Assembly: GCF_058153355.1 (NCBI RefSeq) | Contig: NZ_CM177019.1 | Length of the DNA stretch: 64,000 bases | Strand: one strand, 5' to 3' | Shown here: positions 1 through 64,000 of the stretch, one piece after another | How positions within the stretch are numbered: the stretch's first letter is position 1 | How the letters are laid out: the number at the start of each line of letters is the position of its first letter | Notes under the pieces: model-generated | What the model was told of the DNA's origin: nothing | Seen by the model: only the letters and a program-made list of their open reading frames with translations | Database searches by the model: none | Translations under genes and position numbers: made by a program

Positions 1-220
1 ACCATCGGGAAAGAATCTGGTAGCGTCCAGCAGCCGTTGATTTAAGTTTTGGGTTTAGCGTGACAAGTTTGCGAGGGTGGTCGGAGTAATCAGTGAAGAG
101 TTCACCACCGACAATAACGTCATAACCGTGGTTACATGTCGGTTGCCGTCCATTATCCGTTCCTTCTGACCATGCCACCATATCGAGGAAAGCTTTACGC
201 TGGGAATTTAGTACCTGCAT
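1..220 (-). CDS. Phage endolysin, lambda R-like lytic transglycosylase (N-terminal 73 aa; C-terminus lies beyond window start)
   Basis: Manual translation from ATG at 220: MQVLNSQRKAFLDMVAWSEGTDNGRQPTCNHGYDVIVGGELFTDYSDHPRKLVTLNPKLKSTAAGRYQILSRW, near-identical in pattern to remembered lambda R; start is 3 nt after the upstream holin-position ORF stop. Confidence 0.75.
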   Translation of the reverse strand, partial: MQVLNSQRKAFLDMVAWSEGTDNGRQPTCNHGYDVIVGGELFTDYSDHPRKLVTLNPKLKSTAAGRYQILSRW

Positions 221-223
221 AAA

Positions 224-559
224 TTACTCCTTAGAGCCACCAAACTTGTTACCGATTACTCTCATTGCAGCCCCACGAATTGCATCGACCCCAATCAGCC
301 CCACCCCACCACCAATGGCAACAGAAAGCGATTTAGGCCATCCGACATACTCAAGCGCGGATGCAAAGGTCAGCGTCAGAGCGCCACAGAGCAAAATTTC
401 GAGTGTTTTTCGTTTCCAGCCGCCACCACCACCAAAATAGGCAATACGCAAACCAGCCATAACAATCGACATAATCACTGCGCCCAGCGGCGTATCTCCA
501 CGCCACCAGCTCTGGAACAACTCCAGCCAGTCCGGCCAGGTATTTGGGTTATGAGGCAT
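224..559 (-). CDS. Putative phage holin (111 aa, glycine-rich hydrophobic segments)
   Basis: ORF directly upstream of and coupled to the endolysin; hydrophobic stretches; assignment by position and composition only. Confidence 0.45.
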   Translation of the reverse strand: MPHNPNTWPDWLELFQSWWRGDTPLGAVIMSIVMAGLRIAYFGGGGGWKRKTLEILLCGALTLTFASALEYVGWPKSLSVAIGGGVGLIGVDAIRGAAMRVIGNKFGGSKE

Positions 560-636
560 TTAGTCATCTCTCACCTCGCGATTATTTGCGGGTGCTGTGT
601 TGGAAATAAAAAGGCCAAGCAACGTGGCCACCAGAA

Positions 637-1689
637 TTATTTCCCCACCAGTTCACTTACCTCTTTCACCGTCTGGTTAAACCGATCTGACTCAAACTCA
701 ACACCTAACGCCCGACGCCCCAGCGCCATTGCTGCTTTTATTGTGGAACCGGATCCCATAAAGAAATCAGCAACCAGATCGCCTGGTCGACTACTGGCAT
801 TGATTATTTGCCGGAGCATATCCGCAGGCTTCTCACACGGATGTTTACCCGGGTAGAACTGAACGGGTTTATGCGTCCAGACGTCGGTATAAGGCACGGA
901 AACTGATACGGAGAAATAGCGCCGGAGAGTTTTAAACTCATCCAGCAATTCAGAATATTTGCGATTCAGTGAATCATAAGATGCCACCAGCTGGTGGTGT
1001 GTGTGTTCCAGTTGTTGTTCCTGAAACTTCTCTGCCGCTATACGGGAAAACAGTGCCTGCAACTTTCGGTAGTCAGCCTCGTTCGGCAACTGCCACTGAC
1101 TGGCACCAAACCAGTGGGAAACCATATTTTTCTTACCAGTGGCTTCGGCAATCTGTTTTGCCGTTATCCCCAGTTCGGCACGAGCATCCCTGAAATACGA
1201 AATCAGCGGTGCCATTATGTGCTGTTTGAGTTCCCTTTCTTTTGCCGCATAGCCGTCACTTTTGCCGCGATATGGCCCCTGGTAATGTTCAGCAAACAGA
1301 ACGCGCTCTGTTGCGGGAAAATATGCGCGCAGACTTTCTTTATTACACCCGTTCCATCGTCCGGACGGCTTCGCCCAGATGATATGGTTAAGCACGTTGA
1401 AACGTTCACGCATCATGATCTCGATATCAGATGCGAGGCGATGTCCACAGAACAGGTAAAGGCTTCCGGCAGGTTTCAACACCCGCCAGAACTGGGCCAG
1501 ACAATGGTCCAGCCACTTAAGGTAATCTTCGTCCCCTTTCCACTGATTGTCCCAGCCGTTGGGTTTCACCTTGAAGTACGGCGGATCGGTAACAATCAGG
1601 TCAATGGAATCATCAGGCAGGGACTGAATAAAATACAGGCAATCAGCGTTGATTAAATCAGCACTGTTTATTTTTACAGTATTTTTCAT
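637..1689 (-). CDS. Orphan DNA methyltransferase (N6-adenine/N4-cytosine type; DPPY motif near N-terminus, FxGxGS motif near C-terminus)
   Basis: 350-aa ORF with IVTDPPYF and DFFMGSGSTIKAAM motifs; located in the phage late region between tR' and the lysis genes. Confidence 0.7.
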   Translation of the reverse strand: MKNTVKINSADLINADCLYFIQSLPDDSIDLIVTDPPYFKVKPNGWDNQWKGDEDYLKWLDHCLAQFWRVLKPAGSLYLFCGHRLASDIEIMMRERFNVLNHIIWAKPSGRWNGCNKESLRAYFPATERVLFAEHYQGPYRGKSDGYAAKERELKQHIMAPLISYFRDARAELGITAKQIAEATGKKNMVSHWFGASQWQLPNEADYRKLQALFSRIAAEKFQEQQLEHTHHQLVASYDSLNRKYSELLDEFKTLRRYFSVSVSVPYTDVWTHKPVQFYPGKHPCEKPADMLRQIINASSRPGDLVADFFMGSGSTIKAAMALGRRALGVEFESDRFNQTVKEVSELVGK

Positions 1690-1838
1690 GGATCAGTAAG
1701 CGTAACTCTGGTAGGCTCACTCTGCTTTTGCGCTAAAGCAGTGGGCCGAGGTTCGCTTGTGACCAGTAAGCATGAGCGAATGGCTGGCAGGTGCTACCAA
1801 CACCCACCAGCCGCCCATTTTCACAAATTAAAAGCCCT

Positions 1839-2057
1839 TCATTGCTGAAGGCGTCTGTAACAGCCGAACTGGTAATCTGCCAGCCCCGCCATAACCAGCT
1901 GGGTCAGTATTAACTGACAGCGTTCGCGTGAAAGGTATGTGTTTTGTGCTATCTCCCCGACTGTTGCCGGTTCGACGCTTAATTCATTAAAAACAACTTT
2001 CGCCGTTTCTGTCATATCTAGCTGTTTTAGCATGTCTTTTTTCCTTCTGGTTAACAT
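1839..2057 (-). CDS. Hypothetical small phage protein (72 aa)
   Basis: ORF from six-frame track, first ORF downstream of the tR'-like terminator; no motif recognised. Confidence 0.3.
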   Translation of the reverse strand: MLTRRKKDMLKQLDMTETAKVVFNELSVEPATVGEIAQNTYLSRERCQLILTQLVMAGLADYQFGCYRRLQQ

Positions 2058-2151
2058 GACATACCAATAACTCTTGTCTAAAAAGCCAGCAAGATAAAAA
2101 GTCAGTATTCACGACCACCAGCGTGTTTACCGTACTGCCAACATCAAGGCA

Positions 2152-2182
2152 CAAAAAAACCCGCTCAGCGGCGGGTTCTTAA
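2152..2182 (-). terminator. Rho-independent terminator (tR'-like) downstream of Q
   Basis: Minus-strand reading aacccgc-cgctga-gcgggtt (perfect 7-bp stem) followed by tttttgt. Confidence 0.6.
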
Positions 2183-2283
2183 ATCTTATCAACGGTAGAC
2201 ATACAAAGCCCATCGTTGGGACAATCTTATCCATATTTTTTGAAAAATGCAAGAATTATGTCGTCATCTTCGGCGAAAATCAT

Positions 2284-3036
2284 TTATCTCGTCACTTTTC
2301 TTAATTGCGTCTCAGCATATGCTTCTTCCTGCCAGCACTTTGTCACCAGTTTATCAATGACATCTGCATATCCTTTGTACCACTGATAATCCGTCAAATC
2401 TGGTACCAGTTTCTGTACATGACACCGCGCCAGTGTCGTTGGTAAACGGCTAAACCGGTTTCCATTGCAACGTCCACAAATCTTATAAACAGGCCTGCCA
2501 TGAAGCCGGGTCCTTTTTTCATCCAGGACAATACCTTTACCCTTACACCCTCTGCACGCTGTGCTGACTTCTCCCTTACCATGGCAATGCTGACACAGTT
2601 CCTTTACCCACTCTTCCTTGATAACAGATTCCCCGCTTCTGGAGTGTTTCACCACTTCGCGCAATACATTATGAAATCCAGTACCAGCACAATGCTCACA
2701 GCAAGCCTTACTTGCCGCAGACCTGGAATAATCAGCAAAGGCAAAATTCACAAGGTAAGGAATGATCTGTAGCCGGGTTTCTTCACTCAATTTGTTCAAT
2801 GTCGGGTTATCCAGTGCCATCGCGTAATTGAGCAGACCTTCAATCGCAAACTGAGGATCCTGAATACCAAGTTTTGCCAGGAATAAGGCAAACCCAAGCG
2901 GTGCTTTCGACTGCACCATCCCCTGCGCAGCCATTACATCCGTAATTGTTAAACCACCAGAGCCTGTCGCCGGTGCGTCATCGCTCAATATTGGAGATTT
3001 TGGGGAGTAATATTTCGGTAAGGCTTCAAGGTTCAT
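2284..3036 (-). CDS. Phage antitermination protein Q
   Basis: 250-aa ORF with YSPKSP, DVMAAQGM, FAFADYSRSAA and Cys-rich CxxC clusters resembling lambda Q. Confidence 0.75.
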   Translation of the reverse strand: MNLEALPKYYSPKSPILSDDAPATGSGGLTITDVMAAQGMVQSKAPLGFALFLAKLGIQDPQFAIEGLLNYAMALDNPTLNKLSEETRLQIIPYLVNFAFADYSRSAASKACCEHCAGTGFHNVLREVVKHSRSGESVIKEEWVKELCQHCHGKGEVSTACRGCKGKGIVLDEKRTRLHGRPVYKICGRCNGNRFSRLPTTLARCHVQKLVPDLTDYQWYKGYADVIDKLVTKCWQEEAYAETQLRKVTR

Positions 3037-3049
3037 GCTCGTTCTCCAC

Positions 3050-4045
3050 TTACGCCAGTACGCCTATTGCCAGCGCACGATCGATAAAACGAAATATCAG
3101 CTCCAGCTGGGAGCCATACTTCTCTTCAAATGCCGCGGTATCCGCATGCAACTCGTCGTGATGCTTTCTGCACAAAGGCAACACAAAGAGGTCATGCGCT
3201 TTTGTACCCATTCCGCCCTGACCGTGGCCTATCAGGTGGTGGGGATCATCAGCAGGCTTTCCACAACATGCACACGGCTGTGTCTTAACCCAGCGCGTGT
3301 ACTTTTCGTTAACCCAGCGGCGACGTTTTGGGCGTAACATAAAAGACTCCGGCGACTCCGGATCCACTTTCAGCGCCAGCACCTTTTTCACTTTATCCTG
3401 GATGATGCTGGTGGCAGGAACCGAAGGAACAAGGTCACTTTCCCGGGTGACAGACGGCACAACAGGCTTCGGTAATCTCAGTGCCTTACGGGCTGCACTT
3501 TCCGGCAAGGCACCCGCCAGGTCATTACGAACCAGCCACCAGCACAGTTCCGGCATTGTCACAACGTGACTATCATCAAAACCGAGATCCCGACGCACGA
3601 CAGACAACACCCAGCGGGCACAGTTATCCGTTGCCATTGATTCCAGCCGTTCCGTGAACTGATCGCGCAGCTGGTTATCGCAGTGCCAGCACAGACGGAT
3701 TGCGCCCGGCGCGTGTCGCATTGTGGTCATGTTCTCGCTGTGCCAGTCGGAATGAGGCCACTGACAGCCATTTTCACGAAGTAACCAGCTTTCAAGACAT
3801 TCCACGCCACCAGCACGACGGATCACTGCCTCATTGCGGAACACGCCCCGAACGGCAGGATCATCCGCCAGCGGTTGTGATACCGCCGGAACGGCACCAC
3901 TGGCGAAAGATGAATAACGTTCCGGCTCAGGCTCCAGCAGGACACGCCCCTGCATAAACAGGGGCATCAGCTCTGAACCTGGTCTGAACAATACGATCCC
4001 CATACGCGGGGCAATTTCAGGGGTCAGTAATGCTCTCACGGTCAC
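3050..4045 (-). CDS. Phage nin-region protein, DUF968-like (Cys/His motif near C-terminus)
   Basis: 331-aa ORF with C-terminal CACCGKPADDPHHLIGHG...CRKHHDELH motif; position between Q and rusA. Confidence 0.5.
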   Translation of the reverse strand: MTVRALLTPEIAPRMGIVLFRPGSELMPLFMQGRVLLEPEPERYSSFASGAVPAVSQPLADDPAVRGVFRNEAVIRRAGGVECLESWLLRENGCQWPHSDWHSENMTTMRHAPGAIRLCWHCDNQLRDQFTERLESMATDNCARWVLSVVRRDLGFDDSHVVTMPELCWWLVRNDLAGALPESAARKALRLPKPVVPSVTRESDLVPSVPATSIIQDKVKKVLALKVDPESPESFMLRPKRRRWVNEKYTRWVKTQPCACCGKPADDPHHLIGHGQGGMGTKAHDLFVLPLCRKHHDELHADTAAFEEKYGSQLELIFRFIDRALAIGVLA

Positions 4046-4046
4046 C

Positions 4047-4874
4047 TCAATGAACGGTATCGAGCAGCTTTAACAGCTCAGGGAATCGGGATTCGAAGAA
4101 ATGCGGCTGCGTCTCGCGCGGATTTGCGGGACTGGTGATGTTCTTGCCGAACATGCAGCCTTTCGCTGTCAGCGACCAGAATTTTTTGATGTTGTTAATC
4201 GCGGTACGGCTGTATCGTTCGCGTTGTTCGACGATCCCCAGCTTCGCCATCTGGTGATATGCCTGATTAGCCGTCAGGCGGATACCATACTGTTTCAGCA
4301 GTGCACTCAGCGACAGCGTAGGGCGGCTTGAACCATCTGGCGCATCAGCAGGGGCATCAATGGCATAGATCGGCATAAGTTCAGGAAGACCAGCTACCTT
4401 TGATAATTTCTGGTATGCACCAAGTTTCGAGGAGTTTGACAGATTTAGAGTCTTTGCTGCTGATTCAAGCAGAATGACCCCGGATTTGATTTTGTCGGAT
4501 ATGGTTTCTTCTGGTGATGAATTATGAAGCGCATCAAAAGTACGTATCACTTTTAAGCTGAATGCCGGGCTGATCCACATTGCATATGCATAGACCAGCT
4601 CTTTACAGACATACGTCCCACCATTGCGCCCCTGAATGGTGATGACAGGAATACTACGGGAATCTCCCGTAGTTTCTTCTTCCAATAATTCCACAAGAGC
4701 CTTCGTTTCAGGACGACGCATAAACTCGTGAACTTCCAGCGAACGGGAGGAGCGATTCTCACCAGCAGCAAGAAGAGCAGCTTTCTGAAGGTCGTTAAGA
4801 CAGTAGTTAGATTCGAAGTACTGGCGCACAGAAACGCCATCAATTACAAGCAACTGATTCATTGGTTTCTCCAC
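4047..4874 (-). CDS. Phage KilA-N / antirepressor-like protein
   Basis: 275-aa ORF in nin region; family assignment from recollection, moderate. Confidence 0.4.
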   Translation of the reverse strand: MEKPMNQLLVIDGVSVRQYFESNYCLNDLQKAALLAAGENRSSRSLEVHEFMRRPETKALVELLEEETTGDSRSIPVITIQGRNGGTYVCKELVYAYAMWISPAFSLKVIRTFDALHNSSPEETISDKIKSGVILLESAAKTLNLSNSSKLGAYQKLSKVAGLPELMPIYAIDAPADAPDGSSRPTLSLSALLKQYGIRLTANQAYHQMAKLGIVEQRERYSRTAINNIKKFWSLTAKGCMFGKNITSPANPRETQPHFFESRFPELLKLLDTVH

Positions 4875-5024
4875 AAATTTTTATCCACGAGCGGGACTGC
4901 ACTCCCTTTTCGTTGATGCAGGATGCACTTACTGCGATTTTTAATAGTTATCAAGGGCATACTGTTCATAAATACAGTATCTTTAACGAGGTAATACCCA
5001 AATTTAGGGTGTTGCTCAATTCCG

Positions 5025-5420
5025 TTACCGAGTTGCTAATTTGCAACTCGCTTTTTCGTACTTACTGATAGTGATCTCGACCTTCCCTTCCGGGATAACC
5101 GGTCCCCACTCCACCAGCATTCTTTTCACCTGACTGTCGTCTTCCCACACACCCGCGTGGGTCAGAGCGTCAAACAGCGCCTTGTTATAGTTGTCCAGAT
5201 CGCGGATCCGGTTATCCGGAGGAAACAACACGATCTCCACTGAAGCAGGTGCCGACGTTGGTTTCGGCAGACGACGTAACTGCTCAACTATTGCTGCGCA
5301 CGCCGCGCTCTGGAATTTGCGCCCCGCCGCGCTTATCAGGCTTTTACCAGCAAACGCCCCTTTGTTAGGGTGTCGCCAGTACGTATTCACGCTGGGCGGG
5401 AAAGGCAGGATCAGTTTCAT
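5025..5420 (-). CDS. rusA: RusA-family Holliday junction resolvase
   Basis: 131-aa ORF with PPSVNTYWRH and RDLDNYNKALFDALT motifs typical of RusA. Confidence 0.75.
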   Translation of the reverse strand: MKLILPFPPSVNTYWRHPNKGAFAGKSLISAAGRKFQSAACAAIVEQLRRLPKPTSAPASVEIVLFPPDNRIRDLDNYNKALFDALTHAGVWEDDSQVKRMLVEWGPVIPEGKVEITISKYEKASCKLATR

Positions 5421-5743
5421 ACTTTCAGGCCTCTCTCATGTAACCAGTGGGTTGCACGCAGCCTTGCGTTTTCCTCACCGGCAAGCAGTGAGCGGATAAT
5501 CCCGACAGCCTCGCTGTCGTCGTCCTTCACCGCGGTATGAAGCGTTATCCCCCGGGCCACGCCACGCTTTATCGTGATGACGCCTTTTTTCTCCAGTGCG
5601 CGAAGATGCTCCACCGCTGCATTCACTGAACGGTATCCCAGCATGGTTGCCACCTCCTGATTGGTTGGCGGGAAGCCACGTTCTTTCTGGTAAGAAATCA
5701 GCATATCCAGCACCTGCTGCTGGCATTGAGTTAATGTCGTCAT
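5417..5743 (-). CDS. LexA N-terminal-type winged-helix DNA-binding protein (no peptidase domain)
   Basis: 108-aa ORF, translationally coupled between the Dam gene and rusA. Confidence 0.45.
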   Translation of the reverse strand: MTTLTQCQQQVLDMLISYQKERGFPPTNQEVATMLGYRSVNAAVEHLRALEKKGVITIKRGVARGITLHTAVKDDDSEAVGIIRSLLAGEENARLRATHWLHERGLKV

Positions 5744-6393
5744 GCCGCCATCTCCCTGACCAGTTTTTCCGCCTGCTGGCGAACCTGCGCCAGAAAGGCC
5801 TCACCACATGCCTCAAGTTCATCGCGCCCGATGTAGCTGATTGCCGGTCCCTTCCAGGTCTTGTCGAAAACAACAATAGCACCAGCGAAGAAAGCGCCTG
5901 TCGGCACCTGCTTCTCGTCCTTCGGTATAAACCAGGCAGGCAGTTCAAAACCAATACGCCCGCGAATAAAAGCAATATGATCTGCATCTTCCGGCCACCA
6001 CACTTCGCTGGTGGCAGCTTTGATCAGGAAAACATAGCGCCCGCCTTTATCACGCATGGCACTGGCATGTTTCATGATGTAACGCATGCCGGTGATGTAT
6101 TGCCCCTCATGCTGACTGGCGCGGCTGTATGGGGGATTACCAAAGGCAGCACCTTTAAGCTCCGCAAGACGTTCTGACCAGTCATGCGCCAGCGCGTTGT
6201 CTTCCGCCGTGTAATACGCGGCACATTTGGCGTTATCACCGTCAGTGAACAGATCCAGAACAAACGGACCAAACAAGGTGTTAATTCCCCAGAAAATGTT
6301 GTCCGGCGTGCGCCACTGATCGCCCACTTCCTTCAGTTCATGGGCTGGTTTGTTCCGCAGTTCTACCAGCGCCTGGCAATATTTATTACTCAT
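5740..6393 (-). CDS. Phage N6-adenine DNA methyltransferase (Dam-like, NPPY motif)
   Basis: 217-aa ORF with FGNPPYSRA motif. Confidence 0.7.
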   Translation of the reverse strand: MSNKYCQALVELRNKPAHELKEVGDQWRTPDNIFWGINTLFGPFVLDLFTDGDNAKCAAYYTAEDNALAHDWSERLAELKGAAFGNPPYSRASQHEGQYITGMRYIMKHASAMRDKGGRYVFLIKAATSEVWWPEDADHIAFIRGRIGFELPAWFIPKDEKQVPTGAFFAGAIVVFDKTWKGPAISYIGRDELEACGEAFLAQVRQQAEKLVREMAA

Positions 6394-6485
6394 TAAGCCC
6401 CCACGTAAAAAGCATCCGCAATGTCTCCGGAAGTACAGCCCGGATGGGCTTCAATGAATTTCTGAACGTCATTTAACAGACTCAT
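6393..6485 (-). CDS. Small ORF (30 aa) between replication gene and Dam gene
   Basis: Manual translation MSLLNDVQKFIEAHPGCTSGDIADAFYVGA; its stop overlaps the Dam ATG (TAATG) and its ATG lies 2 nt after the upstream stop; not in ORF track because short. Confidence 0.25.
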   Translation of the reverse strand: MSLLNDVQKFIEAHPGCTSGDIADAFYVGA

Positions 6486-6487
6486 GA

Positions 6488-7480
6488 TCACCCCCTGAAT
6501 CCTGCCGGGATCTGGCTGTAGTCCACGTTGTCGTAACTGGCTTTGAAGTACGGGTCTTCACGTTTTTCTGTGTGCGTGCTGACGGACGGCGATAAGCGCA
6601 GGGAAAGCTCATCCCATTTTTCCCGCAACTTCGACGGGCTGAGCACGTTACGGCACCAGAACGGATCGCGGCTGACGCGGCTGTACATCTCGCAGATTTG
6701 TTTGTGAGTACGACCATCCTGCACACACATCAGGCGAATTTCGTTTGCCCATGCTGTCCAGTTCGGTTCTTTGGGACGAACCACCTCGCCGTCACATTCG
6801 GCGGCCTGCTCGTACAGGGCGATGATTTTTTTCCAGAGCCACTGTGCGCAGGTCAAATCATCCTGCGTTCCCCACTGGCGCTTTTTAGGGCTGAATACAA
6901 CCGCATCAGGATGGCGAGTTAAAAACTCCTGTTCAGCCGTTTGCGTGTCCGGTTGCGAAGCGTCCGGACGAGAAGAGGTTTTATTCTCTGTAGTAATCTC
7001 TGTTGTATTCTCTGTAAGATCATTGGGCCATTTTGACCCGATGACAGCGTGTCGTTTTGAACCAATGGATCGTGTCATTTTGCGCCCATCCATCAGGTCA
7101 CTTTGACCCGATGGAGAAGTGCATTTTGACCTGATGGATTCGTTCACTTTGACCTCTTCTAAAAGCTCACTTTCATAGTTGATCGTGTAGAAGTTGGTCA
7201 TGTCACGCTTCGATTTATTGAGTTGCTCGCGACGCAAAACCCCAAGTGATTTCAAGCTTGCAAATGTGCGTTTCAGAGTGGACTCTGACCAGAACGGAAA
7301 CTGCTCCAGCCACTGTTCTGTCGTGTTATAAACCCAGCGAATTCCGCCATGCTCTGTGCCTGAATTCGTTTCATTCAGCCAGTAATGAAGCTGCTGCAAC
7401 ACAATTGCCTCATTCAGACCAATACGGCATGCAAGATCACGATTTATCACAATGGGCTGGGATGTCATTAACAGGCTCAT
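6488..7480 (-). CDS. Phage replication initiation protein (O-like, iteron-containing) with DnaT-like C-terminal tail
   Basis: 330-aa ORF; C-terminus DYSQIPAGFRG resembles the C-terminus of host DnaT in this same window ([13 protein letters not shown]); internal iterons. Confidence 0.6.
   Translation of the reverse strand: MSLLMTSQPIVINRDLACRIGLNEAIVLQQLHYWLNETNSGTEHGGIRWVYNTTEQWLEQFPFWSESTLKRTFASLKSLGVLRREQLNKSKRDMTNFYTINYESELLEEVKVNESIRSKCTSPSGQSDLMDGRKMTRSIGSKRHAVIGSKWPNDLTENTTEITTENKTSSRPDASQPDTQTAEQEFLTRHPDAVVFSPKKRQWGTQDDLTCAQWLWKKIIALYEQAAECDGEVVRPKEPNWTAWANEIRLMCVQDGRTHKQICEMYSRVSRDPFWCRNVLSPSKLREKWDELSLRLSPSVSTHTEKREDPYFKASYDNVDYSQIPAGFRG
7028..7156. repeat. Iteron array (5-6 direct repeats of ~CAYTTTGACCYGATGG), candidate prophage replication origin
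   Basis: Direct repeats visible at ~7028, 7052, 7098, 7120, 7144 inside the replication gene, as for lambda ori inside O. Confidence 0.6.
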
Positions 7481-7489
7481 GACCGACCT

Positions 7490-7828
7490 CTATTTCCCTG
7501 AATTTACGACGAAACTGTTCGAGCGGACTGAAGCATTCATGTTCATAGCCTTCACGGAGGTAGATAACCCGTTGTGTTTCCGGCTCCCAACGAATGACTC
7601 TGACGGGCACTCCGTAGTGATCTTTGAACCAGCGGTTAACTTGTCGCAAAGGACTGTCTCCTTCTGCCGGTTGAAATCACCCACAGCCCACTCTGCAAAG
7701 CTGTGGGTTACAATTTCCCTGTCACCTGGTACATTCACTGCATAGCAATACTCCACCTTCGCTTTTCCACCCGGTACAGGAAGCGCAATCAGTTGCGAGC
7801 GACGGTAGTGTGTTGTTAAACTGTTCAT
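7490..7828 (-). CDS. Hypothetical phage protein (112 aa), coupled between the YdaT-like gene and the replication gene
   Basis: Start overlaps upstream stop (ATGA); its stop TAG is followed by AGGTCGGTC then the downstream ATG; an alternative overlapping frame (7437..7649) also looks protein-like. Confidence 0.35.
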
Positions 7829-8409
7829 GCGTTAGTTTCTCCACAGACACAAAACGCCACGACGCCCGGAGCTGCACACTCGCGGGCGTCACTCTTTTCT
7901 GGAGCGCAAAAGATTTTGTAGACCAGTGCTGCATGCTCCTGGAGCTTCGAAATTGACAGATACAACTCATCATTAATTACTGTCTGCTCGTGTGGCTCCA
8001 CTACCCCATCTTCGATTGCCGAACGAATCTGCTTTGAGTAACTCCCGATCTGTTCGATGACTTCCAGCAGACGCTGGTTTATATCGGCGTTCTCTACTTC
8101 CTCAATTTCAGGAAGCGATACAAACACCCCACCAGCAGACTGTGCGACAGCATCCGCAATGTAGTGAGTGCCAGCCGCGCGCTGTAAAATCATTGCCCAT
8201 CCCAGCGGGAAAATCTGATCGCCATCTGCACGAAGGCGGTTGAATAAAGCGTTCTCTGTTACATCCAGCCACTCAGCAGCTTCAGCGTAACCTCCCGGCA
8301 ACGCCGCGATAGTTTTTCTGACAGCTTTCACGTACCACTCAGGCTGTTTTTCTACTTTCCAGTGATGCTTACCCACGGCTATCTCCTTAAAACTGTGGTT
8401 ACTTTCCAT
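7825..8409 (-). CDS. Phage regulatory protein, YdaT/CII-like (194 aa)
   Basis: Position immediately downstream of the cro-like gene, as ydaS-ydaT in Rac; family from recollection. Confidence 0.4.
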
Positions 8410-8647
8410 CAGATAAGTCTTTAATCTTTTGAAAAATATCTGGACGTAATTTTTCTTTTGATACGCCAGTGGTCATTTCAATGAATATCGAGAGCTTTGC
8501 AGGGGGACGCTTTTCTCTGTTCAACCAGTTCCAGACATGTTGTTGCTTTACTAAACGACCACTGCTGGCTGTGAGCTTCCGAGCCAATTCTGATTGACCA
8601 CCAGCCAGAGCGATTGCCTCTGATAAGGCTAATTGCTCAGGTGTCAT
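8399..8647 (-). CDS. Cro-like HTH regulator (YdaS-like, 82 aa)
   Basis: Small ORF divergent from the cI-like repressor; AGGAGA RBS upstream. Confidence 0.55.
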   Translation of the reverse strand: MTPEQLALSEAIALAGGQSELARKLTASSGRLVKQQHVWNWLNREKRPPAKLSIFIEMTTGVSKEKLRPDIFQKIKDLSDGK

Positions 8648-8784
8648 AGCTTTCTCCTATCTGTAAGTAGTAAAGTTGTTGATAACTTCGATTATACAAC
8701 TACAACAACTTTTATTACAACTTTTAGATGTTGGAAAGCTAAAACATAAAGTTGTAACCTCAATAAAAACGAGGGGGATATGTT
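8648..8784. promoter_or_regulatory. Immunity-region divergent promoter/operator (OR-like)
   Basis: Repeated AAGTTGT / ACAACTT half-sites; minus-strand TTGTAA-18 nt-TATAAT promoter reading into the cro-like gene. Confidence 0.5.
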
Positions 8785-9471
8785 GTGAAAACATTGGCAG
8801 AAAGACTAAAAAGCGAAAGAGAAAAAGCAGGAATGAGTCAGGCGCAACTAGCTGAAAAAATTGGACTTTCACAACAATCCGTAGCGAAAATCGAGAATGG
8901 AGAAACTCAACAGCCTCGGAAAATTAAAGAGATTGCTAAAGTGTTAGGGGTTTCTCAAAAGTGGTTGCAATTGGGCATTGAGGATAACGCGTCTTTCCCA
9001 AACCTTGTTGTAAAGGAGGCTGAAAGTACAACATTAGATCCTGACATTTTTGCAAACATTCCTGTCCTAGATGTCGAATTATCAGCGGGTAATGGATGTT
9101 TGGCTGAAATAGTTGAATCAACTGTAGACTGGTTCCCGCTAAGAAGGATTGATTTAAGGAAAGCTGGTGTATGTGTCTCCAATGCAAAGATCGTAAAAAT
9201 TTGGGGTAATAGTTTACTACCTGTACTTAACAATGGAGATTTTGTTGCTGTTGATGTTTCCCAAACAGTTCCTATTCGTGATGGGGATCTTTATGCTATA
9301 CGTGATGGCGTATTACTTAGAGTTAAAATATTGATCAATTTACCTGACGGTGGTCTGATTCTAAGAAGTTTCAATAAAGATGAGTATCCAGATGAAATAC
9401 TCACCTTCGAAGATAGGCGTTCCAGAATTCACGTTATAGGTAGAGTATTCTGGTCATCGCGCACTTGGTAA
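8785..9471 (+). CDS. CI-like phage repressor (HTH-XRE plus S24 LexA-like peptidase domain), GTG start
   Basis: 228-aa ORF; N-terminal HTH (QAQLAEKIGLSQQSVAKIENG) and C-terminal domain of the size expected for an S24 peptidase. Confidence 0.75.
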   Translation: MKTLAERLKSEREKAGMSQAQLAEKIGLSQQSVAKIENGETQQPRKIKEIAKVLGVSQKWLQLGIEDNASFPNLVVKEAESTTLDPDIFANIPVLDVELSAGNGCLAEIVESTVDWFPLRRIDLRKAGVCVSNAKIVKIWGNSLLPVLNNGDFVAVDVSQTVPIRDGDLYAIRDGVLLRVKILINLPDGGLILRSFNKDEYPDEILTFEDRRSRIHVIGRVFWSSRTW

Positions 9472-9654
9472 TGCATCAAAAACATTCCTTCAGAAATTTA
9501 GTTACCATTATTACCCGCCTTTTCAATCTTCCTCCCGTGATTTGAGAGTTTCCAATCACGGAAGGAAAGTGTCCATTGTGTAATTAAAAGCGCATCGTCC
9601 ATACAACCTCCTTTTTTGATAACCCTAGCCCCCATTTAACATCCGTCAAAACCA

Positions 9655-9700
9655 CATAAAGTTGTTGACAACAACCAAAACAACAACTAGATTACAACTT
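9655..9700 (+). promoter_or_regulatory. PL-like promoter with overlapping operator palindrome
   Basis: 17-bp palindrome GTTGTTGACAACAAC containing TTGACA, 17 nt spacer, TAGATT; same half-site motif as in the OR-like region. Confidence 0.5.
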
Positions 9701-9803
9701 AAAGATGTTGCAGTAACGAACAGGCAGGACGCCCACGAAGTAGCCGCCGGTGGCGTATGAATGACCGGATGATTCGTTAAATACTATGTGTAAGAGAGCG
9801 CAA

Positions 9804-10006
9804 ATGAACCGTTATTTCACATGCTCGTTTTGTGGCGCAAACGAGCTGCAGGCAAAAAAATCATCGCCAAAGGCGGAAAAGATGAAGTTGCTATCTGCTC
9901 TGAGTGCGTAGTCTTGTGTGTTGGGGCATTAATCAATATCAGCACAACTATTCAGTTCACACCAAATGAGAATGCGCCTTTAGATGCGCGGAAATCTGGA
10001 GGTTAA
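9804..10006 (+). CDS. Small ClpX zinc-binding-domain-like protein; full product needs a -1 shift at the A7 tract 9854-9860 (zero frame stops after 35 codons)
   Basis: Frame 0 gives MNRYFTCSFCGANELQAKK..., the -1 frame continues IIAKGGKDEVAICSECVVLC...; joined product resembles the ClpX N-terminal CSFCGK...YICDECVDLC motif. Confidence 0.4.
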
Positions 10007-10094
10007 AGAACAAAATGAAAGTCCAGATTTTAAACAATAACTGTGAAGTCGTTTGGGCGTAAAACATGACCGCGCGTAGACCAAGGGAGGAAAA

Positions 10095-10272
10095 AGTGGG
10101 AATAGTTAGAAATCAAGCAGATATATTGAAAATCAGCTCTGAATTGCTTGGAGTTTTGAAAAGTGAGCTCACCGCACATGGCATCGAGCCCACTGACGAA
10201 AATTTAAGTTGGGTTTTGTCGATTATTCAACAATCACTCAAGCCCAGCCTCAGCAAACTTTTTATCGAGTAG
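10095..10272 (+). CDS. Hypothetical small protein (58 aa from GTG with GGGAGG RBS; ORF track lists it from an ATG at 10066)
   Basis: ORF only; convergent with and overlapping a minus-strand small ORF. Confidence 0.2.
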
Positions 10273-10425
10273 TGCTTCGAACTTATCGTAAAGCTTGCTT
10301 ATGTCGTCTATCGGGTTTTCTGACGTACTGTAATTTTTATCTGATGTCATGGCAGCAGTCTGATATGCAGTGTGAGTCTTAACCGATAGTTGGAATAAAT
10401 AAAGAATTTTTTCTTCTTTGGTCAT
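10234..10425 (-). CDS. Hypothetical small protein (63 aa from internal ATG with AAGGA RBS)
   Basis: ORF with a good RBS (AAGAAGGAAATAGTT-ATG); no motif recognised. Confidence 0.25.
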   Translation of the reverse strand: MTKEEKILYLFQLSVKTHTAYQTAAMTSDKNYSTSENPIDDISKLYDKFEALLDKKFAEAGLE

Positions 10426-10863
10426 AACTATTTCCTTCTTGGCTATATGAAAACACCAAGATACCACCGAGCCTGAAGTGGTGAAAAGACAGGCACATAA
10501 CAGCTAAGTATTTTCAACCAGAGAGAATCCTTAGCGTTGTGGTGAATGCGGCTCAGCGCACGCGGGTTAAGGTTGAGGTTGACAGTCGACCTTCTGTGGA
10601 TACCCACCCGCCTGGTGTGCAACCTTCGCCAGGCACCGGGAGGCACCCGGCACCACAACTTTATGCTGTGTGTAGTCCTCGCGGTACCAGTTTGTACACT
10701 TGCTTCCGGCTGGTACCGCTCTTTTTACAAAACAGAGAAGGGCATCACCGGACGACGGGCTCATAACCCAATCCATCCGGGCGGCTGCCACCGCAGGTGT
10801 TCTTCTCTGTTTTGTGGAGAAACCAACCGACCTTGCAGGGTCGATATGATGAGGAGCAGCAAA

Positions 10864-11226
10864 ATGGCTAGCGAACGCAGTACTGATGTGCAGGCATTTA
10901 TCGGGGAGCTGGACGGCGGCGTATTTGAAACCAAAATCGGCGCAGTTCTCAGTGAAGTCGCTTCCGGTGTGATGAACACGAAAACCAAAGGTAAGGTCTC
11001 GCTCAACCTGGAAATCGAACCATTTGATGAGAACCGTGTGAAAATCAAACACAAACTCTCATATGTTCGCCCGACTAACCGCGGGAAAATTTCCGAAGAA
11101 GACACCACCGAAACACCGATGTATGTCAATCGCGGTGGTCGCCTGACTATTCTGCAGGAAGACCAGGGACAATTACTGACTCTTGCCGGTGAACCTGACG
11201 GAAAACTACGCGCAGCAGGTCATTAA
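10864..11226 (+). CDS. YfdP-like prophage protein (120 aa)
   Basis: GAGGAG RBS 7 nt upstream of the ATG; synteny with the following yfdQ/yfdR/yfdS-like genes as in K-12 CPS-53. Confidence 0.45.
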   Translation: MASERSTDVQAFIGELDGGVFETKIGAVLSEVASGVMNTKTKGKVSLNLEIEPFDENRVKIKHKLSYVRPTNRGKISEEDTTETPMYVNRGGRLTILQEDQGQLLTLAGEPDGKLRAAGH

Positions 11227-11291
11227 TATCGTTCTTAATTAACTGATTATTTATCTCATCACTGAATATCTTTATATAGTGAGGACTTATT

Positions 11292-12116
11292 ATGTCTCAG
11301 AACTTAGACGCAACCGCAATTAATCAAATCCATGCCCTTATTTCTGCTCAGGGTGTTAATGAAATTATTAGTAAGATTGGTGCCGATGCTGTGGCATTGC
11401 CTGAGAATTTCCGCATTCATGATCTGGAAAAATTTAATTTAAATCGCTTCCGTTTCCGTGGTGCGCTTTCCACTGCCAGCATCGATGACTTTACCCGTTA
11501 TTCTAAAGATCTTGCAGATGAAGGCACCCGCTGCTTTATCGATGCCGATAATATGCGTGCCGTCAGTGTGCTTAACCTGGGTACTATTGATGAACCAGGT
11601 CACGCAGATAACACCGCCACTCTCAAACTGAAAAAGACAGCACCGTTCTCTGCTCTGTTGTCTGTTAATGGCGAGCGTAACTCCCAAAAGTCACTGGCAG
11701 AATGGATTGAAGACTGGGCCGACTACCTTGTGGGCTTTGATGCTAATGGTGACGCCATTCAGGCAACCAAAGCGGCTGCGGCGATCCGTAAAATCACAAT
11801 TGAAGCGAACCAGACCGCTGATTTTGAAGACAATGACTTCAGCGGCAAACGCTCCCTGATGGAGTCTGTCGAAGCGAAGACCAAAGACATTATGCCAGTG
11901 GCATTTGAATTTAAATGCGTTCCGTTTGAAGGCCTGAAAGAACGTCCGTTTAAATTACGCCTCAGCATTATCACTGGCGATCGTCCTGTACTGGTTCTGC
12001 GCATTATTCAGCTGGAAGCGGTGCAGGAAGAAATGGCTAACGAATTTCGTGATCTGCTTGTTGAGAAATTTAAAGACAGCAAAGTAGAAACCTTTATTGG
12101 TACTTTCACCGCCTGA
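11292..12116 (+). CDS. YfdQ-like prophage protein (DUF2303-type, 274 aa)
   Basis: Length and position match remembered CPS-53 yfdQ. Confidence 0.5.
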
Positions 12117-12243
12117 TTTCATTACTGCAAATGCCCCTGCGGGGGCATTTATGGAAACATAATTTACTCAATAATCGCCGGATGGTGAGGGCTTCCTTTT
12201 ACCAGAATTCAGCGCGGTGCAGCGCATATACGTGGAGAACAAA

Positions 12244-12780
12244 ATGTCATTTATTAAAACTTTTTCCGGGAAGCATTTTTATTATGACAAGATAAATAAA
12301 GACGACATCGTTATTAACGATATCGCGGTTTCCCTTTCAAATATCTGTCGCTTTGCAGGGCATCTTTCACACTTCTACAGCGTCGCCCAACATGCGGTGC
12401 TTTGCAGCCAGCTGGTACCGCAGGAATTTGCTTTTGAAGCGTTAATGCATGATGCAACAGAAGCATATTGCCAGGACATCCCCGCACCACTGAAACGACT
12501 TCTTCCTGACTATAAACGGATGGAAGAAAAAATAGACGCCGCAATCCGTGAGAAATACGGGTTACCCCCAGTTGTGAGTACGCCCGTGAAATATGCCGAT
12601 CTCATCATGCTGGCAACCGAACGCCGCGATCTCGGGCTTGATGATGGCTCTTTCTGGCCTGTACTGGAAGGCATCCCGGCAACAGAGATGTTCAACGTGA
12701 TTCCACTGGCACCGGGTCATGCCTACGGGATGTTTATGGAACGTTTTAACGATTTATCGGAGTTACGCAAATGCGCATGA
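12244..12780 (+). CDS. HD-domain phosphohydrolase (YfdR-like 5'-deoxynucleotidase)
   Basis: LMHDATEAY HD motif; 178 aa from the MSFIKTF start. Confidence 0.65.
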   Translation: MSFIKTFSGKHFYYDKINKDDIVINDIAVSLSNICRFAGHLSHFYSVAQHAVLCSQLVPQEFAFEALMHDATEAYCQDIPAPLKRLLPDYKRMEEKIDAAIREKYGLPPVVSTPVKYADLIMLATERRDLGLDDGSFWPVLEGIPATEMFNVIPLAPGHAYGMFMERFNDLSELRKCA

Positions 12781-13133
12781 ATGTTTTCGAAATGGAAGGG
12801 TTTCTTCGCGGGAAATGTGTACCGCGAGATCTGAAAGTGAACGAAACAAATGCTGAGTACCTGGTACGTAAATTCGACGCGCTTGAAGCTAAATGTGCGG
12901 CACTGGAAAACAAAATAATACCAGTGTCAGCTGAACTGCCACCAGCAAATGAAAGTGTTCTGTTATTTGATGCTAATGGAGAAGGCTGGCTGATTGGCTG
13001 GCGTTCTCTCTGGTACACCTGGGGACAAAAAGAAACCGGAGAATGGCAGTGGACATTTCAGGTCGGGGACCTTGAAAACGTCAATATCACTCACTGGGCA
13101 GTAATGCCAAAAGCACCGGAGGCTGGAGCATAA
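12771..13133 (+). CDS. YfdS-like prophage protein (DUF551-type)
   Basis: 120-aa ORF overlapping the upstream gene end; Trp-rich C-terminus. Confidence 0.4.
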   Translation: MRMNVFEMEGFLRGKCVPRDLKVNETNAEYLVRKFDALEAKCAALENKIIPVSAELPPANESVLLFDANGEGWLIGWRSLWYTWGQKETGEWQWTFQVGDLENVNITHWAVMPKAPEAGA

Positions 13134-13912
13134 TGACCACATTTACCAATAAAGAACTGATTAAAGAAATCAAAGAACGAATCAGCAGCCTAGAGGTTCG
13201 AGACGATATTGAGCGCCGTGCTTATGAAATTGCTCTGGCATCGCTAGAAGAGGAGCCGGTGGCATGGCTGCATTCAGAAAATGGCTTAGGTATTCCGGCA
13301 ATAACGAGGTGTAAAAACATTGCTGACAGTTGGTTATCAAAGGGCTGGTATGTTCAGCCGCTATATATAGCCAAGCCAGTGCCGGTAGTGCCAGATGCTC
13401 GTCCGTCTTTAAATAATGGCATAGTCGGTTTTGATGAAGGCTGGAACGCCTGCCGCGCCGCCATGCTTCATGGTGCCGAACCTGTAAACCAAACTTACAA
13501 GTCACCACACACGCAGTTTGAACAAGTTGCTGACCTCTACGAAATGCAATTTGATGACGGTCGCACTTGTGCCTTTCACACTGATGCGCAAAAGGCTGCG
13601 CAATGGCTTCAGGTGTGCGACGGAAACAGGGTTCAGGAATACGTTAAGCTGGAACGGCTGCAGAACGCGCTGTCTGGCAACTCTCCGGTAAGTCCGGGTG
13701 GTTGGATAAGCTGTAGTGAGCGAATGCCGAATGATAAACAGTATGTTTGGTGTTGGGGGAAGTCTTACGGCTGGACTGAGTGCGATACCTTCGAAGGGTA
13801 TTATGATTGGTCGAGAAACAAATGGTGGGCAGTTACTGACAATGAGGAAGAACAGGCATCGAAAGTAACCCACTGGATGCCACTACCGGAGCCGCCGCAG
13901 GAGGTGAAGTAA
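13133..13912 (+). CDS. Hypothetical prophage protein (259 aa, DUF551-like C-terminal region)
   Basis: Coupled ORF (start overlaps upstream stop). Confidence 0.35.
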   Translation: MTTFTNKELIKEIKERISSLEVRDDIERRAYEIALASLEEEPVAWLHSENGLGIPAITRCKNIADSWLSKGWYVQPLYIAKPVPVVPDARPSLNNGIVGFDEGWNACRAAMLHGAEPVNQTYKSPHTQFEQVADLYEMQFDDGRTCAFHTDAQKAAQWLQVCDGNRVQEYVKLERLQNALSGNSPVSPGGWISCSERMPNDKQYVWCWGKSYGWTECDTFEGYYDWSRNKWWAVTDNEEEQASKVTHWMPLPEPPQEVK

Positions 13913-14106
13913 TGAACAACTTAATGACAACTAAACAAGTCGCCGATTTCTGTGGTGTTTCAGTATCGACAGTTCTTCGCTGGAACAGCGTAAACAGGAG
14001 AACTGGTCAGAAATATAGGCCTGACTTTCCAGATCCTGATATTAAATCCTGCCCAAATAAATGGGCATCACACAAGATTTACAGATTTGCGGGAGTGATT
14101 GAGTAA
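13912..14106 (+). CDS. Excisionase / AlpA-family HTH protein
   Basis: 64-aa ORF with KQVADFCGVSVSTVLRW HTH; position next to integrase. Confidence 0.5.
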   Translation: MNNLMTTKQVADFCGVSVSTVLRWNSVNRRTGQKYRPDFPDPDIKSCPNKWASHKIYRFAGVIE

Positions 14107-14388
14107 TATGTATTAGCTTAGATGTGAGCTGACACATCTATGCTTAGATGCCAAACCTAATCTGAGCGTCCACTCTTTACCAAGAGCGGACGTTACCAAT
14201 GACCATATGACATGAATCGATAAGATCAAAACATTATCACCAAGAAATGTCATACCATTGATACAAATAAAATTGATTACCCCCTTACTCTTGTTGAAAA
14301 GTTAGTCGTAGAGTACCTATCGCAATGTAATCAGCTTTAATCATCTTAAAATTACTCCTTAAAAATTAGCTTTTATATACTGAACAAA

Positions 14389-15108
14389 TTAAATCTCTGT
14401 TTCTTTTCCTGCTCGGCTCAACCAATACTCCATTGTTTGAGTATGAATCTTTTCAGCGTATATTTTATCAATTAATTTATCTTGTTTTTCTTTAATGACT
14501 TCACGCAGTGAATCATATAACATAAAAAAACGTTCATCATCTTCCTCATTATTACCGTAATTTATTTGATTGAGCTCTGAAAAAATATGATAGTACCTTT
14601 TCTTCTTGGTCCCCGGCAATATTAAAACCAAGCCACATTGATCATATTCGAATTCACCTTTATGGGCAGCAAAGTTATGTCTAACATTCATAATAGAATC
14701 ATGTAAATCTCTGTATTTTTCTGGCACATGCTTTCTCTGCAATGTGAATCGACGCCCTTTCGCCTCTGTAAAACACTTACCGTAAGTAACAACTTTTGAT
14801 ATAAATAAAGACTTTAATATTAGATTCTTTTCTAAATCCGGATAAATAAAGTGTTGTTCTTTATTAATGTTATTACAAATGTTTTTTATTATATTCTCCC
14901 AACCAATAACATTCCGAAGATCTTTATCAAGCAACTGTAAGGCCACATATTGTTCTACAAAGCGGCCTTTTAAAGGTATTCGTGGTAATATTACACCTTT
15001 CTGCTTATAAATTCTTTCTATCGTATTATCTGGATATTGGATCTTCCTTATTTCTATTCCGTCTTCTTCTGATACCCTTACTAATGGTTCATTTTTTAAC
15101 TTTGACAT
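14389..15108 (-). CDS. AT-rich orphan gene between xis and int (239 aa, no recognisable domain)
   Basis: Clean ORF in a low-GC segment flanked by AT-rich non-coding DNA. Confidence 0.5.
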   Translation of the reverse strand: MSKLKNEPLVRVSEEDGIEIRKIQYPDNTIERIYKQKGVILPRIPLKGRFVEQYVALQLLDKDLRNVIGWENIIKNICNNINKEQHFIYPDLEKNLILKSLFISKVVTYGKCFTEAKGRRFTLQRKHVPEKYRDLHDSIMNVRHNFAAHKGEFEYDQCGLVLILPGTKKKRYYHIFSELNQINYGNNEEDDERFFMLYDSLREVIKEKQDKLIDKIYAEKIHTQTMEYWLSRAGKETEI

Positions 15109-15394
15109 GTTAACCCTCTTAAATAAAAAACTAACTTTATCCAGATAGTGTCCGTTAAGAAGTTTTCGTTACAACTAAGTTTCTAGGTAAATCATGAATC
15201 GACCTATAGTATCAAAAACATTTGGTGGTAAACATCTGCATTTATCAAATGGCAGGAGCGATTTAGGGGCATAGGGATAGTGATGATATCGATACTCGCC
15301 CCCCTCTTATGTCAACACAATGGCGTAAACTTAACGCTCACATCTCGCTCAAAGTGTGCTAGGAGATTTGGTTATGTTCAGGTGATACAAACCG

Positions 15395-16618
15395 TCAGTT
15401 TGAATCAGAGATAGTACAATTAACAATCGATTCAACCCTCTTCCACCATGCCAGGTAAGCTTTACGCTGTTCTTCTAGATAATCGCTCTTATCATAAACT
15501 TGCCATACCCCTGGCAGCTTATGACCAAGCATAATTTCTGCGATATGAGGCGCAGTAAGATCAGAAAAATTTGTTCGAGCTGTACGTCTCAAGTCATGAA
15601 GAGACCAATGAGGGAATTGATATCCTAAACACCGCCATGCGTACTGCATTAAATTGTAAGGCAGCGACTGCAATGATGTCCGACCAACGGGTTCCCTGCT
15701 TCCTTCCTTAGTAAAAAGCATATCGGAACCATTGTTCATAGAGATAGCGTACTTTATAAGCTCTTCAACCGGTTCAATAATGGGCCGCTTTAGCGGTTCG
15801 CCTGTTATCTCCCCTGTCTTATGTCGTTCTGGTGGTACAGTCCATACTTTATTAATGAAATCAAAATCGTCCACCCGGGCGGTAATTAGCTCTGAACTAC
15901 GGCAACCAAAATGCAGCAATAGTTTAATGAAGGCCCGGTATTTAGGAACCATTCGAGAACCATCGATCGCAGCATAAAGGATTTTAATTTCATCATGTGT
16001 CAGAAACCGTTTCTTCTGACCTTTACGGATATCCATATCTTTACCCGTGATATCCGACAGCGGGCGAGTTTCAATGAGCTTTCTCTTATACGCCCAGACA
16101 TGGGCCTGCTTTGCGTTAATTAGCAATCGGTCTGCTATTGCTGGAGTCTTAGTGCTAAGAGGCTCCAGGACTTCTAACCAATCATGCAATGTAGCTGCAT
16201 CGTGAGGGATATTCCCGATTTTAGAGAACAGGTGCAGCTCAAACGAGCGAAGTATCTGTTCAGAACCTTTTTTATTTTTTACACAATATGCTTCATACCA
16301 AGCACGGATCACAGACTCTACCGTCATGGCTTCAGTAGCTTTTCGTTTTTCAGCCTGCTTGACCAATCGTGGATTACGGTTTGACTCGAGTTCACCACGA
16401 AGACGGATAACTTCTTCTCTGGCCTCTTTTAATCCAGTTGCCGGGTAAGTTCCGATATCAAGACGCTCACCTTTCCCTGCCCATTGATAACGATATTGGA
16501 ACACTACGCGACCTTTCGGTGATACTCTGACAGACAGACCATCACGATCGGATTTAACCAAAACCTTATCACGTTCCTTTCCAACGACTGAACGCAACCA
16601 CGCATCAGACAGCGCCAT
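15395..16618 (-). CDS. Tyrosine-type site-specific integrase (P4-like family)
   Basis: 407-aa ORF with HDLRRTARTN and LGH...Y catalytic-region motifs and an arm-binding-type N-terminus. Confidence 0.85.
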   Translation of the reverse strand: MALSDAWLRSVVGKERDKVLVKSDRDGLSVRVSPKGRVVFQYRYQWAGKGERLDIGTYPATGLKEAREEVIRLRGELESNRNPRLVKQAEKRKATEAMTVESVIRAWYEAYCVKNKKGSEQILRSFELHLFSKIGNIPHDAATLHDWLEVLEPLSTKTPAIADRLLINAKQAHVWAYKRKLIETRPLSDITGKDMDIRKGQKKRFLTHDEIKILYAAIDGSRMVPKYRAFIKLLLHFGCRSSELITARVDDFDFINKVWTVPPERHKTGEITGEPLKRPIIEPVEELIKYAISMNNGSDMLFTKEGSREPVGRTSLQSLPYNLMQYAWRCLGYQFPHWSLHDLRRTARTNFSDLTAPHIAEIMLGHKLPGVWQVYDKSDYLEEQRKAYLAWWKRVESIVNCTISDSN

Positions 16619-17003
16619 TACTCACCTTGTACAAATCGCAAAACACCTCTGCTGTTTTGTACATTATGTACAAGCATATGTACAGATTTTTGATGAAAGC
16701 AAGCTGATCGATTTAAAGTTACATGAAAGAGTTTTCAATTAAAGAAGCTACATAAGCAAATGTATTTAAATGAGTTATATAGCTCAACTTCAATTAACTG
16801 AAAGGATTTTGAAAGAGTAAAAGAGCTTTAATTTGGACTTAATTATTGGGGTGAGAAATAATGGCAAAAGTGCGGCGCTTCGCCACCTCTTGCAAATAAG
16901 GAGACAACGTCATAATTCTTTCTTCTTGAGTAAGCGGCATCGCGCCGCGCTTGTTGAAAACGAAAAATTGCGGCTATTTTACCCATCAACGGGGGGGAGG
17001 CAA

Positions 17004-17681
17004 TCAGTGTTTACACAGGAGCTGCTCCAGTTCGTGCAACGAAGAAACGGTCCAGGTAGGCGCGATGCCTTCTGGTTGCTCGCGATTGTGCGCATTCAGC
17101 CAGCAGGTCGCAAGCCCGGCGTTGATGCCACCGAGAATATCGGACTCGGCAGTGTCGCCAACCATCAGCACGCGTGAACGGTCAGGATTGCCCGCCTGTT
17201 CCAGCGCATAATCGAAAATTTTCTTATTCGGTTTGGCTACGCCAACTTCTTCGGAAATCACCAACAAATCGAAATAATCACGCAGGCCCGTGCGTTCCAG
17301 ACGCACTTGCTGCAAGGCGCTAAAGCCGTTGGTGATGATGCCGATTTTGGCGTTGCCGCGAATGGCATTAAGCAGGGAAACCGCGCCCGGCAGCGGTGTG
17401 CAAATTTCCGCCATCGCATTAATGAAGGCCTCGTTGAGTTTACCTGGCTCGACGTTCAGCCGTTCGGCCCAGCTCTCAAAACGCCCGTGCTGAAGCTGTA
17501 ATGAAGTGATCGCACCGTTTTGATAATCTACCCACAGGGGCTTGTTAACGGCCTGATAGTCCTGAAAATCTTCAGCGGTAAAAGTGACGCTGTAATCAAG
17601 AAACATCCGCTGCAGGCCGGTGAATGAGTCAAAGGTAAACAGCGTTTCATCGGCATCAAAGAAAATCCAGTCCCACTTCAT
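17004..17681 (-). CDS. yjjG: Pyrimidine 5'-nucleotidase YjjG (HAD family)
   Basis: 225-aa [21 protein letters not shown] motif; synteny with rimI-holD-rsmC. Confidence 0.85.
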
Positions 17682-17695
17682 TATTCCACCTTGTC

Positions 17696-18142
17696 TTACA
17701 TACTGATTGGCAACGCCATGATGATGGCGTCTTCGCGACCGTCCTTGGTGGGGTAGTAATTGCGGCGAATCGTCGCCTCGTTAAAGCCTAAACTTTCGTA
17801 CAGGGCAATGGCGGCAGCGTTTGAGGCACGGACTTCCAGCCATAGCGTCGCCACGCCGCGTTTTTCCAGTTCGTCGATCAGATGTTCCAGCAGCGCCCTT
17901 CCCAGTCCCTGACGCTGATAGTCAGGATCGACCGCAATATTGAACAATGTAGCTTCATCCAGCACCACTTGCGTAATCGCAAACGCCGCCATTTTGCCGT
18001 TTTGCGTTAACTGAAAGTTGAGATAACGCTCGCCCTGATTACTGGCAAAGGTTTTTTCACTCCACGGAAAGGCGTGGGCGCGTTGTTCAATGTGGAAAGC
18101 CGTTGGTAAATCAGTCGTTTCGAGGGAAGAAATCGTGTTCAT
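17696..18142 (-). CDS. rimI: Ribosomal protein S18 alanine N-acetyltransferase
   Basis: 148-aa GNAT ORF; synteny. Confidence 0.85.
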
Positions 18143-18524
18143 ATGTGCAAATTTGTTGCCATAACGCGGCGCGTGCCGTTGGGTTTGCCCGTAATTCGGT
18201 GAGCGCCGGTGATGCCACCTGAGCGCCTTCCAGTGATAGCGGTTCGTCAGTACCCAACCGCCAGCTGTTGCAGCGACTGCCTTGCGGCAGCATCGCGATT
18301 TTTTCTGGCGTCAGTTGCAGCACTTGATCGGGGCTGACGGTTAATGCACGCAGAACATCGCTCACCAGAGGATCGGTCAGGGCGGGAAGATCGTTTGCCA
18401 CCATCACCAGACGGACGTGTGCCGGGATCGCAATGGCAATCTCCCCCTGCAACGCGCCAGGGCGACGCAGCGACCACTGGGTAATGCCCAGTTGCTGTAA
18501 CTGCCAGTCTCGTCGGGATGTCAT
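18111..18524 (-). CDS. holD: DNA polymerase III psi subunit
   Basis: 137-aa ORF overlapping the rimI start; synteny. Confidence 0.8.
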   Translation of the reverse strand: MTSRRDWQLQQLGITQWSLRRPGALQGEIAIAIPAHVRLVMVANDLPALTDPLVSDVLRALTVSPDQVLQLTPEKIAMLPQGSRCNSWRLGTDEPLSLEGAQVASPALTELRANPTARAALWQQICTYEHDFFPRND

Positions 18525-18626
18525 AGCGAATCGCTCCTGTTGTCAGGGGCGCAAATATAGCAAATTCGTCGATACCGCGCCAACATATGGCTATAATCGC
18601 CGCCAGTATCAATTGAGGAGCATTCC

Positions 18627-19658
18627 ATGTCTGCATTTACCCCGGCAAGTGAAGTCTTGCTGCGTCACAGTGATGATTTCGAACAAAGCCGTATTCTTTT
18701 TGCCGGAGACTTACAGGATGACCTGCCCGCGCGTTTAGATACCGCGGCCAGCCGTGCTCATACCCAGCAGTTCCACCACTGGCAGGTATTAAGCCGCCAA
18801 ATGGGTGATAACGCCCGTTTTAGTCTGGTCGCCACGGCGGATGACGTCGCAGATTGCGATACGCTGATTTACTACTGGCCGAAGAACAAACCGGAAGCCC
18901 AGTTTCAGTTGATGAATTTACTTTCTCTGCTGCCGGTGGGAACGGATATTTTTGTCGTTGGCGAGAACCGAAGCGGCGTGCGCAGCGCCGAGCAGATGCT
19001 GGCAGATTATGCACCGTTGAATAAGGTGGACAGCGCCCGTCGCTGTGGCCTCTATTTTGGTCGTCTGGAAAAACAGCCGGTATTTGATGCCGATAAATTC
19101 TGGGGCGAATACAGCGTCGATGGCCTGACGGTCAAAACGTTGCCGGGCGTGTTTAGCCGCGACGGTCTGGATGTCGGTAGCCAGTTGCTGCTTTCGACGT
19201 TAACCCCGCACACGAAAGGTAAAGTGCTGGATGTCGGCTGCGGTGCAGGCGTTCTTTCAGTTGCCTTTGCACGCCACTCACCGAAGATTCGTCTCACGTT
19301 GTGCGATGTTTCTGCGCCAGCAGTTGAAGCCAGCCGTGCAACACTTGCGGCCAACGGTATTGAAGGTGAAGTCTTTGCCAGCAACGTCTTTTCTGAGGTG
19401 AAAGGTCGTTTTGATATGATCATCTCCAATCCGCCGTTCCACGATGGGATGCAAACCAGTCTGGATGCAGCACAAACGCTGATTCGCGGCGCGGTGCGTC
19501 ATCTTAACAGCGGCGGCGAGCTGCGAATTGTAGCGAACGCCTTCCTGCCTTACCCGGACGTGCTGGATGAGACATTTGGCTTCCACGAAGTGATCGCGCA
19601 AACCGGGCGCTTCAAGGTGTATCGCGCCATTATGACCCGCCAGGCGAAGAAAGGTTAA
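18627..19658 (+). CDS. rsmC: 16S rRNA m2G1207 methyltransferase
   Basis: 343-aa ORF with SAM-binding [11 protein letters not shown] and NPPFH motifs. Confidence 0.85.
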
Positions 19659-19674
19659 GTATCCCGCCGCAAGC

Positions 19675-19725
19675 CTTGCCGGATGCGGCGTGCTTGCCTT
19701 ATACAACCTACAAAACCTGCAAGTT
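19675..19725. repeat. REP-like palindromic unit (3' flank of intron)
   Basis: gccggatgcggcgtg...ccttata, resembling the E. coli REP consensus. Confidence 0.4.
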
Positions 19726-19773
19726 AGCCCTGTCGGGTAGCAGCGATTCATTACTGTCTCGCCGCCCCCTAAG

Positions 19774-19807
19774 AACGGTACGTGCGAGTTTCCCCGCATA
19801 CCGCTCA
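19774..19807 (-). other. Group II intron domain V (catalytic hairpin)
   Basis: Minus-strand GAGCGGTATGCGGGGAAACTCGCACGTACCGTTC matches the domain V consensus including the AGC triad and GAAA loop. Confidence 0.7.
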
Positions 19808-19812
19808 AGCCT

Positions 19813-21492
19813 TTATAAGCCTCCACCTTGTGGGAGACCAGCGTCATTACTATGTAGTTGTCGATGGCAGTTGGGATGGAGTAGGACTAAATTGCTCACA
19901 TCATCGCTACCGCCAAGAGATTTCTTGAGCAAATGATGAACATTCCATCCTGTATCGCGATTAATCGGTTGCTCACATAAAGGGCAGCGCGATCCTTGCC
20001 TTTTCCATATAGCGAGAATCCTTTTCTGCCCCTGTTGGGATTTCTTCCATGAGTAGTCCAGCCTTCTTTCGAAGTATGTTTCCCACTCGGGATCATATGG
20101 ATTTGCCGTTCCCTTTATTTTTATATAGCGATTAATATGGATGTCGCTGGCCCGGGACAGAACATATTTCCTACCCTCCGGATCGACTCCATAAAATCGA
20201 CCATGACACATTTTTATTGTCGTGTGGTACTTTCGGAAGATCCATCTCCGGCCTTTGCCGGGATGTCTCCTTCTGCACCACTGCCAGATTTTGCGCCAGA
20301 TTTGGTTGTCGACATAGTTAAATGTCTCTGCCGATGCTACATGTTGGTGATAGTTTGCCCACCCGGTGATGATTGGATTAAGCAGATTTATTAGCACCCA
20401 TGCAGGAACCGTTCGGTTACCTTCAATAGTCTCTCTGATCTTGCTAAGAAATTGTTTAACGTTTTTCTTGGCTGGTCTGATTATGAGTTTTCTACCGAAG
20501 CGTCGGACGTGCTGCCCAAGGAAATCAAATCCGTCAGTAATGTGAGTGATGACCGTTTTCTCTTCGGATAACGTCAGCCCTCTTTCTGCAAGAAATGATT
20601 TCACCAACGGAAGAACATTCTCCTCCAGAAGTTCTTTCGACTTTCCGGAAATGATGAAATCATCAGCATACCGGACGAAGTGAACCTGATGTTTCCTGAA
20701 TGTTTTTGAGCGTTTCGGACCAAAGCGATTTTGCAGCAGTCTTTCCAGTCCATCCAGGGCCATGTTTGCCAGAACTGGAGATATGATTCCTCCCTGGGGT
20801 GTACCCGAGAGAGTTTTGCTGAATATGCTTTTTTCGATGATCCCGGCTTTCAACCAATTACGGAGTATTTGCTTGTCCATAGGAATATTTTCAAGCAGCC
20901 ACTCGTGGCTAATGTGTTCAAAGCATCCTTTAATATCGCCTTCCAGAACCCATTTCGAGGCGTTCCGGGAACTATACATATTACATACCTGTTGAATGGC
21001 GTCAGCCGTACATCGCGCTGGTCTGAAACCATAACTGTTGTGATCTGCATTAGTTTCCGATACAGGCTCCAATCCCAGCAGATGCAGGGCCTGCATTGCC
21101 CTGTCAAGCATGACGGGGATTCCTAATGGTCTTTTCTTGCCATTAGATTTGGGTATAAAAACTCTTTTTAGCGGTAGGGGCTTGTACCCTTTTCGCCTGA
21201 GTTTGAATATCGCTTCCCATTTTGATTCTGGAGTACTCCAGATTTGACCATCAACTCCGGGGGTTTTACGCCCGCTATTTTCCGTAACTCGTTTCACCGC
21301 CAGTGCTCTGGCGCTGAATGAGCGAACCAGCAATCGTTGCAATCTACCGACTGTACGCCATTGCTGGTTACATGCCGCCTTTGCGATTCTTGTCTGTATG
21401 GTTTTAACGTGTTGATGGCATTTCTTCCAGTTAATGGAATGCCAACCTTTTCCGTTGATGACCGCAGTTACATTGTTAGATGTAATTTTCAT
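19813..21492 (-). CDS. Group II intron-encoded reverse transcriptase/maturase with C-terminal HNH endonuclease
   Basis: YADD motif (RYADDFIISG), RT motifs, HNH (HHLLKKSLGGSDDVSNLVLLHPNCHRQLH); likely start at MKITSNN (ORF track starts 21 codons upstream at 21555). Confidence 0.85.
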   Translation of the reverse strand: MKITSNNVTAVINGKGWHSINWKKCHQHVKTIQTRIAKAACNQQWRTVGRLQRLLVRSFSARALAVKRVTENSGRKTPGVDGQIWSTPESKWEAIFKLRRKGYKPLPLKRVFIPKSNGKKRPLGIPVMLDRAMQALHLLGLEPVSETNADHNSYGFRPARCTADAIQQVCNMYSSRNASKWVLEGDIKGCFEHISHEWLLENIPMDKQILRNWLKAGIIEKSIFSKTLSGTPQGGIISPVLANMALDGLERLLQNRFGPKRSKTFRKHQVHFVRYADDFIISGKSKELLEENVLPLVKSFLAERGLTLSEEKTVITHITDGFDFLGQHVRRFGRKLIIRPAKKNVKQFLSKIRETIEGNRTVPAWVLINLLNPIITGWANYHQHVASAETFNYVDNQIWRKIWQWCRRRHPGKGRRWIFRKYHTTIKMCHGRFYGVDPEGRKYVLSRASDIHINRYIKIKGTANPYDPEWETYFERRLDYSWKKSQQGQKRILAIWKRQGSRCPLCEQPINRDTGWNVHHLLKKSLGGSDDVSNLVLLHPNCHRQLHSNDAGLPQGGGL

Positions 21493-22094
21493 ACATGTCA
21501 TCCAAAGAAACCTTCGCAGATGTTTCGCAATTAAAGACCAGATGGAAGTCAGCACGGTTTCCCGTTAAGGCAAATATTGAACCTCTATCCGCACGATTAC
21601 AGTCCGGCTTTCGCTTTTTCCATCCTCCTTTACCCGCATTCTCATCAGTTTGCCTTACGGTGCCCCTGCCACTAGGGCGAGAATTCGGGCTTACCAAGTT
21701 CCGACCAACATACAAAGAACGGGTTAGGTTCTGTCTATCCGCCGGGGGAGTTATTGTCCATGTATTCCCACTACGAACAGGAATAGCCTTACCCCTTACC
21801 TTTTGGTGCAAGCCTATCAGCATCTTTGGCTCGTTCTCTGTTACGACGTTTAACGACAGTTCACTATGTTAACCATACCGCCCAGCCTAGCGCTCTCGCC
21901 GCATGATGCTTGTAGCGATCAGGTTTTCTCACGATTAACTGAAGCAATATTTGCTAAGCTACATTGTCCCAAGGGCTTCAGACAGAGCCGTTACCAGCTT
22001 TGCCTGCCTCAGTAGGCTACAACTAATGGAATAGTTGGTTTTATATAAATAATTTATCAAAACAATATGTTGGACGACTTCTTGTCGCACTCGT

Positions 22095-22200
22095 AGGCCA
22101 GATAAGACGCGCCCGCGTCGCATCTGGCATCTGCACCCAAATACCGTGTCGGATGCGGCATGAACGCCTTATCCGACCTATAAAACCTGCACGTTAGTTT
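22095..22200. repeat. REP/BIME cluster (5' flank of intron): two REP-like units
   Basis: gccagataagacgcgcccgcgtcgcatctggc and gtcggatgcggcatgaacgccttatccgacctat. Confidence 0.45.
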
Positions 22201-22248
22201 CCTGATGGACATTTTTCCAGCAATTACACCTCCGTCGATAATTAACTA

Positions 22249-22276
22249 TTGACGAAAAGCTGAAAACCACTAGAAT
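22249..22276 (+). promoter_or_regulatory. leuQPV promoter (sigma-70; GC-rich discriminator)
   Basis: TTGACG, 16 nt spacer, TAGAAT, then gcgcctcc upstream of the first tRNA. Confidence 0.55.
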
Positions 22277-22317
22277 GCGCCTCCGTGGTAGCAATTCTTT
22301 TTAAGAATTGATGGTAT

Positions 22318-22404
22318 GCGAAGGTGGCGGAATTGGTAGACGCGCTAGCTTCAGGTGTTAGTGTCCTTACGGACGTGGGGGTTCAAGTCCCCCCCCTCGC
22401 ACCA
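22318..22404 (+). tRNA. leuQ: tRNA-Leu (anticodon CAG), copy 1
   Basis: 87-nt sequence gcgaaggtggcggaattggtagacgcg...cttCAGgtg...ggttcaagtccccccctcgcacca with encoded CCA. Confidence 0.9.
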
Positions 22405-22432
22405 AAAACCACGTTGATATTGCTCGCACTGG

Positions 22433-22519
22433 GCGAAGGTGGCGGAATTGGTAGACGCGCTAGCTTCAGGTGTTAGTGTTCTTACGGACGTGGGGGTTCA
22501 AGTCCCCCCCCTCGCACCA
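22433..22519 (+). tRNA. leuP: tRNA-Leu (anticodon CAG), copy 2; one substitution in the variable arm relative to copies 1 and 3
   Basis: Same sequence except gtgttcttacgg instead of gtgtccttacgg. Confidence 0.9.
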
Positions 22520-22552
22520 AACGAGGCGATATCAAAAAAGTAAGATGACTGT

Positions 22553-22639
22553 GCGAAGGTGGCGGAATTGGTAGACGCGCTAGCTTCAGGTGTTAGTGTC
22601 CTTACGGACGTGGGGGTTCAAGTCCCCCCCCTCGCACCA
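22553..22639 (+). tRNA. leuV: tRNA-Leu (anticodon CAG), copy 3
   Basis: Identical to copy 1. Confidence 0.9.
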
Positions 22640-22677
22640 ATTATCTTTACTTCCTTTCTTGTTTCTTCCCTGTTTTG

Positions 22678-22914
22678 TCATCCCTGATTCAAATTCATTA
22701 TCATCAGCATGATGCCAGCAATAAGCGCCAGGCATGATGGTAGCAAAATGTAATGCCGTAACTGTTTGTGATACAACATCACTGGCGTCATCACCAATCC
22801 CATCAGAATGACAATCCGCCACTGATCCGGCGATAAATCCGCATACATCAGCCCTGCAATCAGCAATCCCGGCAGCAACACTCCCCAACCACTGCCCAGC
22901 ATACGTTGCAACAT
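22678..22914 (-). CDS. yjjZ: Small inner-membrane protein YjjZ (78 aa from internal Met)
   Basis: Hydrophobic ORF divergent from fhuF; K-12 synteny. Confidence 0.6.
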   Translation of the reverse strand: MLQRMLGSGWGVLLPGLLIAGLMYADLSPDQWRIVILMGLVMTPVMLYHKQLRHYILLPSCLALIAGIMLMIMNLNQG

Positions 22915-22930
22915 GGTTTCATCTCTTTTA

Positions 22931-23039
22931 TTGATAATGATAACTAATATCATATGATAATTTTTATCATTTGCAAGCCAGAGAAATCCCTTGCTATCGG
23001 GTAAACCTATCGTTAGGATTAGCAATCATTATCATTTAG
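22931..23039. promoter_or_regulatory. Fur-box-containing divergent promoter region (yjjZ / fhuF)
   Basis: gataatgataactaatatcat and gcaatcattatcattt resemble the GATAATGATAATCATTATC consensus. Confidence 0.6.
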
Positions 23040-23054
23040 ATTACTATCACGATT

Positions 23055-23843
23055 ATGGCCTATCGTTCCGCACCGCTCTATGAAGATGTTATCTGGCGAA
23101 CGCATCTCCAGCCGCAGGATCCTGGACTTGCAGAAGCAGTACGGTCGACGATCGCAGAAAATCGTGAACATTTGCTGGAGTTTATCCGCCTGGATGAACC
23201 CGCCCCATTTAGTGCCCTGACGCTGGCGCAATGGTCATCACCGAATGCGTTAAGTTCTCTGTTAGCTGTTTATTCCGATCATATCTACCGCAATCAACCA
23301 ACGATGATCCGCGAGAATAAGCCGCTGATCTCCCTGTGGGCGCAATGGTACATCGGCCTGATGGTGCCGCCATTAATGCTGGCCCTGTTAACGCAGGAAA
23401 AAGCATTAGATGTGTCGCCGGAACATTTCCACGTTGAGTTTCACGAAACCGGACGCGCCGCCTGTTTCTGGGTCGATGTGTATGAAGATAAAAACGCAAC
23501 ACCACATTCACCGCAGCAGCGAATGGAAACGTTAATTAGCAAGGCGCTTGTTCCGGTTGTGCAAGCATTAGAAGCGACTGGAGAAATTAACGGTAAACTT
23601 ATCTGGAGTAATACCGGTTATTTGATCAACTGGTATCTGACTGAGATGAAACAGTTGCTCGGCGAGGCGACAGTTGAATCGCTGCGCCATGCCCTCTTTT
23701 TTGAGAAAACGCTCACTACCGGTGAAGATAATCCACTCTGGCGTACCGTGGTGCTGCGCGACGGCCTGCTGGTGCGCCGCACTTGCTGCCAGCGTTATCG
23801 CTTGCCGGATGTGCAGCAATGTGGTGACTGTACGCTGAAATAG
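23055..23843 (+). CDS. fhuF: Ferric-siderophore reductase FhuF (2Fe-2S, C-terminal Cys cluster)
   Basis: 262-aa ORF ending CCQRYRLPDVQQCGDCTLK. Confidence 0.85.
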   Translation: MAYRSAPLYEDVIWRTHLQPQDPGLAEAVRSTIAENREHLLEFIRLDEPAPFSALTLAQWSSPNALSSLLAVYSDHIYRNQPTMIRENKPLISLWAQWYIGLMVPPLMLALLTQEKALDVSPEHFHVEFHETGRAACFWVDVYEDKNATPHSPQQRMETLISKALVPVVQALEATGEINGKLIWSNTGYLINWYLTEMKQLLGEATVESLRHALFFEKTLTTGEDNPLWRTVVLRDGLLVRRTCCQRYRLPDVQQCGDCTLK

Positions 23844-23881
23844 AAAAATTTGCCGGGGAAGTAAACCCGGCATTAAGCGTA

Positions 23882-24559
23882 TTAATAGGGGTGCAACACG
23901 TTACTTGCTTCGCAATGACGCATACATAACAGAATGTCTGCGGCCTCCAACAACCCTGCATCAGAACTGACGCCCAGTTTCGACATTACATTAAATTTAT
24001 GCGCGCGGATCGTTTTGATATTGCGTTTAAGCTGCTCGGCAATTTGTGTCATTGAGTAGCCACGCGACATAAAGCGCAATATTTCTCTCTCCGTCGGGCT
24101 TAGCGTCCGGCTTTGGTTAATGTACCACTGATTGTTCAATCGGTCGGTCGCCTGACGCACACCATTTAATGACAAAAAGAGTTCCTGATGAAAAATCTCC
24201 AGCGTCGACGCTTTACTTAATACACCGTCCAGCGGTGATGGCGACAATGAACCAATCAGCCGAGCTTCAATATCATCATCCGCAATAACTAAACGGCGAG
24301 TACGCGGAAACTTAATCGCCAGTTCAGTCAGGCAAGATAATCCCTCTCTGCGTTTACTTCTCATGGCAGAAAAAGAAAAAATGACCGCCGCAAATGAGAT
24401 CCGCGACATGGCATCCTGAAATGACTCCTGACTGGTATAGATATGGAGCTTATAAGGGTTACCTGCAAACCTTCTGAATAAACTCTCAATACCGATACTG
24501 CTCATGACGCATTTTTCTATGAGTGCGACATTTCTCTTCTTAATTCGGCTGTGTTCCAT
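23882..24559 (-). CDS. bglJ: LuxR-family transcriptional regulator BglJ
   Basis: 225-aa ORF with C-terminal LuxR HTH; overlaps the yjjQ end. Confidence 0.8.
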
Positions 24560-25242
24560 TCTGCGGCATCTCCATAAACAGAAGGCAAGTTAAGTTCTCT
24601 TGCACCCTGCGCGCTATTTATCCATGCATACATTTCAGCGTTGCTGTGAATTGCCAGTCGACGCATCGCACTGTTTTTTTGGGCGCTGATAGTTTTATTA
24701 CTTTTCTTAAGCAATGAAGCTATCTGGTTGATGCCCCATCCTTTACCTAATAGCCGCAGCACTTTGCGCTCTGAAAGAGTGAGAATGACGGAGCGATAGC
24801 TAAAATCATGCGTTTCAGTCATTGCCGGAGAGGTCAGCATGGCGCTGATACGCTCTGCGTGCGTATTGCCAGAACGCACGGTCTTAACCAGATTCTCAAT
24901 GGGTTCAACATCAGACAATAATGTCGCCGTAGGGCACATGAGAAGTTCTACCGCCTGGGAATACCAGGAGCGTGACACCATGAAAACCCAGTGAATTTCC
25001 CGATATTGTGAGATTAAAGAATAATAATGTTCACAAACAAAACGTGGATCTTCACTTTCACCGGCTAAATCAGCAATGACTAATCCGGAACGACGTAATT
25101 GTAATAAAGTAAGGTCCTCCGCAGAGGCGCTGGATATTATTTTATATTCAGGGAAGTGAGTCCTCATGACCTCTTTTAACCCTGCTTGCATAACAGGTAT
25201 TTTACTGATAACAATTCCATTTTTGCAGCATCCTGGCAACAT
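24517..25242 (-). CDS. yjjQ: LuxR-family transcriptional regulator YjjQ
   Basis: 241-aa ORF; AT-rich upstream region. Confidence 0.8.
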
Positions 25243-25860
25243 ATTTCCTCCACATCCACTGTCTAAAAATCATGATGGTCTATTCAGGATATTCATTCCT
25301 TAAATGTTTCCAGCAAATTAATAGATTAAGCGAATAAATTATCCTTTGCATTCACTTTCATATCAGCATACTCCTGCTGCACAATAACTCCACTGCATGT
25401 GTCAGAAGGTTAGCATCAAATGATAACCTGGTGAAATAGCCTGGAGACATTTAAAATATCTACATTAAGTTGTTAGAAATACTTAATGAAAAACAGAATC
25501 TTCATTCATTTAATTTATAATTAACTGATATCCCTTCCCGCAGGATGCAAAATCACACAATCAATATTTATTCAATAAAATCTGATAGTTTTAACTTGTT
25601 AAAATTAAAAAACGCGCCCAGTTATCTTTTATCCTGATTCGTAAGGGCTAAACAATAAATTCATTATAGTGATAATATTCATGCGATAATTTGTTTGCGG
25701 CGAGAGATAATTCGCTTTTTAACACCGAGCTTCTCCCGATAACCAGGATTAATCAGCGCAATTTTGATCTTAACCTGCCGCAAAACAACCGCGCTTCATG
25801 ATACAAATGGATTCTCATTATCTGAACAATACGCAGCACGTCTATGACAAAGGGCGAATT

Positions 25861-27095
<1,235 letters not shown>

Positions 27096-27202
27096 AATTG
27101 CCTCACTTAAAGCACGCGGATGAGAGACAGCCTCCTCTCCTCCGTGTGTTACTATAAAAGTTATCTCCCTTCTCGTTCATCGTTCCATATTTGAGAAACA
27201 GT

Positions 27203-27742
27203 ATGTCTTCCAGAGTTTTGACCCCGGACGTCGTTGGTATTGACGCCCTGGTACACGATCACCAAACCGTTCTGGCAAAAGCTGAAGGCGGTGTGGTTGC
27301 CGTATTTGCTAACAATGCCCCGGCGTTTTATGCCGTCACGCCTGCGCGCCTGGCTGAACTGCTGGCGCTGGAAGAAAAGCTGGCGCGTCCAGGAAGCGAT
27401 GTCGCTCTGGACGATCAACTCTATCAGGAACCGCAAGCCGCTCCCGTTGCTGTACCCATGGGGAAATTCGCCATGTATCCGGACTGGCAACCCGATGCCG
27501 ACTTTATCCGCCTGGCGGCGCTATGGGGCGTGGCGCTAAAAGAGCCGGTGACCACCGAAGAACTGGCCTCATTCATTGCCTACTGGCAGGCGGAAGGTAA
27601 AGTCTTTCACCATGTACAGTGGCAACAAAAACTGGCGCGCAGCCTGCAAATCGGCCGTGCCAGCAACGGCGGACTGCCGAAACGAGATGTGAATACGGTC
27701 AGCGAACCTGACAGCCAAATTCCACCAGGATTCAGAGGGTAA
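27203..27742 (+). CDS. dnaT: Primosomal protein DnaT
   Basis: 179 aa from [10 protein letters not shown]; C-terminus ...[13 protein letters not shown]. Confidence 0.85.
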
Positions 27743-27744
27743 CG

Positions 27745-28482
27745 ATGAAAAACGTTGGCGACCTGATGCAACGCCTGCAAAAAATGATGCCTGCCCATAT
27801 CAAACCCGCATTCAAAACGGGCGAAGAACTGCTGGCCTGGCAGAAAGAACAAGGGGCAATCCGCTCCGCCGCTCTCGAACGTGAAAACCGGGCGATGAAA
27901 ATGCAGCGCACCTTTAACCGCTCCGGTATTCGTCCACTGCATCAGAACTGCTCCTTTGAGAACTATCGCGTTGAGTGTGAAGGGCAGATGAATGCGTTAA
28001 GCAAAGCGCGCCAGTATGTCGAAGAGTTTGACGGCAACATCGCCAGCTTCATCTTTTCTGGCAAGCCAGGAACCGGCAAAAACCATCTGGCGGCGGCAAT
28101 CTGCAACGAGCTACTGCTACGCGGTAAATCCGTATTGATCATCACCGTGGCCGATATTATGTCGGCGATGAAAGATACCTTCAGGAATAGCGGTACCAGC
28201 GAAGAACAACTGCTTAACGATCTGAGCAACGTTGATCTGCTGGTGATCGATGAGATCGGTGTGCAGACCGAATCGAAATACGAAAAAGTGATCATCAACC
28301 AGATCGTCGATCGCCGCTCTTCTTCCAAACGCCCAACCGGAATGCTGACCAACAGTAATATGGAAGAGATGACCAAGTTGCTGGGCGAACGCGTGATGGA
28401 TCGTATGCGCCTGGGTAACAGTTTGTGGGTGATCTTCAACTGGGATAGCTACCGTAGCCGGGTAACGGGTAAAGAGTATTAA
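27745..28482 (+). CDS. dnaC: Helicase loader DnaC
   Basis: 245-aa ORF, Walker A GKPGTGKNHL. Confidence 0.9.
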   Translation: MKNVGDLMQRLQKMMPAHIKPAFKTGEELLAWQKEQGAIRSAALERENRAMKMQRTFNRSGIRPLHQNCSFENYRVECEGQMNALSKARQYVEEFDGNIASFIFSGKPGTGKNHLAAAICNELLLRGKSVLIITVADIMSAMKDTFRNSGTSEEQLLNDLSNVDLLVIDEIGVQTESKYEKVIINQIVDRRSSSKRPTGMLTNSNMEEMTKLLGERVMDRMRLGNSLWVIFNWDSYRSRVTGKEY

Positions 28483-28520
28483 TCCCCGTTTCTGGCGGTA
28501 TACTGCGACACAATTCCACA

Positions 28521-29024
28521 TTGAGTAATAATGATAAAACTGTTAAACACCTTCTGTGCTGTGCCCTTGCCGCCAGCGCATTAATTTCCACCGGGGTGCA
28601 TGCTGCATCCTGGAAAGATGCGCTCTCCAGCGCCGCCAGCGAACTTGGCAACCAAAACAGCACGACACAAGAAGGCGGTTGGTCGCTCGCTTCATTAACT
28701 AGCTTGCTTAGCAGCGGGAACCAGGCCTTAAGCGCAGATAACATGAACAATGCCGCAGGCATACTGCAATACTGCGCCAAGCAAAAGCTAGCTTCGGTAA
28801 CCGATGCCGAAAACATCAAGAACCAGGTGCTGGAAAAGCTGGGCCTGAACAGTGAAGAGCAAAAAGAAGACACCAACTATCTGGATGGCATTCAGGGTTT
28901 GCTGAAAACCAAAGATGGTCAGCAACTCAATCTGGATAACATCGGAACGACTCCGCTGGCAGAAAAGGTGAAAACCAAAGCCTGCGATCTGGTGTTAAAG
29001 CAGGGGCTAAACTTCATTTCCTGA
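28521..29024 (+). CDS. yjjA: Periplasmic protein YjjA (signal peptide)
   Basis: 167-aa ORF with N-terminal signal-like sequence; synteny. Confidence 0.7.
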   Translation: MSNNDKTVKHLLCCALAASALISTGVHAASWKDALSSAASELGNQNSTTQEGGWSLASLTSLLSSGNQALSADNMNNAAGILQYCAKQKLASVTDAENIKNQVLEKLGLNSEEQKEDTNYLDGIQGLLKTKDGQQLNLDNIGTTPLAEKVKTKACDLVLKQGLNFIS

Positions 29025-29277
29025 TCCGCGAAACGCCGCGTTTTAGCTGTTACCCGGCTGACGCGGCTCTCTCCTGCCCTTTTCCCTGCTCCTGGACGGT
29101 TTTCCCCCTGTTACACGGGAAGCGACCGTAATCAAAAAAGTCTGTTTATAAACTAATTCCTAACAACATCGCATTTTTTTGACACTAGAATTGCAGCAAT
29201 ATGGCGACGCCATTACATTGTGCTTCTCAAAAAGCTTAAACGTTGGCTAAACGGCCCGGTTTAGTGAGGATCGCCCG

Positions 29278-31569
29278 TTGTCAGAACTACTCTCTTTCGC
29301 CCTTTTTCTCGCCTCTGTGCTGATTTACGCATGGAAAGCGGGACGTAACACCTGGTGGTTTGCAGCCACGTTAACGGTGCTGGGGCTATTTGTCGTTTTA
29401 AATATCACCCTGTTTGCCAGCGACTATTTTACTGGTGATGGTATTAACGACGCGGTTCTCTATACCTTAACCAACAGCCTGACCGGTGCTGGCGTCAGCA
29501 AATACATCCTGCCGGGTATCGGCATTGTGCTGGGGCTGACGGCGGTGTTCGGTGCGCTGGGCTGGATCCTGCGCCGTCGTCGTCATCATCCGCACCATTT
29601 TGGTTACAGCCTGCTGGCGCTCTTACTGGCGCTGGGTTCGGTGGACGCCAGCCCGGCATTTCGTCAGATAACAGAACTGGTGAAATCCCAGTCACGCGAC
29701 GGCGACCCGGACTTCGCGGCTTATTATAAAGAGCCGTCGAAAACTATCCCTGACCCGAAACTCAACCTGGTTTATATCTACGGCGAAAGCCTCGAGCGGA
29801 CCTATTTTGATAACGAGGCTTTCCCGGATCTCACACCTGAACTGGGCGCGTTGAAAAATGAAGGACTGGATTTCAGCCATACGCAGCAGCTGCCGGGAAC
29901 GGATTACACGATTGCTGGCATGGTGGCTTCTCAGTGCGGCATTCCGCTGTTTGCTCCCTTTGAAGGCAACGCCTCCGCTTCTGTTTCCAGCTTCTTCCCA
30001 CAGAACATCTGTCTGGGCGATATCCTGAAAAACTCGGGTTATCAGAACTATTTCGTGCAGGGCGCGAATCTGCGTTTTGCCGGTAAAGATGTGTTCCTGA
30101 AGTCGCACGGCTTCGACCATTTATATGGCTCAGAAGAGCTGAAAAGCGTGGTGGCAGACCCACACTATCGCAACGACTGGGGATTCTACGACGATACCGT
30201 GCTGGATGAAGCGTGGAAAAAGTTTGAAGAGCTTTCCCGCTCTGGCCAGCGATTCTCACTGTTTACCCTGACGGTCGATACCCATCACCCGGATGGTTTT
30301 ATCTCGCGCACCTGTAACCGCAAAAAATATGATTTTGACGGTAAGCCAAATCAGTCATTCAGTGCGGTAAGTTGCAGCCAGGAGAACATCGCAACGTTTA
30401 TCAACAAAATCAAAGCGTCACCGTGGTTTAAAGATACCGTTATCGTCGTCTCGTCTGACCATTTAGCGATGAACAACACGGCGTGGAAATACCTCAATAA
30501 GCAAGATCGCAATAATCTGTTTTTCGTCATTCGTGGCGACAAGCCGCAGCAAGAAACGCTGGCGGTGAAGCGTAATACGATGGATAACGGCGCGACGGTG
30601 CTGGACATTCTCGGTGGCGATAACTATCTCGGACTTGGTCGTAGCAGTTTATCCGGGCAGTCAATGTCGGAAATCTTCCTCAATATCAAAGAGAAAACGT
30701 TGGCGTGGAAGCCGGATATCATCCGCCTGTGGAAATTCCCTAAAGAGATGAAAGAGTTCACCATCGACCAGCAGAAAAACATGATTGCCTTCTCAGGTAG
30801 CCATTTCCGTTTGCCGCTGCTGTTGCGGGTTTCAGACAAACGCGTGGAACCGCTGCCGGAAAGTGAATACTCAGCACCGCTGCGTTTCCAGTTGGCCGAT
30901 TTTGCTCCACGCGACAATTTCGTCTGGGTTGACCGTTGCTATAAGATGGCACAACTCTGGGCTCCGGAACTGGCACTTTCCACCGACTGGTGTGTCTCGC
31001 AAGGGCAGCTTGGCGGTCAGCAAATTGTCCAGCATGTTGATAAAACAACATGGAAGGGCAAAACGGCATTTAAAGATACGGTCATCGACATGGCGCGTTA
31101 CAAAGGCAATGTCGATACGCTGAAGATTATTGATAACGATATTCGCTACAAAGCCGACAGTTTCATCTTTAACGTCGCCGGTGCGCCAGAAGAGGTGAAA
31201 CAGTTTAGCGGGATTTCTCGTCCGGAGTCGTGGGGCCGCTGGTCCAACGCACAGCTGGGCGACGAAGTAAAAATCGAGTACAAGCATCCGCTGCCGAAGA
31301 AATTTGACCTGGTGATTACCGCCAAAGCATACGGCAATAACGCCAGCCGTCCTATTCCGGTACGCGTAGGCAATGAAGAACAAACCCTTGTGCTGGGCAA
31401 TGAAGTAACCACCACCACGCTGCATTTCGATAACCCAACCGATGCCAACACGCTGGTGATTGTGCCACCTGAACCCGTCTCAACCAACGAAGGGAATATC
31501 CTCGGACACTCGCCGCGTAAGCTTGGTATCGGCATGGTGGAAATTAAAGTGGTGGAACGTGAAGGGTAA
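29278..31569 (+). CDS. opgB: Phosphoglycerol transferase I (OPG biosynthesis), TTG start
   Basis: 763-aa ORF, N-terminal TM segments plus sulfatase-like domain; synteny. Confidence 0.85.
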
Positions 31570-31703
31570 TTCCTGACTGATTTGTAGGTCGCATAAGGTG
31601 CGACCTACACACCTTCTCCGGCTCACAACACATTATTAAGAAACAAAAAAAACAGCGCCCAACACTTCCCCGGACGCTGCATGGCAACTTTAATAATCTC
31701 GCC

Positions 31704-32729
31704 TTATAAGAAAGTAATTACACCCTTAATCAACTCACGATTGTTAATCACATCGCGCTCATAGGTTTCTGCCAGCGTGGCGAACGGATAGCGATGGGTT
31801 AACATCATGTAGGCAGTGATTTTTCCTTCCGCCATCAGTCGACCGACTTTAGCGAAATCTTCCGGCGTGGCGTTGCGGCTGCCCATCATCGTCGTTTCTT
31901 TTTTATGGAATTCCGGATCGGAGAACTGCAACTCACCTTTAAACAGACCGACAAATACCACCGTGCCGCCGTGACGAATCAGATTCACGGTGTTATTCAT
32001 TGCATGTTGATTACCTGTCGCGTCGATCACTTTCTGCGCCAGCGAACCACCAAACTGCGCCCGCAGCTGCGCGTCAAAATCTTCGGCTGACGGGTCCAGC
32101 ACGGGCAACTCCAGACGCGTTGCCACATGTTCTCGGCGTGCCGGACTGGTATCCGCCACCACCACCTGTGCGCCATCAGCTTTAGCGATTGCCGCCGCGC
32201 CCAGACCGATTGGCCCCGCCCCGACCACCAGCACCTGCTCGCCGGGAGCAATGGCTGCACGACGCACCGCATGTGCGCTAATAGCGAAAGGTTCAATCAA
32301 TGCTGCCGCCTGCGGGTCAATACCGTCTGCGGGCAAAATGTTCGCCACCGGCACGCTCAAATACTCACTAAAACCACCATCCTGATGCACGCCAATAACT
32401 GAAATTTTTTCACAGCAATTGGTGCGACCGCTTTTACATGCCGGGCATTGCTGACAGGCAACATAAGGGATCACAGCAACTTGCTGACCATTTTTAAGAT
32501 CAGCAATATTTTTACCCAGCCCAACAATCTCCCCACATATTTCATGGCCTAAAACGCGTGGATAACTAAAAAATGGTTGATTTCCACCCCAGGCATGAAT
32601 ATCGGTACCGCAAATCCCGACAGACTTAATTTTTATTAATGCTTCATTGTCACCCGGAATAGGTATCTCGCGTTGTTTCCAGACTAATTCTTTCGGCTGC
32701 TGGCAAATTAAAACATTCATCGTAGACAT
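31704..32729 (-). CDS. lgoD: L-galactonate 5-dehydrogenase (Zn-dependent alcohol dehydrogenase family)
   Basis: GHEICGEI zinc motif and GxGxxG Rossmann motif; start at MSTMNVL assumed. Confidence 0.8.
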   Translation of the reverse strand: MSTMNVLICQQPKELVWKQREIPIPGDNEALIKIKSVGICGTDIHAWGGNQPFFSYPRVLGHEICGEIVGLGKNIADLKNGQQVAVIPYVACQQCPACKSGRTNCCEKISVIGVHQDGGFSEYLSVPVANILPADGIDPQAAALIEPFAISAHAVRRAAIAPGEQVLVVGAGPIGLGAAAIAKADGAQVVVADTSPARREHVATRLELPVLDPSAEDFDAQLRAQFGGSLAQKVIDATGNQHAMNNTVNLIRHGGTVVFVGLFKGELQFSDPEFHKKETTMMGSRNATPEDFAKVGRLMAEGKITAYMMLTHRYPFATLAETYERDVINNRELIKGVITFL

Positions 32730-32867
32730 GATTCGGCTCTCCATTTTTTGTTGCCTTAGATATCAATGAAAATGAAAAATGGCAGCGGAACGGAAAATCT
32801 GTTTTGTGAAAACACACGCATAAAAATGTTTTAAATCGGGTTTTAATGGACTCACAAGGAGGAAAAT

Positions 32868-33782
32868 ATGAGTCGCTCACAAAATTTACGCCACAATGTG
32901 ATTAACCAGGTCATTGATGATATGGCGCGAGGTCACATCCCTTCCCCACTTCCATCGCAAAGTGCGCTGGCGGAAATGTACAACATCAGCCGCACCACAG
33001 TGCGTCATATTCTCAGCCACTTACGCGAATGCGGCGTCTTGACGCAGGTTGGAAACGACTATGTTATTGCGCGTAAACCTGACCATGATGACGGTTTCGC
33101 CTGTACTACCGCTTCAATGAGTGAACAAAACAAAGTGTTTGAGCAGGCTTTTTTTACGATGATAAACCAGCGCCAGTTACGCCCAGGGGAAACTTTTTCT
33201 GAACTGCAACTGGCTCGGGCCGCGGGTGTCAGCCCGGTGGTTGTAAGAGAATATCTTTTAAAATTCGGTCGTTATAATCTTATTCAGAGCGAAAAGCGCG
33301 GCCAGTGGAGCATGAAGCAATTCGATCAATCCTACGCCGAGCAGCTGTTTGAGCTACGCGAAATGCTCGAAACGCATTCACTTCAGCACTTTCTCAACCT
33401 GCCTGATCATGATCCCCGCTGGCTGCAGGCGAAAACCATGCTCGAACGTCATCGACTACTGCGTGACAACATCGGCAATAGCTTTCGCATGTTCTCGCAA
33501 CTTGACAGAGATTTTCACTCCTTACTGCTTTCAGCTGCCGATAATATCTTTTTTGATCAATCGCTTGAGATCATCTCAGTCATCTTTCATTTTCACTATC
33601 AATGGGACGAAAGCGATCTTAAACAGCGCAATATCATTGCCGTCGATGAGCATATGACCATTCTCAGCGCTCTGATTTGCCGCAGTGACCTGGATGCCAC
33701 CCTTGCGCTCCGTAACCATTTGAATTCAGCTAAACAATCAATGATTCGATCCATTAATGAGAACACGCGTTATGCTCATTAA
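32868..33782 (+). CDS. lgoR: GntR/FadR-family regulator LgoR (YjjM)
   Basis: 304-aa ORF with N-terminal GntR HTH. Confidence 0.75.
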   Translation: MSRSQNLRHNVINQVIDDMARGHIPSPLPSQSALAEMYNISRTTVRHILSHLRECGVLTQVGNDYVIARKPDHDDGFACTTASMSEQNKVFEQAFFTMINQRQLRPGETFSELQLARAAGVSPVVVREYLLKFGRYNLIQSEKRGQWSMKQFDQSYAEQLFELREMLETHSLQHFLNLPDHDPRWLQAKTMLERHRLLRDNIGNSFRMFSQLDRDFHSLLLSAADNIFFDQSLEIISVIFHFHYQWDESDLKQRNIIAVDEHMTILSALICRSDLDATLALRNHLNSAKQSMIRSINENTRYAH

Positions 33783-33995
33783 GTACGGATTAAAAACAGC
33801 AAACTATTAGCGGGTGCACGGTTTTATCAAAAGATAAATACCGGAAAATTCCGCTTACCTATGCTCACAATCAGTCGACTAAAAATGTTTTTGTGAGCGG
33901 TAGTAAAGTCCTAAAACTTTTACCTGCCGTTAATGTCAACCTTGCGTAATGCACAATTACGTAAACAATTAAAATTATAAATACAGGAGTCCGGC

Positions 33996-35357
33996 GTGGA
34001 AAAAGAAAATATCACCCTCGATCCGCGTTCTTCATTTACTCCATCTTCGTCGGCAGATATTCCCGTGCCACCAGATGGATTAGTTCAACGCAGTACCCGA
34101 ATTAAACGCATTCAAACCACCGCCATGTTGTTATTATTTTTTGCGGCGGTAATCAATTATCTCGACCGCAGTTCACTGTCGGTAGCAAATTTAACGATTC
34201 GTGAAGAATTGGGATTAAGTGCCACCGAAATCGGCGCTTTGCTCTCCGTGTTTTCACTCGCTTACGGGATTGCGCAACTTCCTTGCGGCCCACTATTGGA
34301 TCGTAAAGGCCCGCGCCTGATGCTGGGACTGGGGATGTTCTTCTGGTCACTGTTCCAGGCAATGTCTGGCATGGTGCACAGCTTTACGCAGTTCGTGTTG
34401 GTGCGTATCGGTATGGGGATTGGTGAAGCGCCGATGAACCCATGCGGTGTAAAAGTCATTAACGACTGGTTCAACATCAAAGAGCGCGGACGCCCGATGG
34501 GCTTCTTCAACGCAGCTTCTACCATTGGCGTTGCCGTAAGCCCACCGATTCTGGCGGCGATGATGCTGGTGATGGGCTGGCGCGGGATGTTTATTACCAT
34601 TGGTGTACTGGGGATTTTTCTCGCCATTGGCTGGTATATGCTCTATCGCAACCGCGAGCACGTAGAACTGACTGCCGTTGAACAAGCCTATCTCAATGCC
34701 GGTAGCGTCAATGCCCGCCGTGATCCACTCAGTTTTGCTGAATGGCGCAGCCTGTTCCGTAACCGCACAATGTGGGGAATGATGCTCGGATTCAGTGGCA
34801 TCAATTACACTGCGTGGCTGTATCTGGCCTGGCTGCCAGGTTACCTGCAAACAGCCTATAATCTGGATTTAAAAAGCACCGGGTTGATGGCGGCTATCCC
34901 TTTCCTGTTTGGGGCTGCCGGGATGCTGGTCAATGGTTACGTTACCGACTGGCTGGTCAAAGGAGGAATGGCTCCGATTAAAAGCCGTAAGATCTGCATT
35001 ATTGCCGGGATGTTCTGTTCTGCCGCCTTTACGCTGGTAGTACCGCAAGCGACAACATCCATGACAGCGGTTCTGCTGATTGGCATGGCACTGTTCTGTA
35101 TTCACTTTGCTGGAACATCCTGCTGGGGATTGATCCACGTCGCTGTCGCTTCTCGCATGACTGCATCGGTGGGCAGTATCCAGAACTTTGCCAGCTTCAT
35201 CTGCGCCTCTTTCGCGCCGATCATTACTGGTTTTATTGTCGATACCACCCACTCATTCCGTCTGGCGCTAATCATCTGCGGTTGCGTCACCGCGGCGGGT
35301 GCACTGGCATACATCTTCCTGGTTCGTCAGCCGATCAACGACCCACGTAAAGATTAA
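33996..35357 (+). CDS. lgoT: MFS transporter LgoT (YjjL), putative L-galactonate permease
   Basis: 453-aa 12-TM-like ORF; synteny. Confidence 0.75.
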   Translation: MEKENITLDPRSSFTPSSSADIPVPPDGLVQRSTRIKRIQTTAMLLLFFAAVINYLDRSSLSVANLTIREELGLSATEIGALLSVFSLAYGIAQLPCGPLLDRKGPRLMLGLGMFFWSLFQAMSGMVHSFTQFVLVRIGMGIGEAPMNPCGVKVINDWFNIKERGRPMGFFNAASTIGVAVSPPILAAMMLVMGWRGMFITIGVLGIFLAIGWYMLYRNREHVELTAVEQAYLNAGSVNARRDPLSFAEWRSLFRNRTMWGMMLGFSGINYTAWLYLAWLPGYLQTAYNLDLKSTGLMAAIPFLFGAAGMLVNGYVTDWLVKGGMAPIKSRKICIIAGMFCSAAFTLVVPQATTSMTAVLLIGMALFCIHFAGTSCWGLIHVAVASRMTASVGSIQNFASFICASFAPIITGFIVDTTHSFRLALIICGCVTAAGALAYIFLVRQPINDPRKD

Positions 35358-35405
35358 TTTCCCTATGCCCGATAACATTTTGCTTATCGGGCATTTTTAT
35401 GGCGA

Positions 35406-37070
35406 TTAAAACGTTTCCCAGTTCTCTCCGCTATCTGCCACTGCCACTTTGCGCGGCGCAGATGGCGTCACAGTTTTTACTACTGCCGATGCTTCGCGCT
35501 GGCGTTGCTGCTCTTGCTGAATCCGGAACACTGCCACAGCTTCGGTCAGGCGACTGGCCTGCTCCTCCAGCGCGGCGGCGGCGGCGGCAGATTCTTCCAC
35601 CAGCGCGGCGTTTTGTTGGGTTACCCGGTCCATCTCAGCTACTGCTAAGCCAACCTGATCGATACCACGGCTCTGCTCATCAGAAGCCGAAGCAATTTCG
35701 CCCATAATGTCCGTCACGCGGGTCACAGCGCTGACAATCTCTGCCATGGTTTCCCCGGCGCTTTCGACCAGCGTAGAGCCAACATCCACTTTGCCCACCG
35801 AGTCTTCAATCAGGCTTTTAATTTCGCGAGCCGCCTGAGCGCTACGCTGGGCCAGATTACGCACTTCTCCCGCAACCACCGCAAAACCGCGCCCTTGCTC
35901 ACCCGCACGCGCTGCTTCAACCGCCGCGTTCAAAGCCAGAATATTGGTCTGGAAGGCAATGCCGTCAATTACGCTGATAATATCGGCGATTTTCTGCGAA
36001 CTGGTGGAGATATCGCGCATGGTCTGCACCACGTTATCCACCACTTTGCCGCCGCGTTGCGCCGTTTCGGAAGCACTTAACGCCAGGTGGCTGGCCTGAC
36101 GCGCATTTTCGGCGTTCTGCTTCACCGTTGCGGTCAGTTGCTCCATGCTGGCTGCCGTCTCTTCCAGCGAAGCGGCCTGTTGCTCGGTGCGCGAAGAAAG
36201 ATCGTTATTGCCGGTGGCGATTTCGCTGGCACCGCTATAGATAGCATTGGCCCCGTTGCGCACATCACCGACGGTACGCATCAGCTCTCCCTGCATATGG
36301 CGCAAACTCTCTGCCAGTTGCCCCATCTCATTAGAACCATCCACCTCAATCGGTTTCACCAGATCGCCACCTGCAATATGACGAATGCTGTCAATCAGGC
36401 GATTCATTGGCGCTACCAACGAGGCTTTAATACCGAACCAGACGGCGAAGATGACTGCCAGTACGACGATCATCACGCCCACCAGAATCCACATCGCCTG
36501 GCTGTAGGAGGCATTATTATCGCTGACGGCGATATCATAGAGCCGATCGTTTTGCTCCATGTAAGCCACATACTGCTTCTCGAAACCGTCCTGATATCCC
36601 TGAGTCGGCTGATCAAAGAATTCGTTGATTTTGCCTGCACCTAACAGTTGGATCAGTTCCGCCAGCGCATTGTGATAAATATCGTAATTACGTTTGATCT
36701 CTGCCGCTGCGGCGGTGCTCTGACGCGGGTCACGCGGCAATGCTTCGTAATCCGCCCAGTTTTTTTCCGCCTGTTTCAGCGAAATACTGGCACTCTGCAT
36801 CAGCTCGGCAACGGTTGAACCGCTACCAATATTGTTCTGATCCATCATGTAGCGGATCCCCGCGCGGTTGAGGGTGTTACGCGTCTGTAACAACGCGACC
36901 CAGCTGCCATTCAGCGTGGATTGCTGCTGGCGAATGGTTTGTAAAACAGTGAAATTTTCTTTGTCATTCTTTAAGGCATTAAAGAACAGACCGCCTGATG
37001 TCAGTTGTAAAAGGCCAAAAACGGCCAAAACCAGCAGTAAGCTGGTCACGATCTTGATACGTTTTAACAT
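35406..37070 (-). CDS. tsr: Methyl-accepting chemotaxis protein I (serine chemoreceptor)
   Basis: 551 aa from MLKRIKIV; conserved MCP signalling domain and C-terminal NWETF pentapeptide. Confidence 0.9.
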
Positions 37071-37102
37071 GGTTTCTCTTTCCACTAGACAGATACACTG
37101 GT

Positions 37103-37128
37103 TGTCGGCCTGGTGGTGGAAAACTTTA
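37103..37128 (-). promoter_or_regulatory. Sigma-28 (FliA) class 3 promoter of tsr
   Basis: Minus-strand TAAAGTTT-N11-GCCGACAA matches the TAAAGTTT-N11-GCCGATAA consensus. Confidence 0.7.
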
Positions 37129-37251
37129 TGCTGTGGAAAAGCGTCGGCACTGCTTTTGTTGCAGCAAACTTGCGTTTTTTGTGAGGGTCACACTCTATAG
37201 CGGCAGTTTATGGTACAAAGTATCAATCTTCTTCGAACCAGTGATACTCCC

Positions 37252-38115
37252 ATGGCTTATAGCATCGATATCATCTCCTGTATTACCGAACGGTTTATGG
37301 CGTTAACCGCCACTGAAAAGCGTATCGCACAATTTATTCTTGATGACGTCTCTGCCGCAGTAGAGTTGCCAATTGCTGAGCTGGCACGGTTAACGCAAAC
37401 CAGTCAGGCGTCGGTGACGCGTTTTGCCCGTGCTCTGGGGTGCAAAGATGTCCGCGAGTTGAAAGTCAAACTGGCGCAGTCACTGGCTGTCGGGCAGCGG
37501 TTTATTCTCGATGTACCGGATCTTGACGGTGTTCAGGGGATCTACGAAGCGATTATTAGCGTGCTGGAAACGCATCGTCGTTCGCTGGATATGAATGCCA
37601 TCAGCCAGGCTGTAAGCTGGTTAAGTCAGGCGCGGCAAATTCTTGCGTTAGGAACTGGCGGCGGTTCCACTATCTGTTCACAGGAGATTCAGTACCGTTT
37701 ATTCCGTCTGGGGCTACCGGTGGTCAGTCAGAATGATGCCCTGATGATGAGAATGATGTGCTCGGCAGTGATGCCGCAGGATGTGGTGATTGTGCTGTCG
37801 CTGGGCGGTTATACACCGGAAATCATCGAAAGTGCGGCAATCGCCCGTCAGTATGGCGCGCGTGTTATTGCCATTACGCCAGCACAAACACCGCTGGCAG
37901 AACAGGTAGATCTGGTATTGCCGTTACTGGTTCAGGAGAGTGATTACATTTTTAAGCCCACCCCTTCCCGCTACGCGATGTTAGCCATGGTCGATGTACT
38001 GGCAACAGAACTGGCAATGGCAAATAAAGCGCAGGCGAAAGATCGCCTGCGGCGGATAAAACTGGTGTTAGACAGCCACCGTGGGGGCGCTAACCGCCAG
38101 CCACTTGGCGATTAG
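37252..38115 (+). CDS. RpiR/MurR-family transcriptional regulator (HTH + SIS domain)
   Basis: N-terminal HTH region and C-terminal SIS-like region; start at MAYSID assumed. Confidence 0.7.
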   Translation: MAYSIDIISCITERFMALTATEKRIAQFILDDVSAAVELPIAELARLTQTSQASVTRFARALGCKDVRELKVKLAQSLAVGQRFILDVPDLDGVQGIYEAIISVLETHRRSLDMNAISQAVSWLSQARQILALGTGGGSTICSQEIQYRLFRLGLPVVSQNDALMMRMMCSAVMPQDVVIVLSLGGYTPEIIESAAIARQYGARVIAITPAQTPLAEQVDLVLPLLVQESDYIFKPTPSRYAMLAMVDVLATELAMANKAQAKDRLRRIKLVLDSHRGGANRQPLGD

Positions 38116-38124
38116 CATTGTCGG

Positions 38125-39594
38125 TTATGCTTCTTCAGGTTTGGTGATCACGACACTCTGGTTTTCACGCTCATTGGTGATAATAGCCAAAGCTTCTTCC
38201 CGGCTGACCTGACTTGCTGGCGTTACCAACGTCACCAGTACGCCAGCGACCAGGCTGCCCAGCACTGACGGAATACACGGGTTACCCCAGTAAGCCAGCC
38301 AGTCGGCATTCATCAGCACCACAATTGACATCACCATACCGCTCACTAACGCCGCCAGCGCGCCCTGCCAGTTAAAGCGTAGCCAGAAGCGACCGAGAAT
38401 CGAGCAGATAAACAGCCCGGACATCAGCATCGAAATCATTTTGGTAATGTAGCTGATGATGTCATTAGAGGTCAGAGCAAAGACCAGCGCCAGGCCAATA
38501 ACAAAGGTCAACATCCAGCGTGAGTAAGTAATGGCCTTGTCCTCCGGCGGCATTCTGCCGGTAATCATGGTGTAGACGTCGCGCATCATAATCGCCACCG
38601 CCGCGATGGCATCGGAGCTGGCGGAAGACATGGTGGCTGAAAGCCCGGCAATCAGCACCACCAGCCCAAGAATGGCAGGTAAGAAACTGGTCGCGAACAA
38701 GAAGGCGTAGTTGCTGTTTTCCAGATTTGGGTTCATGGTGAACGCCGCCATGCCGATAATGGCAGGCAGAATCGAGAAGAACAGATACAACACGCCAGTA
38801 ATAACAAATGAACGCCGTACAGAGGGAACGTCTTTTCCCGAGTAAATACGCTGGCGATAAGACGGTGTTGCCAGCACACCTACGCCAATAACCAGTGCCA
38901 GCGAAAGCGCAGGCAGCACGCCCATTTTATCAATCGCAAACAGGCTCATCGCTTTTGGGTCCATCGCCTGCTCAATCGCACTCCAGCCGCCAACGTGAAC
39001 AACGGCAAGAATAGCCATTAATATAAAGCCAAAGAACAGAATTAGGGCCTGAATAGTATCTGTCCACACTACCGCCGAATAACCGCCGATAATAACGTAA
39101 ATCGCAAAGGCCAAAGCGATAATTAATTTTGCTACAGTAAGATCAATACCCGTCGCCCAGGCAAGATACATACTGCCACCTAATATATGCGCTCCCAGCC
39201 AGCCAATAGAGGCAATAAATATCATCAGGCCGACAATATTTTTAATTAAATGGCTGCCGCCAGTATAATAAGATATTTCTTCACTCATGGTCATAAAACG
39301 TAATTTACGTACCGGTGCAAACAGCCACGCCACCAGTAATATACCTACGGCCCCACCGACGCCATAAAGCATTCCGGCCCAGCCATTGCTGTAGCCAAAG
39401 CCCACTGCGCCCATACTGGAACCCGTGCCAACCATCGTGGCAACGGTTGACCCCAGCGTCAGAAACAGCGGCAGCGAACGCCCGCCCAGCAGAAAATCTT
39501 CTCCGCTTTTCTGATTACGAGAAACAAACCAACCAAGCCAAATCATGGCGATGGCATAAATAATAAAGCCGACTAAAAAGATATGACTGTTCAT
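38125..39594 (-). CDS. Sodium:solute symporter family transporter
   Basis: 489-aa polytopic membrane ORF with SSF-like N-terminus. Confidence 0.7.
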   Translation of the reverse strand: MNSHIFLVGFIIYAIAMIWLGWFVSRNQKSGEDFLLGGRSLPLFLTLGSTVATMVGTGSSMGAVGFGYSNGWAGMLYGVGGAVGILLVAWLFAPVRKLRFMTMSEEISYYTGGSHLIKNIVGLMIFIASIGWLGAHILGGSMYLAWATGIDLTVAKLIIALAFAIYVIIGGYSAVVWTDTIQALILFFGFILMAILAVVHVGGWSAIEQAMDPKAMSLFAIDKMGVLPALSLALVIGVGVLATPSYRQRIYSGKDVPSVRRSFVITGVLYLFFSILPAIIGMAAFTMNPNLENSNYAFLFATSFLPAILGLVVLIAGLSATMSSASSDAIAAVAIMMRDVYTMITGRMPPEDKAITYSRWMLTFVIGLALVFALTSNDIISYITKMISMLMSGLFICSILGRFWLRFNWQGALAALVSGMVMSIVVLMNADWLAYWGNPCIPSVLGSLVAGVLVTLVTPASQVSREEALAIITNERENQSVVITKPEEA

Positions 39595-39696
39595 AATTCA
39601 CATCCTGCCAGTAGAGAGAAATTAATGTAAGAGTTCCCGGAGTGCTGAATGTATTCAGCACTCAATTGCGGTCTGTTTTTTTAATTCTTAAATTTA

Positions 39697-40092
39697 TTAG
39701 CGGGTCGCGTTATAACAGGTCACATCGACTTCGACTTTACAATCGACAACCAGATCAGCCACACAACAAATACGTGCAGGCGGATTCTCGCCAAAAAATT
39801 CTCTGAATACTTTATTAAATGACTGGAAATAGCGGGCGTCGGTCAGGATCACTTTCACGTGAACCACATCCGCCAGGCTATAACCGGCTTCAGTCATGAT
39901 GTCGACACAGTTTTGGATCGCCAGTCGTGACTGTTCAACGATTCCGCCTTCTACCACTTCACCGTTTTTCATGGGTGTTTGCCCGGAGACGTACAGCCAG
40001 CCGCCCGCCTCAACCGCCCTGGCAAAAGGCAAATGCTGCCCGCCAGTGCCTGTTCCACCTTCCGTACCGTAACGTTTAATGCTCATATTCAC
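39697..40092 (-). CDS. RidA/YjgF-family enamine/imine deaminase
   Basis: 131-aa ORF; family from recollection of RidA-type sequences. Confidence 0.65.
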   Translation of the reverse strand: MNMSIKRYGTEGGTGTGGQHLPFARAVEAGGWLYVSGQTPMKNGEVVEGGIVEQSRLAIQNCVDIMTEAGYSLADVVHVKVILTDARYFQSFNKVFREFFGENPPARICCVADLVVDCKVEVDVTCYNATR

Positions 40093-40095
40093 TCC

Positions 40096-41547
40096 TTAAT
40101 GTGAGGTCTGCCGGCGCAGGAAGCGTCCCGCACGGCCTGTAATGTGTTTATCGCGACCATAGCTCATAACGCCGTTCACCATCACCGCCTCAATGCCATC
40201 TGCCGGGCGTTTGGGATCAGAAAAGCTGGCAACATCACGAATGGTTTGTGGATCGAACAACACCAGGTCCGCAAAATAGCCAACTTTCACCAGTCCACGC
40301 TGGGGCAGGCGAAAACGGCTGGCAGAAAGCCCGGTCATTTTGTGGATAGCCGTGGTCAGTGGGAATAAGCCTTCATCACGGCAATAGTGGCCCAGCACGC
40401 GAGGGAAGGCGCCCCATAAACGTGGATGCGGCATGGGATCATTGGGCAGGCCGTCAGAGCCAATCATACTGACCGGATAACTCAACACTCGGCGGACGTC
40501 GCGCTCGTCCATGTTGTAATAGATAGCCCCGGCAGGCATTAGCAGCTTCGCGGCCTCCAGCATACTCATCTGCCAGTCGATGGCGATTTGCGCCAGTGTT
40601 TTCCCGGCCTGCTGCGGATGTGTTTGTGACCAGGTGATCACAATATCGAATTCGTCGGTGACTTGTTTGAGATCCAGCGTTGAAGAGCTGGCTGAGTAAG
40701 GGTAGACATCGCAGCCAATTTCCTGGTGTTGACGCATTTGGTCAAAAAAAGCCAATGTTTCTTTTGTCCGCCCCCAGTTTTTCGCCCCGGCGCATTTATG
40801 GTGGGAAACCACGATAGGCACTTTGCCATGACGCCCAATACGAAACGCCTCATCCAGGGCATCGAGAATCGGTTCAAATTCAGAACGCAGATGGGTGGTA
40901 TAAACGCCCTTCTCACCGGCTAATTCTTCCGCCAGCGCCATGACTTCTTCGGTAGTCGCCTGAAATGCCGTTGCATAGGCCAGCCCGGAACTTAACCCCA
41001 GCGCCCCCTGACTCAACGCCAGACGTAAGTCGGCACGCATAGCGGCAATTTCATCCACCGTCGCCGGGCGAAACAGGTCGTCCATATGGTTATTACGCAG
41101 CGCCGTATGACCAATCAGCGTGCCAACGTTCAGTGACGGCCTGGCTGCTTCCACTGCCTGGGCATAGCTTTCAACGGTGGGATAAATAAAGTGCTCTGCT
41201 TCCCCCAACAGATTCATCGGGTCAGGAACTTCACCTTTCATTTTCGCCGACGCCGCACTAATCCCGCAGTTACCGACAATCACCGTAGTGATCCCCTGGC
41301 TGATCTTTGGCAGATATTCCGGGATGCGAATAACGTTGATATCGTCATGGGTATGAACGTCGATAAACCCTGGTGCCAGCACCCGCCCTTCCCCGTCAAT
41401 GACCTGCTGCGCCGTAACGTTAAGCGCAGGGGCAATATCGACAATCCGATCACCTGTTATTGCCACGTCACCGCGAAATTCAGGGCCGCCGCTACCGTCG
41501 ATAACGGTCACATTTTTGATTAACCAGTCAACCTGCATGTTCGTCAC
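40096..41547 (-). CDS. N-acyl-D-amino-acid deacylase (D-aminoacylase, amidohydrolase superfamily)
   Basis: GFIDVHTHDD metal-binding motif near N-terminus; 483 aa. Confidence 0.7.
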   Translation of the reverse strand: MTNMQVDWLIKNVTVIDGSGGPEFRGDVAITGDRIVDIAPALNVTAQQVIDGEGRVLAPGFIDVHTHDDINVIRIPEYLPKISQGITTVIVGNCGISAASAKMKGEVPDPMNLLGEAEHFIYPTVESYAQAVEAARPSLNVGTLIGHTALRNNHMDDLFRPATVDEIAAMRADLRLALSQGALGLSSGLAYATAFQATTEEVMALAEELAGEKGVYTTHLRSEFEPILDALDEAFRIGRHGKVPIVVSHHKCAGAKNWGRTKETLAFFDQMRQHQEIGCDVYPYSASSSTLDLKQVTDEFDIVITWSQTHPQQAGKTLAQIAIDWQMSMLEAAKLLMPAGAIYYNMDERDVRRVLSYPVSMIGSDGLPNDPMPHPRLWGAFPRVLGHYCRDEGLFPLTTAIHKMTGLSASRFRLPQRGLVKVGYFADLVLFDPQTIRDVASFSDPKRPADGIEAVMVNGVMSYGRDKHITGRAGRFLRRQTSH

Positions 41548-41671
41548 TCCATTTCTGCAATGGTGACAAGTTAACCATTTACAAGGACGAAAAACAGTGG
41601 AAAACTACGCAAAACCCAGATGATTTTATGATACTTTTATTCATAAACTATAAGATAAATAAACTAAATAT

Positions 41672-41698
41672 TTATATTTCATTTAGTTACAAATGATA
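41672..41698. promoter_or_regulatory. Inverted repeat AACTAAAT-N11-ATTTAGTT in divergent promoter region, candidate regulator binding site
   Basis: Perfect 8-bp inverted repeat seen in sequence between the divergent D-aminoacylase and DSD1 genes. Confidence 0.3.
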
Positions 41699-41738
41699 CC
41701 CATATCCGATACGGTGAAAAACTTAAAAGGTAAATGTT

Positions 41739-42959
41739 ATGAAATACCACTCAGAACCTCTGGTTCCCCATAAATCGGCCCTGATGCAAATGCCCGCAAA
41801 TCTCCTTGCCGAAGATGTCTGTTTACCTGCCGCGATCATTAAAAAGCAGGCCCTGGAGAACAACATTACGTGGATGCAACGCTACGCTGACGCGCGCGGC
41901 GTTTCACTGGCACCGCACGGTAAAACCACCATGACGCCGTGGATTTTTCAGGCGCAGCAGGCGGCAGGCGCCTGGGCAATAGGTGTCGGTAGCGCATGGC
42001 AGGCTGGTGCGGCAATGGCGAGCGGTATTCAGCGTGTGCTGATGGTTAACCAGTTGATCGGCAAGGCAAATATGCAGTTGATTGCCCGGTTGCAACGACA
42101 TTACCCGACGGTCGATTTTATCTGCTGTATCGACAGCATTGAGAACGCCCGCGCTTTGTCTGCCTTTTTTGCCAGTCAGCAACAGACACTGAACGTGATG
42201 ATTGAGCTGGGTGTTCCCGGCGGACGCTGTGGTTGCCGCTCAACGGATGCAGCACTGGCACTGGCTAAACAGGCGGCCCAATTACCAGGGCTACGTCTGC
42301 GCGGGCTTGAGTTATATGAAGGTGTTTTACACGGTGACGATCCACAACCGCAGGTAGAAGCTCTGCTGCGGGATGCCGCACAACTGGCCTGTGATATGGC
42401 AAGTTTGGTTGATGGCGAGTTTATTCTCACCGGAGCAGGCACGGTCTGGTATGACGTGGTGTGCAATATCTGGCTGGCGGCAGAAAAGCCTGATAACTGC
42501 CGCATTGTTATTCGCCCTGGCTGCTACATCACTCACGACACCGGGATCTACGACGCGGCACAACAACAGTTGCTCGCCCGTGATCCTGTGGCCTGTGATC
42601 TGGCAGGCGATCTCACATCTGCGCTGGAACTGGTCGCCATGGTGCAATCGGTGCCGGAAGCTGATCGTGCGGTGGTAAATTTTGGTAAGCGTGATTGCGC
42701 CTTCGACGCCGGACTGCCGCAACCAGTCGCCCACTATCGCAACGGCAAATCACTGGCATTTGATCCACAGGCGATTCGCAGTACAGGTATTATGGATCAG
42801 CACTGCATGTTGCAACTGTCAGCTAATAGCGACGTGCAAGTGGGGGATATTCTGGTGTTTGGCACATCGCATCCGTGCCTGACCTTCGACAAATGGAAAA
42901 CGTTGTTATTGGCTGATGACGACTACAACGTACTGGCGGAATTAGACACTCTCTTCTAA
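41739..42959 (+). CDS. DSD1-family PLP enzyme (D-serine dehydratase-like / D-threonine aldolase-like; alanine-racemase-fold)
   Basis: PHGKT lysine motif near N-terminus; 406 aa. Confidence 0.6.
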   Translation: MKYHSEPLVPHKSALMQMPANLLAEDVCLPAAIIKKQALENNITWMQRYADARGVSLAPHGKTTMTPWIFQAQQAAGAWAIGVGSAWQAGAAMASGIQRVLMVNQLIGKANMQLIARLQRHYPTVDFICCIDSIENARALSAFFASQQQTLNVMIELGVPGGRCGCRSTDAALALAKQAAQLPGLRLRGLELYEGVLHGDDPQPQVEALLRDAAQLACDMASLVDGEFILTGAGTVWYDVVCNIWLAAEKPDNCRIVIRPGCYITHDTGIYDAAQQQLLARDPVACDLAGDLTSALELVAMVQSVPEADRAVVNFGKRDCAFDAGLPQPVAHYRNGKSLAFDPQAIRSTGIMDQHCMLQLSANSDVQVGDILVFGTSHPCLTFDKWKTLLLADDDYNVLAELDTLF

Positions 42960-43349
42960 GAATACCCCTTCGGTTAATTATCGAAGGGGCATTTTTATTG
43001 TGATCTCAATCACATATCCACCCGACGAATAATTCTTGCCCAACCGCTCACCGCCATTCCTGACCGCTTACGTCCCAAATATAACCACTCAGTTATTTAC
43101 CTTACTTTACGCGCGCGTAACTCTGGCAACATCACTGCAGGATAGCGGTCAATTTACCTCCTCAAACGCAACGCAAACCTAGAACGGCTTCGGCCTATGA
43201 TTAACAAATTACTCTATGGATTTTGGTTTGCAGGAAGGCAGCAAGTGAGTGAATCCCCGGGAGCTTACAAAAGTAAGTGACAGGGGTGAACGAACGCAGC
43301 TGCCGCACCTGTAAGCCAAAAGACGACGAGTAAAATGCCAGGTTTTACT

Positions 43350-45500
43350 ATGGATACGAAAAAACTATTCAAGCACATACCCTGGGTGATTCTTGGAATC
43401 ATCGGTGCATTCTGCCTCGCGGTAGTTGCATTACGTCGGGGGGAGCACGTCAGCGCCCTGTGGATCGTGGTCGCCTCTGTGTCGGTGTATCTGGTGGCTT
43501 ATCGCTACTACAGTTTGTACATCGCCCAGAAAGTGATGAAACTCGACCCCACGCGCGCGACGCCTGCGGTTATTAACAATGACGGTCTGAACTATGTTCC
43601 GACCAACCGTTACGTGTTGTTTGGTCACCACTTCGCCGCTATCGCCGGTGCTGGTCCGCTGGTTGGTCCGGTTCTCGCCGCGCAGATGGGCTACCTGCCT
43701 GGCACGCTGTGGTTGCTGGCGGGGGTAGTGCTGGCCGGTGCGGTTCAGGACTTTATGGTGCTGTTTATCTCCTCTCGCCGTAACGGCGCATCTCTCGGTG
43801 AGATGATCAAAGAAGAGATGGGACCAGTACCGGGGACTATCGCGCTGTTTGGCTGTTTCTTAATCATGATCATCATCCTCGCCGTTCTGGCGCTGATTGT
43901 GGTTAAAGCCCTGGCCGAAAGTCCGTGGGGTGTCTTCACCGTTTGCTCAACCGTACCAATTGCGCTGTTTATGGGTATCTACATGCGCTTTATCCGTCCG
44001 GGGCGTGTAGGTGAAGTCTCTGTTATTGGTATCGTGCTGCTGGTTGCCTCTATCTACTTCGGTGGTGTGATTGCTCACGATCCGTACTGGGGTCCGGCAC
44101 TGACCTTTAAAGACACCACCATTACCTTCGCACTGATTGGCTATGCGTTTGTTTCCGCACTGCTGCCGGTGTGGCTGATCCTCGCACCGCGCGACTATCT
44201 GGCAACCTTCCTGAAAATCGGCGTTATCGTCGGCCTGGCGCTGGGTATCGTGGTGCTGAACCCGGAACTGAAAATGCCTGCGATGACCCAGTACATTGAC
44301 GGTACTGGCCCGCTGTGGAAAGGCGCTCTGTTCCCGTTCCTGTTCATCACCATCGCCTGTGGTGCGGTATCTGGCTTCCACGCGCTAATCTCTTCCGGTA
44401 CGACGCCGAAACTGCTGGCTAACGAAACCGACGCGCGTTTCATCGGCTACGGTGCAATGCTGATGGAGTCCTTCGTGGCGATTATGGCGCTGGTTGCTGC
44501 GTCCATCATCGAACCGGGTCTTTACTTCGCGATGAATACTCCGCCTGCGGGCCTTGGCATCACCATGCCTAACCTGCATGAGATGGGTGGCGAGAACGCG
44601 CCGATCATCATGGCACAACTGAAAGACGTTACCGCACACGCGGCAGCGACCGTCAGCTCCTGGGGCTTCGTGATTTCGCCAGAGCAGATCCTGCAAACCG
44701 CGAAAGACATTGGTGAGCCTTCTGTCCTGAACCGTGCAGGTGGTGCGCCGACGCTGGCGGTAGGTATCGCTCACGTGTTCCACAAAGTGCTGCCGATGGC
44801 TGACATGGGCTTCTGGTATCACTTCGGTATTCTGTTCGAAGCCCTGTTCATCCTGACCGCGCTGGATGCGGGTACCCGTTCTGGCCGCTTTATGCTGCAG
44901 GACCTGCTGGGTAACTTCATCCCGTTCCTGAAAAAAACCGACTCTCTGGTTGCTGGTATCATCGGTACTGCGGGCTGTGTGGGTCTGTGGGGCTACCTGC
45001 TGTATCAGGGCGTGGTCGATCCGCTGGGCGGCGTTAAGAGCCTGTGGCCGCTGTTCGGTATCTCCAACCAGATGCTGGCAGCCGTGGCGCTGGTACTGGG
45101 CACCGTTGTGCTGATTAAGATGAAACGCACCCAATACATCTGGGTAACTGTTGTTCCGGCTGTATGGCTGCTTATCTGCACCACCTGGGCGCTGGGCCTG
45201 AAACTGTTCAGCACCAACCCGCAGATGGAAGGCTTCTTCTACATGGCAAGCCAGTACAAAGAGAAGATTGCTAACGGTACTGACCTGACGGCACAGCAGA
45301 TTGCCAACATGAACCACATCGTTGTGAACAACTACACCAACGCAGGCCTGAGTATTCTGTTCCTGATTGTGGTGTACAGCATCATCTTCTACGGTTTCAA
45401 AACCTGGCTGAAGGTGCGTAACAGCGACAAACGTACTGACAAAGAAACACCGTACGTTCCAATCCCGGAAGGCGGCGTGAAGATCTCTTCGCACCACTAA
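43350..45500 (+). CDS. btsT: Pyruvate/H+ symporter BtsT (CstA family)
   Basis: 716 aa from MDTKKLFKH; polytopic; synteny. Confidence 0.85.
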   Translation: MDTKKLFKHIPWVILGIIGAFCLAVVALRRGEHVSALWIVVASVSVYLVAYRYYSLYIAQKVMKLDPTRATPAVINNDGLNYVPTNRYVLFGHHFAAIAGAGPLVGPVLAAQMGYLPGTLWLLAGVVLAGAVQDFMVLFISSRRNGASLGEMIKEEMGPVPGTIALFGCFLIMIIILAVLALIVVKALAESPWGVFTVCSTVPIALFMGIYMRFIRPGRVGEVSVIGIVLLVASIYFGGVIAHDPYWGPALTFKDTTITFALIGYAFVSALLPVWLILAPRDYLATFLKIGVIVGLALGIVVLNPELKMPAMTQYIDGTGPLWKGALFPFLFITIACGAVSGFHALISSGTTPKLLANETDARFIGYGAMLMESFVAIMALVAASIIEPGLYFAMNTPPAGLGITMPNLHEMGGENAPIIMAQLKDVTAHAAATVSSWGFVISPEQILQTAKDIGEPSVLNRAGGAPTLAVGIAHVFHKVLPMADMGFWYHFGILFEALFILTALDAGTRSGRFMLQDLLGNFIPFLKKTDSLVAGIIGTAGCVGLWGYLLYQGVVDPLGGVKSLWPLFGISNQMLAAVALVLGTVVLIKMKRTQYIWVTVVPAVWLLICTTWALGLKLFSTNPQMEGFFYMASQYKEKIANGTDLTAQQIANMNHIVVNNYTNAGLSILFLIVVYSIIFYGFKTWLKVRNSDKRTDKETPYVPIPEGGVKISSHH

Positions 45501-45508
45501 CCGTGTTT

Positions 45509-45536
45509 AGCCCCGCTTCGGCGGGGCTTTGTTCTT
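45509..45536 (+). terminator. Rho-independent terminator after btsT
   Basis: agccccgc-ttcg-gcggggct followed by ttgttctt. Confidence 0.6.
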
Positions 45537-45549
45537 ATCAGAGTGAACT

Positions 45550-45753
45550 ATGTTTGGTAACTTAGGACAGGCAAAAAAATATCTCGGCCAGGCGGCGAAG
45601 ATGTTGATTGGCATTCCAGACTACGACAACTACGTCGAGCATATGAAGACCAACCATCCCGACAAGCCGTACATGAGCTATGAAGAATTCTTCCGCGAAC
45701 GCCAGAACGCGCGCTACGGCGGCGATGGTAAAGGCGGTATGCGCTGTTGTTAA
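45550..45753 (+). CDS. yjiX: Small protein YjiX (DUF466)
   Basis: 67-aa ORF ending ...GGMRCC; synteny. Confidence 0.8.
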
Positions 45754-45763
45754 TGGAGAGAGC

Positions 45764-46720
45764 ATGAACCCGATTGCAGTTACCCTACTCACCGGTTTTT
45801 TAGGCGCAGGCAAAACCACCCTGCTGCGCCATATTCTTAATGAACAGCACGGCTACAAAATTGCCGTGATTGAAAACGAATTCGGCGAAGTCTCCGTTGA
45901 TGATCAACTGATTGGCGACCGCGCCACGCAGATCAAAACGCTGACCAACGGCTGCATCTGTTGTTCGCGCTCCAACGAGCTGGAGGACGCGCTACTCGAC
46001 CTGCTGGATAATCTCGACAAGGGCAATATTCAGTTCGACCGTCTGGTCATTGAATGCACAGGCATGGCCGATCCCGGCCCGATTATTCAGACCTTTTTCT
46101 CCCATGAGATTTTATGCCAGCGTTACCTGCTGGACGGCGTGATTGCGCTGGTGGATGCGGTACATGCCGATGAGCAGATGAACCAGTTCACCATCGCCCA
46201 GTCACAGGTTGGCTACGCCGACCGCATTCTGCTGACCAAAACCGACGTCGCAGGCGAAGCAGAAAAACTGCGTGAACGCCTGGCGCGCATCAACGCCCGC
46301 GCACCGGTCTACACCGTCACCCACGGCGACATCGATCTGGGCCTGCTGTTCAACACCAACGGTTTTATGCTGGAAGAAAACGTCGTCAGCACCAAACCGC
46401 GTTTCCACTTTATCGCGGATAAACAAAACGATATTTCGTCGATTGTGGTGGAACTGGATTACCCGGTAGATATCAGCGAAGTTTCTCGGGTGATGGAAAA
46501 CCTGCTGCTGGAATCGGCGGATAAACTGCTGCGTTACAAAGGGATGCTGTGGATTGACGGCGAACCAAATCGCCTGCTGTTCCAGGGCGTCCAGCGCCTC
46601 TACAGCGCCGACTGGGACCGCCCGTGGGGCGATGAAAAACCGCATAGCACAATGGTGTTTATCGGGATTCAGCTGCCGGAGGAAGAGATTCGGGCTGCGT
46701 TTGCGGGGTTGAGGAAGTAA
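45764..46720 (+). CDS. yjiA: CobW/P47K-family GTPase YjiA
   Basis: 318 aa from MNPIAVTLLTGFLGAGKTT (Walker A); GCICCS motif. Confidence 0.85.
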   Translation: MNPIAVTLLTGFLGAGKTTLLRHILNEQHGYKIAVIENEFGEVSVDDQLIGDRATQIKTLTNGCICCSRSNELEDALLDLLDNLDKGNIQFDRLVIECTGMADPGPIIQTFFSHEILCQRYLLDGVIALVDAVHADEQMNQFTIAQSQVGYADRILLTKTDVAGEAEKLRERLARINARAPVYTVTHGDIDLGLLFNTNGFMLEENVVSTKPRFHFIADKQNDISSIVVELDYPVDISEVSRVMENLLLESADKLLRYKGMLWIDGEPNRLLFQGVQRLYSADWDRPWGDEKPHSTMVFIGIQLPEEEIRAAFAGLRK

Positions 46721-46788
46721 GTTCGGGAAAGATCAACTTTTTGAGAGTTCCACCGCAATATTATTACGAGTGGAACTCTTTAGATATG

Positions 46789-48463
46789 TCAGACCAACCA
46801 AAGCTTCTTCAATTGCGTTTTCATTTTTTCATGTCTCATTTTCAGTTCAGCCAATCCCCATTCTGAAGAATTACAAACATCTTTTGTTAAATCAAAAGAG
46901 CTTTTACTATTAAGTTTCTCATAAATAGATTTCTTTTTGATAAAATCATAGTGTTGTGCTTCAGAATTTTTGGAACCACTTATGAGTGTTAAATTACCTA
47001 TTTTATGCAGCCAGTAGACATGCTCTTGAGGTTGGAATCTATTAATCCAGTATTCATTAACTAATGCTTGAGGAAGAATATGCTCAATTGTGATTCTCCC
47101 CGTATAGGTTTTAATCACGCTCTCATCTTGTTGCTCCATATCTAAGCGAAGCAAAATTGCTTTTATTAAGTTCACTTGATTCGGACGAGGCTCATATAAA
47201 TCTTCATCCAGTGCAGCTATAAAACCTGAATTATCTGCATGTTGGTTTATCTGATTTATCACAGAATCAAAAGGCATATCATTATTTATTGCTACCAGAG
47301 CTGAATAACAAACCATTTCTCTTTGGCTTTTAATTTGTTTTTTTAACCACCCATGCATATATACCTTCTCAAAGGCGGTAATAAATTGAGAAAAATCATC
47401 TAAATTAAAATCTTCTGTACGAGCCATTCGATTCATGAATGCCATAACCGGAGGAATCCACTCATCTACCCCTAAATTACTTAGCGATGCTATTTTTCGT
47501 CGTATTGAAGGGTGTTCAAAATCATTCTCTAAAATCTTAGTATAATTTTTTGCAGAATTAACCAACATCAGTGACATAGCAATAGCATCTCCATCAAATT
47601 GCTGCTGGAGATTTTCAATAAAAGCTTCAAAACCTTTTTGTAACACCCTGTCACGATCTTTTTTCTCGGAAAGCTTATGAAGAGTAAGAAATTTATCAAG
47701 CCGTCTCACTCCAACCATATCTTCAATTTGCGACCATGCTGATTCTATTTGCTCTAATTTTTTATTATGTGTAGAAGCTGATTCAAACAGTGCATTTTTT
47801 AAAAGAACTGCATTACTTAAAGGTAAACCTCGACTATTTAATACATTAAAGAGTCTAAATGATGATGCGAAATCATCTGTTTGCACAAATACGATATATA
47901 CATTTTGCAAAATATATTTAGCAAGCAACTTCAACTCATCAACAGATAACCGCAACAAATAATCTCTAATTGTTTCAGCGTTGCTAATGAATACTAAATC
48001 AGTATCCGATGGCTTTTCAGGCTTATAATCTTTAGAATCCTGCAGTATATAATATTTATAAAGATCATACTCTTTTTTTCTAACAATTAGTCTTGGTTCA
48101 TCTGTTTCATCAGAATAAACATCAATAGGTAGAACTCTTTTTTTGCAAATCATCTTTTATCCCCTGAATCGGGATGATTTTTTTTAGCTCGGAGACAATA
48201 ATACTTAACGTTGTAAGACGTTGTTGCCCATCTACAACTTCATACTGATTTTGCCCTTTATTGATACAAATCATACTCCCAATAAAATATTCATTCTCTT
48301 CTGATTGAGAGCTTTTATAAATGTCATCAATGAGTTGCTCTGCATTATCTACCGTCCAACTGTAAGGACGCTGATAAGAAGGAATAATAAACTTTTTGTT
48401 TTCAGTAAGGATATCCTGCACCTTACATTCTTTAGCTTCCATTTCATATACCCAATCAAACAA
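46789..48463 (-). pseudogene. GmrSD-like type IV restriction endonuclease (DUF262 + DUF1524), interrupted by a frameshift in an A7 tract (plus-strand T7 at 48137-48143)
   Basis: Upstream 113-aa ORF carries DUF262 motifs (YQRPYSW, DGQQRLTT); downstream 454-aa ORF carries the DUF1524 motif (IEHILPQ...IGNLTLIS); the frames join if the A7 run were A6. Confidence 0.7.
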
Positions 48464-48599
48464 TCAACAATAACATTATCTTTCTTGCCCGAAAGAAACG
48501 CAACTATAAGATTTTTATATATTTTGTTAGAGATATTAGTAGCAAAAGGCCACGATAAATTTCTCTCCCCTTCCCCATACGGGAAGGGGAAATACCCCC

Positions 48600-48764
48600 T
48601 CACTCCACATCCTCCCTGCGTAACCCAATATCCCTCAACCGTTCATCACTCATCTGCTGTAACACGCGTCGGGTCTGCATTTGCCGCCGCCAACGCCTCA
48701 CCGCCTGCCAGAGTTGCACCAGGCCGATAAACGGCGCTTTAGCTCTGTTTTCGTGAAATACCAT
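48600..48764 (-). CDS. yjiS: Small protein YjiS (DUF1127), 54 aa
   Basis: Manual translation MVFHENRAKAPFIGLVQLWQAVRRWRRQMQTRRVLQQMSDERLRDIGLRREDVE; not in ORF track because short. Confidence 0.6.
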   Translation of the reverse strand: MVFHENRAKAPFIGLVQLWQAVRRWRRQMQTRRVLQQMSDERLRDIGLRREDVE

Positions 48765-48940
48765 CTGCTGCCTCCTCATCTTTCAGAGGCTTCATCATCC
48801 GCCTTCTGGCAGTTCACAATACAGATGCAAATATTAGTTTTATTTAACATACAGACAGGTTAAAACAACATCTGCATCCGGTTTTTTAGCCTCATCTGTA
48901 CCGGTTTTTCTCTCTGTATGGTCCAAATAAGGAGTACAGC

Positions 48941-50353
48941 ATGACGCGTTATCAACATCTGGCGACTCTGCTTGCCGAACGGATTGAGCAAGGGCTGTAT
49001 CGTCACGGGGAGAAATTGCCGTCGGTGCGCAGCTTAAGTCAGGAGCACGGCGTCAGTATCAGCACCGTGCAGCAGGCGTATCAGACGCTGGAGACGATGA
49101 AGCTCATCACTCCGCAGCCGCGTTCGGGTTATTTTGTCGCACAACGTAAAGCCCAGCCGCCAGTACCGCCGATGACGCGTCCGGTGCAGCGCCCGGTGGA
49201 AATTACCCAGTGGGATCAGGTGCTGGATATGCTGGAGGCGCATAGCGACAGTTCCATTGTTCCGTTAAGCAAAAGCACGCCGGATGTCGAAACGCCCAGC
49301 TTGAAACCGCTGTGGCGGGAGCTAAGCCGGGTGGTGCAGCATAATCTGCAAACCGTTCTCGGTTATGACTTGTTAGCCGGTCAGCGAGTATTGCGAGAGC
49401 AGATTGCCCGCCTGATGCTCGACAGCGGCTCGGTAGTCACCGCCGATGACATCATTATTACCAGCGGCTGCCATAACTCGATGTCGCTGGCGTTAATGGC
49501 GGTGTGTAAACCGGGCGATATTGTCGCGGTCGAATCCCCCTGTTATTACGGTTCGATGCAGATGCTGCGCGGCATGGGCGTGAAAGTGATTGAAATCCCA
49601 ACCGATCCAGAAACAGGCATCAGCGTTGAAGCGCTGGAACTGGCGCTGGAACAGTGGCCAATTAAAGGCATCATTCTGGTGCCAAACTGTAATAATCCGC
49701 TGGGATTTATTATGCCGGACGCGCGCAAACGGGCCGTTCTCTCTCTCGCTCAGCGTCATGATATTGTGATTTTTGAAGATGATGTCTATGGCGAACTGGC
49801 AACGGAGTATCCGCGCCCGCGGACCATTCATTCCTGGGATATCGACGGGCGAGTGCTGCTGTGCAGTTCGTTCAGTAAAAGCATTGCACCAGGCCTGCGC
49901 GTGGGTTGGGTCGCACCGGGGCGTTATCACGATAAACTGCTGCATATGAAATACGCCATCAGCAGCTTTAATGTGCCGTCCACGCAAATGGCGGCGGCAA
50001 CGTTTGTGCTGGAAGGTCACTATCATCGCCATATCCGGCGGATGCGGCAGAATTATCAGCGCAATTTGGCGCTTTATACCTGCTGGATACGGGAATATTT
50101 TCCCTGCGAAATCTGTATTACGCGCCCGAAAGGCGGATTTTTACTGTGGATAGAATTGCCTGAACAGGTCGATATGGTCTGCGTTGCGCGACAGCTGTAC
50201 CGCATGAAAATCCAGGTGGCGGCAGGCTCGATTTTCTCGGCTTCCGGCAAATACCGTAATTGTCTACGCATCAACTGCGCTTTACCGCTCAGCGAAACCT
50301 ATCGCGAAGCACTGAAGCAAATTGGCGAGGCCGTGTATCGGGCAATGGAATGA
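48941..50353 (+). CDS. yjiR: MocR/GntR-family regulator with aminotransferase domain
   Basis: 470-aa ORF, N-terminal GntR HTH plus aminotransferase-like domain. Confidence 0.85.
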   Translation: MTRYQHLATLLAERIEQGLYRHGEKLPSVRSLSQEHGVSISTVQQAYQTLETMKLITPQPRSGYFVAQRKAQPPVPPMTRPVQRPVEITQWDQVLDMLEAHSDSSIVPLSKSTPDVETPSLKPLWRELSRVVQHNLQTVLGYDLLAGQRVLREQIARLMLDSGSVVTADDIIITSGCHNSMSLALMAVCKPGDIVAVESPCYYGSMQMLRGMGVKVIEIPTDPETGISVEALELALEQWPIKGIILVPNCNNPLGFIMPDARKRAVLSLAQRHDIVIFEDDVYGELATEYPRPRTIHSWDIDGRVLLCSSFSKSIAPGLRVGWVAPGRYHDKLLHMKYAISSFNVPSTQMAAATFVLEGHYHRHIRRMRQNYQRNLALYTCWIREYFPCEICITRPKGGFLLWIELPEQVDMVCVARQLYRMKIQVAAGSIFSASGKYRNCLRINCALPLSETYREALKQIGEAVYRAME

Positions 50354-50439
50354 ATTCGAAATAGTGGCGAAGCGCCTGATTTCCTCTCACGAATCGCGTG
50401 TGACTCGTTTTATCTTTGCTGGGTCATCGCCACGTTCCA

Positions 50440-50570
50440 GCCTGAATTAGGCAAAGTGCGCTTTGTTCATGCCGGATGCCATGTGAACGCCTTACCAGGT
50501 CTACAAAATCTTTAAAGTTCAATATATTTAATGGGTTATGTAGACCTGATAAGTGTAGCGCATCAGGCTG
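50440..50570. repeat. REP/BIME palindromic units between yjiR and rpnD
   Basis: gccggatgccatgtgaacgccttaccaggtctac and gtagacctgataagtgtagcgcatcaggc. Confidence 0.45.
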
Positions 50571-50595
50571 CTTTGCGTTTGTCATCCGTCTCTGA

Positions 50596-51552
50596 TTAGT
50601 ACTCGATCCATGGATCACGCTTGCTTTCAGGCAAGGGCTGATCTAATGCCTGCATTTGCTCTGCCGAAAGTCCGGTATATCGTTGTATCCATTCAGGATC
50701 GGCCCCATTCTGCAACAACAATCGGAGGAGGCTCCGTTCCCCTTCTACTTTCCCTTCTTTCCTCCCCCTCTCCCTTCCCAACAGCCATCCATCATTATGA
50801 ATTCGCTCTGCAATTGTCATTATTCGCTCCCTGTGGTGTGGCATTCGCCTGGTAAGTTCGCTGATAAACGCCTTAAAACGCGCTTCATCGCCAGTCAGTA
50901 AAATGTAATTTAACAGCGCAGTTATCTGGCTGTCATTAGCGCACCCTGTAACCAGTAATACTGCCAGTTGATCAATAAGCCCCATTAGATCGCGCTGGCG
51001 AATATGCTTTTGGATCAACTCCAACAGGGCGACTCTGCGATGCTGCACAATCTCGTCATCCGGCACGATAGTGATATCCACCAGCGGGAACGCGGCGTTA
51101 TAAAGCTTCCGTGCGGTAGTCGGGTCGGCAAATTCGTCCAGCCAGCACAAAGACCAGGGATAAGGACTACGGCTACCGTGATAAAACAGCATCGGGATGA
51201 CCAGCGGTAGCGGTCGGCGTTTATCATGTTCGATATGGCGCTGCATCACCGCCATGGAATAGCGCATCAGGCGAAAAGCCATGTGAATATCCTCACGGCT
51301 CTGATGTTCAATCACCACATAGATATAGCCATCTCCTTTACGGGTCTTTACCGACCACAGAATATCGGAATGTAGCGCCCGTAATTTTTCATCGACAAAG
51401 CTGGCGGATTCCAGTTTTAAGCTATCGAGATCGCACAGTTCACGTAAATCTATTGGTAAGTGGATCTCCATAAAATCCCGCGCGGTGTCAGGGTGGGTGA
51501 GAAAGGATTTAAATAATGCGTCATGCGGCGTACTGGTCGTGAAGTTTGTCAT
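50596..51552 (-). CDS. rpnD: Rpn-family recombination-promoting nuclease (PD-(D/E)XK, YhgA-like), apparently intact 318 aa
   Basis: N-terminal [11 protein letters not shown]...DILWSV motifs typical of Rpn/transposase_31 proteins. Confidence 0.7.
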
Positions 51553-52029
51553 GGCGATCCGTCACCTGTAGATAAGATGGCCCGACTTTAGCGACTAACA
51601 AAACCATTCTCACCCGGCTATTTTCCGTTCCCCGAGGCGCTTTCTAGGCTATTTTTGTTCCTCTGCAAACGATACATTTTTCCGGAAACAGGCTCGCGTT
51701 TTACATTTCCTGTACCCGGCAGATATTCCCCTTTCCACCGCGCTCTTTTGATTAACCGCAAATTTTAATTACACTTAAGGTGTATATTTTCTATGCAACC
51801 CATCAATTCAAGAGGTGTAATGTGCTGATGACTATTTGTAATCGTTATACATTCTGACCCGAAGTCAGAAAGTATTTCACTGTCTGTGTGTTCACAGGCA
51901 GTGTGGTTGATTACATGAAATTCAGTACATTTGCAGTCTCGTTGCCCTTCTCACCTGCCTTTCGTCATTACCGACGGTATTGAATTTCGTTTTCCCCGTT
52001 GGGGTTCTCCGGACAAGGAGTTGTTTGTT

Positions 52030-53262
52030 ATGCCACGTTTTTTTGCCCGCCATGCCGCTACGCTGTTTTTCCCGATGGCGTTGATTTTGTATGACTTTGC
52101 CGCGTACCTGTCGACGGATCTGATCCAGCCTGGGATCATTAATGTGGTCCGTGATTTTAATGCCGATGTCAGTCTGGCCCCGGCTGCCGTCAGTCTCTAT
52201 CTCGCTGGAGGCATGGCATTGCAGTGGCTGCTGGGGCCGCTTTCCGACAGGATTGGCCGCAGGCCGGTGCTGATTACCGGAGCGCTAATATTTACCCTTG
52301 CCTGCGCTGCGACAATGTTCACCACGTCTATGACACAGTTTCTTATCGCGCGTGCAATTCAGGGCACCAGTATCTGTTTTATTGCCACCGTTGGTTATGT
52401 CACGGTGCAGGAAGCGTTCGGGCAGACAAAAGGGATCAAGTTGATGGCGATTATCACCTCCATCGTACTGATTGCGCCAATTATCGGCCCGCTTTCCGGC
52501 GCAGCTCTGATGCACTTTGTGCACTGGAAAGTCCTTTTTGCCATCATTGCGATTATGGGTTTTATCTCATTTGTTGGCTTACTGCTGGCGATGCCAGAGA
52601 CAGTGAAGCGCGGCGCGGTTCCGTTTAGCGCCAAAAGCGTCTTGCGCGATTTTCGTAATGTCTTTTGCAATCGGCTGTTCCTCTTTGGCGCAGCAACCAT
52701 CTCTTTAAGCTATATCCCGATGATGAGTTGGGTGGCTGTCTCGCCGGTGATCCTTATCGATGCAGGCGGCTTAACAACTTCGCAGTTCGCCTGGACACAG
52801 GTTCCGGTGTTCGGCGCGGTGATTGTTGCGAATGCCATCGTGGCGCGTTTCGTTAAAGATCCGACCGAACCGCGGTTTATCTGGCGTGCCGTACCCATTC
52901 AACTGGTCGGCCTCTCGCTGTTGATTATCGGCAATCTGCTGTCGCCGCACGTCTGGCTGTGGTCGGTGCTGGGCACCAGTCTGTATGCTTTCGGGATTGG
53001 TTTGATTTTCCCGACCTTATTCCGCTTTACGCTGTTTTCCAATAACTTACCGAAAGGGACCGTCTCCGCATCGCTAAATATGGTGATCCTGATGGTGATG
53101 TCGGTCTCGGTCGAAATCGGCCGCTGGCTGTGGTTTAACGGCGGTCGCTTGCCGTTTCATCTGTTAGCCGTTGTGGCGGGCGTTATCGTCGTTTTCACCC
53201 TGGCGGGATTGCTCAATCGCGTGCGCCAGCATCAGGCAGCCGAGCTAGTGGAGGAGCAGTGA
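52030..53262 (+). CDS. mdtM: MFS multidrug efflux transporter MdtM
   Basis: 410 aa from MPRFFARH; 12-TM MFS. Confidence 0.8.

Positions 53263-64000: not shown

Follow-up and report, generated by a model that had tools for sequence, protein, structure and literature searches.

The window analyzed here was a 64,000-nucleotide stretch of DNA, which carried part of a lambdoid prophage on its left side and a host flank that included yjjG to the right of the prophage. The features at and around the junction between the two are listed below in window coordinates, together with the strand where one applies and the basis for each assignment.

1 to 16848: prophage DNA, the half of a lambdoid prophage that carries its early and regulatory genes; the prophage continues upstream of the window (PHROGs matches; absent from unoccupied sites).
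13912 to 14106, plus strand: candidate excisionase (Xis), 64 amino acids (full-length match to phrog_1553, "excisionase," E = 4e-36).
15395 to 16618, minus strand: tyrosine integrase of the DUF4102 (Arm-DNA-bind_3) type, 407 amino acids (Pfam PF13356, PF22022, and PF00589).
16619 to 16848: attachment-site arm on the integrase side, consisting of phage DNA (aligns with the 2H10 and Ayreon attP sites with scattered substitutions only; no counterpart in K-12).
16627 to 16684: four TGTACA motifs (16628 to 16633, 16658 to 16663, 16667 to 16672, and 16679 to 16684), candidate arm-type integrase sites (motif clustering).
16839 to 16913, minus strand: truncated 5' remnant of prfC, consisting of 22 native codons followed by two asparagine codons (N N) and a stop out of phage DNA (window translation compared with K-12 prfC).
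16849 to 16862: att core GGGTGAGAAATAAT, 14 bp (the only block common to the window junction, the K-12 attB site, the 2H10 and Ayreon attP sites, and the far junction of E. coli 2013C-4282).
16914 to 17003, minus strand: native spacer between yjjG and prfC, including the prfC leader and a promoter-like site at 17003 to 16976 (matches K-12).
17004 to 17681, minus strand: yjjG (pyrimidine 5'-nucleotidase), host flank (open reading frame; yjjG annotation in all matching E. coli genomes listed).

Beyond yjjG, the open reading frame listing continued with rimI, holD, and rsmC. The integrase gene (int) was located less than 400 bp from the yjjG stop codon, and its product carried three Pfam domains, which bore out an earlier reading of the sequence alone that a prophage was integrated here with its integrase end adjoining yjjG. 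The same sequence-only reading had named prfC as the neighbor of yjjG in K-12, and this was confirmed.

To the left of yjjG, the host DNA comprised the prfC promoter region plus codons 1 to 22 of that gene, and the last host base was 16849. This boundary was derived from a megablast comparison of window positions 16400 to 17300 with 5,426 complete E. coli genomes. The whole stretch was present in 699 of the genomes, with integrase and yjjG annotated. In the remaining genomes among the matches listed, K-12 included, the match started at query position 450, which corresponded to window base 16849, and the matched part was annotated as yjjG and prfC. Because every unoccupied-site genome among the matches listed started at the same base, the break point was not a chance effect. 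Prophage-free E. coli genomes were contiguous with the window from yjjG to 16849, and positions 16849 to 17003 were therefore host DNA. This 155-bp host stretch was made up of the yjjG-prfC spacer and prfC codons 1 to 22. The segment from 15395 to 16848 was absent from unoccupied sites. The sequence-only reading had given the whole interval from 15395 to 17004 to the prophage and had named contiguity with yjjG in prophage-free genomes, without any repeat, as the observation that would speak against it. Such contiguity was found for 16849 to 17003 only, so that this part of the interval was reassigned to the host with the 5' end of prfC, and the part from 15395 to 16848 stood as phage DNA.

The prfC start codon was located at 16913 on the minus strand (ATG ACG TTG ...), and the translation from this codon matched the first 22 residues of release factor 3 (RF3). 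Thus, 65 nt of prfC were retained beyond the spacer before the phage DNA began, and the remnant open reading frame was 24 codons long. In E. coli 2013C-4282, the equivalent 69 nt was annotated as a pseudogene fragment by PGAP. The insertion site was within the prfC coding sequence, at codons 18 to 22, and was not intergenic. An integrase that targets a tRNA gene in the manner of P4-like integrases was considered and rejected, since the att core was not in a tRNA or tmRNA gene and ARAGORN and Rfam searches found neither type of gene within 5 kb of the junction. The only tRNA genes that ARAGORN identified were three tRNA-Leu genes at 22318 to 22639, in agreement with the earlier remark that no tRNA was present at the junction.

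To define the att core, five sequences were aligned: the window junction, the K-12 attB site, attP from each of two free phages (2H10 and Ayreon), and the far prophage junction in the lysogen 2013C-4282. To the left of GGGTGAGAAATAAT, the window followed attP; to the right, it followed attB. The far junction of 2013C-4282 showed the reciprocal pattern. On the prfC strand, the core read ATT ATT TCT CAC CC, which corresponded to prfC codons 18 to 22 (I I S H P), just ahead of the GTPase P-loop. It had been claimed from the sequence alone that the core could not be defined without the other prophage end; attB, attP, and the opposite prophage junction in a related lysogen were sufficient to place it at 16849 to 16862. 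The alignment showed the pattern of Campbell-type integration: attP and attB shared a short, identical core, and the junctions were reciprocal hybrids of the two, with the attR sequence taken from a related lysogen rather than from the window strain. The same 14 bp were annotated as a "duplication due to insertion" in the Stx2c phage record LC727876, and the duplication is already marked in public records of Stx1a/Stx2c phages. In the case of Ayreon, attP was identical to attB over 20 bp rather than 14 bp, owing to one synonymous base difference, so that the length of attP-attB identity varies between phages.

The core occurred once in the 64-kb window, compared to 0.01 matches expected by chance, and the second copy therefore lies outside the window, as the sequence-only reading had anticipated. 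Our picture of the far end comes from related lysogens and free phages. The junction in 2013C-4282 was 99.6% identical to that in the window, and about 48.6 kb from it, the 2013C-4282 prophage ended at a prfC gene that was annotated as intact (528 amino acids). Phages 2H10 and Ayreon, which are free, propagated phages, carried the same int (97% nucleotide identity) beside an intact and uninterrupted attP. The far junction was present in 699 genomes, which equaled the count for the integrase junction, and it was located under features annotated as prfC. These 699 of 5,426 genomes amounted to an occupancy of about 13% among complete E. coli genomes. For window positions 13000 to 22300, coverage did not exceed 75% in any of the complete genomes, partly due to a group II intron found only in the window. 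For the window prophage, the second core copy and the hybrid prfC are extrapolated from these related lysogens, in which the prophages have a mosaic relationship to that of the window; the predicted arrangement at the outside end is ...ATGACAAGCCTTTTGGCCGCAGAGGTAGCGAAAAGAAGAACCTTTGC(A/C), then GGGTGAGAAATAAT, then prfC from codon 23 onwards. Taken together, the data make it very likely that window positions 15395 to 17003 are the integrase-side junction (attL in the lambda nomenclature) of a lambdoid prophage that entered the 5' coding region of prfC via Campbell-type integration.

The integrase matched PF13356 (Arm-DNA-bind_3; E = 2e-16), PF22022 (Phage_int_M), and PF00589 (Phage_integrase; E = 3e-17). 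Residues R240, K267, H341, R344, H366, and Y375 were invariant in an alignment of 16 integrase sequences, and they are the presumed catalytic residues. The protein was 99% identical to the integrase of the free phage 2H10. No NCBIfam model was specific for it, as all of the hits were far under the cut-offs. When IMG/VR viral contigs were scanned with the integrase alignment, all that was recovered were E. coli prophage fragments that were nearly identical (97 to 100% identity) and truncated at int, which added no diversity. The Xis candidate also showed weak matches to HTH_17, Gifsy-1 Xis, and the TIGR01764 excisionase model. For a low-GC open reading frame between xis and int, searches with PADLOC and Pfam returned no match.

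The arm between int and the core was AT-rich (about 35% GC). A 22-nt unit, ATTATGTACAAGCATATGTACA, was located at 16663 to 16684, inside the TGTACA cluster. The heptamer ATGTACA had eight matches in the 64-kb window, three of which were within 27 bp of one another in the integrase-side arm. In the 2H10 attP site, the unit ATTATGTACAAGCATATGTACA had a second copy (95% identity) 264 bp away, in the opposite arm, and further TGTACA copies were found. TGTACA-type pairs were also observed beside int in Shewanella, Moraxella, and L007 elements and in the attP site of R997, an SXT/R391-family element. Based on their placement in both attP arms, the TGTACA motifs are probably arm-type sites for the DUF4102 domain.

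The native spacer contained a sigma-70-like match, TTGCCT-16-TAAAAT, on the minus strand (the promoter-like site at 17003 to 16976). This prfC promoter-like site now pointed through the remnant and the arm at int, which was in the same orientation, and there was no terminator-like site in positions 16500 to 17100. Read-through from the captured prfC promoter into int is possible, judging from this arrangement.

The DNA to the left of the junction had the composition of a lambdoid prophage. PHROGs matches included a Q-like antiterminator (2284 to 3036), RusA, an O-like replication protein, a CII-like activator, a CI-like repressor (8785 to 9471), and DNA methyltransferases, and positions 1 to 16618 followed the lambdoid gene order, from the Q-like antiterminator through RusA and the O-like, CII-like, and CI-like proteins to Xis and Int. 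The int and xis open reading frames were full length, and none of the window's regulatory and replication genes was obviously truncated. Positions 10681 to 16848 were collinear with the prfC prophage of 2013C-4282 at 98.5% identity, and the immunity and replication regions of the two differed, a pattern that marks the window prophage as mosaic relative to that of 2013C-4282. Late genes were present in the 2013C-4282 prophage; in the window prophage, the late part lies beyond the window. No stx gene was found in the part of the prophage within the window.

The far arm of attP carried the material for a substitute prfC 5' end. In the 2H10 attP site, the Ayreon attP site, and the lysogen, this arm contained an ATG and 16 codons in frame with the core. 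Thus, the element supplied both a start codon and an in-frame N-terminal segment, which is what is expected of an element that restores a gene at its 5' end. The lysogen prfC gene was annotated as an intact, 528-amino-acid hybrid. The hybrid RF3 was one residue shorter than K-12 RF3 and, a single polymorphism at residue 288 aside, differed from it only at residues 2 to 8. Over codons 9 to 17 (EVAKRRTFA), the phage and host sequences had eight nucleotide differences in six codons, and all of the differences were synonymous. Divergence of this exclusively synonymous kind argues for a translated, selected sequence; it also restricts the identity with host DNA to the core. In addition, R997 independently kept the same 11-residue peptide in its own substitute 5' end. 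The conservation of the peptide in the phage and R997 5' ends, together with the synonymous changes, therefore argued for selection on the translated product. The phage-encoded peptide matched RF3 residues 8 to 22 in solved structures. On the prfC strand of the far arm, we found no convincing sigma-70 promoter, and the best consensus matches were 8 to 9 of 12 positions. Ogura et al. [quoted passage not shown] (2013) counted prfC among the genes disrupted by phages. We infer that the hybrid prfC would be transcribed from a phage-borne promoter and be functional.

Three other readings of the locus were weighed against the one presented here. The sequence-only reading favored a protein-gene-proximal or intergenic target, that is, an integrase that recognizes a site just downstream of yjjG and leaves prfC intact beyond the prophage. 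The short distance from int to yjjG and the absence of a tRNA gene suited this idea, but it was refuted by the alignment with unoccupied sites, in which the host sequence extended to prfC codon 22 and the core itself was coding, and we consider it hardly credible. A second alternative accepts the insertion in prfC and holds that integration inactivates the gene, in which case the phage ATG and 16 codons would be a historical leftover, the hybrid would be silent, and lysogens would be RF3 deficient. In this regard, prfC was reported to be absent from the list of E. coli essential genes (Ogura et al., 2007; PMC2323221). The lack of a strong predicted promoter in the far arm is in keeping with inactivation, as are the statement of Ogura et al. 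on the lost signals and the listing of prfC as disrupted by Bobay et al. However, the divergence in codons 9 to 17 was wholly synonymous, two unrelated element-borne 5' ends (those of the phage and R997) kept the same peptide in frame, the open reading frame was intact in the lysogen annotation, and the site was occupied in 13% of genomes. On balance, we view inactivation of prfC as unlikely and continue to prefer a restored, translated hybrid.

A third possibility is that the prophage has decayed to a remnant, or that the element is a non-phage island with a borrowed integrase, in which case the junction would be a fossil that no longer recombines. Only the early half of the prophage was visible in the window, related prfC prophages contained IS insertions and broken head and tail genes, and non-phage islands in Vibrio and Pseudomonas use integrases of this family as well. 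These points have to be set against the full-length int and xis open reading frames, the integrase-side arm that aligned with the 2H10 attP site with nothing more than scattered substitutions, and regulatory and replication genes that were typical of lambdoid phages. A fossil junction seems improbable in light of these features, and an integration module that can still recombine is the reading that we carry forward.

In the mechanism that we propose, the DUF4102-type integrase would recombine the 14-bp core that is identical in attP and attB, and the 64-amino-acid Xis would probably direct excision. Integration would part the native prfC promoter and codons 1 to 22 from the rest of the gene and leave them beside yjjG. 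At the other prophage end, outside the window, prfC would be rebuilt as a 528-amino-acid hybrid in which the phage ATG and 16 codons are fused to the core. We infer that this module is still active in the window strain.

For annotation, the junction is best described as an attL site inside prfC with a 14-bp core, a 24-codon remnant, and a predicted hybrid prfC at the far end; the labels "intergenic insertion" and "prfC disrupted" would both misdescribe it. With about 13% of complete E. coli genomes carrying an insertion here, and with Stx1a- and Stx2c-converting phages among the users of the site, correct boundaries should aid prophage typing in pathogenic E. coli. A phage and the SXT/R391 resistance elements compete for the same 14 to 17 bp of prfC via homologous integrases, and the shared target could affect which elements coexist in one strain. 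Nothing here is new in kind.

As a prfC prophage with a 14-bp duplication, the element is an ordinary member of an already known kind. The use of prfC as a Stx phage integration site has been published since 2007 (PMC2323221), and the site is also used by the Stx1a and Stx2c phages of clonal complex 119 (PMC10132054). The known prfC lambdoid phages include the Stx1 phage of O103 (Ogura et al., 2007), the Stx1a and Stx2c phages of clonal complex 119 (LC7278xx), 2H10, and Ayreon, and the cdt-I phage cited by Smyshlyaev et al. (2021) is also counted among them. These phages resembled the window prophage in that they had the same integrase (96 to 97% nucleotide identity and up to 99% protein identity), the same 14-bp core, the same arms, and the same change in the RF3 N terminus. 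They differed from it in cargo and in the immunity and replication modules, as is the case for mosaic prophages.

The SXT/R391 elements use the same target. The 17-bp attP consensus of this family, ATcATcTCtCACCCtGA (PMC9058013), fell on the same prfC codons as the phage core, and the 14-bp core was contained within the 17-bp site (ATcATcTCtCACCCtGA in SXT/R391 compared with ATTATTTCTCACCC in the window). The R997 and window integrases were 39% identical over 405 aligned residues, which covered the full length of the proteins (E = 4e-90), and the R997 attP site contained a substitute prfC 5' end and pairs of GTGTACAAA motifs in its arms. Thus, the SXT/R391 elements were like the window phage in having a DUF4102-type integrase, TGTACA-type pairs in both arms, and a substitute 5' end; they were unlike it in that the carrier is conjugative there and a phage here. 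The gene arrangement also differed. In the window phage, int came after the prfC remnant and was oriented like it, and xis was located 1.3 kb off on the opposite strand, whereas in R997, xis followed the core and int converged on xis. Membership in the SXT/R391 family requires that the integrase match IntSXT almost exactly (about 99%) and that the conjugative backbone be conserved. The possibility that the window element is an SXT/R391 integrative and conjugative element was rejected, since its integrase was only 39% identical and the part seen contained lambdoid genes rather than transfer genes.

Smyshlyaev et al. (2021) placed prfC-inserting phage integrases and SXT integrases in one "SXT cluster" of the IntSXT subgroup. 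The window integrase had a DUF4102 domain and a catalytic domain, was related to the R997 integrase, and was inserted at the prfC 5' end, and we assign it to this cluster based on domains, pairwise identity, and site rather than on placement in the published tree. Homologues with 51 to 52% identity were found in Vibrio, Pseudomonas, and Shewanella, where they were located 220 to 230 nt from a prfC remnant that ended in IISHP.

Integration that restores a gene at its 5' end, as proposed here, has been reported both for SXT and for elements with dusA-specific integrases. The latter, which are found in prophages and genomic islands, use a different target gene and were compared by description only. 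Phage 21 and e14 integrate in icd, where the 3' end of a protein gene is duplicated and the host promoter is kept. The window prophage was like phage 21 and e14 in that the insertion interrupted a coding sequence whose open reading frame is kept intact by a replacement segment from the phage. It was unlike them in that the 5' end is replaced, and the element must therefore also supply the start signals for transcription and translation.

The comparison could be extended to phages that integrate at the 5' end of lepA, which is listed as a Salmonella prophage hotspot (Bobay et al., 2013). The integrases of two such phages, Salmonella phage SPN3UB and Klebsiella phage 5 LV-2017, were 45 to 46% identical to the window integrase, a higher pairwise identity than that of IntSXT (38 to 39%). 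In the attP sites of SPN3UB and 5 LV-2017, the reading frame for MKNIRNFSIIAHID ran through the core and stopped 228 nt before int. The MKNIRNFSIIAHID peptide was identical to residues 1 to 14 of E. coli LepA (EF4), which places the lepA core at the equivalent position in a paralogous GTPase gene, on the homologous codons that immediately precede the P-loop. Thus, the lepA phages were like the window phage in that a GTPase 5' end ran through the core and was followed by about 228 nt to int (FSIIAHID in the lepA phages and FAIISHPD in the window phage). They were unlike it in that they target lepA and carry GTGTCCA-type arm repeats.

A neighbor-joining tree of ten integrases, in which the deep branches were weakly supported (11 to 39%), was only suggestive of a lepA group nested among the prfC group. 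The closest relative outside E. coli for which the context was available, L007, was 54% identical, and the 326 nt available upstream of it contained neither a prfC nor a lepA remnant, so that not every member of the clade could be assigned to a GTPase target. In the literature searched, we found no paper that links the lepA and prfC integrases. An idea that we rate as evenly balanced is that the window, SXT/R391, and lepA integrases form one clade, with cores at homologous pre-P-loop codons of paralogous GTPase genes (FAIISHPD in prfC and FSIIAHID in lepA), a shared attP layout (substitute 5' end, core, arm of about 225 nt, and int), and a target that was switched by small changes in the core. 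If this is true, the captured native prfC promoter would read into int in every lysogen.

In the attP of the free phage Ayreon (L003 2937-2956), the first base after the 14-bp core was G rather than T. Because of this replacement, its identity to the E. coli attB extended over 20 bp instead of 14. The change from T to G was synonymous (Ala17).

The phage DNA directly past the far arm of attP was examined in two records.

L004 3174-3484, free phage 2H10, region directly past the far attP arm
L002 15230-15533, E. coli lysogen 2013C-4282, region directly past the far attP arm

In both the phage and the lysogen, two CTGT-N8-ACAG palindromes were located immediately past the arm, and they looked like LexA boxes. 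Both palindromes overlapped a promoter-like site (TTGACA-18-AAAAAT), and a DinI-like gene, divergent from the rebuilt prfC, was found downstream of this site. This 220-bp region may be SOS regulated, and it would also hold any phage promoter for prfC.

Two additional features were identified inside the prophage.

14389-15108, minus strand, 239-aa ORF of low GC content (about 30%), between xis and int
10506-10728, plus strand, STnc100 sRNA family (Rfam, 49.8 bits versus a gathering score of 47)

The sole match of the 239-aa ORF was phrog_8440, a family of unknown function, and searches of Pfam and PADLOC returned nothing. The ORF was also found in phage 2H10, and it looks like a moron.

On the host side of the window, a group II intron was located.

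19736-22090, minus strand, group II intron (about 2.35 kb), inserted with rsmC on one side and the leuV-leuP-leuQ tRNA genes on the other
19813-21555, intron ORF with reverse transcriptase, maturase, and HNH domains
21891-22038, D1-D4 region of the intron (Rfam match)
19732-19808, Intron_gpII (Rfam match)

An Rfam match to naRNA4 (REP type) at 22096-22178 adjoined the intron. Strain 2013C-4282 lacked the intron at the rsmC/leuV-leuP-leuQ position, and no complete E. coli genome covered more than 75% of window positions 13000-22300.

The integrase relative on a metagenome contig (L007 1-330) was 413 aa in length and 54% identical to the window integrase. Paired TGTACAT motifs were present immediately upstream of its gene, and no prfC or lepA remnant was found in the available 326 nt upstream. 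The integrase gene faced the 5' end of a small gene whose product appears to be secreted, and the integrase may have a different target.

The R997 record (NZ_KY433363.1) was an SXT/R391-type element, even though it was deposited as a circular plasmid. At its closure point (the end of L098 and start of L097), the sequence ATCATC ATTATTTCCCACCCTGA gave four isoleucine codons, a reading that may be an artefact of the joining of attL and attR sequences.

Follow-up and report, generated by a model that had tools for sequence, protein, structure and literature searches.

The single-base difference of leuP in the leuQPV array is the common Escherichia coli allele of a tRNA-Leu(CAG) gene

Three nearly identical leucine tRNA genes stand in tandem within the window, the 64-kb stretch of DNA that was analyzed here, and the middle gene departs from its neighbors at one base. 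The initial annotation suggested that this base could be a strain marker or a sequencing error. What, then, does the odd base in the middle copy represent? ARAGORN found exactly three tRNA genes in the window, all of them tRNA-Leu(CAG) on the plus strand, and each scored 48.5 bits against the Rfam tRNA model RF00005, which has a gathering score of 29. When the three genes, each 87 nt long, were aligned, 86 columns proved invariant. The sequences of leuQ and leuV are identical, and the sole difference among the three genes is located at gene position 48, which is T in leuP and C in the two flanking genes. The alignment thus confirms the earlier description of identical first and third copies and a second copy with T in place of C. 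Every copy contains a run of eight Cs in the window (22389–22396, 22504–22511, and 22624–22631). The coordinates of the array and its surroundings are collected in Table 1.

Table 1. Features of the leuQPV locus, in coordinates of the window.
Feature	Position	Strand	Description	Basis
RsmC ORF	18627–19658		343 aa, upstream of the array	Translation used as RsmC query
Group II intron	~19731–22110	-	Complete	Rfam matches and ORF
Promoter-like site	22249–22276	+	TTGACG-16 nt-TAGAAT, ~42 nt upstream of leuQ	Consensus scan, 10/12 matches
leuQ	22318–22404	+	tRNA-Leu(CAG), C at gene position 48	ARAGORN; Rfam, 48.5 bits; alignment; place in array as for K-12 leuQ (b4370)
leuQ-leuP spacer	22405–22432	+	28 nt	Sequence
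Leader-trailer helix, 5' strand	22414–22426	+	TTGATATTGCTCG, in the leuQ-leuP spacer	Conserved across genera
leuP	22433–22519	+	tRNA-Leu(CAG) isodecoder, U at gene position 48	ARAGORN; Rfam; identity to K-12
Variant base	22480	+	T in leuP, C in leuQ and leuV	Alignment; hairpin fold; pair list
G55, partner of the variant base	22487	+	U·G in leuP, C-G in leuQ and leuV	Hairpin fold; pair list
leuP-leuV spacer	22520–22552	+	33 nt	Sequence
Leader-trailer helix, 3' strand	22522–22535	+	CGAGGCGATATCAA, in the leuP-leuV spacer	Conserved across genera
leuV	22553–22639	+	tRNA-Leu(CAG), C at gene position 48	ARAGORN; Rfam; alignment
ORF at the fhuF position	23055–23843		262 aa, downstream of the array	

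The surroundings identify the array. At least 80% of a 501-nt query around the genes was matched in 5,420 of the 5,426 complete E. coli genomes, and the annotation beneath these matches reads "tRNA-Leu (x3)" together with "yjjZ". In K-12 MG1655 (NC_000913.3), leuQ (b4370), leuP (b4369), and leuV (b4368) lie between rsmC and yjjZ/fhuF on the minus strand, which corresponds to the plus strand of the window. The middle gene of the window likewise occupies the center of a three-gene array that extends from rsmC to yjjZ/fhuF, and the matching E. coli records show the same annotated neighbors. It is identical to K-12 leuP at 87 of 87 positions, the T included. K-12 leuQ and leuV carry C at gene position 48, as they do in the window, and the tRNA genes of this array show no difference between K-12 and the window.

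The promoter-like site upstream of leuQ is followed by a G+C-rich stretch, GCGCCTCC, and its position suggests that it is the leuQPV operon promoter, as we presume. A scan of the window revealed no intrinsic terminator-like site inside the array or directly after leuV. This result agrees with the unstructured, Rho-dependent terminator that follows leuV in K-12, where RNase P separates the three tRNAs (PMC2190699). By extension of those findings, leuQ, leuP, and leuV would be co-transcribed from the presumed promoter and then separated by RNase P (PMC2190699). The operon resembles valV/valW in that both consist of tandem, near-identical genes that share an anticodon and are processed by RNase P (PMC2190699). 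Unlike valV/valW-type pairs, leuP differs from its neighbors at one stem position at which pairing is kept.

That stem position lies in the variable arm. Between the anticodon and T stems, 15 nucleotides fold into a hairpin that comprises the pairs G46-C57, U47-A56, C/U48-G55, and C49-G54 and the loop UUAC. The variant base is on the 5' strand of this four-base-pair stem and belongs to its third pair, which changes from C-G to U·G; the initial annotation was therefore correct in describing a variable-arm stem pair turned into a G-U wobble. The same pairing is predicted for both forms of the isolated hairpin, with energies of -5.2 kcal/mol for the C form and -2.3 kcal/mol for the U form, a predicted weakening of the isolated hairpin by about 2.9 kcal/mol. 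Minimum-free-energy folds of the whole tRNA returned no cloverleaf, and their z-scores (-0.61 and -1.42) were insignificant. The structure was accordingly taken from the isolated variable-arm hairpin, the covariance model, and ARAGORN, and the whole-tRNA folds were left out.

Comparison with other species indicates how much freedom the arm has. An alignment of 27 middle genes and their spacers shows the variable-arm stem paired in every cell (100%). The variant pair is UG in 21 of these genes and CG in 6, and the next pair is CG in 24 and UG in 3; the stem varies in no other way than by having either C or U opposite G at these two neighboring pairs. Judged from these sequences, gene position 48 appears to behave as a site that must pair and would accept just C or U opposite G, such that the stem always stays paired. 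The acceptor stem of the same alignment displays a different peculiarity: its 5:68 pair (gene positions 5 and 79; 22437 and 22511 in leuP) is non-standard in all 27 sequences; E. coli has A·C here, and the Lelliottia/Huaxiibacter group has C·C.

Both the C and the U form exhibit the hallmarks of a class II tRNA-Leu, namely, a CAG cloverleaf and a long variable arm with a stem-loop. In all three copies, gene positions 14 and 84 are both A, the latter being the discriminator base just before the encoded CCA. Leucine identity in E. coli depends essentially on A73 and A14, and the variable arm is not among the stated elements (PMC9976931). With these two residues and the anticodon unchanged, we infer that LeuRS should charge the U form, which should decode CUG as the C form does.

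The difference between leuP and its neighbors is already known, having been documented in published K-12 work; a tRNA-seq study lists leuP apart from the identical set of leuQ, leuT, and leuV (10.1101/2020.02.21.958157). We found no functional difference of leuP from its neighbors reported in the literature searched. The middle gene, leuP, is very probably an ordinary, already known, and functionally near-equivalent tRNA-Leu(CAG) isodecoder. Its T represents an old, paralog-specific substitution that was inherited by most E. coli and many Enterobacteriaceae rather than a new mutation. Full functional equivalence of the U and C forms is assumed here, and the hairpin of the U form is the weaker one by prediction. 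We share the earlier rating of the difference as minor.

The distribution of the T within the species supports this reading. All 87 nt of the T form match exactly in 4,536 of 5,429 complete E. coli records. Because this count misses carriers of T in which the length of the C8 run is in error, we used the first 70 nt of the T form as a query and found exact matches in at least 4,791 of the 5,429 records (88%). A query joining the T version to the leuP-specific upstream spacer found 4,526 records with an exact match. Its C counterpart, joined to the same spacer, matched 561 records at 99% identity or more, a figure inflated by ~453 records that are without leuP context (coverage below 80%) and match just the 60 tRNA bases. 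About 8% of E. coli records are without leuP context, and C-C-C arrays account, by an approximate estimate, for 2–3%. The order C-T-C was read in five diverse E. coli: 2017-02-2CC, E-ge-1, BL21, O145:H28 RM12581, and the ST131 strain uk_P46212.

Several strains depart from this order. O157:H7 EDL933 and strain 109 contain a single gene that has the upstream flank of leuQ and the downstream flank of leuV, and strain 1324KP contains two genes, the first of which is a leuQ/leuP fusion with C. Full C-C-C arrays are found in STEC367, w264, and O55:H7 CB9615. An MG1655 assembly (NZ_CP025268.1) also reads C-C-C but has a run of nine Cs in leuV, and its C-C-C reading may be an assembly error. In 25DN, T is present in both leuP and leuV and the C runs are shortened, while leuP of O111:H8 strain 8B keeps T at position 48 and has an additional C26-to-T change. 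The C-C-C, fused, and collapsed arrays indicate that recombination between repeats occasionally homogenizes or deletes copies. In addition to T48, which both keep, the middle genes of O111:H8 8B (GACGTGC) and E. albertii (GATGCGC) each have a C-to-T change on the 3' side of the D stem. The C8 run, the main indel hotspot among E. coli tRNA genes (PMC8510543), is miscounted as 5, 6, 7, or 9 Cs in several public "complete" assemblies.

The T extends well beyond E. coli. A 27-mer of the T form was used to scan one genome per species and matched at least 120 stretches; such a scan retrieves just T-containing loci, and the species are phylogenetically non-independent. The retrieved loci were re-annotated, and the arrays were read in transcription order. 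The matches listed come from Escherichia, Salmonella, Citrobacter, Klebsiella, Raoultella, Enterobacter, Kosakonia, Pantoea, Morganella, Proteus, Xenorhabdus, Photorhabdus, and others. Among the 45 three-gene arrays in the matches listed, 35 read C-T-C and represent 13 named genera, which include Salmonella, Citrobacter, Klebsiella, Raoultella, and Kosakonia. Eight others read C-C-T (Lelliottia, Huaxiibacter, Trabulsiella, Pluralibacter, and relatives), one reads T-T-C, and one begins C-T and has a third variable arm that was unparsed (Entomohabitans). The two-gene arrays listed read T-C in Xenorhabdus and Photorhabdus and C-T in Proteus and Morganella.

A second location of the T form is leuT. 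E. coli leuT encodes the same tRNA species as leuP, but it has the C form, as do leuQ and leuV; the gene belongs to an operon other than leuQPV, and its processing depends on RNase E (PMC2190699). Among the matches listed, leuT carries T in 40 argX-hisR-leuT-proM operons from other species, including Escherichia whittamii and members of Klebsiella, Citrobacter, Enterobacter, Raoultella, Morganella, and Xenorhabdus. These operons make E. coli unusual in having just one T copy. In five of the retrieved loci, from Lelliottia, Huaxiibacter, and relatives, other array copies have U at the neighboring stem position (GUCU...GGAC), and the loop variants UUAAC and UUUAC also occur in other copies of arrays from this group. 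These changes show that the family contains several isodecoder variants of the variable arm that preserve the wobble.

The age of the arrangement can be gauged from rsmC, which neighbors the array in 58 of the listed loci. At fourfold-degenerate sites, rsmC of non-Escherichia Enterobacteriaceae is 43–56% identical to that of the window, and the corresponding value for Morganellaceae is about 28–44%. Such low identity alongside a retained C-T-C order indicates that the C and T states have been held far longer than neutral sites, a comparison that carries the caveat that the leuQPV spacers are unusually conserved and the whole operon evolves slowly. The persistence of two states in fixed gene positions suggests that homogenization by gene conversion or unequal recombination would be infrequent and possibly mildly disfavored. 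Among closer relatives, rsmC of E. albertii is 93.0% identical to the window in nucleotide sequence, and that of E. coli SCPM-O-B-8794, a GTDB representative, is 92.9% identical. Either rsmC is unusually divergent among E. coli, or the record belongs to a separate species cluster.

Comparison of the spacers revealed a helix that brackets just leuP within the array. It is formed by the leader and trailer of the leuP pre-tRNA and consists of 13 pairs with one bulged G. In the 27 sequences compared, which come from many genera, 91% of its cells are paired and four pairs change on both sides; Pseudocitrobacter shows a matched deletion of a G and a C.

It is tempting to speculate that the U·G form is a specialized isodecoder kept by selection for its stability or turnover, its order of processing, its modification, or its sensitivity to tRNA-targeting nucleases. 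Both forms coexist in Enterobacteriaceae, in Morganellaceae (Proteus, Morganella, Xenorhabdus, and Photorhabdus), and in Pantoea, and the T occupies the middle gene in 35 of the 45 listed arrays, although fourfold sites of rsmC are near saturation. The T keeps this place even though conversion and deletion events occur within E. coli. The predicted weakening of the U-form arm and the conserved helix that surrounds leuP alone point in the same direction. If the U·G form were selected, its weakened arm would give distinct turnover, processing linked to the helix, or reduced recognition by tRNA-targeting nucleases. T-even phage infection was reportedly found, around 1970, to cleave host tRNA-Leu1, a finding that the literature searched did not confirm. 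A pattern that outlasts neighboring neutral sites would, as far as the compared sequences indicate, be fitted better by weak selection for both forms than by strict neutrality.

Other observations argue against specialization. The variable arm is not one of the leucine identity elements stated for E. coli (PMC9976931), and whole lineages of the species, such as O157:H7 and O55:H7, are without the T form. The slow evolution of the entire operon means that persistence may reflect general constraint combined with rare conversion, and the scan on which the distribution rests is biased to T-bearing loci from species that are not phylogenetically independent. For these reasons, we regard a specialized U·G isodecoder as improbable. 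The same low standing applies to its historical form, in which selection would have held the U·G isodecoder at fixed positions (the middle of leuQPV and, in many genera, leuT) from a time before Enterobacteriaceae and Morganellaceae diverged.

Far less likely is that the T arose recently, as a SNP that only this strain or clade possesses. The locus is polymorphic in E. coli, as illustrated by the one-gene, two-gene, and C-C-C arrays and by the C26-to-T change of O111:H8. However, the T is the majority state (about 88%) and is common to distant phylogroups and to other genera, so the informative event is its loss rather than its presence. The proposal of a strain marker is thus refuted: T is the typical state of the species and the family, and the rarer states, C-C-C and collapsed arrays, are the potential lineage markers in E. 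coli. The idea that the T is an error and that leuP really has C at 22480, like leuQ and leuV, hardly merits credence: tandem near-identical repeats are error-prone in assemblies and several public ones contain obvious C8 homopolymer errors, but the comparison with other E. coli leuP sequences proposed in the initial annotation finds the T in K-12 MG1655, BL21, O145:H28, ST131, and at least 4,791 of 5,429 records, it recurs in the middle copy of 13 named genera and in the literature, and an assembly error would need to recreate the species-typical allele exactly. Its presence in the same gene copy of thousands of independent assemblies and of other genera establishes that the T is real.

A real strain marker lies nearby. 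The window differs from K-12 by a group II intron in the intergenic region between rsmC and leuQ. The intron is flanked by rsmC and a REP-type element, lies about 280 bp upstream of leuQ, and includes domains D1–D4 (21891–22038) and domain V/VI (19732–19808), both matched by Rfam, and a 580-aa ORF (19813–21555). At this chromosomal site, the intron is absent from all 5,426 complete E. coli genomes; in the same search, a copy with 97.1% identity was found only on two plasmids, NZ_AP045798.1 and NZ_CP010124.1, where it is annotated as ltrA. A minus-strand Rfam match to naRNA4, a REP/BIME-type element, separates the intron from the leuQ promoter region (22096–22178; 66.5 bits). The distance between rsmC and leuQ differs between E. 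coli strains, and REP/BIME-type elements are probably the source of this variation.

The finding on leuP itself matters very little. The window contains the standard E. coli allele, and neither annotation pipelines nor readers should flag its T. Loss of the T and collapse of the array, which were seen in the sampled O55:H7 and O157:H7 strains, could serve as simple lineage markers. The C-T-C order, kept across genera in which neutral sites are saturated, provides a natural case of two isodecoders that resist the homogenization of a tandem array.

What the first reader, a model, noticed from the sequence alone, without database searches (positions are those of the whole stretch)
46789..48463. 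GmrSD-like type IV restriction gene, frameshifted in an A7 tract, at the immigration-control hotspot
Between yjiA and yjiS, where K-12 as I recall carries mrr-hsdRMS-symE-mcrBC, this window has a single DUF262+DUF1524 (GmrSD-type) gene. Its two halves are in different frames and would join if the minus-strand A7 run (plus T7 at 48137-48143) were A6. That is either a phase-variable or inactivated modification-dependent restriction enzyme, or a homopolymer sequencing error.
Basis: partly seen in the sequence, partly recalled or inferred. Interest (0 to 1): 0.7.

Follow-up and report, generated by a model that had tools for sequence, protein, structure and literature searches.

The report
Freshly broken GmrSD restriction gene
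This is a well-known type of anti-phage DNA-cutting gene, in E. coli's classic restriction-gene hotspot, that was recently knocked out in this one strain by an extra A in a run of A's plus a change at an invariant residue; it is an ordinary pseudogene, not a switch.

Summary
Deleting one A gives a 550-aa protein with GmrSD_N (1.7e-39) and GmrSD_C (2.1e-27). It is 99.5% identical to WP_000387532.1/Q6TMI4, the intact gene of E. coli C, ATCC 8739 and O104:H4.

The tract is A6 in the other 574 complete E. coli genomes that carry it (bar one assembly with inflated homopolymers), in 15 metagenome contigs, and in two near-identical sister assemblies with the same compact locus. The window also carries D212V, at a residue invariant in 115/115 homologues.

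On the window's branch, 3 of 4 private mutations in 21 kb fall within 390 nt of this gene (p≈0.002). A public-run assembly (SRR31441161) reproduces the sequence exactly.

Verdict: this is a recent, strain-specific, probably irreversible inactivation of a known GmrSD-family type IV restriction gene. Phase variation is not supported and sequencing error is unlikely. The same gene is frameshifted at a neighbouring A8 run in 319/574 genomes (mostly O157:H7/O55:H7), so decay is recurrent. Interest is low to moderate.

The parts
46789..48442 (-). Whole GmrSD-family pseudogene (1654 nt; the intact allele is 1653 nt and 550 aa)
   Evidence: It is 99.4% identical in DNA to intact E. coli alleles.
48122..48442 (-). 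ORF1: 106 aa from ATG 48442 (113 aa from TTG 48463). It holds the N-terminal part of GmrSD_N, including DGQQR at 48218-48232, and ends ...QKKSSTY*
48138..48144 (-). A7 run (T7 on the + strand), the site of the +1 insertion. It is A6 in all intact alleles.
46789..48153 (-). ORF2: 454 aa (MICKKRVLPID...). It holds the rest of GmrSD_N, the helical linker, and GmrSD_C with IEHILPQ at 47068-47088. Its ATG lies 7 nt after an AGGGG Shine-Dalgarno-like sequence.
47806..47808 (-). Codon 212, GAT→GTT (D212V; changed base 47807). The residue is invariant in 115/115 homologues. The change is private to this strain and also destroys a GATC site.
47755..47757 (-). Codon 229, TCA→TTA (S229L; changed base 47756). 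It is private to this strain, at a variable position.
47998..48000 (-). Codon 148, GAG→GAT (E148D). It is lineage-specific and shared with sister strains that have the intact gene.
48178..48185 (-). A8 run ('tract 1'), intact here. It is A7 (-1 frameshift) in 319 of 574 complete E. coli genomes, mostly O157:H7/O55:H7.
48073..48079 (-). A7 run ('tract 3'), intact here. It is A6 (-1 frameshift) in isolate AF57 (NZ_OZ546943.1).
48443..48599 (-). Upstream region up to yjiS. Positions 48443-48532 are shared with all other copies of the gene and include a weak sigma-70-like site at 48503-48530. Positions 48533-48555 are a 23-nt junction unique to this lineage. Positions 48556-48599 are the yjiS-proximal flank with a hairpin.
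   Evidence: E. coli C has about 750 bp with an hsdR remnant at the junction.

Best explanation
The feature is a recently inactivated allele of a single-chain GmrSD-family (DUF262/ParB-like NTPase plus DUF1524/His-Me-finger nuclease) type IV restriction gene. It is the only occupant of the yjiA-yjiS immigration-control region in this E. coli lineage.

In its intact form the 550-aa protein would be expected to act like other GmrSD-type enzymes: NTP-stimulated cleavage of incoming modified phage or plasmid DNA. That function is inferred from family membership and was not tested here.

In this strain replication slippage added one A to an A6 run (A6→A7, 48138-48144). This terminates the protein after residue 101, inside the NTPase domain. 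The same branch also acquired D212V at an invariant residue, and S229L. The gene is therefore most likely a dead pseudogene. Reverting the tract alone would probably not restore function.
For: Shown:
- Domains and motifs: GmrSD_N and GmrSD_C are both present. DGQQR, IEHILPQ, GNLxL and N492 are intact.
- Defence-model hits: PADLOC Orf5/PDLC02690, full length, E=2.9e-140; HEC-06, about 1e-62 to 1e-66.
- Identity: the repaired ORF differs from WP_000387532.1 at 3 residues.
- The intact allele has A6.
- No A7 among the 574 complete E. coli genomes holding this segment. The only outlier, SCU-485, has inflated homopolymers throughout.
- 15/15 metagenome contigs have A6.
- Sister assemblies GCA_015332025.1 and GCA_043012465.1 have the same compact yjiS-gene-yjiA locus and a called 550-aa product. 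They carry A6, D212 and S229, and otherwise differ from the window by 1-2 SNPs over 17-28 kb.
- D212 is invariant in 115/115 full-length homologues of 26-59% identity. An acidic residue sits at this position even in distant PDB relatives.
- Intact alleles are under purifying selection: 21 synonymous against 4 nonsynonymous polymorphic sites among 11 alleles. The window's branch has 0 synonymous, 2 nonsynonymous and 1 frameshift.
- The Logan assembly of SRR31441161 is 100% identical to the window over 22611-41569 and 42941-56353, including A7.
- Of 53 homopolymers of 6 nt or more in 36 kb compared with the sisters, only this one differs. No other 1-nt indel in a homopolymer falls inside a CDS when compared with EC42405.

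Inferred: loss of function from truncation within the ParB/Srx-fold domain and from D212V; the biochemical activity of the intact enzyme.
Against: - No reads were inspected. SRR31441161 may be the very data the window was assembled from, so agreement shows consistency between assemblers, not independent sequencing.
- ORF2 has its own ATG with an SD-like AGGGG 7 nt upstream, so two polypeptides could be made. A mutationally split two-chain GmrS/GmrD from CT596 retained activity (PMC4437046).
- +1 ribosomal or RNA-polymerase slippage on A7 would restore the exact wild-type sequence (QKRVLP), so trace full-length protein is possible.
- The effect of D212V is inferred from conservation only.
- No experiment exists for this 550-aa subfamily. 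E. coli C, which has it intact, is classically called 'restrictionless' (PMC12707154).
Confidence: 0.8

Rival explanations
1. Homopolymer sequencing or assembly error: the gene is really intact (A6) in the organism.
For: A single-base length change in a homopolymer is the classic artefact. The 454-aa product is on record from only one sample. One other private change lies in a Dam site (47807) and one in a Dcm site (51645), which are motifs where nanopore consensus errors concentrate (the nanopore point is from my own knowledge).
Against: A k-mer-based assembly of run SRR31441161 is 100% identical over about 32 kb, including A7. Only 1 of 53 homopolymers of 6 nt or more, 1 of 152 GATC sites and 1 of 75 CCWGG sites differ from the sister assemblies, so there is no systematic error pattern. 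Two missense changes sit within 390 nt of the tract, and random errors would not cluster like that. C→T at the inner C of CCAGG and +1 in an A run are also natural mutational hotspots.
Confidence: 0.07
2. Phase-variable (contingency) restriction gene: the A tract slips back and forth to switch the enzyme ON and OFF.
For: Three different A runs (A8, A6, A7) within the first 380 nt carry independent frameshifts in different strains. The A8→A7 change occurs on at least 3 haplotype backgrounds. Phase-variable restriction-modification genes are known in other bacteria (own knowledge).
Against: The tract in question is A6 in every other copy: 573 good genomes, 15 metagenome contigs, and the contigs carrying the sister allele that were read. 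The O157:H7/O55:H7 OFF state is inherited stably across hundreds of genomes. Runs of 6-8 A are far shorter than typical contingency tracts (own knowledge). With the protein sequence and codon usage held fixed, the number of A runs of 6 or more is not enriched: 9 observed against 7.0±1.5 expected, P=0.15. The OFF allele here also carries D212V at an invariant residue, so ON would probably not be recovered.
Confidence: 0.04
3. The split gene still works, either as a two-chain enzyme (106-aa DGQQR fragment plus 454-aa remainder) or through low-level +1 ribosomal or transcriptional slippage on A7.
For: ORF2 has an ATG preceded by AGGGG at 7 nt. A +1 slip of tRNA-Lys on the run would read AGA-GTT and recreate QKRVLP exactly (sequence). 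A mutationally split CT596 GmrS/GmrD retained activity (PMC4437046). ECOR17 uses a GmrS plus GmrSD pair (PMC12373910).
Against: The break lies inside the ParB/Srx-fold NTPase domain, separating DGQQR from the second conserved block (FxxxN...D212...K215). D212V remains in any product. No orthologue conserves a frameshift at this site, since all others are in frame. The in-phase A_AAA_AAG heptamer promotes -1 slippage, not +1, and leads to a stop after 19 codons. A7 is below the run length at which efficient transcriptional slippage is known (own knowledge).
Confidence: 0.05
4. The cause was selection, not neutral decay. Loss of function was favoured in this strain, for example because the nuclease conflicted with a newly acquired mobile element or DNA modification. 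This would explain the multiple hits in one gene. It is compatible with the best explanation and concerns why the inactivation happened.
For: 3 of 4 window-private mutations in 21 kb fall in this 1.65-kb gene, within 390 nt, and all three alter the protein (binomial p=0.0018). Lineage-specific SNPs at 47998, 48022 and 48130 are retained between the three mutations, so they are de novo changes and not an imported recombination tract. There is a precedent: loss-of-function mutations in the GmrSD-like PFLU4242 compensate plasmid cost in P. fluorescens (PMC11637435). The gene is repeatedly inactivated in E. coli by frameshifts, IS3/IS1/IS5 insertions and 5' deletions.
Against: One loss-of-function hit would suffice, so extra hits are not predicted by simple selection. 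A single error-prone repair patch could equally give a cluster. The one candidate trigger tested, the prophage N6/N4 DNA methyltransferase at 637-1689, is also present, identical, in the sister strain with the intact gene. The numbers are small.
Confidence: 0.2

Closest known systems
WP_000387532.1 / UniProt Q6TMI4, 'DUF262 domain-containing protein' of E. coli C, ATCC 8739, O104:H4, LF82 and others (the gene left in the 'empty' ICR of E. coli C; Sibley & Raleigh 2004, cited in PMC12707154)
   Same: Same gene at the same position next to yjiA. DNA identity is 99.4%, and the repaired protein differs at 3 of 550 residues.
   Different: The window allele has A7 instead of A6, plus D212V and S229L. 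Its locus is even more reduced: E. coli C keeps about 750 bp with an hsdR remnant between yjiS and the gene, whereas the window has a 23-nt junction.
Split allele of E. coli O157:H7/O55:H7 (WP_001304005.1, 94 aa, plus WP_001304004.1, 452 aa)
   Same: Same gene, also broken by a 1-nt change in a poly-A run in the 5' part of the DUF262 domain, and annotated as two CDS.
   Different: It is a different tract (A8→A7 at window-equivalent 48178-48185, a -1 change) and an independent event. It is fixed in a large clade (319/574 genomes) and sits next to an EcoAI-family hsdR.
GmrSD of E. coli CT596 / Eco94GmrSD / UTI89 enzyme (prototype type IV enzymes against glc-5hmC and 5hmC DNA)
   Same: DUF262 plus DUF1524 single-chain architecture, with the DGQQR and (D/E)HxxP...N...N motifs (PMC4437046, PMC4619093).
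   Different: Those enzymes are about 604-629 aa, prophage-encoded and only distantly related. No PDB or characterised relative is closer than E=2e-12. The substrate of the 550-aa subfamily is unknown.
HEC-06 and BrxU (GmrSD-like defences embedded in Hma, BREX or type I RM loci)
   Same: Full-length hits to the PADLOC HEC-06 models (E about 1e-62 to 1e-66). HEC-06 needs its DGQQR and EH motifs for phage defence (bioRxiv 10.1101/2024.01.29.577857). In most E. coli this gene sits beside a type I hsdRMS.
   Different: It is a better match to another PADLOC model (Orf5/PDLC02690, 2.9e-140), whose origin I could not trace. In the window no partner system is left.
PFLU4242 of Pseudomonas fluorescens SBW25 (DUF262/DUF1524)
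   Same: A chromosomal GmrSD-like gene whose loss-of-function mutations arise readily (PMC11637435).
   Different: There the selective cause (megaplasmid conflict) is demonstrated. Here it is only conjecture.

Membership tests
GmrSD family (type IV restriction, DUF262+DUF1524) | N-terminal GmrSD_N/DUF262 (ParB/Srx-like) domain | tested here: met
   PF03235 at residues 8-219 of the repaired protein, E=1.7e-39. Also hit on each fragment separately.
GmrSD family (type IV restriction, DUF262+DUF1524) | (I/V)(I/V)DGQQRLTT motif | tested here: met
   VVDGQQRLTTL is present at 48218-48232, in ORF1. It is invariant in 115 homologues. Motif definition from PMC4619093.
GmrSD family (type IV restriction, DUF262+DUF1524) | C-terminal GmrSD_C/DUF1524 His-Me-finger nuclease with (D/E)HxxPQ, LGNLxLLxxxN and NxxFxxKK | tested here: met
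   PF07510 at 412-540, E=2.1e-27. IEHILPQ, IGNLTLISGSKN and HYDFIKKK are present. E453, H454, N483, N492 and K503 match the invariant columns.
GmrSD family (type IV restriction, DUF262+DUF1524) | One uninterrupted polypeptide carrying both domains | tested here: not met
   A +1 frameshift at the A7 tract gives 106-aa and 454-aa ORFs. This is a pseudogene of a family member, not a functional member.
GmrSD family (type IV restriction, DUF262+DUF1524) | Invariant acidic residue of the second conserved GmrS block (N202-x-R-G-x-x-L-x-x-x-D212-x-x-K215) | tested here: not met
   V212 in the window. D in 115/115 homologues and in all other E. coli alleles.
GmrSD family (type IV restriction, DUF262+DUF1524) | NTP-stimulated cleavage of modified (5hmC, glc-5hmC or 5mC) DNA; phage restriction | not testable with these tools
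   No experimental report for this 550-aa subfamily was found.
E. coli immigration control region cassette | Variable defence genes between the framework genes yjiA-yjiX-btsT and yjiS-yjiR-rpnD | tested here: met
   Gene order in the window matches the annotated framework in EC42405, E. coli C and ATCC 8739. The framework is described in PMC4498929 and PMC12707154, which reports GmrSD in 12% of ICRs.
Phase-variable (contingency) locus | Repeat tract whose length varies among close relatives and populations and reversibly switches expression | tested here: not met
   The tract is A6 in all other copies. There is no enrichment of A runs beyond what the amino-acid sequence and codon usage give. 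A second lesion, D212V, is present. Within-culture heterogeneity was not testable.
Programmed frameshift or transcriptional-slippage gene | Frameshift site conserved in orthologues, with the shift restoring the functional frame | tested here: not met
   Orthologues are in frame. The in-phase A_AAA_AAG heptamer would shift -1 into a frame that stops after 19 codons, whereas +1 is needed.

The most novel reading that the evidence does not exclude
The triple hit (frameshift, invariant-residue missense and a second missense within 390 nt, on a branch with only one other mutation in 21 kb) may record selection to silence a resident type IV nuclease after this clone acquired a conflicting mobile element or DNA modification. 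This would be a natural E. coli counterpart of the PFLU4242 compensatory mutations. More broadly, the poly-A runs at the 5' end of this gene would act as the routine break-points by which E. coli lineages (O157:H7 included) shed this defence.
Probability: 0.15. Interest if true: 0.5.

Novelty: already known. Interest (0 to 1): 0.27.

Why it matters
For annotation, the two ORFs should be called one pseudogene. This strain's immigration-control region then encodes no functional restriction system at all, so it may be an unusually permissive recipient for modified DNA and phage.

For biology, the case adds a datable example of defence-gene loss, because sister isolates still have the intact gene. 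It also shows that this particular GmrSD gene is lost again and again at short A runs, including in the whole O157:H7/O55:H7 clade. It does not reveal a new mechanism.

Tried and rejected
1. An exact-pattern scan of genome contigs (species representatives) for the tract with any run length found nothing, so the source genome could not be named.
2. An exact look-up of the window's 454-aa, 106-aa and repaired 550-aa proteins in the 15-billion-protein collection was negative. The look-up of encoding contigs later found the 454-aa product in SRR31441161, so the two indexes differ.
3. NCBIfam gave no family.
4. I could not trace the origin of the name of the best PADLOC model, 'Orf5'.
5. Sibley & Raleigh 2004 (the E. 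coli C ICR paper) is not held. I rely on its citation in PMC12707154 and on the UniProt ID Q6TMI4 attached to the cluster.
6. I tested whether the prophage DNA methyltransferase at 637-1689 triggered inactivation. This was rejected, because the identical gene is in sister GCA_015332025.1, which keeps the intact GmrSD. The second prophage methylase (5740-6393) was not tested.
7. I tested whether a recombination import explains the three clustered changes. This was rejected, because lineage-specific SNPs lying between them are retained.
8. I tested whether A runs are enriched as in contingency genes. The codon shuffle suggested enrichment (P=0.0025), but this disappears when the protein sequence is held fixed (P=0.15). 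The runs come from Lys-rich sequence and AAA codon preference.
9. A look-up with the conserved symporter protein was uninformative, because it occurs on too many contigs.
10. SCU-485, the only genome with a longer tract 2, has inflated homopolymers throughout and was discarded as an assembly artefact.
11. Structure prediction was not run, because the domain and motif evidence was already decisive.

Full report
**1. What is in the sequence**

On the minus strand between yjiA (45764-46720, +) and yjiS (48600-48764, -) there are two overlapping ORFs. ORF1 runs 48442 (ATG, MEAKECK; or the upstream TTG at 48463) to 48122. ORF2 runs 48153 to 46789 and is 454 aa. They are in frames 0 and +1 and overlap by 32 nt around an A7 run at 48138-48144. 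Deleting one A gives one 550-aa ORF. The gene has 33% G+C, against 50-58% in the flanks.

**2. Identity**

Pfam finds GmrSD_N (PF03235, ex-DUF262) at residues 8-219, E=1.7e-39, and GmrSD_C (PF07510, ex-DUF1524) at 412-540, E=2.1e-27. The two separate products carry the same families in precomputed annotations.

PADLOC gives full-length hits to Orf5/PDLC02690 (2.9e-140) and to the HEC-06 models (about 1e-62 to 1e-66). It gives N-terminal hits to SspE. NCBIfam has no model. The closest solved structures are distant DUF262 proteins and SspE, with E=2e-12 or weaker.

The family motifs described by Machnicka et al. (PMC4619093) are all present: VVDGQQRLTTL, F198xxxN202, IEHILPQ, IGNLTLISGSKN and HYDFIKKK. 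The frameshift falls after residue about 101. That is inside the DUF262 domain, between DGQQR and its second conserved block, and not between the two domains.

**3. The intact counterpart and the locus**

The gene occurs in 619 of 5,426 complete E. coli genomes, 573 of them nearly full length, always on the chromosome.

In E. coli C, ATCC 8739, O104:H4, LF82 and others it is one 550-aa CDS, WP_000387532.1 (UniProt Q6TMI4), annotated 'DUF262 domain-containing protein'. The repaired window protein differs from it by E148D, D212V and S229L.

In most strains the gene lies beside an EcoAI-family type I hsdR. E. coli C keeps only an hsdR remnant between it and yjiS. In the window that remnant is gone too. 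Homology to other copies starts 90 nt upstream of the ATG (48532), and 23 unique nucleotides join it to the yjiS flank.

The yjiA/yjiS framework and the presence of GmrSD homologues in about 12% of enterobacterial ICRs are described in PMC4498929 and PMC12707154. The biochemically characterised Eco94GmrSD (629 aa) is prophage-encoded and is a different, distant protein (PMC4437046). I found no experimental work on the 550-aa protein.

**4. Is the tract variable?**

A 78-nt query across tract 2 matched 574 genomes. The best identity was 97.5%. A copy with A7 would have scored 98.7% and ranked first, so none has A7. The single outlier, SCU-485, carries A14 and A8 and has inflated homopolymers throughout the gene, so it is an assembly artefact. 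Fifteen metagenome contigs found with a run-length-tolerant pattern all have A6.

Other A runs are hit elsewhere:
- The A8 run at 48178-48185 is A7 in 319 of 574 genomes. These are mostly O157:H7 and O55:H7, but also unrelated strains on at least three haplotype backgrounds.
- The A7 run at 48073-48079 is A6 in isolate AF57.
- IS3, IS1 and IS5 insertions and 5' truncations also occur.

So this gene is lost repeatedly, and short A runs are the usual break-points.

With the protein and codon usage held fixed, the count of A runs of 6 or more is unremarkable: 9 observed against 7.0±1.5 expected, P=0.15. The runs reflect Lys-rich sequence and AAA preference in an AT-rich gene. They do not reflect selection for mutability.

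**5. The nearest relatives**

The window's flanks are only 98.3-98.6% identical to the best complete genome. Exact-protein look-ups, however, found near-identical draft assemblies.

GCA_015332025.1 has the same compact btsT-yjiX-yjiA-gene-yjiS-yjiR arrangement with an intact 550-aa gene. Over 28.3 kb (window 1-3689 and 31739-56353) it differs from the window at five positions:
- 47756;
- 47807;
- the extra A;
- 51645;
- 56195.

GCA_043012465.1 agrees with it at the first four over 47197-64000. Its gene is called as a 550-aa product, although only the 5' 1.2 kb lies in the fetched locus.

The window's branch therefore carries four private changes in 42941-64000. Three of them are in the 1.65-kb gene, within 390 nt, and all three alter the protein (binomial p=0.0018). 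Lineage-specific SNPs at 47998, 48022 and 48130 lie between them and are retained. They are therefore de novo changes, not an imported tract. The sister intact allele was read on 16 contigs. The 454-aa product was found in one sample only, SRR31441161.

**6. Second lesion**

In an alignment of 115 full-length homologues (26-59% identity, taken from a search of 1.84 billion representatives), D212 is invariant and the window has V. Distant PDB relatives have E at this position. Positions 148 and 229 are variable. All other invariant columns are unchanged.

Intact E. coli alleles show 21 synonymous against 4 nonsynonymous polymorphic sites. The gene is therefore under purifying selection where it is intact. 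That contrasts with 0 synonymous, 2 nonsynonymous and 1 frameshift on the window's branch.

**7. Artefact?**

The Logan contig from SRR31441161 equals the window exactly over 22611-41569 and 42941-56353, A7 included. It may come from the same isolate or even the same reads, so this excludes an assembler or polishing artefact rather than a chemistry artefact.

The pattern is not that of a noisy assembly:
- Of 53 homopolymers of 6 nt or more, 152 GATC sites and 75 CCWGG sites in the 36 kb compared, one of each differs from the sisters.
- Against EC42405 (about 55 kb compared), no other homopolymer-length indel falls inside a CDS. The remaining indels are intergenic, one in-frame 27-nt repeat, or one base at the yjjA start.

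The fourth private change is C→T at the inner C of a CCAGG site, a classic 5-methylcytosine deamination hotspot (own knowledge). I put sequencing error at about 7%.

**8. Could it still function?**

ORF2 has an SD-like AGGGG 7 nt before its ATG. A +1 slip on the run would recreate QKRVLP exactly. However, the insertion creates A_AAA_AAG in phase with ORF1, which favours -1 slippage into a frame that stops after 19 codons. No orthologue conserves a shift here, and D212V persists in any product. I consider residual function unlikely, at about 5%.

**9. Why three hits?**

I see two possible explanations:
- selection against the nuclease; the precedent is loss-of-function in the GmrSD-like PFLU4242, which compensates plasmid cost (PMC11637435);
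- a single error-prone repair patch.

The one trigger I could test failed. The prophage N6/N4 methyltransferase at 637-1689 is present, identical, in the sister with the intact gene. The question remains open.

**10. Verdict**

The best-supported reading is a recent, strain-specific and probably irreversible pseudogenisation of a known ICR GmrSD-family gene. It is not a phase-variable switch and probably not an error. The gene family, the hotspot and frameshifted alleles of this very gene are already in public annotation, so novelty is low. The datable triple hit and the recurrent poly-A break-points are the only mildly interesting points.

Noticed in passing
window 19732-22038 (-), ORF 19813-21555: This is a group II intron. 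Rfam gives Intron_gpII (domain V/VI) at 19732-19808 and group-II-D1D4-7 at 21891-22038. A 580-aa ORF, presumably the reverse transcriptase/maturase, lies between them. The intron is inserted just upstream of naRNA4 (22096-22178) and the three tRNA-Leu genes (22318-22636). Strain MMC-J-0020 has no insert between rsmC and these tRNAs.
   Followed up: partly
window 1-16618: This is part of a lambdoid prophage integrated next to yjjG, with its integrase at 15395-16618. It carries two DNA methyltransferase genes: a 350-aa N6_N4_Mtase at 637-1689 and a 217-aa phage N6-adenine methylase at 5740-6393. It also carries the STnc100 sRNA at 10506-10728. The 350-aa methylase is identical in sister GCA_015332025.1.
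   Followed up: partly
window 58685-58711: There is a 27-nt in-frame expansion of an AACATCTGC tandem repeat in the pentapeptide-repeat protein gene (57198-59315), relative to strain EC42405. This exact 705-aa allele is on record in only one other assembly.
   Followed up: no
window 51645: This is the only window-private change outside the GmrSD gene: C→T at the inner C of a CCAGG (Dcm) site, in the rpnD-mdtM intergenic region. That is the classic 5-methylcytosine deamination hotspot.
   Followed up: no
window 28536 and 59548: There are two single-base indels relative to EC42405. One lies at the very start of yjjA; the product is called as 167 aa here against 164 aa. The other is an A7-versus-A6 run 27 nt upstream of the SdiA-regulated-domain gene.
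   Followed up: no
L028 3469-5563 and L033 (other E. coli ICRs sharing the window's exact YjiR): A different, two-gene GmrS-like/GmrD-like pair sits next to yjiS in some strains: a 274-aa GmrSD_N protein and a 387-aa GmrSD_C+DUF5655 protein. The same hotspot therefore hosts at least two unrelated GmrSD-type cassettes.
   Followed up: no
L019 (NZ_CP053245.1, E. coli SCU-485): This RefSeq 'complete genome' has inflated homopolymers throughout the gene, for example A14 for A8 and A8 for A6, plus many other +1 to +6 runs. This creates a spurious 'internal stop' pseudogene annotation.
   Followed up: yes
L003 (O157:H7 strain TR01) versus L002 (typical O157:H7): One strain labelled O157:H7 carries the intact common allele (A8) without the two O157-specific SNPs. 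That suggests allele replacement by recombination, or an atypical lineage, rather than reversion of the frameshift.
   Followed up: partly

Follow-up and report, generated by a model that had tools for sequence, protein, structure and literature searches.

An ordinary intact rpnD gene in an Escherichia coli strain, at a locus interrupted by an amber codon in K-12

The Rpn proteins of E. coli were described as nucleases that promote recombination. Overproduction of RpnA to RpnD lowers viability, induces an SOS reporter and increases RecA-independent recombination, and RpnA itself is an endonuclease that requires Mg, is stimulated by Ca and has little preference for sequence (PMC5350276). The same study separated its activities by mutation: D11A, D63A, E82A and Q84K each lose all three in vivo phenotypes, Q84A and R94A lose recombination promotion while keeping toxicity, and D165A, in the PDDE motif, gives a hyperactive enzyme (PMC5350276). 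For rpnD, formerly yjiP, most E. coli encode a complete protein whereas K-12 has a premature stop, and a repaired gene, yjiPc, had to be synthesised for experiments (Kingston et al. 2015, PMC4498929). The repaired K-12 RpnD is a toxic protein that triggers SOS and increases RecA-independent recombination 4.5- to 5-fold (PMC4498929, PMC5350276).

More recent work has changed how these genes are understood. Within each E. coli rpn gene lie a promoter and a translation start from which a small RpnS protein, identical to the C-terminal tail, is made, and internal transcription start sites have been reported in all K-12 rpn genes (PMC10400941). RpnS binds full-length RpnL and blocks both its toxicity and its cleavage of DNA, as tested for RpnA, RpnB and RpnC (PMC10400941), and the plasmid-borne RpnP2 behaves alike once its internal start is removed; these antitoxin experiments covered RpnA, RpnB, RpnC and RpnP2, and not RpnD (Zhong et al. 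2023, PMC10400941). The tails vary between strains by four-residue repeats, and RpnC is neutralised only by an RpnS of equal repeat number (PMC10400941). RpnP2, from a plasmid of ECOR13, is the sole member with demonstrated protection against phage, acting on T-even phages and BASEL #40 at pH 8.5 or low temperature (PMC10400941). RpnD-L was undetected in MG1655 (Zhong et al. 2023, PMC10400941), as expected because of the amber codon in that gene. The initial annotation of the present locus used the label "recombination-promoting nuclease"; since 2023 the family is better described as nuclease toxins, each with an antitoxin nested in its gene, that may act in phage defence (PMC10400941).

Here we compare with these systems an rpnD gene found in a stretch of 64,000 nucleotides from contig NZ_CM177019.1 (assembly GCF_058153355.1), which we call the window and to which all coordinates refer unless stated otherwise. 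The gene and its nuclease domain lie as follows:

50596..51552, minus strand: rpnD (old name yjiP), whose full-length product is RpnD-L; from the six-frame ORF list, PF04754, TIGR01784 and orthology to K-12.
50923..51531, minus strand: Transposase_31/YhgA-like domain (residues 8-210) with a predicted PD-(D/E)XK nuclease core; from Pfam and a residue-by-residue alignment to K-12 RpnA.

The claim that the reading frame is continuous over 318 amino acids holds: a single uninterrupted frame starts with ATG and runs for 318 codons to its stop with zero internal stops, both in the six-frame list and on re-translation. The product matches PF04754 (Transposase_31, YhgA-like) over residues 8-210 and profile positions 1-202 of 203 (E 8.4e-86; 287.2 bits against a cut-off of 21), and TIGR01784 (Rpn family recombination-promoting nuclease/putative transposase) with 170.5 bits against a cut-off of 52.1. 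Both scores exceed the curated thresholds and the profile match is near-complete, which places the protein in the Rpn/YhgA-like family. It falls below the cut-off of 583 for two narrower NCBIfam equivalogs, scoring 384.4 bits with the RpnA model NF007361 and 393.8 bits with NF007418, "ISNCY family transposase"; the window protein thus belongs to the family without being RpnA or that transposase equivalog. The identical 318-residue protein is public under EGO8353191.1 and HFG3509357.1 (both Escherichia coli, named Rpn family recombination-promoting nuclease/putative transposase) and occurs in independent assemblies, while the cluster at 90% identity holds 3918 members, one of them found on at least 1000 contigs. 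This is clearly a real gene and not a chance open reading frame.

Is the encoded nuclease likely to work? In the alignment to K-12 RpnA, the residues D11, D63, E82, Q84 and R94 and the PDDE motif are identical in the window RpnD. Over codons 1-244, comparison with K-12 gives a dN/dS ratio of 0.095 and comparison with the closest allele from a complete genome gives 0.093; in the tail, the ratio relative to K-12 is 0.54. The low value of about 0.09 supports purifying selection on the nuclease domain, as would befit a working gene, and from this ratio and the retention of the residues essential in RpnA it is plausible that the copy here is functional. Structure prediction adds little resolution. 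An AlphaFold2 model built from a 26-sequence alignment has low confidence (mean pLDDT 57.3, pTM 0.39), a Foldseek search with this low-confidence model found no PDB match at E <= 0.001, the insignificant matches (e.g. TDP2 and Nocturnin) having TM scores of at most 0.24, and phmmer against PDB sequences found no relative.

The position of the gene identifies which rpn it is. In the window it is flanked by mdtM, encoding an MFS transporter (51931..53262, plus strand), and yjiR, encoding a GntR-aminotransferase fusion (48941..50353, plus strand). In NC_000913.3 the same two genes flank rpnD (b4584), annotated there as a pseudogene of 921 nt, and the flanks are collinear with K-12 at 96.6-96.7% nucleotide identity. 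At the protein level the window RpnD is 90.8% identical to the K-12 rpnD reading frame and 57% identical to RpnA. Taken together, the position between mdtM and yjiR and the highest identity, to K-12 rpnD, make the window gene the orthologue of rpnD and not of rpnA, B, C or E. The same arrangement between mdtM and yjiR is found in strain R32_14_1F and in sister assemblies. In the river-water isolate KKa019 (NZ_CP091664.1, segment 1..1521), an intact 306-codon rpnD abuts yjiN and a truncated GntR-family pseudogene, with mdtM apparently missing beside it, so the conserved flanks are not universal.

The initial annotation had described the K-12 counterpart as split into yjiP and yjiQ and had called for an alignment to the two. 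It was right in that the K-12 gene is interrupted, although the two parts are now annotated as the one pseudogene, and the alignment locates the cause at a single codon:

51241..51243, minus strand: codon 104, CAG (Gln) in the window and TAG (amber) in K-12; from the DNA alignment and translation of K-12.

This in-frame change of CAG to TAG is the sole lesion of K-12 rpnD, as both alignment and translation show, and it divides the gene into a 103-residue reading frame (the old yjiP) and a 190-residue one from a TTG start (the old yjiQ). A frameshift as the cause of the split is ruled out, the alignment showing the in-frame substitution alone. The two genes also differ in length, with 318 codons here and 306 in K-12, the C-terminal tail of the window gene carrying 36 additional in-frame nucleotides; where the window has the longer tail segment, K-12 has YIKGEQRILR. 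The K-12 gene is thus neither intact nor equal in length to that of the window. Relative to the repaired K-12 RpnD, yjiPc, the window protein shares the mdtM-yjiR locus, the PF04754 domain, the catalytic residues and an internal methionine, and it differs in having CAG naturally at codon 104, in three extra four-residue repeats and in the divergence of its last 15 residues. Between the window and K-12 (segment 8999..9919 of the K-12 sequence), dS at rpnD is about 0.23-0.30. This is above the divergence typical of E. coli core genes. Such a high value agrees with reports of raised polymorphism near the immigration control region.

Having found that the contrast with K-12 is real, we ask whether it tells us anything about the window strain. 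To do so we consider 5426 complete E. coli genomes, in 4242 of which rpnD is present, and type codon 104 by a 33-mer in which the distinguishing base (T or C) lies inside every 28-base seed word. The amber version occurs in 339 of the 5426 genomes and, among the matches listed, its carriers are laboratory strains (MG1655, C600, DH5alpha, J53, ER strains and evolved MG1655 lines). The CAG version occurs in at least 3446; the roughly 450 other genomes that bear rpnD presumably have further SNPs inside the 33-mer word. In the clinical isolates GN05505 and FDAARGOS_1290 the allele is 3 nt from that of K-12, one of the three differences being a C at nt 310, and in both the gene is annotated as an intact CDS of 306 amino acids. 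A wide natural distribution of the amber allele is ruled out, given that its listed carriers are laboratory strains while the K-12-type clinical alleles carry CAG. For the same reason, the amber codon is a derived lesion of the K-12 lineage.

Intactness of rpnD is therefore the norm for the species. The initial annotation had proposed that this strain may carry a functional copy; the contrast with K-12 stands, but it is not a property of this strain and, the K-12 interruption being a lineage-specific amber codon, intactness tells us nothing special about it. Independent inactivation outside the K-12 lineage does occur but is rare, with integrity sampled among the 4242 rpnD-bearing genomes: the rpnD of strain ES5 is annotated as "frameshifted", and matches of 944 nt are found in 2 of 60 evenly spread rpnD-bearing genomes. 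A gap-free match over all 957 nt is found in 20 of 60 such complete genomes, and the 1407 genomes in the band of 95-99% identity agree with about a third belonging to this length class. Nearly all matching places are chromosomal (4247 of 4249), with a median of one place per genome. The rpnD of the window is an ordinary, typical natural allele of a common length class, correctly named in NCBI. Publications already describe the gene, the K-12 stop, the nuclease activity of the family, its nested antitoxin and its polymorphism of four-residue repeats, so that the finding repeats what was known of K-12 and says nothing new on the window strain. What it does underline is that K-12 is the atypical strain at rpnD, probably retaining solely the short, antitoxin-like RpnD product, and that studies of RpnD or of the immigration control region are better served by a natural allele.

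Now we consider the C-terminal tail, where the published pairs encode their antitoxins. The relevant features of the window gene are:

50596..50820, minus strand: predicted nested RpnD-S gene for a putative antitoxin of 74 amino acids, in frame, with start M245; from homology to RpnA-S.
50827..50832, minus strand: Shine-Dalgarno-like AGGGAG, separated by 6 nt from the internal ATG (50820) that follows it; read from the sequence.
50731..50787, minus strand: region of four-amino-acid repeats, W256-S274; from the alignment and the lengths of homologues.
50907..50936, minus strand: sigma-70-like site (ATGACA, an 18-nt spacer, TG-TAAATT), a candidate internal promoter; from a consensus scan.

The window gene thus has, where its variable C-terminal domain begins, an in-frame internal start codon preceded by a ribosome-binding site. 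M245 aligns with M244 of RpnA, the proven start of RpnA-S, within the conserved motif MTIAER, and it is retained in every one of 26 homologues, which reach down to 59% identity. The candidate promoter, some 90 nt ahead of the internal ATG, has the same sequence in K-12; the consensus scan returned 4 such sites where shuffled sequences give 2.9 +/- 1.6, which is no enrichment. We also looked in the 242-nt spacer between rpnD and yjiR for a separate downstream small gene of the rpnS type, as ypaA is after rpnE, and saw none there: the spacer is nearly identical to that of K-12 and holds one 64-residue ORF with a GTG start, on inspection unlike an Rpn tail.

The repeats account for the length difference noted above. 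Codons 257-268 (50749..50784), absent from K-12, are three extra four-amino-acid repeats, and E. coli homologues of 306, 310, 314, 318 and 322 residues differ by such four-residue blocks following WLLG, which forms residues 12-15 of RpnD-S. The repeats begin about 12-15 residues after M245, inside the published range of 8-20 (PMC10400941). Beyond the repeats, the tail (50596..50786) also differs between strains. About 8 of 60 evenly sampled genomes (e.g. PMV-1 and an O2:K2:H1 strain) match the window gene over nt 1-766 only and continue into an unrelated tail, the rpnD of O157:H7 diverges from that of the window after nt 926, and one homologue (P0014) joins a divergent N-terminus to a tail of the window type. 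Taken together, these differences suggest that rpnD is a mosaic, recombining gene.

Drawing on the RpnA pair (PMC10400941), we can picture how the window gene would work. The two proteins share 57% amino acid identity, the catalytic residues, the internal methionine in MTIAER and the site, within the S domain's first helix, at which four-residue repeats occur; they differ in that RpnA is a paralogue and in that RpnA-S has about 49 residues and lacks the extra repeats, as compared with the 74 of the predicted RpnD-S. By this analogy, RpnD-L would be a toxic DNA endonuclease of weak specificity that induces the SOS response when overproduced. RpnD-S, translated in the same frame from M245, would dimerise with the identical C-terminal domain of RpnD-L and thereby hold it inactive, and which short form can neutralise which long form would be set by how many four-residue repeats the first helix of that domain holds. 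We infer the nuclease activity, the expression of the S form, the toxin-antitoxin relation and any role in defence from the described relatives. RpnP2 resembles the window gene in its family and in its nested L/S architecture; phage protection is a demonstrated feature of RpnP2 alone. PADLOC-DB 2.0 (2023), which apparently contains no Rpn model, had no model matching RpnD.

The neighbourhood of the gene bears on the question of defence. A 2025 review takes yjiA and yjiN as the anchors that bound the immigration control region and counts rpn among its toxin-antitoxin systems (PMC12707154). The variable defence locus that the initial annotation had placed beside rpnD can be recognised, from its gene content and that review, as the adjoining immigration control region. 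In the window, its variable part is one gene between yjiA (45680..46720) and yjiS (48600..48764):

46789..48442, minus strand: type IV restriction gene of the GmrSD family (DUF262 and DUF1524); from domain matches.

This gene replaces the mrr-hsdRMS-symE-mcrBC-yjiV-yjiT block of K-12. One extra A in a run of seven (48138-48144) splits it into reading frames of 106 and 454 residues, where the sister assembly GCA_015332025.1 has six and an intact gene for 550 amino acids; an independent assembly of read set SRR31441161 has seven As, as in the window. The seven-A tract may reflect a sequencing error in the homopolymer, phase variation or a true inactivation of the gene. As it stands in the window, the strain has an intact rpnD nuclease gene and a broken classical restriction gene next to it.

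How, then, should the window gene be read? We are highly confident that it is an ordinary intact chromosomal rpnD, a member of the Rpn (PF04754) PD-(D/E)XK family that probably encodes two products, a toxin and its antitoxin. A gene that is whole in sequence may all the same be silent or decaying, or be kept for its antitoxin-like short product alone. The L forms of Rpn proteins are expressed at low levels, several being undetectable under laboratory conditions (PMC10400941), K-12 tolerates the loss of RpnD-L, frameshifted rpnD genes exist in other lineages, and in this very strain the adjoining defence gene is frameshifted, all of which speak for such a reading. Against it, the window gene has no stop or frameshift and keeps every catalytic residue tested, its nuclease domain evolves at a dN/dS of about 0.09, and the identical protein recurs in independent assemblies, and so we regard silence or decay as improbable. 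The names attached to the family invite a different reading, in which rpnD would be a transposase or mobile element inserted beside a variable locus: the Pfam entry is called Transposase_31, and the best NCBIfam match by E-value is the "ISNCY family transposase". That match, however, lies far under its equivalog cut-off (393.8 bits against 583), K-12, R32_14_1F and the sister assemblies all have the gene in the same mdtM-yjiR interval, and its matching places are almost exclusively chromosomal, at a median of one per genome. Furthermore, Rpn proteins come without terminal inverted repeats or target-site duplications, and it has been concluded that they are not transposases (Zhong et al., PMC10400941). 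We consider the mobile-element reading very improbable indeed.

A more ambitious version of the toxin-antitoxin reading can also be stated. In it, wild-type chromosomal RpnD would be an active defence or exclusion factor whose repeat alleles (306 to 322 amino acids) act as compatibility classes and whose nuclease helps the RecA-independent replacement of the adjacent immigration control region, a role that screens in K-12 would have missed. In the window strain, the whole four-repeat RpnD might then make up for the frameshifted GmrSD gene beside it. We think this reading unlikely.

The source of the window is E. coli. It matches a contig from an assembly of the E. coli read set SRR31441161 at 100% identity over 18 kb, and the sister assembly GCA_015332025.1 at 99.93%; in collinear blocks its identity is 96.6-97.9% with K-12 and 97.8% with strain R32_14_1F. 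The best matches among complete genomes, 98.3% for rpnD and 96.3% over 21 kb, had hinted at a cryptic Escherichia clade, which the identities to E. coli assemblies rule out; the 96.3% figure is as low as it is because pieces were joined across the variable locus.

Elsewhere in the window we note two further loci. Between tsr and btsT (37210..42959) lies a four-gene metabolic set, comprising an RpiR/SIS regulator, a sodium:solute symporter, an Amidohydro_3 enzyme and an alanine-racemase-N/D-serine-dehydratase-like enzyme, for which K-12 has no match in the interval. Near position 58756, within an ORF of 705 amino acids (57198..59315, plus strand) whose counterpart in R32_14_1F is annotated as a pentapeptide-repeat protein, the 9-nt tandem unit CAGATGTTG is present in one copy fewer than in the sister assembly, and since the unit of nine lies within that gene, this is an in-frame polymorphism of repeat number.
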